NCBI GenBank assembly: GCA_034226945.1
Contig: CP120463.1
Location: 310,001 to 374,000, forward strand
Source: Picochlorum sp. SENEW3
Taxonomy: Eukaryota
Direction: 5' to 3'
DNA length: 64,000 nt
Shown: positions 1 through 64,000 of the stretch, piece after piece
Layout: each line of letters opens with the position of its first letter
How positions within the stretch are numbered: position 1 is the first letter of the stretch
The notes under the pieces: model-generated
The model's input: only the letters and a program-made list of their open reading frames with translations
What the model was told of the DNA's origin: nothing
Database searches by the model: none
Program-made: the position numbers and the translations under genes

Positions 1-104
1 AATATATAACATAAGATTACATCACCGACCACAGCACCAGATATGCCTCAGAGAGAAGATTATGTATGATCAGTAGGGTGATGCTGGAAACCAGCAGCAC
101 ACCT

Positions 105-892
105 TCATCTGACACGCATGAATGAGAAGAAGTTCTCATCATTGGCACACTGGTTGTACAGGAAGAAAGACTGGGCAGGAAACATACCTATCTTCGTCAG
201 TAATAGTCAGTGTATCGTCAAAAGATCCCATGACCGCACTCTCCATATCGAAAAACATGTGACCCTGTTCCTCCTCAGCATCACTGTCTGGATTCCTCAA
301 AGCCCCATCACACATGGCTTTGAACATGGCCTCCAACTCTTCTGCACTCGATGAAAACATGTGCACTTCTCTCAATTCTTCTTCTTCTTCTTCTGATGCG
401 TAATCATCATGATCATTGTCGCCAGTGTCAATTTGAAGATACAAGCATTGGGAGAGAGGAGATTCGTACTTGTGTGGGCAGTCAGCAAGAGCAGACAGAC
501 TCACATGTTTGAAAGGAATCACCAACTCATCACCACCTCTCCATACAATATCCCTACACAAATATGTACATTCACAGATGAAGATGTTTGTATATATATA
601 CTACTAGGATGAGACAGACAGACAGACAGACAATATCCTGGGGATGATAATACTAATGAGAGCAGCAATCACACATGCACCAATGATTGTTCACCCACCT
701 TTCTCGTATACATAACCTTCCAACACCTTTATCCTCATCATTATTACCTATAAATCTAATAGTATCAAATTCATGCTCCTCAAATGGCAGTTCTCCCGAT
801 GCGTCGGCATCCATCCCATGATGATGCAATGCATCCGGCGCTGGCCCTTCTTCTTTTTCTTTTGCTTCTTCTCGAATATCGTTGACCATCAT
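105..892 (-). CDS. ICLN: pICln / chloride conductance regulatory protein (Voldacs domain; snRNP assembly chaperone), spliced
   Basis: Exon 892-699 (…GVGRLCIRE), GT-AG intron 698-554, exon 553-188 with 'SLSAL…CLYLQID…LEAMFKAMCDGALRNPD' typical of ICln. The last exon (108-105) and stop are uncertain. Confidence 0.8.
612..632 (+). repeat. (GACA)n microsatellite within the ICln intron
   Basis: agacagacagacagacagaca seen directly. Confidence 0.85.
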
Positions 893-1125
893 TCACTCTA
901 TATAAATTATAAGTAGTGTGAATTCCGCATGGATGTGCTCATTGATTGAAGATCCTTCAAGGAAGGCTTCTCTGTGTTTTATTGTTTTAATTAACAGACA
1001 AACGAAGACTCCAGACAATTAAAGCATCCCTGAGAATCACACAACCCAGGAGTGCTTCGATCCATGTAAAGTACAAATACAACACATATATTGTATCATT
1101 CAGAGTGGCTGTATCGTATGCAGAG

Positions 1126-2344
1126 ATGAGGTCTCTGCAATCAACCCTCTCCCAACTTCGGTGCGTTCTTTCTTTACCCTTACTGTTCCCATCGCATGCC
1201 ACCATTCGATATACACGAGAATACATGTGATACCGAATACAGCAGCATCGATGATGGGTGGTTGGGTCATCGGGTGGACCAACATGTCACATGACTGGAT
1301 TTGGAATATGTATGCAGAGGGTGTCTTCGGAGCGCATCATCATCATCATCGCCCCTTGTCCATACCGATTCAGTAGTAGCTGTTATCAATGGCATGACAC
1401 AGCACGAGTCGATGGGAGCGCCTGGCATGAAATGGTTCTCTTCTCAAGGACAAGAGTCAACCCCAGCAGTCTTTGTGGATAAGAATACCCGCGTGATTTG
1501 CCAAGGGTTCACCGGTAAGAATGGAACATTTCATTCTGAGCAAGCTATAGAGTATGGAACAAAGATGGTTGGCGGCGTGACGCCGAAAAAGGGGGGTACA
1601 ACCCACCTGGGGCTTCCTGTGTTTAATACAGTGAGAGAGGCAAAGGAGGCCACGGGGGCAAACGCGACTGCCATATACGTGCCACCTCCTTTTGCAGCAG
1701 CTGCGATTCTTGAAGCTGTGGAAGCAGAGTTAGACCTTGTTGTATGCATTACGGAAGGTATTCCACAGCATGATATGGTCAAGGTGAAGAGGATTATGCA
1801 GGAGCAGAGCAAGACCAGGTTGATTGGGCCTAATTGTCCGGGTATTATCAAGCCAGGGGAGTGTAAAATTGGAATTATGCCTGGATATATTCATACACCG
1901 GGTAAAATCGGTATTGTATCCAGATCTGGAACGTTGACATATGAAGCTGTGTTTCAGACCACACAGGAAGGACTTGGGCAGAGCACTGTCGTAGGTATCG
2001 GAGGCGATCCCTTCAATGGAACAAACTTTGTCGACTGTCTGGAAAAATTCATGAAGGATGATCAGACGGAAGGAATCATCATGATTGGAGAGATTGGAGG
2101 CACAGCAGAAGAAGAAGCTGCAGAGTATATCAAATCATGTGGTGTCAATAAGCCAGTCGTGTCCTTTATTGCTGGATTGACAGCGCCACCAGGGAGAAGA
2201 ATGGGTCATGCCGGTGCCATTATTTCAGGCGGAAAGGGTACCGCATCTGATAAAATTGCTGCATTGCATGCAGCAGGGGTGGCTGTTACAGAGTCTCCAG
2301 CCCAAATGGGTACTCTGATGGCCAAAATGATGGCCTCGTCCTAA
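1126..2344 (+). CDS. SUCLG1: Succinyl-CoA ligase alpha subunit, mitochondrial
   Basis: Motifs [32 protein letters not shown] and MGHAGA. Exon 1 (1126-1160, [12 protein letters not shown]) joins in frame through GT-AG intron 1161-1317, giving a presequence-like N-terminus. Confidence 0.97.
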
Positions 2345-2379
2345 AATATCTTGATATATTTTTGATGTATAGTACATAG

Positions 2380-3240
2380 ATGAAAATACACATGTTGCGA
2401 GGCTCGACCGTGTCGTTACAGGTCGCTCCTGTGCAGACTCGTCGCCATGCGACCAGACTGTCCCAATCTCTTCGAACACCGCGTACCTTGAATATGAACA
2501 AACATAGTTTTAGAAGAAGGAGAATCTATCCATCGAGGAAGAGAGGGATGACATGCAAGGCCATGGTGAATGTCGACGTCAGTCCCTCGGTCATTCTTGG
2601 CGTTGGCCTTATTGGCTCTGGAGTGTCTCTTTGGCAGATCAGACAGTCAAAACCATGGATTAGTAAAGACTATGATGTCGTTATATCATGTATATCGTTG
2701 CTTGTGGGAGGTATTCTTATATTTCAGGGTTGGCGTTTAGACCCACTGTTGCTGTTTGGGCAGCTCATGACGACTGGCGCGGCGTTGAGCTTTGCTGTGG
2801 AAGCTCTGCGGTTGAGGAATGAAGTGTATGAGCAGGATGAAGAGAAGGCGTTGCGGGATGCCATGCGTAGAACATCAGAGGCACCAAGGCAGCAGAGTGA
2901 GACACTGTTGCCTCCCCCTCCCCCTCAGGGGTATGACGAGTATCCGTATTCTCTGAACGATGAGGATGCGTACGAGTATAGTCGTGCTTCTTCGTATGGA
3001 TTTGGTTCGATAGGGAGACGGGATGGGGGACCCCAGGGGTATGCTGATGATGATGGGTACATTGATGCTGATTACTATGATGCTTCTTCCACCATGGTGT
3101 ATCCACCGTATGACAACGAAGATGATAGTAGAAACCGCAGTAGTGATAGTAACAGTGATGTTAGTAGGAGAGGTCGTCAGCCTCCGCCGTTCCAACCTCG
3201 ATCGAATCTGGATGACTTGGGGGAGAATGATGACTTTTGA
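2380..3240 (+). CDS. ycf66: Ycf66-family membrane protein, nucleus-encoded with transit-peptide-like N-terminus
   Basis: 'MVNVD…SKDYDVV…GGILIFQGWRLDPLLLFGQ' is the Ycf66 N-terminal signature. It is preceded by an R/S/T-rich extension and followed by an acidic/Pro-rich tail. Confidence 0.85.
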   Translation: MKIHMLRGSTVSLQVAPVQTRRHATRLSQSLRTPRTLNMNKHSFRRRRIYPSRKRGMTCKAMVNVDVSPSVILGVGLIGSGVSLWQIRQSKPWISKDYDVVISCISLLVGGILIFQGWRLDPLLLFGQLMTTGAALSFAVEALRLRNEVYEQDEEKALRDAMRRTSEAPRQQSETLLPPPPPQGYDEYPYSLNDEDAYEYSRASSYGFGSIGRRDGGPQGYADDDGYIDADYYDASSTMVYPPYDNEDDSRNRSSDSNSDVSRRGRQPPPFQPRSNLDDLGENDDF

Positions 3241-3544
3241 ATGCCATTGTAACACACTTGTTGTATAGTATAATAATCATTCTTGATGACTTTTCAAGAA
3301 TCACTTTATATATATGACATTTTCACTGTGATCATATATATATATAGACTGCGGATGCTGCTGCTGTAGTCATGATACAGGTACTCTTCCACTGATGTTG
3401 ACGATGGTAACAGTCCTGCATCTCTGAAGAGACAGACAGAGTGATGACCGATTTGCAGCCACTCGTCCATAGAAATCTGCCGATCGAGCAATGTGCTCTA
3501 CAGAATTAATTCATCAAGTATCAATACCCATTAATTATATAACA

Positions 3545-4515
3545 ATGCAGTGTTCTCTTCTCTCTGGTCGCGTCGTGAGCGCTTTGCCAAGCAAAGCAAG
3601 GTGGATCAAGAGCACCCAGCGACATGCAGCAACCACGCGATGCCTAGCTGTTGCAAAGCCAACAGATACGCTGGAGAATGAAGTATCTAAGGAAATGAGC
3701 AACATCGGCGTGTCCGATGCCAGCGATTCCAATGGAGTCGTGATGCCAGCTGCTGTGGCTTCGACTCTCTTGTATCCCTTGGTCATGAGCGACCCTGCTC
3801 TCGCCATTGGACGCGAATACGGAATCGTAGAGGGTCAAATTTTCTCTCTGATGCATCCTGCGTTCATGTTCTTCCTCCTTGGAGCATCATTGTATGCTGG
3901 ATATCTTGGATTCCAGTGGAGACGAGTTCGTGAGTTGGGTACAGAAATCAAGGGCCTCAAGGCTCAGAGGGATGCCTCTGCTCCAAAGTCTGAAGAAGGG
4001 GCTGAGCGACCAGCGTCTCCATTGGATGGGACGATTGCATCACTTGAAAGCGTACGTGCAGTTTGTTTCCTTCATGTGTGGCTGCACAATTGAGTGACTG
4101 TCTGTACCACAAACCATGGATGGATGGATGCAACAAAAGCTTATACTCATATACTGTATCACGTACTTACATGCAGGAGAGAAAAGATCTGATTGGACAG
4201 AAATTGAACGACAAGCATCACAACTGGGGATCTCTCATCCTCGGACTCGGCGTGCTGATGGCCATTGGTGGCCCTTGCAACACATTCCTCCGAACAGGAA
4301 AGCTCTTCCCAGGACCACACTTGTATGCAGGAGCAGGTATGGTGGTGCTCTGGGCTATGGCTGCCGCTCTCGTACCTTCCATGCAAAAGGGTAACGATAC
4401 CGCCCGAAGCCTCCACATCGGATTCAACGCCATCAACATTGGTCTGTTTTTGTGGCAAGTGCCCACAGGCCTCGAGATTGTAGCAAAGGTGTTCCAGTTC
4501 ACAACACTCCCATGA
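3545..4515 (+). CDS. DUF4079-family plastid membrane protein, 2 exons
   Basis: 'MHPAFM…LYAGYLGFQWRRVR' and 'HHNWGS…GKLFPGPHLYAG…ARSLH' match DUF4079. Intron 4052-4176 joins the two ORFs in frame. Transit-like N-terminus. Confidence 0.85.
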
Positions 4516-4824
4516 GCAGATGAATGTCCCATTCTCTGTATAATAATACTGCAGTTTTCCTTGTAATAACGCATACATTTCTTCGTTTTGTTCTGTGTGA
4601 GATGGCGTGCATCCTGCCTGAGAATCAATCAATCAATACAAAGTTGCACCAAAGAAGATGGGTTTTTAATTGCACCTGCAGGACAAACTCGTGTGATTTT
4701 AGAATCCTTCAGTTGTGCGGAAAATCCTATCAAAACCACGCCATCCGCGGAGATGCGTCATTAAAATTATTATAACAATGATGTTACAGTAGTTTCAGGT
4801 AGAATAGGAATAGTGATCGCAAAG

Positions 4825-7800
4825 ATGACGACGAAAGAGGAAGTACTCGATCGTTTGAAAGTTTTCTTTGAGGAGAACAGTACGTTGGATCATGTGCCCG
4901 ATGACTCGTTTTCTATGCGTTTGTGGTTCTCATAATTGTTACCACCATGTGTTTATAGACCTTACATTCGAACCTGGATGGGACGTTGATATCAAACTGC
5001 GCAAGGGAGGCAATTCCGCTGGGACTAGCGATGTGGTAGGTTTTTGTGGGTTTTAATGGCATTTATTGATATATTTTGATGTATTTGTATCTATACAGTA
5101 CTATTTTTCTCCGAGTGGAAAGCGATTTCGGTCGAGGACAGAAGTACGTGTTATTTTGAACAAGTCCTTGTTGACTGTCCAGTTTCTCATGATTTTGGTA
5201 TGCCTGGCACATGTTGCAGATTGCGAGAGAATTTGGAATACAAGTGGCAAGGACCAAAAATACTCAGAAAGAAGATGCTGTACATGAGCCATTTAGTCGG
5301 GAACAAAGCAAGCAAGCTGCCAGGCTATTTGCAGCTGAGCATCCTTTGCCACTCAGGCTGCTGCGGGATGTCAAGGTGGTTCAGTTTGGATCTCCTTCAA
5401 GAGAGTTCTCAACAGAGGATAATTTAGTTTTGCTGAACTATCGGTCTCGTTGGGCAGATGCACAGAGCAAAGTTGTGTTTGAGAGTAGGGTAGAGGAGGG
5501 CGATGGGAAGAGCCCATCGTATAATGTGTATGCGATCGACACGAACGACGAAGGAAAGAAACTGAGATATCCTTTAGCGAAAGGCTCAAGTCCAGATGAC
5601 GTGTGGAACAAAGTAGCCGAGCGACAACGACATATTTTGCACAAGGAGAAGCGACTGCAGGATGGGGGCCAGCAATGCGCATCTCCAGGTGGAAGTTCTG
5701 GATCCGCCGTGGATGGGATATTGAAAAAGTGCTCTCATCTTTCCAGTATATGGGGATTGGAAAAGTTTGGATTTATCGATTTGACGTGTTTGAAGGCTAT
5801 GGAGGGTCAGGATGGGGTTGAGGACACGAGATACACGTATGTCAATGAGAGGCATGGTTGGGTTCAACAGCAAATGCGATTGCGTGAGTTACTTTCCCAG
5901 AGAGGACAGAAACTTCGTTTGAAGCCTAGATCAAAGCCATCTGGTGAAAGTAAAGTGAATGACAGGGTTGTGGAGAGGCTTGTTGAGACCATGGTGAAAA
6001 AGGTGTGCACACTGCATGAGAAGTATGAGGCAAAAGTAGCTAGACAGGAAGAACGAGCGCGTAAAAGAGAGTTAAAGAAGCAGGAAAATAAAAAGAAAAA
6101 GAAAGAGAAGCCTGTAAATAACAAGGAGCCAATAGAGGATACAGAACTGCCGGGGTGGGAGTCTGTGCCCCCAGCTGCTGTGCCATTGTCCTCACTCGTC
6201 ACCTCAGAGCTCACGGTCGATGAATCCAGCGCATCCTATCTTATAGAAGCATGGTTACTTGCGTATCGATTTCGAAAGATGCTGTTTCTCGATGCGAAAA
6301 CCTTTCCCAGTATGCAGGACATGGCAAAATGGTACTACCAGGATGCTGAGCCTGGCACAGAGAGGGAGATCTGTCCAATCATGAATGCATTCATCGAATT
6401 TCTGACGAATGACCTGTGCGAAAGTGCTTTAGATGCAATTTTAGATGGAAATGATGCGCTGAAACGGATCGATTTCGCCCCAGGTACTCGAAGTGCTCAT
6501 GTGATTATGAACACAAAAAACAACTGGCAAGATGTGCTGCATCGATATCTCTTCATCGTAGCCATGGCGGCAGGGTTGTCACACAATGAGAAAGTTCACT
6601 ATATCAACTATCCAATGGAGTATGTACATCCCCACCACATTATGGAATCGATGACGTCGGGCCCAACAGGCTTGGAAGTAGCAACCGGTGATTTAAACCC
6701 ATTGCTTCCAAAGGAGGCGGAATGGAGGATACGCGCAAGGCGAGATGCTCTTTGCTGTCTAGAATCTATGAAACTTGCTAGAGATGGTAGTTTAAACGGG
6801 GCAGCAGATGATGTTTTGCGCAAAAAGGATAAGGCACTACGACTGATTTTTGAAGCATTGTTCCATACAACATCAGAGAGCGGTGGAAAGTTTGTAGATG
6901 TGTGTTTCGATGGACAAGATGCTGCTTTGGAGGCCCGACATGGAATACCAATAGATTTTTCCCTCATAGCAGCGAAAGTGGAATGCATGGTGTATCAGTT
7001 GGAGACTGATTGGCTGAATAGTTTTGCTGCTGACCTGTTTTACGCATGGAAGATGCTGAGGACAGCTCTCCAAAGAGAAGGCAACACGTTCGGAAGTGAC
7101 AAGGTGGTTGGTCGAAAGCAAGATGTGCTCAATAACATTTTGATATATCTCAGAGATATCGTAGACTATGCGAATGCACACGACCTTGATCAAGTATTGG
7201 CAAAGTTGGAATCAGACAACTCTGCTACCGACAATGATACAGCTGAACTTATTCCGCGCAATATCAGCCCTTCAAACCAACATTGCTTCATTTGCTGGTT
7301 AAATCAAGATCAAGAATCATTCGAAGCGTGCATGTCTTGTGGTAAGCTTGCGCATGGTGACTGTTTGACACGGGAAGATGAACTTGGATGCTCAAGGCAA
7401 TCTAAAACTCCAGGTGAATACCTCTGTCTACTATGTAGCTCTCAGAAACATAGTCCCATGGAAAGAAGAGAAAATTATATCAGATTTCCCGGATCATATG
7501 GACAGTTGTGGACATTGGTGAGGGACTTGGGTGATTCTGCAATTGACACATGGACACCATCACACCGGCTCGAGCTACTTCGTATGCTAACCTTGCTCTT
7601 GTCTGAACACCCATCTATTCGAGAGGTGTTACATAATGAAGAGGAAAAGTATAAAAATCTTAGAAAGACTTTGGCAGCCGCCAAAAATGAACTCAAAGCA
7701 ATTCAGTCTGGGAAACAGCAAGAGGCAACAGAGGAGAAGAGCATCAGACAAGCCAGAGAAGAAGAGATTATGAAAGAAAAGCTTGTGATGAAAATATCAA

Positions 7801-8864
7801 AGGCAGAGGAAGATGTCAAGTATGTTCCCAAACGCAGAATGACCGCACTGGGCGTCGACAGGCATTGGAACAGATACTGGCCTCTGCCAAACATGTTGCT
7901 ACACAGCAAAGAACCATGCATCTTGGTTGAAAAGGTTTCCAGCTCTACAGAACCATCTCTTTATGTCTATGATAGTTTGGAAATCATTGAGGAATTATCT
8001 GAATTTCTCAATCCCGCAGGACAACGAGAGCATTCCCTCAAAGCAGAGATTGATCGCTTCACCAAGGATTGGACAGCAATGGATGACCAGCAGCAAAGCA
8101 AACCAGAACAGGAAGAACCACCAATGGTTGACAGTCCCATGGAATTAGAAATCGAGTCAGATATGGATCGTTTCAAAACAGCACTGATCGACTATGCGCA
8201 GAGCCTGCCAAAAAGAGTGTATCATGAAATCCGTGGCACGCCACATATCCAGGAGCAATGGACCAATGGCGTACAATCCATAACAGCTCACCAACAAGCA
8301 TTAGCATACGTCATTCTTTTCGAACGTATGATTGACGCATCTTGCTTCAAGGTTCACTGGAGACTCTGGGCAGTCCCTGCCCCACACCCGTTGGGTGTGA
8401 CCACCCTCTCAGCAGCATGGAACAGACTGGAAAATCTGAAAAAGGCCATCAAACCTTCAGTAAATCAAAGCTACAGCCTCTCCATGATGCGTATTGAAGA
8501 TATCGATGATGACAAAGGACATCATGAACCACCTTCAAGAGTACACTACGACGACTACGCCATGAGAGACGAAGAACTCGCCAAACAGCTGGATGCCGAA
8601 CTGAACCAACGCCGCAGGGGTCGTAGAGCAAGAGAAACCGACTCTGGACGAGGAAAGCGCCCCAGATCTTCTATCAATCTACGAAATGTATCTACAAAAT
8701 ACTATGGAGAGGACGACGAGCCGTCATCAGAATCAGATGAATCATCATCCAGCTATGATACTAGCAGCAGCAGTAGCAGCAGCAGCAGCTCTGAACAGGA
8801 ACTCTCCTCCAAACAAGGCGATGAAGACTCTGACAGTGGCTCCATGGATATTGGTACCGGGTAA
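4825..8864 (+). CDS. MBD9-like chromatin protein (methyl-CpG-binding domain, PHD finger, WHIM/WSD-like region)
   Basis: Exons 4825-4879, 4958-5035, 5099-5143 and 5220-8864 splice to 'EPGWDVDIKLRKGGNSAGTSDVYYFSPSGKRFRSRTEIAREFG' (MBD). C4HC3 PHD near 7280-7440; 'LGVDRHWNRYW' WSD motif; degenerate bromo-like 'PIDFSLIAAKV'. Confidence 0.8.
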
Positions 8865-9155
8865 TTATTATAATAAGAAGACTCATCCATATGCATGGAA
8901 AGTAGTACTATGAGGTCTCAGGCACGAGTGCCTTGCAAGCTTGCAACTTATATATAAGACGTACAAGTCCCAAGTATTCAATAATAATGATTCTTGGGGT
9001 GCCACTCTGCTGTAGCACTGTGATCCCTGGTCATGCACGTAGATCTGTGGGTGGCATATAGCACTAGACGTGTAGTATGTAATTCCAAAAAACAACTATT
9101 GACAGAGTCGTTTTTTTCCTACGTATCACAGATACGTATCACCGAGAGCAAAATA

Positions 9156-10423
9156 ATGCCTTGTAGGATCGCACCAACTCTCAGCTCCAGTGTGGTGCTC
9201 AGAGTCCCAATCCATTCCCTTCAACCAACTATTCGAAATAGATGTAGCAGCACTGCTCAGAATCATTACGGAAATCACAGGGTGCGCTGTGTATAGACTG
9301 TCGGAATTCATGAATCGTTTCTGAATGGAAACACCCTCCTGTTCTTGGGTTTGCATCTGATCTTTCATATTTACATGTCTTTTAGGTTGGAATAAAGCAT
9401 GGATTACCCTCTCGAGTGTCTGAGACGCACGTAGCAGCGCATGCGCAGCATGCAGTCGGGGGAGCAACACCTGATCAGGGTACAAATACTGTAAAAGTGG
9501 GTTTATATATAGTTGGATGGTATGCTTTTAACATCGTGTTCAATATTTTGAACAAGAGCTGTCTGAATGTGTTTCCTGCGCCGTGGTTTCTGGCAACGTT
9601 TCAGTTGTGTGCCAGTGCCGTCTTCATGACTGTTCTTTGGGCGCTTGGGCTTCAACAGCGCCCCAAGGTATCAAAGGAATTGATCCTAGCATTGATACCA
9701 GTTGCATTCTTTCACACGGTCGGCCATGTGTCTGCGTGTGTGTCCTTTTCACAGATGGCAGTGTCGTTTACACATGTGGTGAAATCAGCAGAGCCAGTGC
9801 TCTCTGTGATTCTGTCTCAGCTCGTTCTGAAAGAGACGTATCCATTATATGTGTGGGGATCACTGATGCCGATTATCGCTGGGTGCTCTCTGGCGGCAAT
9901 CAAGGAAGTATCCTTCTCTTGGGGTGGGTTTAACAATGCCATGATTTCAAACTTGGGCATGGTGCTGAGGAATGTGTACTCAAAAAAGTATCTGGATGAG
10001 TTTAAAGATATCGATGGAATCAACATGTTTGCGTTGCTGTCAATCTTTTCCATCTTCATCACGGCCCCAGTCGCACTGGTCATGGAAGGATTCAAAGGAG
10101 GGGTGTACCAGTGGGGAGGCATGGCGGATGCCGCGACAGAAGCGCTAGGAGGGAATTTCACCCTGTTCATGCGCATGGTTATTGGATCTGGAATATTTTA
10201 CCATCTCTATAACCAAGCATCGTATATGGTTCTGGGTCAAGGTATCTCTCCCGTGACTTTTTCTGTAGGAAACACAATGAAGCGTGTCGCTGTGGTGGTC
10301 TCCTCCGTCATCTTTTTCCAAAACCCAGTGTCACCTATGAACTGGGTTGGAAGCATGCTGGCTCTTTTTGGAACCGGTTTGTATTCTGCAGCAAAGCAGA
10401 AGGCGAGCCAGGAGGCCAAATGA
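9156..10423 (+). CDS. Plastidic phosphate translocator (TPT family, GPT/XPT-like), 2 exons
   Basis: Motifs 'WYAFNIVFNILNK', 'VSFTHVVKSAEP', 'FYHLYNQ' and 'TFSVGNTMKRV'. Exon 9156-9281 (transit peptide), intron 9282-9385. Confidence 0.92.
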
Positions 10424-10482
10424 TGCACTAGAATTGGAAATGAATGGTATCTTCTTCTTTTGAGTTTTTACACACATACTAT

Positions 10483-10986
10483 TTACGCACTATCGACTGG
10501 TATTGGGCCAGAACACGTTTCCCCTCTTTCATTCGTTGCAACAATAAAGCATGTCAGTGACGTATCAGCCACACCCCGCACTGTTCCACTCACAACAAGC
10601 GGGGCCTGACCAATTCCCGTTTGCCCTCTACCTGTTATATCCGCTGCGTCCACTGATGTACACAATGTCTGCACGCCTATCGCACAGAATACATTATATG
10701 TCACAGGAGGATGCCTCACAATATCTGGTCGCCACTTTAACGTCACATCATCACCAGTCCTTGTGGCATCCCCAACAAGCTTGGGAACACCTGGCTCCCC
10801 AAACAATGGCGCCCAGCCTGTCTTATCGACGACGCTCTTTTCTTCTTCGAATATTCCTATACCCTGTCGAATGATATCAGAGTCAATCTCTTGAGCGCGG
10901 GTACAAGTACTAGTAGTACTGCTACCTCCGAAAAGACACCAGAGCAAAAAGATGAGGACCATGCAGGATGTCTTGTTCATCATCAT
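10483..10986 (-). CDS. Small secreted protein with a fibronectin-III-like beta-sandwich
   Basis: Hydrophobic signal peptide (MVLIFLLWCLFGG). The pattern 'PGVPKLV…VTLKW…YNVFC…CFIVATNERGE' resembles FN3. Confidence 0.55.
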   Translation of the reverse strand: MMMNKTSCMVLIFLLWCLFGGSSTTSTCTRAQEIDSDIIRQGIGIFEEEKSVVDKTGWAPLFGEPGVPKLVGDATRTGDDVTLKWRPDIVRHPPVTYNVFCAIGVQTLCTSVDAADITGRGQTGIGQAPLVVSGTVRGVADTSLTCFIVATNERGETCSGPIPVDSA

Positions 10987-11293
10987 GACCTTCTTGCTCA
11001 ATCTATCTTTATAGAGCAGGATGATATGTATGTATATAAACAAACAAACTCGGGCTTTCTTCAGTCAGTATCTGTGTTCATGTAAGAAGAAGAATCGGAC
11101 ACGCAGGTTCCATACATCGACCCATATTCGATCTCCCAATGTCATCATGATGATGGCATGAATTTCAGTGCCAAGAAGAAGAAGATCTAGACTGGCATGC
11201 ATGGACCATGCCCATCAAGGAAGAGACATGAACGCTCTTGTTGGTTGGTTGGAATAATTTATATTTATAAATTTATAACACAGACATATATTT

Positions 11294-13107
11294 ATGGCGA
11301 CTTCAAATGCAGAGGTATGTATGCAGAAAAGACGATGATTGAAGAACATCTCTGAAACAAAAAATTAGTACACAGACAGACACGTGTCTTCTGTATGGAG
11401 GTTTTTGTTTGTTTCTCTGATGCATCAACTAGACAGAGTTCAATCAATCAGTATGTGAGTATATGCTGAAAATTCATGATGCTCTGTGTGTAGGGAGCCA
11501 CATCGTGGGCCGATCAAGTGGAGCAAGAGCAAGGCAAGACCGCCAATGTGGCTGGTGCGTTATTCTTACGAAGCATAATCTCCATCTTTTGAGATTTCTG
11601 AAATAAAATTGCATGGTCTGTAGGAGAGAATGACAGTAGTGGTCCTCCGCCAGGATTTGAAACATCAGCCGAGCCTGAGAGCGTGAGTTCATTAGCGGCT
11701 GCGGTTGCAGGGGTGCATGTGGATGAATCAAATGATGATGGGGCTAGTAGTGATTTGAAGCAGCAGGCAAAGCAGGATGAGAGTATGTACTCGAGTGCGA
11801 AGACGTTTGAGGAGCTTGGGTTGAGTAAAGAGTTGTTGCAGGGGTTGTATACGGAGATGAAGTTTGAACGGCCTTCTAGGATTCAAGCAAAGACGCTTCC
11901 TATGATTTTAGAAAAGCCTCATAAGAGTTTGATTGCTCAGGCGCATAATGGAAGTGGGAAGACGACGTGTTTTACGCTTGCGATGCTTTCCAGGGTGGAC
12001 ACGGGGGTCAAGGCTCCACAAGCATTGTGCTTGTGTCCAACTCGAGAGTTGGTGGTGCAGAATCTTGGTGTGTTGGAGAAGATGGGGACATACACTGGTA
12101 TTAGTCTGGCGTCGACGGCGGAGACGAGTACTCCTGGGAATAGGCGTAGAAAGGTTGAAGAGCAGGTGGTGGTGGGAACGCATGGTAAATTAAAGGATTG
12201 GATCAGCAGGCGGATGTTGAATACGCGGACTATGAAGATTCTTGTGTTTGATGAAGCGGATGAGATGCTCAAGGTGTGTCTTTCTTATTATTACTAGTAT
12301 TATTTTTGCTTTGATCTTCCTTCATCTTAAAACATGGAGATTGATTGATTGAGTACCGAGTGTGGTTTTGGATTGCAGCAAGATGGGTTTGCTGATGATT
12401 CTGTGAGGTTGATCAAGCAGCTCAAGGCAGCGGCTCCTGACTTACAGATATTGTTGTTCTCTGCTACATTTAATGAGAATGTGAAGCGATTTGCGCAGAA
12501 GATTGTTCCTGGAGCAAACCATGTGTTTATTGAAAAGGAGGACTTGTCATTGGATGTGATTAAGCAGTACAAGGTTGTGTGTCCAGATGCGTTGGCGAAA
12601 ACAAAGGTGTTAAAGGATATGATTTTCCCGTTGTGTGAGAAACTTGGACAGACAATCATTTTTGTGCGGACTCGAGAGACTGCGAGGAGTCTTCATGCTG
12701 CCATGGAAGAGGATGGTCACAAGTGCACATCAATACAAGGAGGTATGGAGAAGGAGGCGAGAGACAAGGTTGTGAAAGAGTTCAGAGATGGTACAACAAA
12801 GATTTTAATCTCAACGGATGTCCTGTCTCGTGGTTTTGATGTGACACAGGTCACACTTGTCATCAATTATGATGTGCCAACAGAAAGGGACTTGACAACT
12901 CCTGCGTATGAGACGTACTTGCATCGTATTGGTCGAAGTGGAAGATTTGGAAGGAAGGGTGCTGCGTTCAATTTGGTCACTGGAGAAGCAGAGAACAGAA
13001 TATTGAATCAAATTTCGGATTACTTCAAGCATGGCATCCCAGAGGTACCGTGGGATGATGATGACAAATTCGAAGATGTGCTGAGACAGGCTGGATTGAC
13101 AGATTAA
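11294..13107 (+). CDS. DBP5: DEAD-box mRNA export helicase DBP5/LOS4, 4 exons
   Basis: Exons 11294-11314, 11494-11554, 11624-12273 and 12379-13107. Motifs SWADQVE, Q-motif 'FERPSRIQ', AHNGSGKT, PTREL, DEAD, SAT, SRGFD and HRIGRSGRFG. Confidence 0.95.
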
Positions 13108-13458
13108 ATACCCATATTATGTAAAAGTGATCTTGAAAGTATATATATATATATACAGGCGTGGCTGCCTCGTAGTTTGTTGAAAACAACCTCCTGTTGT
13201 ATGCAGGCAGGCCACTGCAGTGGCATTCCTCTCAAGCTTGCTTGCATCCCATGGGATTGGCCAAGGAGGGATTGATTTGATCTTTGGGCCATCTGGTGGA
13301 TGAATAGTAGGACGACACGACACACAATTCTATATCCATTTTGTAATATATTAATAAATATCAGATGATGCCTGTTTTTAAGTAGGCAACAAAGGAAAAA
13401 AAATTCAAAGTGCGTCGATCAAATTTCAAATTCCAGTTGGACACGAGCGACCTATACA

Positions 13459-13872
13459 ATGACGGATATTGGAAAACAGGCTGATACAAATGCAACTAAT
13501 CAAAATAATGGAGCAAAGAGAGAGGGTGCAAGCTCTGGGGTCGCTTCTTTAGCAGACCGTTCGAATTGTATGCATATCGAAACATCTGGAGGCCCTGTCC
13601 ATTTCTATGGCGATGTGTACATTGGTAGTGCTGGGAAAACGATAATATATAAAAAGGCTAAAAAAAGAACTAGGAGGAGGAGGAAGAAACAGAAGGCGAG
13701 ACGGGCTGCATGTACATCTGTTGCAGAGGAAGAGGCCCAGCAAGAAGAATGGGAGGCTGAGCAAGAAGAATGGGAGGCAAGGCAAGAGAGGCGACGGAGA
13801 GAAAATGAAAGTAGATCGTATCAGTGGGACATAGACGAGGGAAAATACTGTGTAACTTCAGAAGAAATCTAA
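13459..13872 (+). CDS. Hypothetical basic/acidic low-complexity protein (orphan candidate)
   Basis: ATG-started 137-aa ORF with KKAKKRTRRRRKK and a duplicated QEEWEA. No recognisable family. Confidence 0.4.
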   Translation: MTDIGKQADTNATNQNNGAKREGASSGVASLADRSNCMHIETSGGPVHFYGDVYIGSAGKTIIYKKAKKRTRRRRKKQKARRAACTSVAEEEAQQEEWEAEQEEWEARQERRRRENESRSYQWDIDEGKYCVTSEEI

Positions 13873-14320
13873 TGATGGATTAGGAGGAGGAAGGGAAAGG
13901 AACAAGGATTATGCTACTGTTGACGGATCCAGAAAGCTTTCTTTCTCTCTGGTGTATTGTTGGCAAGAAGGGGGTTTCCTCATGTGCACGTTGTAACTCT
14001 GTAAATATGACAGAAACACTCGCCGAATCTGAGCCATGGCCATTGGCCATGGCCAGCGAGTCTGATCAGTGATTATATAATATCATATATGACCAACTCA
14101 CTGATCAGTGTCACTCATGAGTGACATGGCATGTACCCAAAAACTGCCTGGAATTGAATGTAACAATTCAATTTCATAATTTTCGTCCCTACGAGATATT
14201 ATATTTTCACGTGTCAGTTGTTGTAAATACGATTCAAATCATGTACGGATGAGGACAGACTTCAAGTTGTCCCAACGACCGTCCACGTGACAGAGTCCAG
14301 GAGGGTTTCCACGCTCAAAG

Positions 14321-15736
14321 ATGTCATCTTTTTTACGTATAGTATTTATTTGCGCAATACTATTCGCTGCTGAGCGAATACACGCGCAACCCATGAAGAA
14401 GAGGGAACGCAGGTCATATTCTTGTACCACATTTGTCTCTACAATTTGCGCTATTTCTGTTTCTAAAATAAAGCGGGAACACTGTGAATCGTGCAAATTC
14501 GATGTTCAATCATTGTTCAAGTGTCCAATCGTCGCTGGGGGATATTATGCGTACAGGACAGGCCAATCAGAAGGGGGTGGTTGTAACCAAGGTGCCTTTA
14601 TGGCTCACGGAAGAATTGATCCTCCTCTGTGCGGAGATCGTTGCTGTAGAACTGATCACCATGGAGAATTCAAACTGGTGGGTGCAAGTAATAAGACCAC
14701 TTCGAGAGAAGATATGTACTCATCAAGTTTGATGAGCTCGATGGACAGCAATCCAGCAAAATGGCAGTTCCAGCCCTCCCACAAGAAATGCAGGTATACT
14801 GAAATCAATAGGGGACAAGTGATGCGGCTGTTATCAAAATCAAAGTCAATTGTGGTTATCGGTGATTCGACCATGCGGCAGTTATATTTACGGCTGATTG
14901 CCATGATGAGAGGACAAAAGAGAATGCTTGATCTCCATGTACATACTCACATTCAATACTTTGTCTGCCGAGAAGTCGACTTTTTACGCCTTTCAACGAA
15001 TAGAGGAGATAAAGAAGCATCGCCTAGCGACTCGTGGTTTCTGAAGCACATCATCTCGGCATTCTTTTCCATGGAGATTGGACCGGGCAGGGAAGATGCT
15101 GCCAGAGTGTTATCCGAATGCTCCACCACTCGTGGGGCCAACCAGTCATCATCATTGAGCCAAATAAACTATATGCAAGCACCACTCTATATGGCCCAGG
15201 CTGAGATGCTTCAAACGTACATCAAAAGCCAGAAACAAGCTGATGCAAAGCCAATCTGTGTAGTATCTGTTGGCTTTCGGCAGTCAGGATCTGATGTACC
15301 TGCTGCATATTTACAAACACTAAGGGATGTAGAGGATAAAGTATCAAGAATTGTATATATTGGAGTCCCGACAGTAGACGTGCGCAATCAGGCACAGAAA
15401 AAGGAGCTTGTGAAAAGAAACGAATTCATGAAGGGATGGATTGATGGGCAGACCAATGGAAAGTATCTTTATGTCGATGTTGACGCCCTTGCATCAGCAC
15501 CCAATGCTCCTCGTGGGACAAAAGGATCAAAACATTACCAATGCTGGATAGAGTGGACATCATCCCAGTTTCCATTTGGCACTGACAATCCCTCAGGCAT
15601 GAGCCAATTTCACGGCAAAATTGAAAAAATTCACCCAGATGTTCAGGGTGAATGTGCAGATGAAATGAATAGAAACATATGGCAAATCATTTTGAACAGT
15701 CTGTATAGTAGGTTGAATAACGGAGAAGCATCCTAG
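14321..15736 (+). CDS. Secreted/Golgi SGNH-hydrolase (TBL/PC-esterase-like) protein, possible polysaccharide O-acyltransferase or esterase
   Basis: N-terminal signal or anchor, Cys-rich region, 'WQFQP…CRY' followed by 'IVVIGDSTMRQ' (GDS), and a C-terminal 'HYQC' His motif. Confidence 0.65.
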   Translation: MSSFLRIVFICAILFAAERIHAQPMKKRERRSYSCTTFVSTICAISVSKIKREHCESCKFDVQSLFKCPIVAGGYYAYRTGQSEGGGCNQGAFMAHGRIDPPLCGDRCCRTDHHGEFKLVGASNKTTSREDMYSSSLMSSMDSNPAKWQFQPSHKKCRYTEINRGQVMRLLSKSKSIVVIGDSTMRQLYLRLIAMMRGQKRMLDLHVHTHIQYFVCREVDFLRLSTNRGDKEASPSDSWFLKHIISAFFSMEIGPGREDAARVLSECSTTRGANQSSSLSQINYMQAPLYMAQAEMLQTYIKSQKQADAKPICVVSVGFRQSGSDVPAAYLQTLRDVEDKVSRIVYIGVPTVDVRNQAQKKELVKRNEFMKGWIDGQTNGKYLYVDVDALASAPNAPRGTKGSKHYQCWIEWTSSQFPFGTDNPSGMSQFHGKIEKIHPDVQGECADEMNRNIWQIILNSLYSRLNNGEAS

Positions 15737-15969
15737 GAATGGGTGTCCTGCATGCAATAAGGCAGCATCTCTCTATTGTTGTGCTTTTTTTTAATCATTC
15801 CAATCAAGGTACAAAGGCTCATGAGTACCTCATGGCACCCTCAAAGAAACAGATCTTTATTCCATTGTAAAAACATAATGATCAATCTTTTTGTCCAGTG
15901 ATTTATTTGCATAGTTGCTTGAATTGCCGAACGGTTGGCGAATGACTCTGGCGACACTCTCGTACGATC

Positions 15970-17346
15970 ATGGTCCTGACAAGGCGTCAGGAGGCATTAT
16001 TGAAGAAACAATATAAAATAGTTGATTCAGAAGACGAGCCATCGACTCCTAGAGCTGCTAGACATTCCATCAGTGAGCAGCATACCGGTCTTCGTTCAGC
16101 CTTGAAAAAATATCACACTGATCGCCCCTGGGAGGAAAGAGAACGTAGAATGATGAATAATTTACCTACAGTTGACACGAATAAGCATGTCACGATAGAG
16201 AGTGATAAGAATGTCGTGTTTGAGTTTGAAACGAGTCAAGATGGAGACAGTGACTTGTCCTCTGTGAAACGGCAGTTACACATGGAGAATGACGATGAGG
16301 GCGTTGAATACGGCTCTGTTGAATCTAGATCTAATAAGAAGGCGAGGCAGGTGTTTGGGGATGGTGTCATGGCGTTTCTCATGTTGTCGTTATGGTCAAT
16401 ATCAAGCTCTTGGTTGACAGTTGTAATGCAGACGGTGCTAAGTCAGCCGCGGCTGAGTCTTCCCCTCATGGTGCCAGGGTTGAGTCAGTTGGGTTGTGTA
16501 GTCGTTGTTATTGTACTTGCCAAAATGAGGGTTATCAAGGTGAATCCGATGCCCCCCAGGGCAGAGTATGTGAGGAAGATTGTCCCTCTAGGACTGGCCA
16601 CATGCACGTGCATGTTTTTGGGGAATTATGCGTATATTGGGCTGTCGCTGTCCTTTATTAGTATTCTGAAGGCGTTAACTCCCGCAGTGACTCTGATTTT
16701 GGCGGTCATGTGGGGCATGGAAAAGATGTCTGGCGTTGCATTTGTGTCCACACTCTTGATTGCGTATGGAACGGGGACAGCAACAGTTGATGAGACAAAC
16801 AAAGAGGCCGATTTTCACTGGCCTTCTTTCATTTCATTTACAACGAGTATAATATTTGAGGCATCCAGAGTGGTGTTTGTGTCTAAAGCGTTGAAAGATA
16901 CCAAGTATAGTTCGTTTGATTTGTTGGCAGGGGTTGGTCCTCTGATCTTTGCGGTGTTGTCATCTCTGTCTCTTGTCATGGAATGGGATACGCTTGTGGA
17001 TTTGACCTCGGCTGAGGTTATGTATCTTGCATATATGATGGTGCTGATCGTTTTGCTCAGCTTTTTGGTCAATATCTCCACGTATGCCGCAATTAAATAC
17101 TCTAGCAGTACAACAGTCAAAGTTGTTGGTACGTGTGCAATGTATCGCATGAGTAGTGCAAGAGTGGAATGCTGATATGATTGGTATTGCGATGTAGGTT
17201 GCTTGAAGAATGCCTTGTTGATGTGGTTTGGTATTCTCTTTCAAGGTGATATTGTGTCAAAGACACAATGGCAAGGGTTTGCCCTGTCTACCGGGGGATT
17301 CTTGCTGTATGCATATGCCAGAAAGGAGCAGCAGCAGAAAAAGTAA
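15970..17346 (+). CDS. Nucleotide-sugar/TPT-family transporter, 2 exons
   Basis: Motifs 'GNYAYIGLSLSFISILKALTP' and 'SSTTVKVVG|CLKNAL'. Intron 17129-17197; multiple TM helices. Confidence 0.85.
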
Positions 17347-17519
17347 AGGTTTTTCCTCATTGTATTGTATTTATTTGATCTCGACGTATGTTCTTGGATT
17401 CGTTTACAATAGCAATAATGTGAGATACACGTGGTGTCCATGTCCATGTCATCAGATCAGTCCTCTTTGTTTGTGAGTTTCAACCCACATGATGGGATCT
17501 TTTATATTCAAGAGAATAG

Positions 17520-20082
17520 TCACCCTGTGATCCAATATCGCACTCCATCGTTTGATTTTTGATTCAGTGTCTTGAGAAAGGATTCCCTGATAGTTTCTGA
17601 ACTGTATGTAGTCCAATCAATTGTATTGTTCTTGACTTCTGCATCAGTCCTGCTGATCTCCAGCCATGAAATCATCTTTATATTTGGGAATGCTTTTCTG
17701 GTTGACGTGAATCCATCCAAACTGAATACTTGCTTCCACCAAGCACTTTTGATGTCAAATTCGTGCTGAGAGTTGATCCATCCTTCCTTAATATTGGCCA
17801 CGCATGCCTCTGTTTTCTTGTCATTATCACAAAGATTATACATGGCAGCAGTCTCGGTGATGACCATGGCAATGTCCTTTTCCTCCGAGTACGTTTTGTA
17901 TATACTTGATGTCTCTTCAGTACCGCCTCCAAGAAGAGAGTCATAGAAGTATTCATCGCCAGGTATCTCGTTTTCACCCCATGGGTAGGCCTTGCCCCAC
18001 CAAGACAGTGCGGCACCTATCCAGTCAACATAGAGGTCTCCTGGCCAGTATGGTGAATACATGTCATCTAAATACGTGAATTCACCGTCTCCATTGGTAT
18101 CAAGGAGTTTACAATCACGTGATGTTGATCCTTTGTCACATTGCGGTGCATATTGCCCAGCAGGATATGGATACCCTAGCCCAACAACAGGAGCCCACAT
18201 CATCGTGGCATTCTCAGTGCCTGACCGAAGTGCGTCTGATATCAACCTAAATTTATCGATATATTGAGTCGGTGACTGGCCCCAGGGGAACCATGACCCA
18301 TTCATATCAGGAGCAAATCTCACAATGAAGGTGAGTCCACTCTTCTCATACTTCCGAATGGTGGACACAAAGTCCTTTATTGCGGCCGTGGTAACTGTAC
18401 CCAGGCCTTCGAATGGTTGAACAGTGATCACAATGGGAGGACTGCCGGGTAGATTTGAGAAAATCTTTTGCATTGTTGCCTTGTCAAATTCTGTCAAAGG
18501 AAGGTAGGTGTACAGAGTGTAGCTACATCAAGACATGAGAATGTGCACCTGGTAAGTCCTATATAGATATACATACTAGTCACACACAGACAACTCACCT
18601 TTTTGGAGTATATCCGATTTTGTTGGGGATGGCTTTTGAGGAGAAATTCCAAGATAGCCATTCAACAGAAGTTCCCACCAACACACCATCACTCTCAACC
18701 ACTCTATCGACCCTTGAACCAAACGATTGGGTTTTTTTAGCCTTATCTGTAATCCAATATTCTTTGCCATCTTCTGTTTTCAATGAAATTTGAGCAATGA
18801 ACGCATCTTTCAGGTCCTGATCTGCATATGTGGTCCAATCAATCGTGTTGCCCCCTGCTTCTTGCTCTTCCTTTCTGACATTAAACCATGATATCATTCT
18901 AATATTTGGAAACATTTCTCGAGTTGAAGTAGAGCCTTCAAGGCTGAAAACTTGGTCCCACCAGGTAGATTTGATATCAAATTCAAATTCAGGATTAATC
19001 AAACCATCAGGGATATTGACTTTGCATGCTTCTGTGTCTGGGTCCTTATCGCACAGGTTATATAGTGCACTTGTTTCAGTAATGATCATGGCAATATTCT
19101 TCTTCTCCGAGTATGTGAAGTAAAAGTCTGGGACAGGCTCTCCAGTTTCCTGCTTGATATTGCCCACCAATGTGTCATAAAAAAATTGTGGGGAGGGCAT
19201 CTCATTCTCACCCCAAGGATACACCGTGCCCCACCAGTATAACGATGAGCCTACCCAGTCGACATAATCATCTCCGGGCCAATATGGGGAGAACATATCA
19301 TCTGCGGCGGTCAAATTTCCATCGCGATTAGTGTCAAGCAAGGTGCAATCTGTGGATGTCTCCCCTTGGTTGCATTTCGCCTCATATTTCCCGTACTTAT
19401 ACGGGTAGCCTATGCCTAAATTTGGAGCCCACAGCATGGTCGCATACTGAGTTCCAGCGTGCAAAGCCTCTGAGAAGAGACGGAACTTCTCAATGAATAA
19501 TGTGGGCTTCTGGCACCAAGGATACCAAGACCCATTCATTTCGTGAGCGAAACGAACGATAAATGTCACACCGCGATCTTCCCACTTCTTCAGGATCTTA
19601 ATTGTCTCCTGCACAACGTCCTCAGTCACGGCCTCAAGGCCTTCATATGGTTCTGGAGTTAGAATGACTGTTTGCTTTTTAGCACCCATGGATGGAAAAA
19701 TCTGGGACATCACCCATAAGTCATCTTTAGTGAATGGAATTACCGTAAATAACACATATCTACATATAATATCATGATTATAATCGTTATAACAAACGTC
19801 AATGTAATTAGATGAGTTACAGGAAGCAAGCAAACCAACCACATATCACAGCTCTTGGTTTCATCACAAGATCAAGCATTACTCAACGTACGCTCGTGGA
19901 CCGAACCCAAACACGTCTGGAATATGTCGTGTACTGTAGTTCCAATCACTCCATTCGACAGCTGCTCCAACCTGCACCCCATACTCTCCGACAACCCGCT
20001 CAACCCTTGAGCTGAAAGCAGACACCAAGCGTGCTCGAATACAGAGAAGACACAGCCAGAAAATTGCAACAGGCCTATTCAT
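17520..20082 (-). CDS. Secreted glycoside hydrolase with two tandem GH26-like (beta-mannanase/glucanase) domains, 3 exons
   Basis: Exons 20082-19892, 19759-18599 and 18522-17520 splice in frame; signal peptide present. Domain 1: 'VRFAHEMNGSWYPW', 'YWPGDDYVDWVG', 'IITETSA'. Domain 2: 'VRFAPDMNGSWFPW', 'YWPGDLYVDWIG', 'VITETAA'. Confidence 0.85.
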
Positions 20083-20878
20083 AGGACTCTTTACACCCAA
20101 TATTTAAACATATATTAAAACAATATCGACTGATATTCCCTATATAGGGACACATATATATGTGACAAAAGCGCTACACCGGTAGTTGATATCTGCACGG
20201 TGTTCTGCGAACGTAGCTGTACGGGTGATAAGCACGCCTCACCTTCAATATATTGCTACGGTATTCCTAAAGAACGTATCTTTTGATGAACCATACACAT
20301 CATCGGCGACCGGCGCGAGTAGAAAATCGTCCGGGGGCATAATGCTGAGTCAGACTGGCGTACGCGTATTTGATTGATTCGACATATATATATATGGGCA
20401 TATATGCCGCGGCATCCCACTTGCCCAAGGACATGTGCACGTACAGGATGTCCAGTTGTTTACGTGTATCAGTGATCCGATCCCATGTGTATATGTAATA
20501 TGGGCCCCCCATTCCGTGGATATATCCATGTCCAGGTATGGAGACAGCCTGCTATCAGTCTGATGCCTGCCTGCTGAACTCATGGATTCGAGAGAATGTG
20601 CGACAATTAGATACATGTATCTGTGCTGCTTGTTAAGGATTGGGATCATATGCCTATGCATAATAAGTACAATCGATGGGATGCGTATCCATCGGTGGAT
20701 TTCGCGCTGTAAAGTTTAAAATCATACCATGGTATGATACCCTAGGTCGACTGCTAGGGTTTCCATTGGCTCTGTCAGCAGGGTTCCATCACCCCTCTTG
20801 ATGGCTGCGTCAATACCAATCAGCACTCATTCGAAAAAAATATTGATATTTGATTTAATAAGAATTTTGTAAAAAATC

Positions 20879-21297
20879 ATGGTGAAGCAGAAAGGAGCAT
20901 TACCCCCGACAAAATTGACGCCTTACATGGCAAATGTGTACAGGGCCTTGTTCCTCATTGGCATCATCGGGATCATTGTTGGTTGCTGTGGAATAGCAGT
21001 TCTTCTAGGTATGTTGTTCTTTAATCGTATGCGCACGAGTATCTTCTATTTGCCAAACGTGGACGACTCACATCACGTGACTATGTTGACTTTGCAGATG
21101 TGGAAAATAAAAAGAAATGGTACTCTCATACTCTATTCGCAGAGTATTGGACGTATTTTACTGAGAAGAATGCCATGCTCACGAATATTTGCGTCAATGG
21201 TGGTGTGCTGGCAATTGTCACAAGCTTTTTGAGACTCCAGGCACACTCTCGTGCACTGGCTTTAGAATCAACAGAGGATTCCAAAAAGAAGAAGTAA
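20879..21297 (+). CDS. Small two-TM membrane protein with C-terminal KKKK, 2 exons
   Basis: Intron 21009-21097 joins MVKQKG…IAVLL to DVENKKKW…STEDSKKKK*. The di-lysine C-terminus resembles an ER retrieval signal. Confidence 0.6.
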
Positions 21298-21380
21298 TGT
21301 ATGGTAGTATTACATATTCATGAAAAAATTCTACAACTAGATGGCTCCTAATCACGAGCACACTGTATTACTAGGTTGAC

Positions 21381-23255
21381 CTAAACATCCACAGTTGAAA
21401 GCTCATGTTGAGCTTGTTTCAACATGTCCAACTTGGCCGTCAATGTTTGGCGTCTCTTGGCAACAGCATCATCCTCTCCCAACATTCTCTTCAGCTGGAC
21501 TTCCTGCTGACCTGCCACAGTTGCCTGAAGTTTCTCCAACAAGTGCTCTTTTGATGGAATCACCATGCAATGGACAATTGCTTTTGGCACAGACTGGATC
21601 ATCTGAGTGCAGATTTCCCTCACATACCCAGAAACTTGATTGATAATGCGCTTATAGTGCCTTTCCTCTGGGCTTCCCTCTGGCTCTTCAGTGACTGGTC
21701 GACCATCTAATGTATACATGACCTTTCCATCAGGCATTCTGCCCATCTGAATGGTTCTGAAATATTCTGCTGTGATGTAGTTGCGCTCCATCTCCACCAT
21801 GATATTCACCATTTTGCGAGTCTCTTCTCTGAATGCATCCAAGGCAGTGTACGCAGATGTTACAATTTGTCTCTTCAGCTCTGGGTATCGTCTCAAGGCA
21901 TTGAGCTCGTCAGAATTGGCAATATTATCCACCATTCGCCTCAACAACACAAACACTTCTTCCACAGACTTTTCGGTCGGCTCTTTCAAATATCCAAGAG
22001 CTTCTTCCAACAAGCGCCTGTATCCTGCCTCTGGAGCTACCAAATGGGGCTGGATACCATCTGCTTCTTCAATCACACGCTTCACATGATTCACATCCAA
22101 CATCTTCTTGAATGGTTGCTTCTCGACAGCGTCTGGAAGACGCTTTTCAAACACAGTCAAAACCAATTCACCTCCACCTTTGCCTCCATCGATCAACTTC
22201 GCAAATGCCGTCTCAAACTTCCTGGCAATTGTCAAAACTGCATGAACCATCTCACCTCGGCCAGTGGCTGCAGGTCCACCAAGACCTTCCAGCTCTTTGT
22301 TCAAGTCCATGATAGATTTGTTCAAAAATCCAGAAATATTTGGCAACTGTCTCCTCACAGATGCAATCAATTTCTCAGACAAATCACAGGACAAGTAGTC
22401 TGTTCCGACATTTTCCATTGACCTATACTCATCTTTTCCCTTGAAGAACTCCATCTCCTTTGCACGAGCTCGATTCATATCCATCTTGCTATCAATATCC
22501 CTTTGCCCTCTGTTCACAACACCAATCCACCCATTCCTCAGCACATAGGAGTTCCCATTCAACACATCCGCACAATTGGTCCCAGGATCCATAATATCAA
22601 TCTTGGTCAATACACCAATCGTACGTTCTCCAGTTGGATCCACCTCACGTGCCAACCGCAGTGCATCTGACGTTGCTAAATCTGCATTGGCAGGTGTCAC
22701 AGCAAGAATAATGACATTCTCATGCTTCACATAATCCCTCGCCATAGATTCCAACTCCTGAACAATACTCTTCGGCTGACCATCGATGGCCACCTTTGTA
22801 ATACCAGGCATATCTACCATGGACAAGGCAGGCAAGTGAGGGGACACGATACGGAGTGTCATTGGAACTGGGGACACAATGGTCCCTCTCTTCTGTGTAT
22901 GCCTCCTCGTCTCCTCCTCAATCTCCTTCCGTATCTCTTCAAAATCATAAAACTTCTGCCCAGGCAAATGTCCAAACTCTCCATACTCTTGCGCATCCTT
23001 GTCCGTCGCTGTCTCCAACTGAAGCTCCAGTGGCCTTCGTGTCACAATACCAGTTCCACGGGGAAGGAAATCCCTCCCCACCACAGCCTCAAGCACTGAC
23101 GATTTTCCTGAACTCTGCCCTCCAACAACAACAATTTTGGGTAATTGCCTTGCCAAAGAAGGAAGAGCCCCGCCCTTTTCATTTCCAACTTGGGTATCCC
23201 CTGCCAAGGCAGCAATTTGAGACACCCTATTCACAGCTTTCAATACCGAGTCCAT
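21381..23255 (-). CDS. DRP1: Dynamin-related protein 1 (phragmoplastin-like DRP1)
   Basis: GGQSSGKSS, LPRGTGIVTRRP, DMPG and TKID motifs; middle domain 'EADGIQPHLVAPE'; GED 'VPKAIVHCMV'; no PH domain. Confidence 0.95.
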   Translation of the reverse strand: MDSVLKAVNRVSQIAALAGDTQVGNEKGGALPSLARQLPKIVVVGGQSSGKSSVLEAVVGRDFLPRGTGIVTRRPLELQLETATDKDAQEYGEFGHLPGQKFYDFEEIRKEIEEETRRHTQKRGTIVSPVPMTLRIVSPHLPALSMVDMPGITKVAIDGQPKSIVQELESMARDYVKHENVIILAVTPANADLATSDALRLAREVDPTGERTIGVLTKIDIMDPGTNCADVLNGNSYVLRNGWIGVVNRGQRDIDSKMDMNRARAKEMEFFKGKDEYRSMENVGTDYLSCDLSEKLIASVRRQLPNISGFLNKSIMDLNKELEGLGGPAATGRGEMVHAVLTIARKFETAFAKLIDGGKGGGELVLTVFEKRLPDAVEKQPFKKMLDVNHVKRVIEEADGIQPHLVAPEAGYRRLLEEALGYLKEPTEKSVEEVFVLLRRMVDNIANSDELNALRRYPELKRQIVTSAYTALDAFREETRKMVNIMVEMERNYITAEYFRTIQMGRMPDGKVMYTLDGRPVTEEPEGSPEERHYKRIINQVSGYVREICTQMIQSVPKAIVHCMVIPSKEHLLEKLQATVAGQQEVQLKRMLGEDDAVAKRRQTLTAKLDMLKQAQHELSTVDV

Positions 23256-23707
23256 TCTTCCTCGACTGAAATACTTTCTAAAGTGATACTAGGAGTTTTA
23301 CTTGTATTCTATATACGCGGATAGGTGTCTTTGTAACCTCGTCCTATCGATCGTTCGATCACGTGCGTGGGACAAATTCGTCGCTCTGAATCCCAGGTAC
23401 AGATCTTCTTCCTTTACCTTTTAGTTTTCAGAAATATACGTTGACTCTTCCTGTACGTCGAGCGAATACTATCTTAAAGAATGGATTTGGAACAAGGACT
23501 GAACAGGTGCGGGTTTCTTTCATGGCATGAAGACGACAAAACCACGCGTTTATTGTCGCATCTCTACCTTCTGCACAGGGTCCTATCAAATGGTCTTTCC
23601 AATCGGTGTACTGTTTTGATGTAAGTACACCCTGAAATTGGTGGTCTATAGCACCTCATCACTCATCAGAGAATACTTCATATCATTTTGATTGAGTGGA
23701 TCTGTTG

Positions 23708-24559
23708 ATGAAGGATGGTATTTGGGCAAGGGAGGGACTAAAGGTCGTCCTGCTGCCTCCTTCTTGTTCTGGTGGGAGGCCAAGAGAGTCTCACAGCAGC
23801 CGTTTCATACGGCATTGGTGCCATGCCGATTTGAAAAGAAACGGAAATGTGTTTCTACGTGCTAGACGGATAGAAGGATGGCCTGATGCACCATGTGAGG
23901 ACTCTGCTGGTGGAGTGGACTATGGAGTACAGACCAGTAGGCTCCAGCGTCGGGCATTCATTGCCATGTCTTTGTCACTTGGAATGCTTGTCTCAGAGAA
24001 TGTGCATGCGGATGATGGCGTGCGCCGTCTGACGAGAGAACAGCGACTAGCACTTCAAAATGTTGCTGGTGCTCCAAAACAGCGTGGTGGTACCCAGGAA
24101 CCGGTAATAAAGAGGGTGCCTGCAGCGTCTGGGAGGATGCAGGCAGCTCTGCAATTATTACAAAGCGCATCTGATGACCAGGCGATGGGGGAATATCAAA
24201 GTGCTCTGGAAAAGTACAAGAGTTTGGTTTTGGAATACCCAGAATTTGAAGGGCTTGGTGAGCGAGGGAGAGTGGGACAGGCTCTGATGGAATATCAAGT
24301 CGGTACGGTGGATGCAGCTATACTGCATTTAGAAGATGAAGAGGTGGCGTTGCGAGGGTTGGCAGAGGTGCATGCCGCTCTTGCGAGTGTCCTGTATGTG
24401 GAGAGGCCAGAGAGACTGGCGTTTGCTGAACTTCAGTGGGATATCGCTAGTGAGTTTGACTCCCGATACTCATCCGTTGCGTGGGTGAAGAAGGAAAAGA
24501 AATGGCCACCAAGGATGCTTGAAGCTCTGGAATCTTTTCTTACATTGAAGAGTGGATAA
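23708..24559 (+). CDS. TPR-repeat protein, probably thylakoid-lumen targeted
   Basis: Helical TPR-like repeats, conserved-looking C-terminus 'W…WPPRMLEALESFL', and a twin-Arg 'RRAFIAMSLSLG…VHA' Tat-like signal. Confidence 0.7.
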   Translation: MKDGIWAREGLKVVLLPPSCSGGRPRESHSSRFIRHWCHADLKRNGNVFLRARRIEGWPDAPCEDSAGGVDYGVQTSRLQRRAFIAMSLSLGMLVSENVHADDGVRRLTREQRLALQNVAGAPKQRGGTQEPVIKRVPAASGRMQAALQLLQSASDDQAMGEYQSALEKYKSLVLEYPEFEGLGERGRVGQALMEYQVGTVDAAILHLEDEEVALRGLAEVHAALASVLYVERPERLAFAELQWDIASEFDSRYSSVAWVKKEKKWPPRMLEALESFLTLKSG

Positions 24560-24639
24560 ATCATCAATTATCAGACTGCAACTTTTACGAATTAATTAAT
24601 TTGTGTGGTTGAAATTTTGAAACCTGACATACCTGTGTA

Positions 24640-27600
24640 TCATTCGAAAAAATCTTCATTATCAAATAATGTTGCGAACAGAATTCCTCCAACAAACAGT
24701 CCTATGAGAATGAAGCCGTTTACGACAAAAAACATAATGGTCTTTGCTGGACTATGCTTGTCATCAAAGTTTGGACGAGCGGCAATGGTGTGCTCATACT
24801 CGTATGCTGGAACCACTGGCATGATGAAGCTTCCAGACCTCATAGAGGTTAATTTAACAATGGTTTGCGATGGTAATGATGGTATTGACGTGGTTCTCAT
24901 GGATCCATAAACAATGCTTCTAGTCTTTGTGTTTGAGACGGGTTTGATTTCTACTGAGCCAGCTTCGGGATCAATATGCATGGAAACCATGCGTGTATCG
25001 ATTTCGCTACCCCTTGATGGTTTGGGCTCGGGCAATACTGTTGCTGCAGAGCATAGTGATGGCAATGGTGGTTTATTGGTAGGTATGAAAATAGATGTAA
25101 GACATGGCACTACTATTCACGTACATGAGAAGGGCCCAATGTGGGATAAAGATTCGATTGATCTGCTGGGCAATGAGACTCGTCCAATACTTGATAAACC
25201 AGCGTGGTGTCTGGTCTGGCTTCCTTGCTGCACAAGCATGTGGAAAATATATTCAGTAAAAGCTTTCTCTACATGTGAACCATGAAACGTACCACGGAAC
25301 TGTGTAGAAAAGAGAAGGACTCTTCTTTGCTGGGCTTTTCAAGTCCTTTTCCTCCACTTTTTCCGTGTCTCGATTGAGATTCCAGTGAGTCAAGCTCCTT
25401 GTCGTACTCTTCCTCTGGATGCTCCATCATTGCAAATGGTGACATTTCAAAGAGATCGTCATCCTCAAAATGTGGACTGAATGTGGCATGCACTTTTGAT
25501 AATGATTCGGCTGCGACTTGCATTGCATTTTGAGCAGTGACTTTTGGTGTTTGCTTCTCTTTTGCTCCTTTACTCGACATCGTATCTGATCTTCTCAAGG
25601 AGAAGAGTCTTGAGAATTTCTTGACCAGCCGGTTATTCTCGTCCACTTCAAAAGCATTGGGATTGTAGAAGGGATCCCACGCGATGCGCCACCCTTGTTC
25701 TGTTTCACGTCGAGGTAGGAGTGTTTCGATAGGTGGCCACATGTAACATATCATGACCAAGCCCCAGCCTGCCACAGAAATATAAATGACACACTCTGCA
25801 GCATTGAATGAGCCCTTTGCTGCAAACACAATAAAATGGACGAGGCCTCCAATGTACACTAGAATGTACGCAATATACGGCCAAATACAAAGAAAATTTA
25901 CCCAAAACCCTTCGCTGTCGCGAGTCTTTCGGGTGACTTTAAACTGAATGCTAATGTATATCTGCAAGAAGGAGAACAATGAGACCAGTGTGAGATATTG
26001 TGAGACCCTAATACGACCATGTATATATCTTAATCAATACCTTGAACACTCTTAATATGGACCAAATCAAATACTTCAAAGTTGCTCTTATGTTGTTGTA
26101 TATCAGCCAAATAGAAAGTTGTGAGCCTCGCCACAGTTCCAAAGATTCACCTAGGCAACCTCTGTAGAGGACCAATATGGCGATGCGATTGGCAAAGTAC
26201 ATGCAACCAAAGTATATCACAAACTCCCACAAGCGACTGACCAGAATGGGAGCAAATCCTGAGTACAAATACACCAAGGGTGATATGGCAAACAAAGCAT
26301 AGGGATACGCCATGAAATGATAGGCGCTGGCTTCAAAAAAGAGGCAAGATTGAGGAAATGTCAGCCCAGCTTTTAACAGAGGATTGTCAAGTGTTAATAT
26401 TTGCAGGGATCCAAGAGCCCAGCGATAGCGTTGTGCGAACACGGCCGAGATGGTAGTTGGGGCCATGCCATGGACCAGCCTTTCCTCAACAAATAAGGAT
26501 GTAAAGCCAGAGGCTAAAAACTCCATTGCTGTGAAGTAATCCTCTGTTATGCTACCAAAACTCTGTCCTCCAATACTTAAAAGAGCTTTCCTATTAAAAA
26601 TAGCACCTACATTGATACAAATATCAGCTTAAGCCATAGGAGGAATCGCTCATAGCAATCAGTTGTGACAACCAACCTGTTCCACAGCAGGGAGATGCAC
26701 CAATGCCATCCCTGCCGCTCAACATTTTAGAGTAGAAGAATCGAGCACAGTTGACGAAGGGATCAGAGCGATGGACATTCCAAAAGTCTTGTGGGGTCTG
26801 TAATAAGGCAGCAAATCTCTTCTTCCTCCAAGAGACCATGCCTCCTTCAGTCATGTTTGTATCCTCATTCTGCCTATACATATGACCGACAGTATGTGCC
26901 AAAAAATTAGGATGAACAACCATATCCGCGTCTAGCGTCAAAATATAATCAGCATCAATAGAGGATTCCTTGAAAAGCCCATTATTAATGTTGCCAGATT
27001 TAGCATGGTGGTCAATACCCTTCTTCCTTGTTCTGGTCACATACTTAAGAGTGACTCTCCTATCAACATAGCGCATCTGAGACCGCAAATCTTTGACCAT
27101 TTTGGCCATCTCTGGTCTATTACCATCATCCAACACCATGACGCACAATTTTTCTCCAGGGTAGTCCATATTGATGGCAGCAATGGTAGTTGGCTCGACA
27201 ACATCACGGTCCTCTGTATATGTGACAATAAAGACATCTACTTTGGGAAACAGTTCATCCCTCGGAAGCATCTCATGGATATCACGCTTGGGTCTCAAAG
27301 CTGGCTGCCACATGCTCATAAAGAAGATGTGACCCATGACACCATTGGCAAATTCACAGAGCCAAAAGATGGCACTGTAAATGTAACCCAGCCCAAACTG
27401 CAGTGATCGTAGCGCACGCCATACTATATACACTTCAAATACTGCTAATGATAATATGCTTGTCAAACGACTCAGTCTCAGCCTCTTTGGCTTCTCAGTG
27501 CCAGGTGTGCCAAACCCATCAAATGAAGGAAGCATCCATGCATCATCTGTAATCTTTTCAAAATATGTTTCATCATCCTTGTCAAAAAGCAGCCAAACGT

Positions 27601-28240
27601 TCTCACTCTTAATATATACTTTGTTTATCAAATCATCCTTGCTAGGAATGCCGGTGACTTTGCCATCTTCGCTGAAATCTGAGAGAAAGGACACTGTGGC
27701 ATGGCAACCATTGTCAGATGCTAGTTTCAGGGCTGTATTCCCAAATGCATCTTCAGCCAAGACATTCGCTCCGAATGTTATCAAAATTTTGACAGATAGC
27801 AAATTTCCACGTGTTGAAGCCAACATGAGGGGCGTAAGTCCCCAGCCATCTTCACGAACAGCTTCTATATCAGCACCATGCTGACACAACCAAAGGACTG
27901 CCCCAGCCTCGCCTTGCGCACTTGCTGCATGTAGAGCTGTAAATCCTTTTACACTCGAGTTGACGTCAAATGCTGTACCAGCGGCATCTTTGATTGCTTC
28001 CATCACAGCAACATTCCCGCTAGCAGCAGCATATCTTAACCTTCCCTTCAGCACGCTGGACATCTTCCCACGTGCCCGAATCCATCGAAAGGCGATGATC
28101 GAGACAATCAAGAACAAGACGAAGCTCACAGAAGACACAAGAAGCCATACTCCATTGATATCAACGAGGCCTTGTGTTCGCACTGACACTCCACTGAGCG
28201 CCCCACCGTCAGTTTGCGCATACGGCGTGTCCTCAGCCAT
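24640..28240 (-). CDS. Processive GT2 cellulose-synthase-like (BcsA/CesA-type) glycosyltransferase fused to N-terminal ankyrin repeats, 5 exons
   Basis: Exons 28240-26677, 26606-26041, 25961-25293, 25227-25125 and about 25045-24640. Ankyrin 'GFTALHAAS/GLTPLMLAS/GNTALKLAS'. GT2 motifs DVFIVTYTE, LDDG, HAKSGN, DAD, QTPQ, CGTG, TED, QRYRW and FKVTRK. Confidence 0.88.
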
Positions 28241-28614
28241 CCGGTGAACCAGAACTCACACTACCCAGTTTTTACCTAAAATACTAGATACTTTAATACC
28301 ATTGTTATTAATGAATTTTATATCCGAGAGGATGTCCCGTCGTCCGAGGCATCGTACCGAGCAGTACCTTGTAACTGACACGTCATCCGCGCCCCTTGTC
28401 GACCCAGCGGGATCTGCAGTTTCTCCCCAGTTTCCTAGGGAAGACGGCTCGGTTTCCGCTAGTCATTCAAAGGCACACATCTGGGCTTCTTCTGCCATCA
28501 TCTGCGTGTCTCTGTAACTAGAAGTGGGCGATGCATCCAGCATTGGACGGCAGTCATGATTTGGTGTTCAAACGTTGCAGCAATTGTTACATTCAATGTG
28601 TATGATTCGTTGAT

Positions 28615-29334
28615 TTATTTTGGTGCTTGCGGACGAGATTTCAAAAATTCGAGCATCTTGGATCCACCAGAGATGTCAACCTTGCCCAAACTTTCTTCGA
28701 CAAGAACTTTCAGAATAACACCATCCTCCAAGGCCACAGAATATCTCAATGACGCAGGCCCAGAGCCATTGGAATCAACTTCCATCCCAAGAATTCGAGT
28801 GAATCCACCGTTGGGATCCGCTGCTAAAGTGATATCACTTCCAATTCCATTCTCTTTGGCCCACGTGTCAACCTCTGCTGCGTCTCCTCTGGAAACACAG
28901 ATGATTTGTGTCACTCCTTGTCTCCTCATGCCCTCCAACTCCTTGAGATATCCTGGCACGTGTGTTTTAGTGCACACATCTCCTCGATCAGGAACCCCAA
29001 ACAGAACGGTGAGTTGATCCTGTACCATCAGCAATAAAATAAAGTCAAAGAATATCCTAGATTCACCAACAAGTACCGACGACCCTACCTTGAAGAGCTC
29101 AGACAGTGGAACACTTGTACCTCCAACTACTAATTTGATGTTGCCTGCTGCTCCTAATTTCAAGTCTCTTCTTCTATTAAGACCTATATTGCATGCAATC
29201 TGCGACAAATCCGAATCAATGTGCCCTTCAGGGACATCGTAGAACTTTTTACTGCCAGCAGCTGCTTCCGCAGAGAAGGCTCGTTGTAAAACACGACAAT
29301 GGCCCTGGCGCGCAATTCGCTGTAATAATGCCAT
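28615..29334 (-). CDS. Type II peroxiredoxin-like (Redoxin fold) protein, mitochondrial presequence, atypical active site
   Basis: 'VLFGVPDRGDVCTKTHVPGY…ICVS…ADPNGGFTRILG…SLRYSVALEDG' follows the Prx5 pattern. Probable in-frame 69-nt intron at 29088-29020. Confidence 0.8.
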   Translation of the reverse strand: MALLQRIARQGHCRVLQRAFSAEAAAGSKKFYDVPEGHIDSDLSQIACNIGLNRRRDLKLGAAGNIKLVVGGTSVPLSELFKVGSSVLVGESRIFFDFILLLMVQDQLTVLFGVPDRGDVCTKTHVPGYLKELEGMRRQGVTQIICVSRGDAAEVDTWAKENGIGSDITLAADPNGGFTRILGMEVDSNGSGPASLRYSVALEDGVILKVLVEESLGKVDISGGSKMLEFLKSRPQAPK

Positions 29335-29513
29335 TGTGACTATTAATCTATGTTATATCTGGGGGGAGAGAGCCAATCGTTGGAATTTTTCATCCAATCT
29401 GAGGATTGATTGTAGTAGTACGTCCCTGCTGTTGGAGGGATCCCATGGTAGAATTACAGTACCACATATGTGGTACTGCGAAAGTGGTTGGAAAAGAAAA
29501 AGGTGGTTACATA

Positions 29514-31180
29514 TTATTTCTCCTGGGGTATAAGAACATTCAGCAAATATGTATGCAATTCATCTCTATGAAGCATTGGAAGCATTCCATCCGCAATGAT
29601 TTTCGATGCCTGCTCGCATATGCTGGATTGGCAATCCACCATGTACTTTTTCACCGCTGTTGTCACACACGCCAGCATGATGGCCTCCTCATCCGAAGGA
29701 GCTGCTGCTTCTGTCTGCTGAGCAATGTCGTTGAACAAAGCTTTTTCTGCCTCCAAGCGCTGTTCATCATCATCGTCCTCGTCTTCTATGGTGACCCCGT
29801 GAGATTTGAGTGTCTTGGTGCGGACTGGCTTTTTCATCTTCTTCTGACTGTTTTCCTCTTCATGTTTCTTCTCTTTTGAATCTTCCTGCGTACCATCCTC
29901 CTCGAATATTTGAGTTGAAATTTTTCTTTCCGCAGTGCCTTCTGAAGGTGTTGTAGAGTTACCTTTGATGGACTCGCCAACAATGGCCTTTCCAATCATA
30001 TCCAGCCACTCTGATTTGCTCGACATGGTGGGTGCTCTCAATGTCAGTGATACCATGTCTGACTTTGTCTTTCCTCCATGAAAGAATGCTTTATCATTTG
30101 TAGTATGCCTTGTTGAATTTTCTCCTGAAAAGACGACTCTAAATGTCAATTCATTTGCTCCATCTTCGTGCACATCTGGAAAGACTGAGCATCCAACCAA
30201 GGATGCTGCACCCCTGGCAGGTTGCTCTTCAGGATGTGCAAAATACCACAGCCGCTTCTTCTCCGCTGATAATACCACCCATCTTCTCTGCCATCGTCCA
30301 AATCGATTCTTTTTCTCCAACCATCCCATGTAGAATTGTGCGCAGGCCAACGGCTCTGCAGCAACACTCCGAGCCTCAAGGTTGACAGCGTGAGAGGACA
30401 AGGAGTCCCTCTTCATCGCCACAATATCCGCGTGCTGCAGCTTGAGATTCTTCATGGATATCTGAATCATATTCTGGTAATGGTTAATCAGACGCTCTGT
30501 CTGTTTTCGAGACTCTTCTTCGAGCAAATCGTCGATTGCCCCTCTCAAATTGCGAAACCTCTGAGGGTCTGGAAATTCAACCTCTGCATGCAAGTTTCTG
30601 CTCAGCTGATCCCACGTTCTATCCTTCCAGTCATCAATACTTTCGTATGCTTGTTCTTCCATCAACTGTTTCAATCCTTCATTGCTGGGCGCTTTCAACA
30701 GCTCACATTCTTCCATGGCCAGTTCAGCAGCTTTGCGAGTAATACCATGCACATCATCCAATACTTGCTTCAGTGGGGCATAGTACAATGTAATAAGCTC
30801 TCGAATCATTCCTCGAACACCTTCCTCTGGCGCATGGATCCATGTACGCCATCCATAGCATCGTTTGAAGATTCTGTGGGCAGAGTCCATGTGGAGGTGT
30901 GACTGCATGTCCACCTGCTGAAGATCCCTGTGGATTCGTTGGTGATGAATGGCAGTCGCAATGTCGGACTTGAGAGAAGAGTTACACGCGTCTGAGAACA
31001 GATCAATAAATTCCTCGGCGCATTCGACGACCTACGTCACACACATGTCTGGTTAGTACACCATCACCTCCACACGAATCAATCATGTCGTCATACCATT
31101 GCTGTATACGCTTTGTATTCCTCATCTTCACTGGAATCTTTCTTCTTTGAATCACTCTTAGATGCGTGCTTCCCAATCAT
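29514..31180 (-). CDS. PH-domain protein with dynamin middle/GED-like helical regions, no GTPase domain, 2 exons
   Basis: Exon 31180 (or 31387)-31097, intron 31096-31032, exon 31031-29514. PH 'GWLEKKNRFGRWQRRWVVL…LWYF…KSEWLDMI'. 'CYGWRTWIHAPEEGVRGMI' aligns by eye to DRP1 'ADGIQPHLVAPEAGYRRLL'. Confidence 0.7.
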
Positions 31181-31603
31181 ATCGACCGCGTTTCCTTTCT
31201 CGAAGCCTCTGCTGTTGCTGGTTTGGTTGAGGTCAGACCACACAGTCTGTTCTGGACAATATACCGCAATGCTCGTGCTCCTCACTGCTATGAATGCCGG
31301 AACGAACAACCGTATATTCTTTTGATACAACTGTTGTACACTCTTGTGAATTCTAAAGGTCGTACACGGCCGGGTTCGGGCACCCATGCGTCGGGTTTGT
31401 TACACCAAGGGCCGCATACGCTGTACAGGGCCCAGGGCGCCTTCTTCACTACAGAGGACGGATGCACTTCAAAATGCAGCCACTCCTACACCTCCATATG
31501 GACATGGTACCCATTAAATCATTTCCAAGTATCCAAAAGTATCACAATGACTCCACATATCTGTATATAGAATATGCCAGCGAATGTGAGATAGAGACCG
31601 CAC

Positions 31604-32335
31604 ATGCCAATCCTAGCGAGACCAGTCCTGGTCTGTCATCGCATATGCTCTCCATTGCTCAATTTGAGGTTATTATCTCACCCAATTTCATCCATAAAAT
31701 CTTACCAACCAGTGAGGCATACATATGTGCGGGAATTCACTGACAAGACCAAGGCCTACTGGAACACAGAAACACTTCAGGAGAAGAAGAAGAGGAACAA
31801 TGCAGTCAGCAACGCAGCACCATGCTCAGATGAAATAGATCAAATCACTCAAAAGGATGAAGGATACATGAAGATGGCGTTACAACAAGCCGAAGAGGCT
31901 TTTGCTCTTGGAGAAGTGCCAGTTGGCGCTGTGCTCGTCGCTCCATCTGGCCAAGTAATCTCAGCTGCGCACAACACCACAGAAACGGACCACGATCCGA
32001 CTTGCCATGCTGAGATGACATGTATACGACAAGCGTGTGCTGTATCACAGGGATGGAGGCTTCTAGACTGCACCCTATATGTGACCTTAGAGCCCTGTCC
32101 CATGTGTGCTGGAGCTATACTGCAGTCTCGGGTGGGCACCGTGGTATACGGCGCTCCCAATCCTCTTCTAGGTGCTGATGGAAGCTGGATACGAATGTTT
32201 CCATCGAATGGATGTGTAGACAGTAAAACGTTGCATCCATTTCATCCAGACATTGTTGTTCGTCGAGGGGTGTGTGCAGACGAGTGTGCCTCAATCATAA
32301 AAAAGTTTTTCAAAATACGCCGTCAGGAATCATAA
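31604..32335 (+). CDS. TADA: tRNA(adenine34) deaminase, bacterial-type TadA, organelle-targeted
   Basis: GEVPVGAV, HAE and TLEPCPMC motifs with an N-terminal extension. Confidence 0.92.
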   Translation: MPILARPVLVCHRICSPLLNLRLLSHPISSIKSYQPVRHTYVREFTDKTKAYWNTETLQEKKKRNNAVSNAAPCSDEIDQITQKDEGYMKMALQQAEEAFALGEVPVGAVLVAPSGQVISAAHNTTETDHDPTCHAEMTCIRQACAVSQGWRLLDCTLYVTLEPCPMCAGAILQSRVGTVVYGAPNPLLGADGSWIRMFPSNGCVDSKTLHPFHPDIVVRRGVCADECASIIKKFFKIRRQES

Positions 32336-32667
32336 TGGCTCATTCCGAGTGGCCACAACAACAGATATTGTACGCATCTATATGAAAGTAATAATTGGTA
32401 TCGTCTTTCTGGACGTTCATGGCCTGTCATGAAGCATCTTCATTGAAGATCGGCTTGCCTATAAGGCACACCTGCTCCACACCGTAGACATTAGAATTAA
32501 TATTTAGAAGAAAAATTGTTATTTATATTAAAAAAGTAAGCCTGTAGGGCCTCGTGAAGACAGGTTCCTCCTCTCAAGGCATCACAGTTCAAAGCAGACA
32601 CTGTAGAGAGCATAGCCTATACGAGTTTCAGTCACGCGTGGTTTCACAATTAATGAATAGATAAAAA

Positions 32668-35600
32668 ATGGTTTTTGGCTCAATGGGTAATCAAGGTACG
32701 TTGCGTAGGCTTTACCTGAGCATAATTGTTACACGGAATGACATCCACGTGCTACACGGGTGGCGTGACTCTCTGCATACGTCTAGAAATCACCATCTAT
32801 GTCCTATTGATGCAGGATTTGGGGGTGGACAGGCGAGCCCTTTCGGAGCAGGCTCAAGCCAAACGCCCCTCGGTGGACAGTCTGCGCCAGGATTCGGACA
32901 AAGTCCGTCTCCATTTGGGGGTGGAGGGTCAGTCTTTGGTCAGGTATGTGATTTTATAGATATGATGGAGCCGTATGGGGTGTTTAGTCTGACAGAATGT
33001 GTATATGTGTGCAGCAAACGCAGCCAGGCGGTTTTGGAGCTCAGGGTGGCACCGGTGCGTTTGGTGGTGGTGCGACTGGGGGATTCGGGTCTTCACAGAC
33101 GGGTGCATTTGGTTCACAAAGTGCTGGACAGCCGTTTGGTGGAGGATCTGCCTTTGGAGCCAAGCCAGCCGGAGGTGGCTTTGGTTTTGGTCAGTCTAGC
33201 ACACCATCGACTGGTTTTGGGGCTCCTCAGAGTCAGTCTGCTTTTGGGGGAGCTTCTGGATCGGGATTTGGATCTTCAACTCCATTTGGTGGAGGTGGCG
33301 CTGTCGGAGGATTCGGCCAGCAGCAGCAGCAGCAGCAGCAATCTAGTCCATTTGGCGGAACCGGCATGGGTCAATCCCAGCCTGCATTTGGGGCATCCAC
33401 GTTTGGATCGCAGACGACAGCATTTGGAGGTTCATCTCCAGGTGGTGGATTTGGTCAGGCCCAAAATAGGGGCACGAGAGGTGTGCAATGGAGGAAGACT
33501 CAAGAAGTTGATCAGAGTAGTACTGGTGCAAGAAATACAGTGCATTTCAATTCCATCTCTTGCATGCCAGAATATGCGTCAAAAAGTGTAGAAGAGTTGC
33601 GTTGGGAAGATTATCAGGATGGCAATAAGGGTGGTAATCAGCCTCAGGGTGCAGGAGGTGGTATGTTTGGACAGGCGCAGCAGCAACCACAAAATCCATT
33701 TGGTCAACAGTCGCAGCCCAGTGCGTTTGGTGCTAGTCAGACGCCGGCGTTTGGAAGTAGTGCATTTGGAGCGCCAAGCACTGGAGCAACGGGTGCGTTT
33801 GGAGCGACTCCTGCAAGCTCATCAGCATTTGGAGGGGGTGGCTTTGGAGCATCACCTACATCCACCCCAGGATTTGGGGCTGCTCCTTCGTCTACACCAA
33901 GTTTTGGTGGGTTTGGGGCAAGTTCAACTCCTGCTTTCGGGGCAACTTCTACACCCGCTTTTGGTGCTCCACAAGCATCCACGCCTGGCTTTGGAACAGG
34001 TAGTACAGGGTTTGGGATGTCTAGTGCAAGCTCTACTCCAGCATTCGGGGCCACTCCATCGTCAACACCAAGTTTTGGTGGGTTTGGTGCAAGTTCTACA
34101 CCTGCGTTTGGTGCAAGTTCGACGCCAGCCTTTGGTGCTCCCCAAGCATCCACGCCTGCATTTGGCAGCAGCCAGGCGACGCCAAGTTTGTTTGGTACAC
34201 CTGGAAGTGCACCAGCACCTTCTGCTTTTGGCACCCAACAAAGCACTCCAGCGTTTGGAGGTTTAGGATCTGCAGCTTCTAAGCCAGCTACTGGAGGGTT
34301 TTCATTTTCTGCTGGAACATCAACCCCAGGCTTTGGAGGTGGTGCATTTGGGGCAAGTTCTATGCCCTCCATGGGAACTCCTAATTCAACTCCAGCATTC
34401 GGTGGAGGGGGGTTATTTGGTGGTTCTGCAGCACCTAGCCAGCCTCAACAAGCATCGACACCCTCTTTCTCATTCGGAGGAACGCAGCCAACTCAAGGAG
34501 GACTGTTTGGAGCTGGCACACCAGGACCGGCACAGCAGCAACCTGCTCCAAATCTGGGACCATCAAGTCCTTATGGAAATATGCCAGAAGCGCCAAAAGT
34601 CACACCATTGCCAGAATATAAAGTTGGTTTGACTCAGCGTATCTTGGCACCACCATCAGCTGGTCCGCCAAGGCCTGTTGCTCTGATAACACCTCGATCA
34701 TTAACACCGCATGGTGGTGGCAAATTGCGACCAAGGACGTCCTCTTCAGCCACAAGGATGAGCAAGAGTCCTGCTGAATTTTTTGCCTCCACAAGTTTGC
34801 GAACTACCCCGTCTGGGAAGGGAGCTACACCTGGAATGGAGGGAAGTCTTTTTGTTCCAAGAGAGGATCCACGTCGTTTGTTGATTAGAGACGAGCTTCC
34901 CTCTACATCTAGCGCTCAGAAAGATTCTATGGCCAAGTCACCGTATCAGAAATTGGCAAATGGTACCAGTCCGGTAACGAATGGCCTCCATACTGATGTG
35001 ACATCTCCCTCACCATCGCTCACTTTCAAATCGCTTTCCCCTCAGAATACTGGTGGCAGATCGCCTCAAATGGATATTCTCGCTGCGTTACCAGTCCTGG
35101 AGAGAGAAGAGTACTACTTGAAGCCGTCCATGACTCAGCTTTCTGCCATGGCAAGAGAAGATCTGGATTCACTGGCCAGTGTTTCGAATTTCACTGTTGG
35201 ACGTGATGGGGTAGGGTCAGTGAGATGGCTGGATGACGTCGATGTTCGTGGTTTAGATTTGGACTCTATCGTATCACTTGCGAAAGGAAGCATAGAAGTA
35301 TACCCAGACTCATCTGTGAAGCCACCTGTTGGACAGGGACTAAACTGCCCTGCTGTGGTGTCCATGCTCAAGGTTTTCAAAACAGACAAGGCAACAGGTG
35401 AACCCACGAAAGATCCCGAGGTGGTCGAGAAGTTTACGAGAAAGTTGAAGCGAATTTGTGCAGAGCAGGGCGCCAAATTTATATCGTACGATGGCGAGAC
35501 AGGAGAATGGCAATTTGAAGTGGAACACTTTAGTAGATATGGGCTGGATGATATGTCTGATGACGAAGAAGACCTCAGAGAGGGCAAGGCAAGTGCAGAG

Positions 35601-38062
35601 AAGACGAAAGCATCGGCTGATGATGATACGGATTTCTCAGAGTTATCTGATATGAGCGACGATGCTCAGCTAGGGATTAGAAGTCAATGGAAAGGTGCCA
35701 AGAAGCAATTGGCAAGAACAACCAGTGAAGCTCCTGTGGTATCTGAGACAAATGACAACGGCCCAGACGATATTGTTAGCCTCAGGTATGAGTTTATTAT
35801 ATAATCAGTAAACATGTAAAAGGTGATTAATTCTCAGGTATCTTTTGTAGGAATAGCTTATTGAGCCCACCTGGAGTCAACCCATTGCTGAGCTACCAAG
35901 AGCAGTTTGTTGATGATGACGAGGGCATGGAGGAGGATATTGAGGATGATGGATATCCTCCCTTGTCGAACTGGTCAACTGGAGGCCCTGTAGGAGGTGT
36001 GATAGGTCCTCGATCAAAGATAACCAGAGAAGTTGAAGTATTTGATGCTCACATGATTTCTGGAAAAACCCAGACTCGCAACTTGCCAGATTTTGGAGCT
36101 TTTTACCATCATCGATTTGAAAATGGCTGGGGGCCCCATGGTAGGTACTGCGTACCAGAGAAGAATTTGAGAAACATCGCCATTGGCAAGACTTTGCAAC
36201 AGAATAGGGCATCAGATAGAACTTTTCTGCTGGAACAGTTGAAGCTTCACTACTGTCATAGTTTCCCGGTGGAAGATGTGCCCTCAGGGACGACTCCACT
36301 TCTACAGCTGCAGTGCGATCGTTCACCACAGCATCTTGAAAATATGATAGTACAATATATGAAAATTTGCAAGAACTATATTGCAGAGGGTCATAACGAA
36401 GCAGATAATGTTGCTCTGAGATCAAAAATGTCTGAAGCGGAAATTTGGGATCTCCTTGGTGTTCTTTTTGCGTTGGTGCCAGCTGAAGAGCAGGAAAAAC
36501 CTAATAATACAAGTGATGAAAATGAAGAGTTCTTGGATGGGAGCTCATTGGAGTATCTGATCGTCATGCAAAGGCGAGCTGCATTTAGCAAGTGGTTGAA
36601 AGATAGAACCCAAGGGTCTGTGAAACACAAACACGATGCTCTCAAAGATGCGCACGACAAGGAAAACGAGCGGATTCTACTATTGCTCTCGTGTCATGAC
36701 ATCAAATCAGCCATACATGCTGCTGCTGCTTCCGGCAATGTCCGTCTGTCGACACTGTTGGCAACAGCAGGGTCTTCTAGTGTTGCGGCACACAACCTCA
36801 CGGAGCAGCTTAGGATTTGGTCTGATGCGGGATATATGGAACATATAGATGAGACAACATCACAAATATATCAGCTTTTATCTGGACACGTGGATCCCTC
36901 AATGTACATTGCCTCAAAGGACTGGAAGAGGGCTTTGGGACTTTATTTTTGGTATTCATGTCCAAAACAGTCCCCAATCAGCACCTCAATCTCACAGTAT
37001 CTTGCAGATGTCCACGATACTAAAGCTCCTCATCCAGCACCATGGTATCTTGCCGATGAAGAGCATCACGAGAACAACCCGACTGATACAGCCTTTGAGC
37101 TCATCAAACTATTTTGCCGGGCAGAGGAATGGGACACAGAGGATGACAAGATGGCAGCTGCCACAGAGGCACTGCCGTCACTCCTGAGCCCCCTTGGACT
37201 CACTCCTGATGTTCAACAAGTAGGATTTTTCTGGCACTTGAAATCAGTCCTTCAGGCAATCGGAGTAATTCCGAATGAGATGCCTCTGGAATCACAGGAA
37301 GCTGTGAACCGCATCATCATGACATACATCAGCCAGATTGAATCTATGGGTGGGCTGGTACATTGGGCAATCTATGTTGCCCTCCACATCAATGATGAGA
37401 CAGATAGAAACCGCATTGTCAAAGATTTGTTGACCCGCTACTGCGAGGAATGGATTTTTGATCAAGAAATCACAGAATTTCTTTTGCAAAAGCTCGGCCT
37501 CCCTGCAGCTATGATGGAGGAGGCGAAAGCCGTGTGGTTCCGCTATCACAAGGACTATGAGTCTCTACTTGAATCACTGATCGATACGGCAGAATGGCAG
37601 GAGGCTCACGATGTGCTGATGACAGAAATAGCACCCAAATGGCTGCTGGCAAAAGACATGTCAAAGGAACACTACATCATGCAGGATTTCCTCCTGGGCG
37701 CTCTGGAAGAGCTACACGAGCACCAAGATGGCATACAAGAATCATCTTGGAGTACAGGAGGTCAGATATACATCTCCTTCCTCCATATCAAAGGGAAGAT
37801 TGAGTCAGGTGATGGCCTTGAAGAAGAAGACCTAGACACCATTGCACATCTCGCAGTTGCCATTGACCACGCCTATTTGCAGTCCCCTGATATTTCACTG
37901 CTACAAAAATCTGCGTATTCTGCAATGTCACGGGAAGTCTTGCGATGGAATGTGCAATTCAATGGGCCGCTATCAGACGGCACAAAAGCACTGCGGCACT
38001 CAACCATCCAATCTCACATGGCAGACATGACTCAAATGCTCTGCAGAAGCGTCCCAACATAA
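32668..38062 (+). CDS. NUP98: Nucleoporin Nup98-Nup96 precursor, 4 exons
   Basis: Exons 32668-32695, 32816-32943, 33015-35785 and 35851-38062. FG repeats, GLEBS 'SISCMPEYASKSVEELRWEDY', autoprotease 'F-VEH|FS' site and Nup96 'DWKRALGLYFWY'. Confidence 0.95.
33860..34200 (+). repeat. Coding tandem repeats (TPAFG/TPSFGGFG units) within the Nup98 FG domain
   Basis: The block PSSTPSFGGFGASSTPAFGA(T/S)STPAFGAPQASTP occurs twice with near-identical DNA. Confidence 0.85.
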
Positions 38063-38136
38063 TTACCAGATTCGTTTAAATATAAATGTAAACATATGAA
38101 ATGGCAAATACATATCAAATGATGCAAATGAATTAT

Positions 38137-38931
38137 TCATCCCGTATGCTGCTTTGACTTTTTCATTCCCGAGGTACTCGTACTCCCAGCATTCTTGTTC
38201 CCCCGACTTTCTTGCTCCTCACCACCTCTCGTCCGCACATGCCTCCCAGATCCACCAGTATCCTTGGTATTATTACTATACGCCAGTGGCGAAATCTTAA
38301 ATCCAAACACCTTTGGCACGTACATCTCACCCCTCTTCTCTGGCCTCAACTGTGGGAATGTCATCAAAAACAAATGAGGAAACGTCGTCCCAAAATACGC
38401 CCCATCCACATGACCCTGATATTTCGACCTCGGGTAGAACACATCTTCACAATGAGGACAAAACAGCTTGACCGTGGACTGCCTAGGCACATCACTCAGC
38501 CCCACAGGCAAGCATGGCTGTCCAGAACACATGACCCGTGGGCATCTCCCAAAACCACAGCTCTTGTACTTCTCAAGCATCCGATTCAACCCTCGAGCGG
38601 TAATGATATATCGAGCATGAATCAATCCATACAAAATCTCCGAGGATGCTTCGACTTCTGCCTCCTCTCCTGCCGTTAACACTTCGTTTTTCAAACTGTG
38701 TGACCCATCCGTCAAAACATCCAGAGCATATTCATACCAAGGCACCTGATTCGACAACCCACTCAGATTAAAACCATCCCTGATGTAGTCCTCATCCACC
38801 TCACAGAAGAATTCATTCCCTTTCATGCTACAAAACCACGCTCCCCAGGAGGAAAATTCGTCAAATTCGACATCAAGGTCATTGTCACTGGAACTCGTTG
38901 TCAAATCTTCAGACATGTCTTCTACCCCCAT
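38137..38931 (-). CDS. CKB: Casein kinase II regulatory (beta) subunit
   Basis: Motifs '[13 protein letters not shown]', '[10 protein letters not shown]', CPRVMC…CPHC zinc ribbon and '[11 protein letters not shown]'. Confidence 0.97.
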
Positions 38932-39423
38932 TGTGCGCTTTTAATTCAATTAAATACTACTAAAAACTGTTTATCAAACCTATTAGGTGGATAGAGACGA
39001 CCTTATTGGAAATGGGTGACTGATGGCGACAAATGTCTGCATGTACCTGCTTCCAGGATGCAGGATCTATACCTGATTGGAGTGTATCATTGTTATATTT
39101 TTGAATGATGTGAAGACAGTAGCTGCGGCGATCGCATAAACGTATCCGTTTAAGACAGATTGCGCGCTTTCTTTCTTCGTAAATAGGAATTAAATATATT
39201 TTGCCACGATGGAGCGGCAGCATGGAGTATGAGTGTATTGCTGTATCAATGGCAGATGCCACTACTTCTAAGAATTTATAGTAGCAACGTTCGTGCAGTA
39301 TAGAGGAGAGTTGACAGCACGGTAGACGTGTGAGAACGCTGTTGCATTTAGAAACAAAAAGACCCGCCTGTCGCGTGGGACTTGGATCAGATAGATTTCA
39401 TAGAGAGAAAATAAAAGGAAAGC

Positions 39424-39771
39424 ATGTCTGTTGCAGCGGCAGGGAGTTTGCGTGGGGTTGGAGTGCCGGTGAAACTGTTGCACGAGGCAGAGGGTCACGT
39501 GGTGACGGTGGAGCTGAAGAATGGCGAGATGTTGCGGGGACAGCTTCATGAGGCTGAAGATAATTGGAATGTGCAACTGGCGAATGTTACGGCGACAGCG
39601 CGGGATGGGAAAGTGACTCATATGGAGCATATATTTGTGAGAGGGAGTCGAGTGAGATTTGTGATTGTGCCTGATTTGTTGAAGAATGCTCCGATGTTTA
39701 AGAGAATAGATCCAAAGAATAAAATCAAGGGTGTAGCGATGGGTGTTGGTGGGAGAGGGAGAGGTCGTTGA
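39424..39771 (+). CDS. SMD3: Small nuclear ribonucleoprotein Sm D3
   Basis: 'GVPVKLLHEAEGHVVTVELKNG…IFVRGSRVRFVIVPDLLKNAPMF' with an RG tail. Confidence 0.97.
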   Translation: MSVAAAGSLRGVGVPVKLLHEAEGHVVTVELKNGEMLRGQLHEAEDNWNVQLANVTATARDGKVTHMEHIFVRGSRVRFVIVPDLLKNAPMFKRIDPKNKIKGVAMGVGGRGRGR

Positions 39772-39807
39772 TGATGAATGTTTTAAGAATTGTAACAAAC
39801 AACCAGG

Positions 39808-42208
39808 TTATTCATGTGATGCCAAGTCTGCTCCTGCGACCCACTGCCAAAATCCAACTTTTTTCTTGGATGTCTCCGCATCTGGGGTTCTTTCTTGATG
39901 TTGAAAAGTTTCTACCTCGCCACCTGGTACGCTCCATGGCTGTTGGGTGGGATGTGACTGTTGTTGAGGAGGGGCAGCCAGTGTATCAAAGAGTGACTGC
40001 TGAGGCTGTTCTGGCACAATCTCTTCTCGTTGTTTTTCATCTTGCTGTTGGATCGGTACTTCGTGAAAAGCAGTAGGAGGAGGAGGAGGAGTGAACAGTT
40101 GTGGCTGTTCTGCGGGTGGCTGAGCATCATTGATGGGTACAGACTCAAATACCTCTGCCTTTTGCCTCAGTTCAACAATTGTGCCAGATTGCTCTTTCAG
40201 GCGATTGATGAGGTCATTCACTTCGCCAGATAGGCGAGTGATGGTACTTGAGGCTTCTGCAAGTTCCATTTCTAGCGATTGTGCCTTGCTTTCAGCGGTT
40301 GAGGCACGCTGTTCAAGCTCAGCCATCATGCCTGGGTGGCCACCAGAACTTGGTCTGTCTTGCAGCTGTGCCTGCAGGATTTGAATCTGCTGCTCCAAAT
40401 ACTCCTCCTTCTGCCTTAATTCTGTCATATGAGCCTTAAGAGTTGCATTTTCATGGATTGCGTTCTCCATGTCTCTTGTCTTTTGCTGTAGATCTTGATA
40501 TGCTCGTCTTTCTGATTCAACCGCAGCCTCTGCCTTTGCCAACCTCACTTGCAATGCATTCTCACTGCATACAAAAACAATACGTACATCTATAGTATCA
40601 ATAATAATTGTTGCATCGATTCATATAGACCCACCTAGGTGATACTGGAGCGGATTCTGGTTGTTGGTATGATACCTCTGCTGAGACCTGCTGCTGTGCC
40701 TTTTCCCTCCATTCGGCAGCGCTACGTTCTACATCGATCAACTGCTCTTTCAGCATTCGTATTTCCTCATCCTTTGCTGCAATAAGGCCTGCATCATCGT
40801 CCATGTGGCCAACGTGCTCTTGCTGTTGCACTTGCTGCATCTGCGCCAACTCTAATTTCAACGATTCAAGATGCGATGCAAGCTCAACGCGCTCCTGTTC
40901 TCCCTCAGATAATAGCTCTCGCAAGCTATCAATATTATCTTTAGCCTCTTCAAGCTCCTCTCGAGCACCCTGCTCTTGGTTCAACGCATCTTCTAACTGA
41001 GACTGAAGGTGTGTCGCCTGCACCGACTGATGTTCAAGCTCTGACTGCAGGGATGCATGATGTGCTTTGAGACTTTCCAGTTCGATTTTCACCCTATCTA
41101 ATTCTCCATCATCTCGCATCGTCAGTGCCGAGTTGACCTTCAATGTATTCAATTCCTCCTCTAGACGTGCCTTCTCTTCAGAAAGCACATTGCACTCGGC
41201 TCTGCTCGATGCTAAAGACGCCTCCAAACCGTCAGTCCTATCCTTCATGGCATCAAGTTCCTCTCGTAATAATTCTATCGCTTTACTCGAGCTTCCACTG
41301 TCCTCGACAGATGCCTTTATCGATACCAGCTCCCCCAATAATGCAGCTTTTTCTCGCTCCATTCCCTGCTTCTCTTCACGAGATGCCTCCACCTCCTCCG
41401 TCAGCCGCTGCACATCGGACTTCATCTTTTTGATCTCTTCCTGTGCCTCCTGGAGCCTCGCTTCTAGAACATCTGATTTCACACCAGAGTCGTTGTATTG
41501 AGAGGAGGTTATCGAACTCCTCCTTGACAAGACTGCTGCCTTCTTCCTTTTAAATTCTTCCAACTTCCTTCTACCAGCCTCTAAGCTTGGATTCAACCTT
41601 ATTTTTGGCACGCTCTCTCTGCTGCTGGATACACCATCCTCCTCCTCTTCTACAAACTGCTGATGTGCTTGCGGCTGTGCAACTCCATACCCAATAGACT
41701 GGGGTGGAGCAAAGGCACTCTGCGTCGCCGCTGCTCCCGGCTGTCTCCTCACCGAAGAAATAGATTCAAATCCACCTGTATGCTGCTGATTTTGAAATGA
41801 GGTTGGCGGTGGTGGCACAGGCTCTTCGGAAGAAGAGACTTTTGGCAGTTGAGAATCCACTTGTCCCTCCTTCTCCTCCTCCTCCTGCTGCTGCTGCTCA
41901 AATATGGGATTGCTATTCGAATTGTTCATTATGCCTTCAGTTTCCACAGATGGGTGCCGTGTATCGGGCCCCTGGCCGGGCAGATAGGTCTCTTGATCAC
42001 CAACAATAGGTTGATCGTACACTGAATATTGAGCGAATTGTTGTTGCAGTCCATCAGAAGTGTACATCTGAGGCTCTGTCATATTCATATGCTGTGAAGA
42101 AGGGCCAGAATTCTCCTGCCCAATAGAACTGAAAAACTCGTCATCCTGTCCTCCAAAAGCCGAAGCAATTGGATTGTTGGACACCATATACGTGGTTGGA
42201 TCCCCCAT
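39808..42208 (-). CDS. Long coiled-coil protein, BLISTER/golgin-like, 2 exons
   Basis: Intron 40634-40565. The 'LEAGRRKLEEFKRKK' motif and C-terminal 'WVAGADL' resemble plant BLISTER; extensive heptad repeats. Confidence 0.65.
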
Positions 42209-42666
42209 TTGGATGTTTCATAAATATAAGTTAAATGTTCTACATGGTCTGTGGAGGAAGAGCGGGGCATTATCGATCTATTCATGATTCAAATGCACAC
42301 GGGATTCGTAAAGAGATACTTTATGAAATATGCAGTGTTTAACCACCAAGATTTGGATGTGAATTCAATGCAGGTAGTGTTGGCAATATGAACATTGACT
42401 CCCCATAACTATATGCGTTCCATCATGCAGTATCAATGTGCTATGGGAGCGATACGCGTGCTCTTATAGATCCCAGAGGAAGATCTGTCCTGTTGCAGCC
42501 ATGCCTGTAATGGTTCAAAGACCTCTTCGAATTGGGAGGCTGGGGCTACAATCATCGCCATTCCTGTCTGGTGTCCCTAAAAGATTTGATCTTAGACACG
42601 GACCGCAAGAAAATAAATTCAATATAGATATCATAGATTGGTTGGGTGCATTTGATCATCATTTGG

Positions 42667-44061
42667 ATGGGGATCCCCCCGTTGTTGCACCGGCTTGCGA
42701 GCACGGTACACGGCAGCGTCGGTAGAGTCAGGTCTTGGACAATGGTGGCTGCCGCTGTCCTGTTTCTCCTTCTGTATCACAATATAGCAACCGCGGATAA
42801 ACAATTGCAGAAAGTAGACGCGCATCGAGCGTATCATGGATCAGGTATGTTGTGTTTGGCTTGCAACAGAAGCTGCCCGAGCTGCGACAAACTGACTCCT
42901 GTACTTGATGGATGCCTTCAGGATATTCATTTCGTGCTAGATTTCCTGGGGTATATGGAATGTTGGCTCTCGATAAACTCATTTCCTGGAACGATAACCT
43001 CTTTGCGGCCACCATGACCATGTACAAGCGTCAGGCCCAGAGTGTCTGCAGTGATCTTCGACGGACTCGAGATGCATGTGTGAACGCCACCAAGGTTTTT
43101 AGGCCACCGGAGCCAGAAGGACATGCAAAGTATGATCTTTTTGAGCCATATGTGCATTGTCCGAGTGGGCAGAAAATGATGAAGAGGGTAGGGAATTCTG
43201 GTGAGGGCGGCAAGTGGTTGTGTGATGAATTGCTGCAAAAGGACAGCTGCGTTATATTTTCTTTAGGAAGTAATGGTGCGTAGTAGTAATGATTTTAAAG
43301 TATAGAGTTTTTGGTATCGTTGGATGAGTGATCATCGAGAATGCAGGTCAATATGATTTTGAAAAGGCATTGCTGGAGAAGACTCGGTGTGACATTTACA
43401 CATTTGACTGGTACGTTACATCCTGCCGCTTACAAAGCCCGTAAAAGAAATTAATGTGAATTTAAATTATATACATATGCAGTACATACAACGGGCGGAG
43501 TTTATCGCGTCGGCACAAGTATGTCAAGAAATGTATTGGAAGCATGACAAAGGCAGGTGAGAATAAAAACTTTGTGACATTATCCCAGGCAGCGCAGGAA
43601 ATGCGTGTCAAGAAAATTGATTTATTGAAAATTGACATAGAAGGGTACGAATTTGATGAAATTGCTGGATGGAGCATTGCTGATTTTGCGCTTCCAGATC
43701 AAGTGTCGATTGAAGTGCATCACAGTCAAGTCATTTATGCTGGCGGAACGGATTCCTCCCGATACAAAGTTCAAGATTTTTCCAATTTGTTATGTACGTT
43801 TTCTTCTAACTTTTTTTGAGTGTGTGCTGTCTCGTTGCATTGTTTTCAAACAGGAGAAGAAAATACAGGTGACCAACATACCATGCATTTTTTATCCTTG
43901 TTGCAGGGCCAGCGCATCATTTGATTGCATCAGACTTGGCACTGTTCTTTGGCCATTTTGGCCGATTAGGATATGCAATTGTTTCTCGAGAGGATAATCC
44001 TATGGGAACGTGCTGTTCAGAATTCTTACTGTTAAAAGTCGCAGACTGGGCGGCGTTATAA
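42667..44061 (+). CDS. Type II membrane SAM-methyltransferase (Methyltransf_22/METTL24/FkbM-like), 5 exons
   Basis: Spliced 'RVGNSGEGGKWLC…CVIFSLGSN|GQYDFE…CDIYTFDC…IDLLKIDIEGYEF…QVSIEVH…REDNP…CCSEF'; N-terminal TM anchor. Confidence 0.82.
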
Positions 44062-44067
44062 TGGCAT

Positions 44068-45295
44068 TCAACAGGATGACATGCATGGAGTACATTTTTT
44101 CACTTCTGATGTGGAGCCCAAACATATGCAGCTCCGATCATCATGGTGCTGTATACGACGATCTCCAGCTGCACCTGTGTCATCTATAGACATGCCACCA
44201 GCCGCTTCAATAATATAAGTGAATGGATGACATTCGTAGAGGAGCCGAAGCTTTGCAGGACAAGATGCTGATATAGGATTGCAAAACACGCCTCCACCCT
44301 GCATGATAGAAAACGCTAGAAGAAACATATAATTCATCCCACAATGTAATAAGTACATACCTTGTGGATAATATTGTGAATGTCTGGCACCATGCCTCCA
44401 GTGTACCGAAGTGTATACTGCTCCTGCATCCAGTGCTGCATCAATTCAGCGTAGGCGCTATTCTCCTTGGACGCTCTCAAATTCGCTGGAGCAAACAATT
44501 TCTTCTCATCCTTTAACACTATATTCTTCTCCGTGCATTTCCACACGCCATCACCCACCAAGGTAAATTCACACACTGTCTTTCCCGAGTCCTCAGAATC
44601 ATCCTCAAACGCCAGGACCAACACTGTTCGCGGCCCATACACTGCATATGCAGCTGCTGCCATATCCCGTGCATTCTTACCAACAAATCCCCGTCCCTTC
44701 CATATGCCGAAAATAGACCTACACATCAGGCTCATGATGGTTTATATATACATCATTTGAACAACAAGGACAGCCATGATCCCTACGCACCCGACAGCAA
44801 AATTCGATCCAATGATGGAAGATCCATCCAGAGGATCATATGCAACTGAATACCCAGTGGCATCTGTCAGAACTGTATCCACAGGAGTCTCCTCACTGCT
44901 CACAATACCGACATCATCTGGACACAACTGCAATAGTGTCTCTCGTATCACCTTGTCAGCCATCACATCAGCCAGCAACTGCTTATCACCAAACTGATTC
45001 AATGTACCAACCTCATCGTCGGTTGAAGCCACTCGCCGCAGAGAATCCTACAGCATGTCCGTACCACAGATCAGTCCAGTCAGCGAATCAGTACAGCTCC
45101 TACTAACGTGTCATGTGCAAATCGTACCGATATTTCCGAGACACTTGCAGCCAGAGCGACAAGAACATTACCCTGTATACATGTAATGCATTGAGAGCAC
45201 CGCATTCTGATCCAATTCAATCGACATCAACGCACCAAACCCTTCAGACCACCCACAAGTCGTTTTACATCGTCCTGGTCCTTCATTGCATCCAT
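44068..45295 (-). CDS. Sedoheptulose-1,7-bisphosphatase-like (FBPase class I family) enzyme lacking a transit peptide, 5 exons
   Basis: Motifs NQFGDKQL, SSEE, DPLDGSS, 'LFAPANLRA', 'TLRYTGGMVPD' and 'KLRLLYE' are the SBPase-type variants. Confidence 0.85.
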
Positions 45296-45523
45296 TATCA
45301 AAGCACCATAGCCCGGTGTGCGATTCGATTACTTTTAAATTGGAAAATATGACCCAATTATGCCAATGGAGACCGATATCATTGTCGAATTCGAAACAAG
45401 GACGTTTCTGCAGATCCAGCTACAGATCTCTAAACTTTAGAGATCTAGGGAGGAGACCTCTTTCTGTGTAAGAGAAATCAAGCGTCTCCAGTTCCACACC
45501 CGTCCATAAATCAATTTTTTACC

Positions 45524-46271
45524 ATGGTGGATACAGATATAAAGAAAGGGAAGAAAAAAGGCGAAAAGATCCACTTGGGAGACTGGCCAGCAGTCAAGAG
45601 GACTATTGACGATCAGGTGATCGAGGTTTGTGCTGCCTTTGAGCACGTTGATCGATCAAGAATGTGCGATCATAACTATAATGTTGTATGTACAGGCTTT
45701 GAAAAGAGCTGGATATGATGTGGATTACCTGATGGTTGATATTCGGTCTGGACTTGGGATCCTAGCGTACGTTTTTTTAAATTCTGCGTCCATGGGGTTA
45801 TTCTATTCGCCAAACACGTAGGACCTCACACTCTTGTATATATATATATTTTTTCGCAGGGTTTTGATTGCATGCGTGGCTCAGTTCTGGCAAGGAAAGA
45901 ATAAGAATGCTCCAGAGGTTTTGGTGCCCTGTCTGGCTGCATACATGGTGCTCTCTGGATTGATGTGGCTGATGCAGTTTGTGCTGTATAAAGATATTAT
46001 TGCTCATACAAAGAGTCTTCCTGGTAATCCAGGGGTGGAGTTGAAGTCAAAGATGAAGAGGTATGGGGATAGATATACGCTGCAGGCTCGCATGAAGTGT
46101 GATTCCGTGGTTGGGGTCCGGGAGAGCTCATCGACGGAATACATTGGTCGATTCTTTAATGTAGACGCAGAAGTACAGGTTGAATCCATATCGGCATTAG
46201 TGAATGATGTGCTGCATCAGTTGGATGTTCCGTCGGAAAGTTCAAATGGCAATAGCAAAAAGGATACCTAG
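45524..46271 (+). CDS. SPCS2: Signal peptidase complex subunit 2 (SPC25), 3 exons
   Basis: 'KIHLGDWPAVKRTIDD', two TM helices, 'SKMKRY…Y' and 'IGRFFNVDAEV'. Confidence 0.82.
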
Positions 46272-46302
46272 GCTACAAAGAAAATACATTGTAATATCAT
46301 TG

Positions 46303-48090
46303 CTATTCCCCGCCTTCGAGGAGAGAGTCTATTCTAGATTCGGCCTCTTGTGATGCCTGCCGTTCTCCAATCATGGAGAAGAGAGGGGCGAGGATATCCT
46401 CCTCTCCCTCAACCAGGTCACTGACAGCGCTCAACTCATCACCCTCCCGATCTTCTCTTTCCTGCTGCTGTTGCTGCTGCTGCTCCTCACCCAAGAATGG
46501 AGAATGCAAGTCCTGTCCTGAAAAAGACGATGGAGGTTGCCTCACATGACCTTGAATGACATGCATGGTTGACTGGACCCCTTTCCACCTCCCAGGAGAT
46601 GGTGTGTGATCTCGCATCATGGAACGCCCACCAAAAACTGGCTGGATAAAGGTTCGATCCACATACGTCCAGAACGTTTTAATACTAAAACGTCCTCCAT
46701 CCACAACACTCTCCCATCTGACGCTGCTATGCGTATCGAATCGAGAGAGCGTGCGAGCGATTTCCATTGACCGAGCAGCCTGTGGCTGCCACTGATCAAA
46801 CACCAAGGGAATCACCGAACCCAGGCCAATCGTACTCAGTACGGCCACCAATATACACGATGCGCTCAATATTCTCTCATGTGTATGAATAGATTCCTTG
46901 CCACCTAGAAAATGGTTCATGGACAATGCTAACGTGACTGCTCCTCGTGCACACCCAGCCAAGGCAAGCATGTATGCATCAAGTGACACAATCTTCTTCT
47001 GCCTCCACACATTGATCAGTCCCACCAGCGGGAGCGTGACAACAAATCGAACTACAATCAACAACACAGACAAACATGCAGTCATAATGGCAATAGTATG
47101 CAGCACTCGCTCCTTTGTCACATCAATTTCCCACGACTCGAGTCCCCAAAGATCCAAGCCACAGAACAAGAACAGCATTGTCTCTGCCACAAATCCCATC
47201 ACTCTTGACCCATATATTGCCACGACTTTGGCAGATGGAGAGAGATTATACCACGCATAATGACTTTGTGTGATACCGCAGAAAAAGACGCTGAATACAC
47301 CAGAGAGTCCAAATCGCTCTGCGAGGAGATAGGATGAGAGACCCACCAGGAATAGAATAGACACCTCCCGATCTGTCGAATGTGCCTTTGAAAAAGATAA
47401 CTTTAGGATAAACGCGCTCAAAAGACCCATGGCAAATCCCAAAAGTAAACTCAAAATCAAAAGCTGAATGAAATTCAGCATGATTGAGGTGACCGTGCCA
47501 GCATTCATCTGTGCCACTGAATGAATCTGTTGCACAGACCTAAGAAGAACAATAGCTGTTGCATCATTGAATACGCCTTCTCCGAACGTCAACGAATACA
47601 ACTGAGACTGAGAGTTCTTATCAATTGCTTGAAGGGCAGCAACAGAATCAGATGATGATAAAATCACGCCCAGAGCCAGACTGTTCGCCACATGTCCAGC
47701 CCCATCCACCCCCAGCGCAATCAAAAGGTAGTACGATGCAATGCTAATAATCAGCGCCGAAGTGATGGTTCCAAACACCCCCAACGTCACAAGCGCCCCT
47801 AAATTCGAAAACATGCAATGCTTCTTGGTCGAAAATCCCATCTGGTAGATGATAATCGGCAGCAACAGGTCCATGTAAATCTCATACTTGAATGCCACCA
47901 AGGCCTGAGGAATATGCTGGTGGAGAACAAGTTCATATATAACCCAGCTCAATCCACCACCTACCAGACCCATCAACAACGCTAAACTCCCCTGTGTAAT
48001 CCATTTCACAGATTTCGTCACCTGACTCAGCCATACAACGCCAGCAAGGAGCACGAGCAGGATGCCCATGGCCCCTGCAGAGTCGCTCAT
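46303..48090 (-). CDS. NHX: Na+(K+)/H+ exchanger, CPA1/NHX family
   Basis: Motifs 'LLPIIIYQMG', 'SSSDSV', 'FGEGVFNDA', 'LSGVFSVFFCGI' and 'ARGAV'; about 12 TM helices. Confidence 0.92.
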   Translation of the reverse strand: MSDSAGAMGILLVLLAGVVWLSQVTKSVKWITQGSLALLMGLVGGGLSWVIYELVLHQHIPQALVAFKYEIYMDLLLPIIIYQMGFSTKKHCMFSNLGALVTLGVFGTITSALIISIASYYLLIALGVDGAGHVANSLALGVILSSSDSVAALQAIDKNSQSQLYSLTFGEGVFNDATAIVLLRSVQQIHSVAQMNAGTVTSIMLNFIQLLILSLLLGFAMGLLSAFILKLSFSKAHSTDREVSILFLVGLSSYLLAERFGLSGVFSVFFCGITQSHYAWYNLSPSAKVVAIYGSRVMGFVAETMLFLFCGLDLWGLESWEIDVTKERVLHTIAIMTACLSVLLIVVRFVVTLPLVGLINVWRQKKIVSLDAYMLALAGCARGAVTLALSMNHFLGGKESIHTHERILSASCILVAVLSTIGLGSVIPLVFDQWQPQAARSMEIARTLSRFDTHSSVRWESVVDGGRFSIKTFWTYVDRTFIQPVFGGRSMMRDHTPSPGRWKGVQSTMHVIQGHVRQPPSSFSGQDLHSPFLGEEQQQQQQQEREDREGDELSAVSDLVEGEEDILAPLFSMIGERQASQEAESRIDSLLEGGE

Positions 48091-48486
48091 CTCGACACCA
48101 ACACCCCCTCGTCTGTATTCAAGCCTCTCTTCTCGCTTCTTGCCGTAGGGCTATGTATGTATGTTTGTCTCGAGATGATAACTAATAGTACTAGATAATG
48201 AAAATGTATTTCAGCCCTCGTACTCGATATTATTATTATGCCGAGTATATTTCGAACCTTTGACAGGAATCCATTTTGCTCGGGATTCCATTCGAATCTC
48301 GGGAGGGTTGTACTTTGTATTCTATTTACGGAAGAGAATCTCACGCGAATGCTCCCACCCACCACCATCTTTGATGGGGCAGAAACAACCCTCCTTCCTT
48401 TGATGGGACACAATTGTCTTTCAAGACGCTACTTCAACCCTATCAATAGGATTAGAACCTTTCCGCATACCGAATACGAATAAAAG

Positions 48487-49113
48487 ATGACTCTAAACAC
48501 AGTCTCCATGAGGTCTTTGTGCTCGACCCTTGTCCTGGCCGTTGCCATTCTTGTGACGCTGCACTTCCACGTGTGCTTGGGCCACCGTCTCTTGGACCGA
48601 AGCCAACATATCGCAGATGTTATCCATGGAGAGCTGAGAGAGGATGTGACCTGTCGCTCTTTCGGTTTTGGTCCAAACTGTACTGCTCATGAGGAGTGTG
48701 CAGCCTGCTTTTTAAAGATACCTCACTGGGAGTTTTGTGTTTCGAATAAAACCGCATCTCATCTACCTACATGTATGTGTATATGACATCATCTTGTGTG
48801 TGACTCATCATGACGCTGACTATTCTATTACTATGATGATGATGCAGTCCTGTTCAACTGTACATCTGATCCTCCTGCTCCCCCTCCACAGCCACAAGCA
48901 TCCTGCCACGACCTGTCTGAAGAAGAATGCCAGTTAGATAAAGAAGAATGCACGTGGTGTACAGCGATGGCTGTGGCATCAAAGTGTTATACCAAGGATG
49001 AGGCAGAGCATTTGCCAACTGCAGTATTCAAGTGTGACACAGAGGGGCCTTCTTCTTCTTCTACTACTACCATGACGAGGACTGCTACAAAGGATCCTGT
49101 CCAGCCATTTTGA
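48487..49113 (+). CDS. Small secreted Cys-rich protein with two internal repeats, 2 exons
   Basis: Signal peptide; intron 48773-48847. Repeats 'C…C…ECAAC…C…HLPTFLFNC' and 'C…C…ECTWC…C…HLPTAVFKC'. Confidence 0.7.
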
Positions 49114-49396
49114 TACAGGAGAAATACCACTGATATACAGAAAGCTAACAAGAATAAGAAGAATATCCTATAAATTCGTATGTAACATGTGCTACTACTA
49201 TTGAAATGAAATGATGATTCATGGCAGATGAGCAGCTGCAATTGTTGTCCTTGCCCCATCAAAATAGAGGCAGTACATGTTCTGCCAACAACAGAGATCT
49301 GGTTTGTTCATATCAGCATGAGAGCAGCCTTCCTGCTAATAATAATACATAATATTCTTTCCAGTTTAATGTTTTAAATGTTTACTCTGTATCAAC

Positions 49397-50737
49397 ATGG
49401 GTGATGAATCTCAAGACAATTCGGGGAATGGGGAGGAACAGAAACGAATGACGGAATCCACCGAACAAACTTCTTCACCATCAAAAGATGATCTATCGAC
49501 GCATTCAAAGTCTCTGGAAAAGTTCAAAGACTTTTTTGATGAGAATAAGTTGAGGGATGGGCAGCGTATTGTGTCTGCTCGGGAGCACCATGGTTTTTTC
49601 AAAGGCATTGGACACCGGCCTCGACATGTGGTTGTCTATGACCCAGATGCTGATGGATATCTGATTTACAGATCTCGAGGTCATAGGAAGAATAGGAGGA
49701 TGGAGTTTCAGCCTCGAAAGGGGAAAGAGGAGATGGTCATCACACCCAGCGTGCCAACCTTGTTCTTGTGGGACTGGAACAATATCAGTTGGCATGTTGC
49801 GGTGTATTTCACGCTGGGTTCTGTTTGCTGGATTGTGAATGGACAGTATGCGCTGATGCAGGATTCATCGACGCATGTTACGAACGCTATTGCGTATTCT
49901 GGCTTTGCTGGTGGTATGTTGTTTTGGATTGGTGCCTATCTGGCTGTGGTCGAAGCATTGAATGAGAATCGAAATCAGTTTTATGGGGCTGCTCTTAAGC
50001 GTCTGGAGCATCATATTGAAAAATACAAGCATTTTCATGCGAGACGATTGCGAAAATTGCGCAAGAGAATCAATGTCACAAAGGGTGATGAGGAAAAGGC
50101 ATTGACATGGTTGAAACAAGAGCGACATGTGGACAAGGGGGTTGCCTGGCGATGGATTGGGTATACCCCAAGTGTTGGATACTGGGCAAGTGTTATACAG
50201 TTTATTGGTGCGACATTGTTTGCTATAGCTGTGATTTGTGGTATTCCTGGGGTAATTGGTGCCACGGAATGGCAGTTGCAGCAGACATTTATTTGGACCA
50301 TGCAAACAGCTGGTTCTGTCTTCTTCATCATTAGTTCATGGATCTTGATGGTCGAAGAACAGCCTAATTGGTACATGCCTGCCTGTGCACGAATTGGTTG
50401 GCAATCTGCGTTCTGGAATCTTGTTGGAGCCATTGGTTTTTTGCTCAGTGCTGTGTTTGGTTATCTGGCCAACTGGGAGGGAAATGGTGTGGTGTGCTGT
50501 CAGCTGTGGGGCACAGCGTTCAACACGTATTGGGGGAGTTGGGCATTTTTGATCGCGAGTGTGCTCTTGTATTATGAAGTTGAAAGCAAGCAGCCTGCCT
50601 CATTCTCGGAGAACTGCAGTCTTTTAAAGTCTTGGTGTCTCTACAAGTGTCATCATGTCCTTGGTTGCTCTTGTTGTGGCAAAGACGTCGACGACGACAA
50701 AGAAGAGAGCAATGGCACAAAAGAAGAACTGGTATAA
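49397..50737 (+). CDS. Integral membrane protein with YrhK-like repeats
   Basis: Repeated 'GSVCW/GGMLFWIGAY/GATLF/GSVFFIISS/GAIGF/GSWAFLIAS' TM pairs. Confidence 0.65.
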   Translation: MGDESQDNSGNGEEQKRMTESTEQTSSPSKDDLSTHSKSLEKFKDFFDENKLRDGQRIVSAREHHGFFKGIGHRPRHVVVYDPDADGYLIYRSRGHRKNRRMEFQPRKGKEEMVITPSVPTLFLWDWNNISWHVAVYFTLGSVCWIVNGQYALMQDSSTHVTNAIAYSGFAGGMLFWIGAYLAVVEALNENRNQFYGAALKRLEHHIEKYKHFHARRLRKLRKRINVTKGDEEKALTWLKQERHVDKGVAWRWIGYTPSVGYWASVIQFIGATLFAIAVICGIPGVIGATEWQLQQTFIWTMQTAGSVFFIISSWILMVEEQPNWYMPACARIGWQSAFWNLVGAIGFLLSAVFGYLANWEGNGVVCCQLWGTAFNTYWGSWAFLIASVLLYYEVESKQPASFSENCSLLKSWCLYKCHHVLGCSCCGKDVDDDKEESNGTKEELV

Positions 50738-50761
50738 TACTATTAAAGCATATCTTGATGA

Positions 50762-51616
50762 TTAGCAGCATATTTTGATACGTCTACCCTTGGATATTTC
50801 AAATGCATATTCTGTCCCACGTTTTGGTATCATAACATGACGCCCATCTTGGGCATCAAGCACATGCAGCACTGTAGATGAATCTCCCAGTATAATCCCA
50901 TGCAGCCCTACATACCGCTCATCACTCGCCTTGGTCACTACAAGATCAACCCCATGCTTATCCATGGATGACACTGCAGCTTCCACATCCTTTCGCGTCA
51001 CACATGATTCCATCACCGCATCTCTATATTCCTTCCACACTTGATGCAGCTCGCGAGCATCATCATATGTTATATTCATCTTTGACACATCCACAGCATC
51101 CAGCGCACATAGCTCCTTCCGAGTGGCCTTGGCCACGCCTGCATTCTTCAGAAACCTCCCCTTTATTCTTGCTTTCCGTTTCACATCTGGGTTATCCAGC
51201 ATGAGCGTCTTCTCCTTCATCTTATCAGCCACGTCACCTCGACCGACCTTGTATTTTGGATTGGTTGACAGCAAGTCGTGTACCACATCATCCAACGTCC
51301 GACCATCACCCTCTGTCCACGGGTATATGTCAGATGCTTTATCAAACGATGCATACATCATCATGGAATTGGCTGTATCATCCGTCACCACACATCGTTC
51401 CTCTTTCTTATCATCAGTATCGTTCTGACTCGGACCAAAAGCCGACTCGGTTGCGTGTCGACGGGTTTTTTGTTTGTCTTTTTCTTTGGGTGGTGGTAAT
51501 GAGTCTACTTTCTTCTTTTCAACAGAGACACTCTTGTTTGATAATGGTTTCTTCTTTGCCTCCTTCTTCTCCAACGCAGCAAGTCGCTGCCGTTTCTTTT
51601 CTGAACGTGAACCCAT
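50762..51616 (-). CDS. POP4: RNase P/MRP protein subunit POP4 (Rpp29)
   Basis: 'LHQVWKEY…MDKHGVDLVV…YVGLHGIILGD…MIPKRGTEY' is the Rpp29 Sm-like domain pattern. Confidence 0.85.
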   Translation of the reverse strand: MGSRSEKKRQRLAALEKKEAKKKPLSNKSVSVEKKKVDSLPPPKEKDKQKTRRHATESAFGPSQNDTDDKKEERCVVTDDTANSMMMYASFDKASDIYPWTEGDGRTLDDVVHDLLSTNPKYKVGRGDVADKMKEKTLMLDNPDVKRKARIKGRFLKNAGVAKATRKELCALDAVDVSKMNITYDDARELHQVWKEYRDAVMESCVTRKDVEAAVSSMDKHGVDLVVTKASDERYVGLHGIILGDSSTVLHVLDAQDGRHVMIPKRGTEYAFEISKGRRIKICC

Positions 51617-52100
51617 ACTTGGTATTTATACGTGCTCTTGACAATGTCAAGTCAAGTATTATGATGAAGAAAGCATGGCACACTCGTGTGCCATGCCATG
51701 CAGGTCACGAATGCAGCAAAAACAATCCCTCTTTTTTGCCTGATTTTCACATACGAATCTCTCTCTATATATAGTAAGATTCATTTCCAGTACTACCGAG
51801 CATCTTGTTCCAAAATTGAATTCAAATCTCGAAACGTGGCTCAAGATCTCTAGAGATCCGATCTCAGCGCGCTGAGATCTCTAGAGAGATCGATCGATTC
51901 AAATGTATGAATCGAAACATACACATCTCAACAGCATGCTTCTCACGAATAACGTATTATTAAAACCATATTAAAAAAATTATCATTGGATCCGAATCAG
52001 TAGTACAGCTTCATTAGAAAAACCAACCAAGTGGGTTGCAAGGAAGAATCCCTTGCTTGCAATTGGGAAGGGAAAGAAGCAACCAAAACACTAAAAAAGG

Positions 52101-52949
52101 ATGGGTCGAGGACCGACGGCATATTTTATCTTTACAGGTGAACAGAGACCACATGTTCGAGAGAAATTACTGGCGGAGAGAGGGGGTGACAAGGTGAGCG
52201 TGGCAGACGTTGCCAAGGAGATTGGAGCCAGGTGGCGACAGTTGTCAGACGACGAGAAGCAAAAGTACAAGGATGCAGCAGCAGCCGCTGCTGCTGCCAA
52301 TGTGGATCCATCATCTAGTAAAGATGGGGACAAAGGGTCAGCGAAGAAGGAGCAGCGAGCCATGTTGCCATTGTCTTTGGTCAAAAAGGTTATTTGCCGG
52401 GACGAAGAGGTGAAACGAGTGAGTGGAGATGCGGTACGAGTTATTGCCGAGGCTACTGGGATGTTTATAGGGTTGTTGGCAACGAGATCGCTTGAATATG
52501 CCAAGGTGCAGAAGAGAAAGAATTTCAAATTTTCAGACATTGAAGCTGCGGCACGGTCGGATTCGAGGATGAAGGAGATTGGGTTGCCAATATCGTTTGA
52601 GCAGGAGGATGTATTTGTTGAAATGAAGAAGCGACGGGTGGATGGGAGTGGTGGTGGTGGTGGTGGTGGGAGGAAGAGGAAGGAGAGTGGTGGAGGAGCT
52701 GGAAAGGGGAAGACGTTGCATTCATTTTTTGCTCCTCGTGCTGCTCCTGCGGAACGAGAGGAAGAACTAGTGGAAGTAGAAGAAGAAGAACAAGAGAATG
52801 AAGATGGTGACATAGTGGGAGAGGAGGACCAGGCAGACGTACTTGAAGAAGACCAACAAGAAGAAGAACAGCAACAAGAAGAGGAAGAGCAAGAGAAAGG
52901 AGGAGAAGAGGAAGAGGAAGGAGGAGAAGAAGATGGGGGGAACACGTGA
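52101..52949 (+). CDS. HMG-box plus histone-fold (NF-YC/DPB3/CHRAC-like) protein with acidic tail
   Basis: HMG 'PTAYFIF…VAKEIGARWRQLSDDEKQKY'; histone fold 'LPLSLVKKVI…DEEVKRVSGDA…ATGMFI'; Glu-rich tail. Confidence 0.85.
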   Translation: MGRGPTAYFIFTGEQRPHVREKLLAERGGDKVSVADVAKEIGARWRQLSDDEKQKYKDAAAAAAAANVDPSSSKDGDKGSAKKEQRAMLPLSLVKKVICRDEEVKRVSGDAVRVIAEATGMFIGLLATRSLEYAKVQKRKNFKFSDIEAAARSDSRMKEIGLPISFEQEDVFVEMKKRRVDGSGGGGGGGRKRKESGGGAGKGKTLHSFFAPRAAPAEREEELVEVEEEEQENEDGDIVGEEDQADVLEEDQQEEEQQQEEEEQEKGGEEEEEGGEEDGGNT

Positions 52950-53037
52950 TGTACTGTATTTCTTGACCGCGAATGGCGAATCATAAGTATTAACAATAAA
53001 GTATCAGATGTTCATTATTCTTCCCTCGAAGACTCTA

Positions 53038-54607
53038 TTAGCTTGAAAATTTCTTGAGAATCAATGTGTTTGCAAAATCAGCAGTACCCATGACAGTCTC
53101 AAAGCCAAGCACACTTCCCAAGTAAAACGTATTCTGGTTACCTTGAAGCGCATCAATCTTGGGATAAAATCCTGATGCCAAGCTCTTGCCGTCTACATGT
53201 GGAAAATAATTCCACGAGACTTGTTTCACTGTCTCAACTGGAGACAGTCCTGCTGCAACAAAATCTTTTCTGTGCAGTACATCCATTTGCTCCAAGCTGG
53301 CATTCTGCTGATTGATCTGCCCTGAACTCCATATATTGTCGTCGACTATACCGTTGCGTATCCCAACAACATGTCCGCTTGTGTTTGGTGTTCCATACTG
53401 ATTGAAAAAAACTGTGGTTGGCCATTCTGTAGGGGTGGTTGTCTTTGTAAGTTGAACCAATAGATCATAGCTTTGTACCTGTGTAAAGAGCTCAACCTCC
53501 TCTTCACTTGCATCAAGATAGTCTAGAGCGTCTCGAAGATTCGATGTGAGAATCAAGTAGTCATACACCTCTGTCACCCCATCGACATCAACTTGAATGC
53601 GAGTGGCATTGCCCTGCTTGGTACGCTGTATAGAGGTTACCTTGCTGTTGAGTCTAGCATCCTTTAACGATTCTCCCACATCCACAAATAGTGTTTGGAA
53701 TCCTTCCGGAGCTATGAGCAGCTGTGAGTTGAATTGAGGCTCTGGAGTCCCGCCGCCAAGAATGCCACCAGCAACCTGCAAAGCCAACTTGAGAACATAC
53801 ATGGCAGGTGTGGTTTCATAGTAGCCATAGCCACAACCTATCCAGAAAGGACGGAAATATGATGCGTATACCTCGATATCATTTTGTTCCGCAAACTCGT
53901 CAAAATTCAAGAACAGATCTGGGTCATTTGCATAGAAAAAACCTTCTGGCTCTGTTAAGTAACCATATTTGTCAGCAACCTTGGACCAAGAGGGATACTT
54001 TAGGATCATTTCAGACAAGATGGCAGAGGGTACCTGGTTGTAGTTAAAATCAGTCCCATTACCTGAACGCACGAGCATTATGCCCGGATCTGGGACAAGG
54101 CTGAAATTGAATGCTGTCGCCAACTCCATGAGAACATCATGGTCCCGTTCTGCCCAGATCGCTCCAACCTCATACACGTGCCCATTATAATCGTAGGAAT
54201 ACACCTTTCCACCAAAGCGATCTTCCTGTTCGTATAATGTTACACCCTCGTACCCCAGCTGCTCTAGTCTGAAGGCAGCTGTGAGGCCTGAGACACCACC
54301 ACCTATAATTGCAATACGGTCTGTTTTCAAAGGTTTAGATGGCTCTTGATCTGCACATGTAGATGGGTTCCTGTGATTGCATTGGCAACCTAATGCAGAA
54401 AGAATGAACTAGTGCTTACTAGCCATTTTCTATATATGCAGCAAGAAAGAAATCATTTGCTCATATGCTGCTGACAATGTGTAGAAACCCAAAGCAAGAT
54501 AGAATCAACATGAATATATAACGGAAAGTACCTAGGGGCGAGACAGACGGCCGGGCCGAGTGCACCAAGCTTAGCTTGAGGAGCAAAACCCAGAACAGTC
54601 TGAGCAT
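53038..54607 (-). CDS. Secreted FAD-dependent oxidoreductase of the polyunsaturated fatty acid isomerase (PAI/PFI) family, 2 exons
   Basis: Signal-peptide exon 54607-54532. GxGxxG 'IAIIGGGVSG', 'GGKVYS…YEVGAI', 'GYGYYETTPAMYVLK' and 'YFPHV…GFYPKIDALQG…TFY' parallel Cutibacterium PAI motifs as recalled. Confidence 0.75.
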
Positions 54608-55091
54608 TTGGCGCTTAGCAGAAGAATACGCTGATGGCGCTGCTGGTACAGGGGTCACGCGGCATGTGAAGCATTCGAAAATACTTCTGATGTATCTACT
54701 AGGACAGAGAGCTCCACAGCCTTTTTCGGTAAAAAAATGTAATGGTTTTTGCTCATCGTGAACAGCTTTGCTGAGTCAGTCGGACGGTCCCATATGGGTA
54801 TATACACGTTTGTGCGGATGGGATATCCGAGGAGGTGGCTGCTCAATAGCCAGGTATAGCGTACTACAATTCGTCGAGTCGACGTTGATAATTGCTTCGT
54901 TTCATCAAATAGTACTACAATATTGAGATTAAGAGGATCCAAACCGTGTGGATATTAAACAGGGCATTCTTTCGAACTGTCGCTCGGTGTCGTATTCCAC
55001 CCAGCGACACTCAATGACGGCAAGCTGACGTCACAGAAAAAGAAAACCACAAGTCGGGAAGCGCGGGTTCCAGACGATTTCTCTTTAAAAT

Positions 55092-58000
55092 ATGGATGCA
55101 TCAAGTTCGTCAGGCAAATCAGGGCCAACGAAGTTTTCTGAGCAGAAAGGCAGAGAGGAGGCCTTGGAGTACTTTCTGAGTCAGAATAAGGCAAGTGCTT
55201 CATCCATCTCCATCTATTTTAGTGATGTAACTCTGGAAGCTGAAGTCACTGCGGCACCCAGCCCTTCCATATGGAACTCTACCAAAGGTTTAGTTCGAGC
55301 TGCGATACCTTGCGTGAGATCGCCAAAGCAAAAAATCAAACTACTTGATAGAGTGAGAGGTGTGATCAAACCAGGAAGGTTCACTTTGCTGATTGGACCA
55401 CCTGGGTCAGGAAAGTCCCTGCTAATGCAGCACCTTAGCGGCAGGCTGTATCTGCACAAAAGGCTGTCCCAGACAAGTGGAAGCATTCTTTACAATGGTG
55501 TGGACAAAAGCTCTTTCTGTCTACCCAGGGCGGTGGGGTACGTGAGTCAGCATGATCGGCACATCCCCTCGTTGACAGTCAGGGAGACAGTGAGGTTTGC
55601 TGCATCTTGCCTCAACCCACGACTCTGCACCAAGAGGAGCTCCTCTGAGCAGAAAAGATCTTTATTTAATAGAATCCTTGGACATAAATGTAGGAAAGAG
55701 TGCACACTGGCGGAAAACGCTGGGCATCAATATACTCTGACCGAAGATGCTCTTGAGCTCTCTCCCATGGAGGGCCACCAAACAAACACCTCAGATGCTG
55801 TCACAAATACATTGGATGATATCACTGACGCATCTCTTCATCTTCTCGGTCTATATCATGTGAAGGATACCTTGGTGGGAGATGAGATGGTGCGCGGCAT
55901 ATCTGGAGGGGAGAAGAAACGACTCACAACTGCAGAAGCCCTCGTGGGCCAATATTTGGCCCTTTTCATGGATGAAATATCCAATGGATTGGACAGGTGA
56001 GTTGCTCTTTGTCAATTTACTCATTATTTATGATTCACGCTTTCCTGAGGATCATCGGATAAAAACTACGACCATCTCCAACCGATATTGCATGTGTAGT
56101 GCCACAGCCTTCTCTGTTGTACAATCTCTCCGGGATATGTGTCATGCTCTGAATCGCACCATCATTGTCAGCCTGCTGCATCCCTCTCCAGAACTTATGG
56201 ATCTTTTTGACGATGTTATGATTTTGACCGATGGGAGGGTGGTTTATCAGTACGTGAACCAAAATCATTTGCAGTGCACAAACTTGTTTGGGATAATGGA
56301 TGCATGGTTTTTGTGCAGGGGGCCCGTGAGAGATGCTGTTCCCTTCTTCCAGGAGTTTGGATTTATTTGTCCTCCTCGAGTTGAGGTAGGATCTTTTCTA
56401 CAGGAGATCACGACGCCATTGGGTCAAATGGAATTTGCTTCTACAGATTTACTGGCCAGGACCATGGCAGAGGTCTGCCAGACACGTGATGCACTCGCTG
56501 CACGACCCCCTGAAAGCCTTTTAGTGTCTGTAGATCAAATGGCTGTCGCATTGAAGTGTTCTGAAATCGGTAGATCTATTGATATGGATCTTGAGCAAGC
56601 TAGATCCAAAAGATCAAATGGCTGCCCTCAGATGCCACAAAACAGGTTTGCAAGCAAGGCACTCGTTCTGAGTTTCTTCGTTTTCAGACGTCATTTGTTG
56701 CTGATGAAAAGAGAAGTAATCTTTATATCTTCTAGAATGGTGACAAATGTATCCTGTGGATTATTCCTTGGTTTCTTTTTTTCAACAGTGGGCCTGACAG
56801 GTGACCCAAACCCCCAGCAAATTCTTGCCCAGGGCAGAAAGACAATTGCATTGATTACATCAGCATCTAGCGTCATGGTATTCATTCAAGTTCCTTTGAT
56901 TGCTTCAGTATTCAGAGCGAAATCAGTCTTGCTCAAGCAGAGGGACCAGTACCTCTTTCCTCCAGTTTCATATATTTTGGCGCAAACAATGGAGGACATG
57001 TTGGTATTCATGCTGGAGTCGATTTTGTTTTCCGTTAGTATGTATTGGTTGTCCGGTCTCACGAGAACATCAAATAAGTTTTTTGTGTTTGTGTTGACGA
57101 ACTGGTCGTGCATGCTGTCTTCCTCTGCCATATTCAGGTCGGTGTCCTATGTCTCTCCCAATCAAGTAGTGTCGATGACATGCAGTAACTTCCTCATCAT
57201 AGTGTGGCTCATCACCAATGGGTTCTTCATTTTGAGAACCTCGATTCCAGATTGGTTGATTTGGATTTATTATGGACTGAATCCTATGGCATACACTTTA
57301 AGGGCTCTTTGTATCAATGAATTGACTTCTTCTGCTTGGGGACAAGCAGGATACACCATTCTTAACTTGTTCTCTCTGTATACCGAACAAATATGGATTT
57401 GGGTATCTTTAGTATACCATTTAGGTGTCATGGTGATCTGTATGCTCGGGGGTGCTATGGCAATAACGTATCTACACCCTTCCCAGCAGTATACCACTAC
57501 GCACTCAGAGCAGGACATTAAGGGTTCTAATAGCATGCGCATCATGAAAGCAGTTGCAGAAAAACTTTTCCGCGCTGAGTCAAAAAATGTTTTGTGTAAA
57601 ACAGGCAGCCGTGTATATAGGAAATCAGAGTCTCTGGGCAAGGAACATGCCTTCAGCTACCAGACCACAGCAGATGAAATCTCAGTAGAGCCTTTTACGC
57701 TCATCTGCCGGGGTCTGAGCTATTTTGTCAGAATGGTGTCAAGGGGACACCATCAAAGTATGAGTCGAGGCTGCGACGATATCGAGATTGAGGGCACAAT
57801 TCAACTGCTGAGGAGCATTGACTTCTATGCCCAGCCTGGCCACCTCACTGCGCTCATGGGGGGTTCTGGGGCTGGCAAGACGACACTTATGGATATCCTA
57901 GCTGGTCGCAAGACACAAGGAATCATTCGAGGAGATATTTTTATCAATGGCAGAGAAATGTCTAAGCGCCTGCTGTCCAGGGTAGTTGGATACGTGGAGC

Positions 58001-59887
58001 AGGAAGATCTACACTCCCCATGGATCACTGTCCGAGAAACACTTTACTTTGCCGCCAGGCTGCGTTTACTAGAAGCCGAGGTGGATTGTCAACAGATATC
58101 TTCTATCGTCAATGAAGCTTTGTGTAAAGTGGAGCTCCAGTCTCATGCTCATTTGCTTGTTGGTGAGTCTGGTGGCATAGGGTTGTCCACCCAGCAGAGG
58201 AAGCGATTAAGCATTGGGGTGGAACTGGTGGGAAGTGCACCGGTGATACTTATGGTAAGCCACGAAACTAATCATAAAGTACACCACAAGAATAACATAT
58301 GCATCTGATGAAAAAAATGTGTTGTGAAAGCATGTCCTGATGAGGTGTGTATTGACTATGCAGGACGAGCCCACTTCTGGACTTGATGCACGTTCAGCAT
58401 CCACAGTGATGCGAGCAATTCGGAACATAACAGACAGCCTTCGAACGGTCATTGTCACCATCCATCAGCCTTTAATGGAACATTTCGAGGCTTTTGACAT
58501 GCTTATCCTGCTGCAGTTTGGGGGTCACCTCTCATACTTTGGTCCTCTGGGCGACCAAAGTTGCGACCTGGTGTCGTACTTAGAAGGTCATCCAGGGGTA
58601 TATCCCATAAAACCAGGCCGTAACCCTGCGACCTGGATGCTTGAAGTGACAGAAGCTTCTGTAGTGGCAAACAAATCATCCCAAATTTTGGACTTTCCTG
58701 AAGCTTTCCGCAGTTCGTATGAATATCGTGTAGTGCTGAGTCAAATAGATCATCTCCTCAGAAGCCTACAGGATTTCTGCCAAAGAGCCGAGAGTGAAAG
58801 GGACAATCCACTTTTGACACAGATCAGAGAAGTGCTAAAAATATATTTATTATTCTATTGGAGAGCTGTTGATTATAATTTCACGAGAATGGTGATGAGC
58901 ATCGCCTCTGCTCTCTTTTGTGGATTTATATATCTCGGCGAAGGCAAAAATATCCATCCAGGGTCAGATGGGGCTGGTATTGGTATAATACAGAATGTCT
59001 TGGTGAGTGAAGAAGTTTTCTGGCTCAAACAAAAGCAAGAAATCACCCAATATTTCTGTGCTTCTGCAGGGGAGTATATCTATGATTCTAACTTTTGCGA
59101 GTAACTTCAACAGCACTGGGTAGGTAATACGTGTATTCTGTACAGTTTACGGGAGGCTGCATTGTGTACCAGTTCCTCACTGTGTGCCTCTCCAAAATGC
59201 AGGGTCATGCCCATCTTGTCGTTCGAGAGAGCAGTTTTTTATCGACATAGAGCTGCATCGCTGTATAAACCAGTGGCATTCAACATAGCCCATGGCGTGT
59301 CAGAGATACCATATGTGATGCTGCAATCAATCATAATGGTCTCATTGATTTATTGGATGGTTGGGTTGGTCCCGGTGGCTTGGAAATTCTTTTACTGCTT
59401 GCTACTGCTTTTTTTATCAAATATCATGGTATGCGATCAAAAAAATACGGACATGATGATGCCTGTGTGCATTTTCTCAGTAGTCGCCATTGTGATGCAG
59501 TACACTTTCTTGGGTCAGTTTTTAGTCATTGCTCTTCCAAATCAGGTGCTCGCACTTCTTGTACTTGGACTACTTCAGGGGCTATGGTCCGCAGGAACTG
59601 GATTTTTGATACCATTACCGCAGCTACCTACGTTCTGGAGTGTGATTTGTCAATCTTTTCCCACATATTGGGTCATGTATGGTCTTAGTGCTTCCCAGCT
59701 GGCTGACAGCCAAGTGCCCATGCTGGGCTACATTGAAAATATATCCGTTGGAGACTTCATCTCAACTTTTTTCGGATACAACTATGGTTTCATTTGGTGG
59801 TGTGCTCTAATAGTGTTTGCATACGTGGCTCTTTTCAAGGCCTGTGCTATGCTGGCCCTTGCATACATCAGATATGACCGTCGCTGA
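55092..59887 (+). CDS. Full-size ABCG/PDR transporter, multi-exon
   Basis: NBD1 GPPGSGKS/ISGGEKKR/MDEISNGLD|S, TMD1, NBD2 GGSGAGKT/QRKRLSIGVEL/DEPTSGLD, 'NPATWMLEV', TMD2 ending 'YDRR'. Several GT-AG introns (first 55997-56099). Confidence 0.93.
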
Positions 59888-60061
59888 GGCGCCTATTGTT
59901 GATCAACAATCATGATTAAATAGCACAAATAAGAGCATTCAGATAACTGTATCGCAAGAGCAAGAAGACAATGCAAGGAATATACCAATCTGTTTCTGCA
60001 GCTAGCATCTTGTTCCACACAGCAATACTACTACTAATTAATACTCTATGAAAAATAAAAT

Positions 60062-60607
60062 TCATCCCCACAAGGTGCCATACGTGTTCAATGCAAATAT
60101 AATACCGATCAACGGTGCTAACACAGAAATGGCAACCAACACTGACAAAATATTCACCCTATTACCCTTGTACACATCCCCATCCCAGTTGTCAGTATAC
60201 AAATCTTCTCTATCCCGTCCATTATTCGCCTTACGATTCGCTTCCCGACGAATCTCTACAATCAGAATTCAATACATCAATTCAGTCAGGCATGTATTCA
60301 CTCAGAGATCTCAGGAGAGAAAACACCAACACATACCCATCTCCTCTCGAGCAGACCTCTTTGTATTCATAGCATCCCTCGTCTGCTGATACCAATCACG
60401 ACCGTACGATACCTCCTTCTGCTGCTTCACATTCTTCTTCGCCCAACACACTCCGGCTTCTCGTGATCTCATCAGTCCCTGACCACGACCTCTGACAGCT
60501 GTTCTGTTCCTTTCTCCTTCTACTACTACTACCCCTCTGCTAGGAATAATAAGAGCCCCATCTGCTCTTCCTCTTGTATTCATAGATAACATGCCCACCC
60601 TCATCAT
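60062..60607 (-). CDS. Small plastid-targeted protein with a C-terminal TM helix, 2 exons
   Basis: Intron 60336-60256 joins …SAREEM to EIRREANR…LYTDNWDGDVYKGNRVNILSVLVAISVLAPLIGIIFALNTYGTLWG*. Confidence 0.7.
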
Positions 60608-60967
60608 GATACGTGCAATGCATGGACATCTATAATTAAGAATAGTGACAGTCTCTGGATCAATACATATTTGTTGATCGAATGTGGTTGGTTGTTGATT
60701 AAATATATTTATATAAGGAGAGATTGCTGCAGAGCAACCTGCTCCCTCATCCTGATCACAACACTATCCACGATAGCATTTGTATCCATTTATATACTAC
60801 ATCTCATATTGCAATAAAAGTACGTGATAGCTTTACAGACAGCGAGAATTGACAGCATTCTTTCTCACATTGCCAATTCCATGGTCATCATCGACTCAAC
60901 ATTGGTCTTGCAAGGGTGATTTCCGATCCATCAGCTCCATACATCAAGATAATAGAATACATCATCT

Positions 60968-62191
60968 ATGGCGCACATGTTGAGCAGAAATGTGTGTTCA
61001 TGTACATCACAGCACCGCCTTGGTCGGTATGTGCTGGGTGGACAGCAGCACCTCCTGACAACCACACGTCGCGTATTGAGCGGGTGTCATGCGACATCAG
61101 CAGATACAGAGCATGATCCATCAGAAACGTCTACTCAGAAACCAGCGACAGCGAGAAGGAAACGAGTCTTATCAGGAGTGCAGCCAACAGGGACGGTGCA
61201 TTTGGGAAATTATTTGGGTGCTATTCGAAACTGGGTGGACTTGCAGGATATGTACGATACATACTTTATGGTGGTCGATTTGCATGCTATTACCCTCCCT
61301 CATAATCCTAAAGAATTATTAGAAGCTACTCGGAACGGAGCTGCGTTGTATATTGCCTGCGGCATTGATCCTTCAAAAGCCAAGGTGTTTGTGCAGTCCC
61401 ATGTCTCTGCCCACGCCGAAATGGCGTGGTTGTTATCCTGCATCACACCCGTCGGGTGGTTGAAAAAAATGATTCAGTTTAAAGAAAAGAGTAGAAAAGC
61501 TGGAAACGAAGAGGTTGGGACGGGACTGTTGACCTACCCCGTGCTCATGGCAGCAGACATTCTGCTGTATCAGTCAGACTTGGTTCCTGTAGGAGAGGAT
61601 CAGAAGCAGCACTTGGAGCTTGCGAGGGATCTCGCAGAGCGAGCAAATTACTTATTCGGTGGTAAAAAAGCAAAAAAGATGGGATGCAAGTATACCCGAC
61701 TGTTCAAGGTGCCGGAGCCATTCATCCCTCCAGCAGGTGCTCGCGTCATGTCCCTGCAGGACGGTCGAGCCAAAATGTCAAAGAGTGCCGAGTCAGATCT
61801 CTCCCGCATCAATCTACTGGATCCCCCTGATGTCATTAAAACAAAGATTAAAAAAGCAAAGACGGATGCATTCGATGGATTGGAGTTTGGAAATCCTGAT
61901 CGACCAGAAGCAACAAATCTCCTCACCATGTACCAGTGTGTCACTGGTATGAGCAATGAAGCCGTGTTGCAACAAGTCGGTGGCATGCGATGGGGTGAAT
62001 TCAAGCCAGTACTTACTGATGCGATGATTGAGCATCTCAGACCAATCCAAGCGAGGTATAACGAGGTGATCAGTGATCAAGCATATCTTGATGCGGTCCT
62101 GTCCCAAGGGGCCCAAGCAGCAGCCCATGAGGCCCATGCAACGCTGGACAATGTCCGCAAAGCCATGGGATTCCCTGAGAAATTATACTAG
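60968..62191 (+). CDS. trpS: Tryptophanyl-tRNA synthetase, organellar (bacterial type)
   Basis: SGVQPTG, HLGN, YPVLMAADIL, VGEDQ and KMSKS motifs with an N-terminal targeting extension. Confidence 0.97.
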   Translation: MAHMLSRNVCSCTSQHRLGRYVLGGQQHLLTTTRRVLSGCHATSADTEHDPSETSTQKPATARRKRVLSGVQPTGTVHLGNYLGAIRNWVDLQDMYDTYFMVVDLHAITLPHNPKELLEATRNGAALYIACGIDPSKAKVFVQSHVSAHAEMAWLLSCITPVGWLKKMIQFKEKSRKAGNEEVGTGLLTYPVLMAADILLYQSDLVPVGEDQKQHLELARDLAERANYLFGGKKAKKMGCKYTRLFKVPEPFIPPAGARVMSLQDGRAKMSKSAESDLSRINLLDPPDVIKTKIKKAKTDAFDGLEFGNPDRPEATNLLTMYQCVTGMSNEAVLQQVGGMRWGEFKPVLTDAMIEHLRPIQARYNEVISDQAYLDAVLSQGAQAAAHEAHATLDNVRKAMGFPEKLY

Positions 62192-62255
62192 CTCCTTCTT
62201 CTCATCTGACCTAGATATATATAATTGTAATCTAATTCAATTATTGTATTAAAAA

Positions 62256-62429
62256 ATGCAGCAACAGCCATTTCAGGCACAGCCAGTTCAGCCAGTCGCG
62301 TACATTTGTGGCGACTGTGGAGCTGAGAATACTCTTCGGTCTGGAGATGTGATTCGATGCAGAGAATGTGGATACAGAATTTTATATAAGAAGAGAACAA
62401 GTCGTGTTGTACAGTATGAAGCTCGGTAG
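62256..62429 (+). CDS. RPB12: RNA polymerases I/II/III subunit RPB12 (RPABC4), 57 aa, absent from the ORF track
   Basis: Hand translation: [57 protein letters not shown]. Confidence 0.95.
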
Positions 62430-62569
62430 CGATACCAATTGCCATGTCATCTGCATGACTCGATGTTGTTGATGATGAAACATTGTTTCCTGAATAATAA
62501 TACGGTATGTCATGTCGCACGACTACTATAGATTTAAGAGATATTAAGAGACATTGGTGGTGGTGGAGG

Positions 62570-62693
62570 TGAACCGATGATGAAACACTGCAACTTCTCA
62601 CAACGGTCTGCTGAGTGTGTTTTTCTCTTCCTCTCTTTTGGGGAGAAGGCACGCACGAGGCTGAGACACTGTCATGCTAATCTGATAGGTTTA
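62570..62693 (+). ncRNA. Box C/D snoRNA, U35/snR73-like, possibly dual guide
   Basis: Box C ATGATGA 62577-62583. Guide TCTCACAACGGTCT (62596-62609) is complementary, with 1 mismatch, to conserved LSU AGACCGTCGTGAGA and sits before D' CTGA 62611-62614. Internal hairpin; box D CTGA 62682-62685; terminal stem TGAACC/GGTTTA. Confidence 0.75.
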
Positions 62694-63348
62694 TATACTA
62701 CTACGCTCACACATGTATCTCTTTGGGAAATCTAGAATATGGGGAATGTAGTGATGATACTCACATGTTGTGAATGTGTTGCAGAGTTGTGTGATGGCCT
62801 GCCTGCTGCTTCGTGCACTATGGAATAGACGACTGTGATGTTTGGTTTCTCGAATGGTTCGTGGAAAAGTATAATGAAATGCTGAAAATACTCAAGTATT
62901 GGTAGTCTTTGTGCACCGTTCCAGAGTCAAGATTGCAAAGCAAAGGGCAGCAACTCTCCATGTCATTAAAATTAGGTGGATTCAAGTCATCATACTGATG
63001 ACTGGTGGCGGAGCGTGTGCGATTGATTTGATTATTGCTGCAAAGCAATCCTTGCGTGAGGGGTGGATTCAATGTTTGAAATTGGACACTCACATGTCAT
63101 GATGTGGAACTCTGCTTCTACCAGTACTACCAGAGCAGCTGCTGCAGCAGGGAGCGGATTTGAATGTTCAACAACTGGCAGTTGACAACTGCATCTATGC
63201 TACTACTGTTAGGATGGATAGATATCTTGAACTTGAAAGTTATTATTAATGTAACTATATATATAAAATTGAGTATAAGAATCTCACCACGTAGTAGGGA
63301 GTAGAAGAAGAGCACTGTTGCAAAAGACCAGTATCTCTCAACTCTACA

Positions 63349-64000
63349 ATGACCGACTCCACACGGAAAAGCGAGGCCGAGAGGTGCCTTGAGATGCTTA
63401 TGAAGGCCAGTAAAAATACTACAAGTAAATCGTATATTGATCTCTCGAGGAAAAGAGGTCGACCAAAGAAGAAGAACACGTGCGCTGTGACTGAGGTTGT
63501 TGACTTGACAAACTCTTCAGACTCGATTGTCGAGAATCAAGATGCCAATAAAAATAATAGTGGTACGAGGAAGAAAAAATATATTAAATGGACTAGTGAA
63601 GATAAGCGACTGCTTTTGGAAAAGTATCAGAGTTTCAAAGACAAGGGGCGGAAGAATCCTCTTGCAGCAACTGTGAGGTATTTTGGAAGGCACAGGGTGT
63701 CTACGAGTGGTGTGGAGTATCCAAGCTACTATCAAAATCTGAACGAGTCAAATTTGCGTGGTTGGATAAAGAGGAAAGATGACAGTGGCTGCAGAAGGGC
63801 TGGGAGGCCACCAGTTCTGAAACCTGAAACTGTCAAGGCATGTGAGGCTTTTGTCTTGAGTCGGTTTGAAAACATTGGTGTTACGAATGATGGCACATCA
63901 GGTATGGCTAATAATGTTAATAATAAAACAGGTACAGGTGATGCCATGAGTTCGCGGACATTGAAGCCACTGATACAAGATGTGATTCGGCGCATGGGAG
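63349..64000 (+). mobile_element. 5'-partial ORF resembling the DNA-binding N-terminus of a pogo/Tc1-mariner-type transposase (runs off the window)
   Basis: Frame open from ATG 63349 to the window end. AT-hook RKRGRPKK, 'KWTSEDKRLLL…LNESNLRGWIK' HTH-like segment and 'GRPPVL' linker. No catalytic domain visible. Confidence 0.5.

Follow-up and report, generated by a model that had tools for sequence, protein, structure and literature searches.

The region 14321..31180 of the window (the whole 64,000-nucleotide stretch of Picochlorum sp. SENEW3 DNA analyzed here) is best explained as ordinary gene-dense chromosome in which a BcsA-type processive GT2 synthase carrying ankyrin repeats and a secreted GH26-like glycanase form a functional β-glucan pair, an explanation to which we give a probability of about 0.5. 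In our best reading the two genes are loosely linked, and the genes for the DRP1-type dynamin, the small membrane protein, the protein with a twin-arginine-like leader, the peroxiredoxin, and the PH-domain protein are bystanders.

Gene content of the region

The region is Picochlorum nuclear DNA, and the gene content named in a first-pass annotation, which had proposed an operon-like wall-biogenesis cluster for an acetylated β-glycan such as mannan, proved largely real (Table 1).

Table 1. Genes of the region, with positions counted from the first nucleotide of the window
Feature	Position	Strand	Details
TBL/PC-esterase-fold protein	14321..15736	+	471 aa, single exon, hydrophobic N-terminus
TPT-family (nucleotide-sugar-transporter-like) membrane protein	15970..17346	+	435 aa; exons 15970-17127, 17197-17346
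Secreted two-domain GH26-like glycanase	17520..20082	-	~784 aa; exons ~19892-20082, ~18599-19759, 17520-18522
Small two-TM protein	20876..~21295	+	109 aa, KKKK C-terminus; joint 21006/21096 in RNA contigs
DRP1-type dynamin	21381..23255	-	624 aa; Pfam Dynamin_N, Dynamin_M, GED
Protein with twin-arginine-like leader (read from sequence)	23708..24559	+	283 aa
Ankyrin-repeat + BcsA-type processive GT2 synthase	24640..28240	-	1101 aa; exons 26677-28240, 26041-26606, 25293-25961, 25125-25227, 24640-25043
Redoxin-type peroxiredoxin	28615..29334	-	Pfam Redoxin; joint 29018/29088
PH-domain protein	29514..31387	-	two exons, joint 31029/31095 in RNA contigs

The SGNH/TBL-like identity proposed for the first gene is confirmed at the level of fold. 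The sole Pfam match of its product, NXPE4_C, is sub-threshold (18.1 bits, threshold 27), and the only Foldseek match to its AlphaFold model (pLDDT 85.6) at E ≤ 0.001 is the xylan O-acetyltransferase XOAT1/TBL29 (6cci, E 4.1e-4), which is also the best structural match by VIA, with a Z of 16.4 over 228 aligned residues compared with 10.7 for the next match and no more than that for other SGNH proteins. Like XOAT1/TBL29, the protein has a GDS motif (G181-D182-S183, invariant in the 25-member family alignment) and a conserved His (H405, at least 90% conserved), but it is only 11% identical, it falls short of the Pfam PC-Esterase model, and its DxxH motif lacks an evident Asp. PC-Esterase clusters lie at 0.90-0.93 to it in the Atlas, which is a lead only. 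The transporter gene, on the same strand with 234 bases between the two, has its splice joint 17127/17197 in RNA contigs X3 and X5 and encodes a protein that clears the Pfam TPT threshold (48.3 bits against 30); the nucleotide-sugar type assigned to it comes from its Atlas neighbors, which are nucleotide-sugar and GDP-mannose transporter clusters, and is likewise only a lead. The TBL-fold protein and this transporter could serve the same glycan as the GT2 enzyme, or another.

The small membrane protein has two hydrophobic stretches and the KKKK end; it has no Pfam match, and it is probably a bystander. The DRP1 label also holds, with Arabidopsis DRP1A (3t34) as the closest solved relative (E 3e-102), and we regard this gene as a neighbor of the wall genes, probably a bystander. 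For the 283-aa protein the label "TPR" is unconfirmed, since it matches no Pfam family at E ≤ 0.01; it is probably a plastid-lumen protein unrelated to the wall genes. The peroxiredoxin, identified as such by its Redoxin match, is unrelated to them; RNA contigs remove 69 in-frame bases that are retained in the public 239-aa model, a sequence with an exact match in the protein collection. What had been called a dynamin-like PH protein does contain a PH domain (38.2 bits), but its Dynamin_M match is sub-threshold (21 bits against a cut-off of 28.5), it has no GTPase domain, and it shows no tblastn similarity to the neighboring DRP1; the plural "dynamins" was therefore an overstatement, a wall role for them is unsupported, and this gene too is a bystander.

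The synthase and the glycanase

RNA contigs contain the splice joints of all four introns of the GT2 gene, which has five exons rather than three. The product had been described as an ankyrin-GT2 processive synthase, and this description is borne out by Pfam matches to Ank and Cellulose_synt (31 and 35.3 bits, where 24.7 is required) and by the BcsA-type motifs DDG, DAD, TED, QRYRW, and FKVTRK in the translation. Its closest solved relatives are BcsA structures (5ej1 and 4hg6, E ~2e-20), with plant CesA at 2e-5. The ankyrin-GT2 family is present in Nannochloris, Micractinium, Chlorella, and Klebsormidium, and GH26-like proteins of these genera are absent from the best 120 of 663 matches; among the matches listed, the synthase thus occurs in genera without the GH26-like hydrolase, and therefore does not need it. 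A comparable description is that of CslP and CslO in the Zygnema genome preprint, green-algal GT2s with bacterial BcsA affinity that are absent from land plants and are proposed as cellulose or mixed-linkage-glucan synthases (doi 10.1101/2023.01.31.526407). The window GT2 resembles them in being green-algal and BcsA-affine; the preprint's passages on them name neither ankyrin repeats nor a GH26 partner.

The GH26-like gene is on the same strand as the GT2 gene, ~4.6 kb away with three unrelated genes between, and RNA contigs from a related strain show that both are transcribed and spliced. Its intron at 18522/18599 is confirmed by these contigs; its 5' exon, which encodes the hydrophobic N-terminus, was placed by homology rather than RNA. 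The annotated "secreted double GH26" is indeed one gene with two GH26-like domains, of which the first scores above the Pfam GH26 threshold of 20.2, at 27.8, and the second lies just under it (19.9). Domain 1 retains the HE...E catalytic pattern, with E212 invariant and H56/E57 nearly invariant in an alignment of GH26-like domains, and in domain 2 PD replaces HE, which puts an Asp at the position expected for the acid/base Glu.

A comparator for domain 1 is CtLic26A, the GH26 β-1,3-1,4-glucanase domain of Clostridium thermocellum Endoglucanase H (2bv9, 2vi0, and others), which is its best match in both sequence and fold and whose acid/base motif H108-E109 aligns with its HE. CtLic26A supplies all of the top seven Foldseek matches to the domain 1 model, six lichenase entries and one fusion chain of Endoglucanase H (6zpl_C), with E from 1.5e-9 to 3.5e-8, compared with 3.4e-6 for the CjMan26A mannanase and 6.5e-6 for a β-1,3-xylanase. 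By sequence and model, domain 1 is thus nearest to this lichenase, ahead of mannanases, a rank that does not in itself give substrate specificity. The algal domain differs from CtLic26A in being 16-17% identical (TM 0.45-0.49 by query and 0.58-0.64 by target), in being ~100 residues longer, and in containing a Cys-rich insert that is common to other algal members.

Bacterial gene order and co-occurrence

Two scans for relatives of the GH26-like domain yielded 160 bacterial loci that were kept, and in 12 of these a BcsA-like GT2, recognized at E < 1e-30 by an HMM of the algal proteins, lies directly beside the GH26 relative and shares its strand, the stop-to-stop ORFs overlapping or lying no more than 1.4 kb apart; the other 148 have no such neighbor. 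Of the 78 loci whose flanks both reach at least 2.5 kb, 10 show the association, as do 8 of the 68 clusters into which the GH26 sequences fall at 70% identity. In the GH26 tree the linked loci are spread over several separate clades, and their GT2s belong to two deep clades. In the three genomes checked, the neighboring GT2 is the genome's only PF03552 match.

Co-occurrence was examined in two evenly drawn samples, 151 genomes of one class and 151 of another phylum. PF03552 is present in 5/5 GH26-positive genomes of the class compared with 13/146 others, and in 2/2 of the other phylum compared with 17/149; with the two center genomes left out, both samples together give 5/5 compared with 30/295 (Fisher p 1.7e-5). 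Among these five newly sampled GH26-positive genomes, GT2 and GH26 are adjacent and co-oriented in three (G034, G077, and G078) and unlinked in two. The G034 genome is flagged as unpublished, and the class sample without it gives 3/3 (p 0.001). Gene order and co-occurrence in bacteria therefore provide independent evidence of a functional link for this one pair, the GT2 and GH26-like genes; the operon-like cluster, the mannan, and the dynamin role of the first-pass annotation are not supported.

In both the GH26 and the GT2 tree the algal clade is separate from all the bacteria sampled and not beside the bacterial partner clades, and against the algal HMM unlinked actinobacterial GT2s reach scores (285 bits) as high as those of linked ones (202-293), so there is no sign that the two genes were transferred jointly.

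Alternative explanations

The strongest competing explanation, which we consider unlikely though well short of negligible, is pure chance adjacency at a density of about one gene per 1.8 kb, with the GH26-like enzyme acting on some other glycan (for example, glucans from food or bacteria, or a wall layer that is unrelated). Five unrelated genes are mixed in among the wall-type genes, the rest of the window consists of housekeeping genes, many windows were scanned in the first pass, and if 1.5-4% of genes are assumed to be wall genes, a rough binomial estimate is 0.04-1.9 such nine-gene runs per 7000 genes. Nor is the pair physically linked in the two relatives that could be checked: among the matches listed, Scenedesmus sp. 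NREL 46B-D3 has its GT2 on a 582,327-base contig and two GH26-like genes on one of 127,289 bases, and the Tetradesmus obliquus genes OEZ86_004623 and OEZ86_001141 likewise occupy separate contigs (5.1 and 8.8 Mb), which argues against the operon-like cluster. Against chance, the bacterial operons and co-occurrence independently predict this very pair, and the chance of finding a GH26 gene within four genes of a GT2, assuming 3-8 GT2 paralogues per 7000 genes, is 0.3-0.9%. For most members of the region chance adjacency, a caveat already raised in the first-pass annotation, is still live.

It is rather improbable that the TBL-like, transporter, GH26-like, and GT2 genes, perhaps with DRP1, are a true cluster kept together for one acetylated β-glycan at the division plane. 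All four enzyme and transporter types are confirmed within seven consecutive genes, the closely spaced TBL-fold and transporter genes would fit such a unit, and single bacterial loci offer partial parallels, with an EamA/DMT transporter immediately after the GH26 gene in L032 and an AT3-SGNH acyltransferase ~2 kb off in L002. However, by tblastn the TBL-like, TPT, DRP1, and other window proteins have relatives in 0/80 genome loci and 0/80 metagenome loci. Moreover, BcsA and CesA draw their substrate from the cytosol, so a BcsA-type synthase needs no lumenal sugar-nucleotide transporter, and TBL enzymes act in the Golgi lumen. An acetylated β-mannan pathway, in which the GT2 would make mannan and the GH26 domains would be mannanases, is very improbable, for while β-mannanases make up the majority of characterized GH26 enzymes (CAZy) and the transporter lies close to clusters of GDP-mannose transporters in the Atlas (a lead only), the GT2 is BcsA/CesA-like rather than CslA-like, the GH26-like domain ranks in the lichenase branch, and the bacterial partners are Cellulose_synt-family enzymes, several of them with PilZ domains.

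Related systems and the proposed role of the pair

The β-glucan pair that we favor resembles the E. coli bcsABZC operon, in which the gene for a processive GT2 with TED and QxxRW motifs neighbors that for BcsZ, a secreted GH8 endo-glycanase that acts on the polymer the GT2 makes. Several of the bacterial GH26-adjacent GT2s also carry PilZ, and one clade of them is sister to E. coli BcsA. In the present case the hydrolase is GH26-like rather than GH8, there is no BcsB or BcsC beside the GT2 in the annotated bacterial GH26 loci, the algal GT2 has N-terminal ankyrin repeats and lacks PilZ, and three unrelated genes separate the algal pair. A eukaryotic parallel is plant CesA, a β-glucan synthase that depends on a separate endoglucanase, KORRIGAN, though the hydrolase there is GH9 and the window GT2 is far nearer to BcsA than to plant CesA; the CesA and KORRIGAN genes are not known to be neighbors.

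If the two algal genes function together as their bacterial counterparts do, the ankyrin-tagged synthase would polymerize β-glucan from a cytosolic UDP-sugar and extrude it via its own membrane channel, and the secreted two-domain GH26-like endo-glycanase would cut or trim that polymer outside the membrane. Such trimming may take place during synthesis, as with BcsZ for BcsA and KORRIGAN for CesA, or at the release of daughter cells.

Gene content of the window and corrected gene models

The window is Picochlorum nuclear DNA, with about one gene per 1.8 kb and short GT..AG introns, and comparison with viral contigs gave a single weak match at 24% identity. The exact 624-aa DRP1 sequence shares a 90%-identity cluster with a protein of Picochlorum sp. 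BPE23, the 283-aa protein clusters with a Picochlorum renovo model, and the Na+/H+ exchanger (NHX) clusters with BPE23 proteins. Gene models were corrected with Pfam and with spliced, RNA-like contigs from sequencing runs X3 and X5 of a related strain (95-99% identity), while the contigs of runs X1 and X2 behave as DNA.

Features of the window with corrected gene models (window positions)
Feature	Position	Strand	Joints	Product or remark
TPT-family ORF	9626-10420	+		E 8.7e-85
TBL-like gene	14321-15736	+		471 aa
TPT-family transporter	15970-17346	+	17127/17197	435 aa; second exon added
GH26-like gene	17520-20082	-	18522/18599 (RNA contigs)	~784 aa; two domains
GH26-like domain 2	17520-18522	-		PDMNG at acid/base motif
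DRP1	21381-23255	-		624 aa
Leader-bearing protein	23708-24559	+		283 aa
Ankyrin-GT2 synthase	24640-28240	-	~26604/26675, 25961/26041, 25227/25293, 25043/25125 (RNA contigs)	1101 aa; five exons
Peroxiredoxin	28615-29334	-	29018/29088 (RNA contigs)	239 aa if unspliced
PH-domain gene	29514-31387	-	31029/31095	upstream exon added
FG-repeat ORF	32997-35804	+		
Nup96-domain ORF	35927-38059	+		
NHX	46306-48090			

The first-pass annotation had suggested that 14321..31180 may hold an operon-like wall cluster, with gene types of acetylated beta-glycan (for instance mannan) pathways, and had named chance adjacency as the alternative. The other genes of the window are of housekeeping type (succinyl-CoA ligase, Ycf66, DEAD helicase, deaminase, Nup96, CK2-beta, NHX, a PDR-type ABC transporter and a tRNA synthetase). 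A second TPT-family ORF lies 5.5 kb upstream of the candidate cluster, from which it had been left out; it is a much stronger match to the family and probably a plastid phosphate translocator. The long FG-repeat ORF and the Nup96-domain ORF that follows it look like a Nup98-96 precursor with an intron or frame change between them.

A BcsA-like ankyrin synthase

The GT2 gene has five exons rather than three and ends in a hydrophobic C-terminus. Its spliced translation carries VLDDG, LDADM, SITEDY, QRYRW and FKVTRK, which correspond in sequence to the complete D, DxD, TED, QxxRW and FxVTxK set of BcsA/CesA-type processive GT2 enzymes. The Pfam Cellulose_synt family matches it at 31 and 35.3 bits (cut-off 24.7), and together with the ankyrin repeats these features bear out its first description as an ankyrin-GT2 processive synthase. 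Among solved relatives bacterial BcsA is by far the better match (~2e-20), with plant CesA at 2e-5. No PilZ domain was found in the algal protein, the C-terminal exons of which match no Pfam family; it has ankyrin repeats at the N-terminus instead and is, as judged from its sequence, BcsA-like and not a BcsA orthologue. Ankyrin-GT2 relatives are listed from Nannochloris, Picochlorum, Micractinium, Chlorella, Scenedesmus, Tetradesmus, Klebsormidium and Chlorokybus, and the ankyrin-GT2 proteins form one clade with support of 100. BcsA-like green-algal GT2s are named 'CslP' and 'CslO' in a preprint on Zygnema genomes (doi 10.1101/2023.01.31.526407).

In other trebouxiophytes local duplication of ankyrin-GT2 genes seems to have taken place, since the locus tags of paralogues are only 3-6 apart: three Nannochloris 'desiccata' proteins (P0011, P0012 and P0277; g07741, g07735 and g07738) have tags 3-6 apart, and two from Micractinium tetrahymenae (P0272 and P0279; ABPG75_001267 and 001261) are 6 apart.

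A two-domain GH26-like glycanase

The two GH26-like ORFs belong to a single gene, to which homology to relatives adds a 5' exon beginning at 20082, with a first intron that lacks RNA confirmation; this exon opens with a signal-like hydrophobic segment. Against Pfam PF02156 (gathering score 20.2) domain 1 reaches 27.8 bits, with the profile covered over ~65 positions only, and domain 2 falls just under the gathering score at 19.9. The double GH26 protein of the first-pass annotation, described there as secreted, is thus upheld as one two-domain gene with a hydrophobic N-terminus and a first domain above the Pfam cut-off. The model of domain 1 (pLDDT 75.2, pTM 0.77) has GH26 structures as its best Foldseek matches (E 1.5e-9 to 1e-5) and places the domain in the (beta/alpha)8 barrel, clan GH-A fold of CAZy GH26. 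The HEMNG motif of domain 1 aligns with H108-E109 of the lichenase CtLic26A, in which E109 is the catalytic acid/base Glu, and a second Glu at the nucleophile position, E212, is invariant in 17/17 rows of the domain alignment. In domain 2 the motif reads PDMNG, without the acid/base Glu, whereas HE is found in domain 1 and nearly all relatives. Because PD replaces HE, with PE in the P. renovo orthologue, domain 2 may be impaired or altered. Between the two Picochlorum sequences the difference amounts to a Glu-to-Asp change, at strain level, in a presumed catalytic residue.

With regard to substrate, the suggestion of mannan is not borne out. The best solved sequence relative of the GH26-like domain is CtLic26A, at a weak E of 0.0075, and the top seven Foldseek matches of the domain 1 model are all CtLic26A chains (E 1.5e-9 to 3.5e-8), with the CjMan26A mannanase (3.4e-6) and a beta-1,3-xylanase (6.5e-6) both behind. 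As the domain is nearest to a lichenase and a BcsA-type synthase lies close by, beta-glucan would be a better guess than mannan, although the fold ranking does not fix the substrate. Relatives of the domain number 663 at E<=0.001, and among the best 120 Picochlorum-like and sphaeroplealean algae come first, followed by bacteria at ~40-45% identity.

GT2 and GH26-like genes in bacteria

Around GH26-like relatives we fetched 80 loci from bacterial genomes and 80 from metagenomes, with flanks of up to 10 kb; the metagenome loci include a single algal one (1030 bases) and are otherwise bacterial. Since ORF picking was often wrong-stranded in high-GC loci, GT2 neighbours were counted from six-frame searches with an HMM of the algal GT2 catalytic region, a match at E<1e-30 being taken as strong. 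A strong BcsA-like GT2 adjoins the GH26-like gene in 3/80 genome loci and 9/80 metagenome loci, in all 12 cases on the same strand and with stop-to-stop ORFs that overlap or lie <=1.4 kb apart. A GT2 neighbour is present in 10/78 of the loci with >=2.5 kb on both sides, and in 8/68 GH26 clusters at 70% identity. In each of three genomes checked (1.5-5.1 Mb) the GT2 neighbour is the sole Cellulose_synt match, for which the chance of adjoining the GH26-like gene is ~0.1-0.4% per genome. The adjacent cases are spread over several separate GH26 clades, and their GT2s fall into two deep clades, of which one has E. coli BcsA as its sister.

By Pfam annotation of the neighbours little is conserved beyond the two genes, no third conserved gene was found in the bacterial modules, and no BcsB was seen beside them; the 160 loci gave no relative of any other window protein. 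PilZ occurs on or just after the GT2 in five loci, and a STAS protein lies between the GT2 and the GH26-like gene in three. A sugar nucleotidyl-transferase (NTP-transferase), a pyruvyl transferase and a hexapeptide transferase are each found at one locus, together with several unknowns, and at a further locus (L024) the GH26-like gene comes after a BcsS gene. Two corynebacterial-type loci (L058 and L077) have another kind of GT2, with Glyco_trans_2_3 only, beside tandem GH26-like genes and were left out of the 12.

In these two loci the GH26-like genes come after the GT2. Two GH26-like genes per locus are also seen in other actinobacteria, in tandem at L002, L008 and L011 and ~4 kb apart at L009, and the paired genes of several actinobacteria echo the algal two-domain gene.

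Co-occurrence was counted in 151 evenly drawn genomes from the class of G004 and in 151 genomes from the phylum of G003. In the class sample the GH26-like gene is present in 5/151 genomes and PF03552 in 18/151; in the phylum sample the counts are 2/151 and 19/151. All GH26-positive genomes (5/5 and 2/2) have both. The two centre genomes, G003 and G004, were chosen as known carriers of both genes and were excluded from the pooled test, in which PF03552 accompanies the GH26-like gene in 5/5 genomes against 30/295 of those without it (Fisher p 1.7e-5, uncorrected for kinship and with genome completeness unreported). In three of these five (G034, G077 and G078) the two genes are adjacent and co-oriented, and the remaining two, G060 and G189, carry them at separate places. 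Leaving out G034, which is flagged as unpublished, the class sample gives 3/3 (p 0.001).

Joint transfer of an operon from bacteria to the alga is not indicated, because the algal clades, with support of 84 for GH26 and 100 for GT2, both lie outside all sampled bacteria, rather than nested among the bacterial partners, and because unlinked actinobacterial GT2s score the same against the algal HMM (285 bits) as linked ones.

TBL-fold protein, transporter and other neighbours

The TBL-like protein matches Pfam only through NXPE4_C, at 18.1 bits (cut-off 27), and does not reach the gathering score of PF13839. Its family comprises 97 matches at E<=0.001 (HMMER, 1.84 billion representatives). Among 25 aligned members G181-D182-S183 is invariant (25/25) and H405 at least 90% conserved; NXPE4_C is matched by 6/25 and PC-Esterase by 1/25, all weakly. 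At the DxxH position the window reads G-S-K-H, with no Asp three residues before H405. The model (pLDDT 85.6) has XOAT1, to our knowledge the only solved TBL protein, as its sole Foldseek match at E<=0.001 (4.1e-4), and the VIA comparison aligned 228 residues (model residues 101-464) at Z 16.4 and rmsd 4.1, ahead of an SGNH protein at Z 10.7. The predicted fold therefore resembles that of XOAT1 including the N-terminal lobe and, with the invariant GDS, the SGNH/TBL-like label stands at the level of fold. Runs X3 and X5 give almost no cover over 14101-15903, which may reflect strain divergence or silence. In addition, X1 and X2 contigs leave the window sequence at 14474, within the gene (~14474-15263), which suggests that its structure differs between strains.

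The transporter had been called nucleotide-sugar type; its membership of the TPT family is secured by a score above the Pfam cut-off, and the nucleotide-sugar assignment is a lead from its neighbours in the Atlas. One of the two proposed dynamins was confirmed: the DRP1 protein has the GTPase, middle and GED domains by Pfam, without PH or PRD, and its best match is AtDRP1A (3t34, 3e-102), narrowly ahead of dynamin-1 (7e-98). The PH-domain protein does not qualify, as its gene, even with the upstream exon, has neither room for nor trace of a GTPase domain. It includes a sub-threshold stretch resembling the dynamin middle region, and may derive from a DRP2-type dynamin or be what is left of one. 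The 283-aa protein matches no Pfam family; its leader, RRAF...VHA, looks like a twin-arginine signal. In the peroxiredoxin gene 69 in-frame bases are spliced out, and since the unspliced translation is an exact copy of a sequence in public protein collections, the public 239-aa model probably retains the intron.

Linkage in the alga and alternative readings

The first-pass gene list was largely right and its interpretation holds only in part, the best-supported unit being the GT2 and GH26-like genes, which we regard as a functional pair with a probability of about one half. The BcsA-type ankyrin-GT2 would make and export a beta-glucan, and the secreted GH26-like glycanase would cut it. Such a pair would parallel BcsA/BcsZ (GH8) and CesA/KORRIGAN (GH9) in joining a synthase to a glycanase, differing in its use of a GH26-like hydrolase.

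That the two genes lie near each other purely by chance is possible, though we consider it rather improbable. The idea draws on other algae, where the conserved linkage expected of an operon-like cluster was not found: the listed GT2 and GH26-like genes lie on separate contigs, of 582,327 and 127,289 bases, respectively, in Scenedesmus sp. NREL 46B-D3 and of 5.1 and 8.8 Mb in Tetradesmus obliquus (OEZ86_004623 and OEZ86_001141), in a comparison that scored 30 GT2 proteins of 943-2690 aa and could miss shorter paralogues. Synteny with P. renovo and BPE23 is present by locus-tag spacing and was not counted as conserved linkage because the kinship is too close. Nannochloris, Micractinium, Chlorella and Klebsormidium list ankyrin-GT2 with no GH26-like gene among the best 120 of 663 relatives, so the synthase can work without the hydrolase. 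Against chance stand the bacterial associations and the odds of the arrangement itself, since, with 3-8 GT2 paralogues assumed, a GH26 gene would fall <=4 genes from one of them with a chance of 0.3-0.9%.

A true multi-gene wall cluster is very doubtful. Under assumed gene numbers and wall-gene fractions, a rough binomial estimate puts comparable runs at 0.04-1.9 per genome. The dynamin, PH protein, small membrane protein, peroxiredoxin and leader-bearing protein are neighbours only, and the closeness of most of the 'cluster' is what a compact genome ordinarily brings about. For the TBL-fold protein and the transporter the wall- or secretory-type label is justified, and any tie of theirs to the pair would be putative.

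For the proposed functional pair of GT2 and GH26-like genes, a wider reading is conceivable, if unlikely as a whole: an unrecognised beta-glucan module of a BcsA-like synthase and a lichenase-related GH26-like glycanase, a third solution beside BcsA/BcsZ and CesA/KORRIGAN, that would form an operon in Actinomycetota, Chloroflexota and Myxococcota, have both parts in chlorophytes and still be linked in Picochlorum, where with the TBL-fold acetyltransferase and the NST-type transporter it would produce an O-acetylated, possibly mixed-linkage, beta-glucan layer of the trilaminar wall. A GH26 hydrolase as partner of a cellulose synthase was not found in the literature searched, at the level of listings, and searches on Picochlorum walls, on ankyrin with cellulose synthase and on GH26 operons returned nothing on this pair. 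The HGT table for Picochlorum costavermella has GT2-like genes and GH5, and no GH26.

If the pair works as proposed, one wall glucan would gain a candidate for its synthase and another for the enzyme that naturally cuts the wall. In pico-green algae such as Picochlorum the wall polymers are ill defined, and Picochlorum strains are under development for biomass, where wall breakage and digestibility matter. The pair would also point to a GH26 subfamily, as yet uncharacterised, that accompanies cellulose-synthase-like genes in bacteria of the soil.
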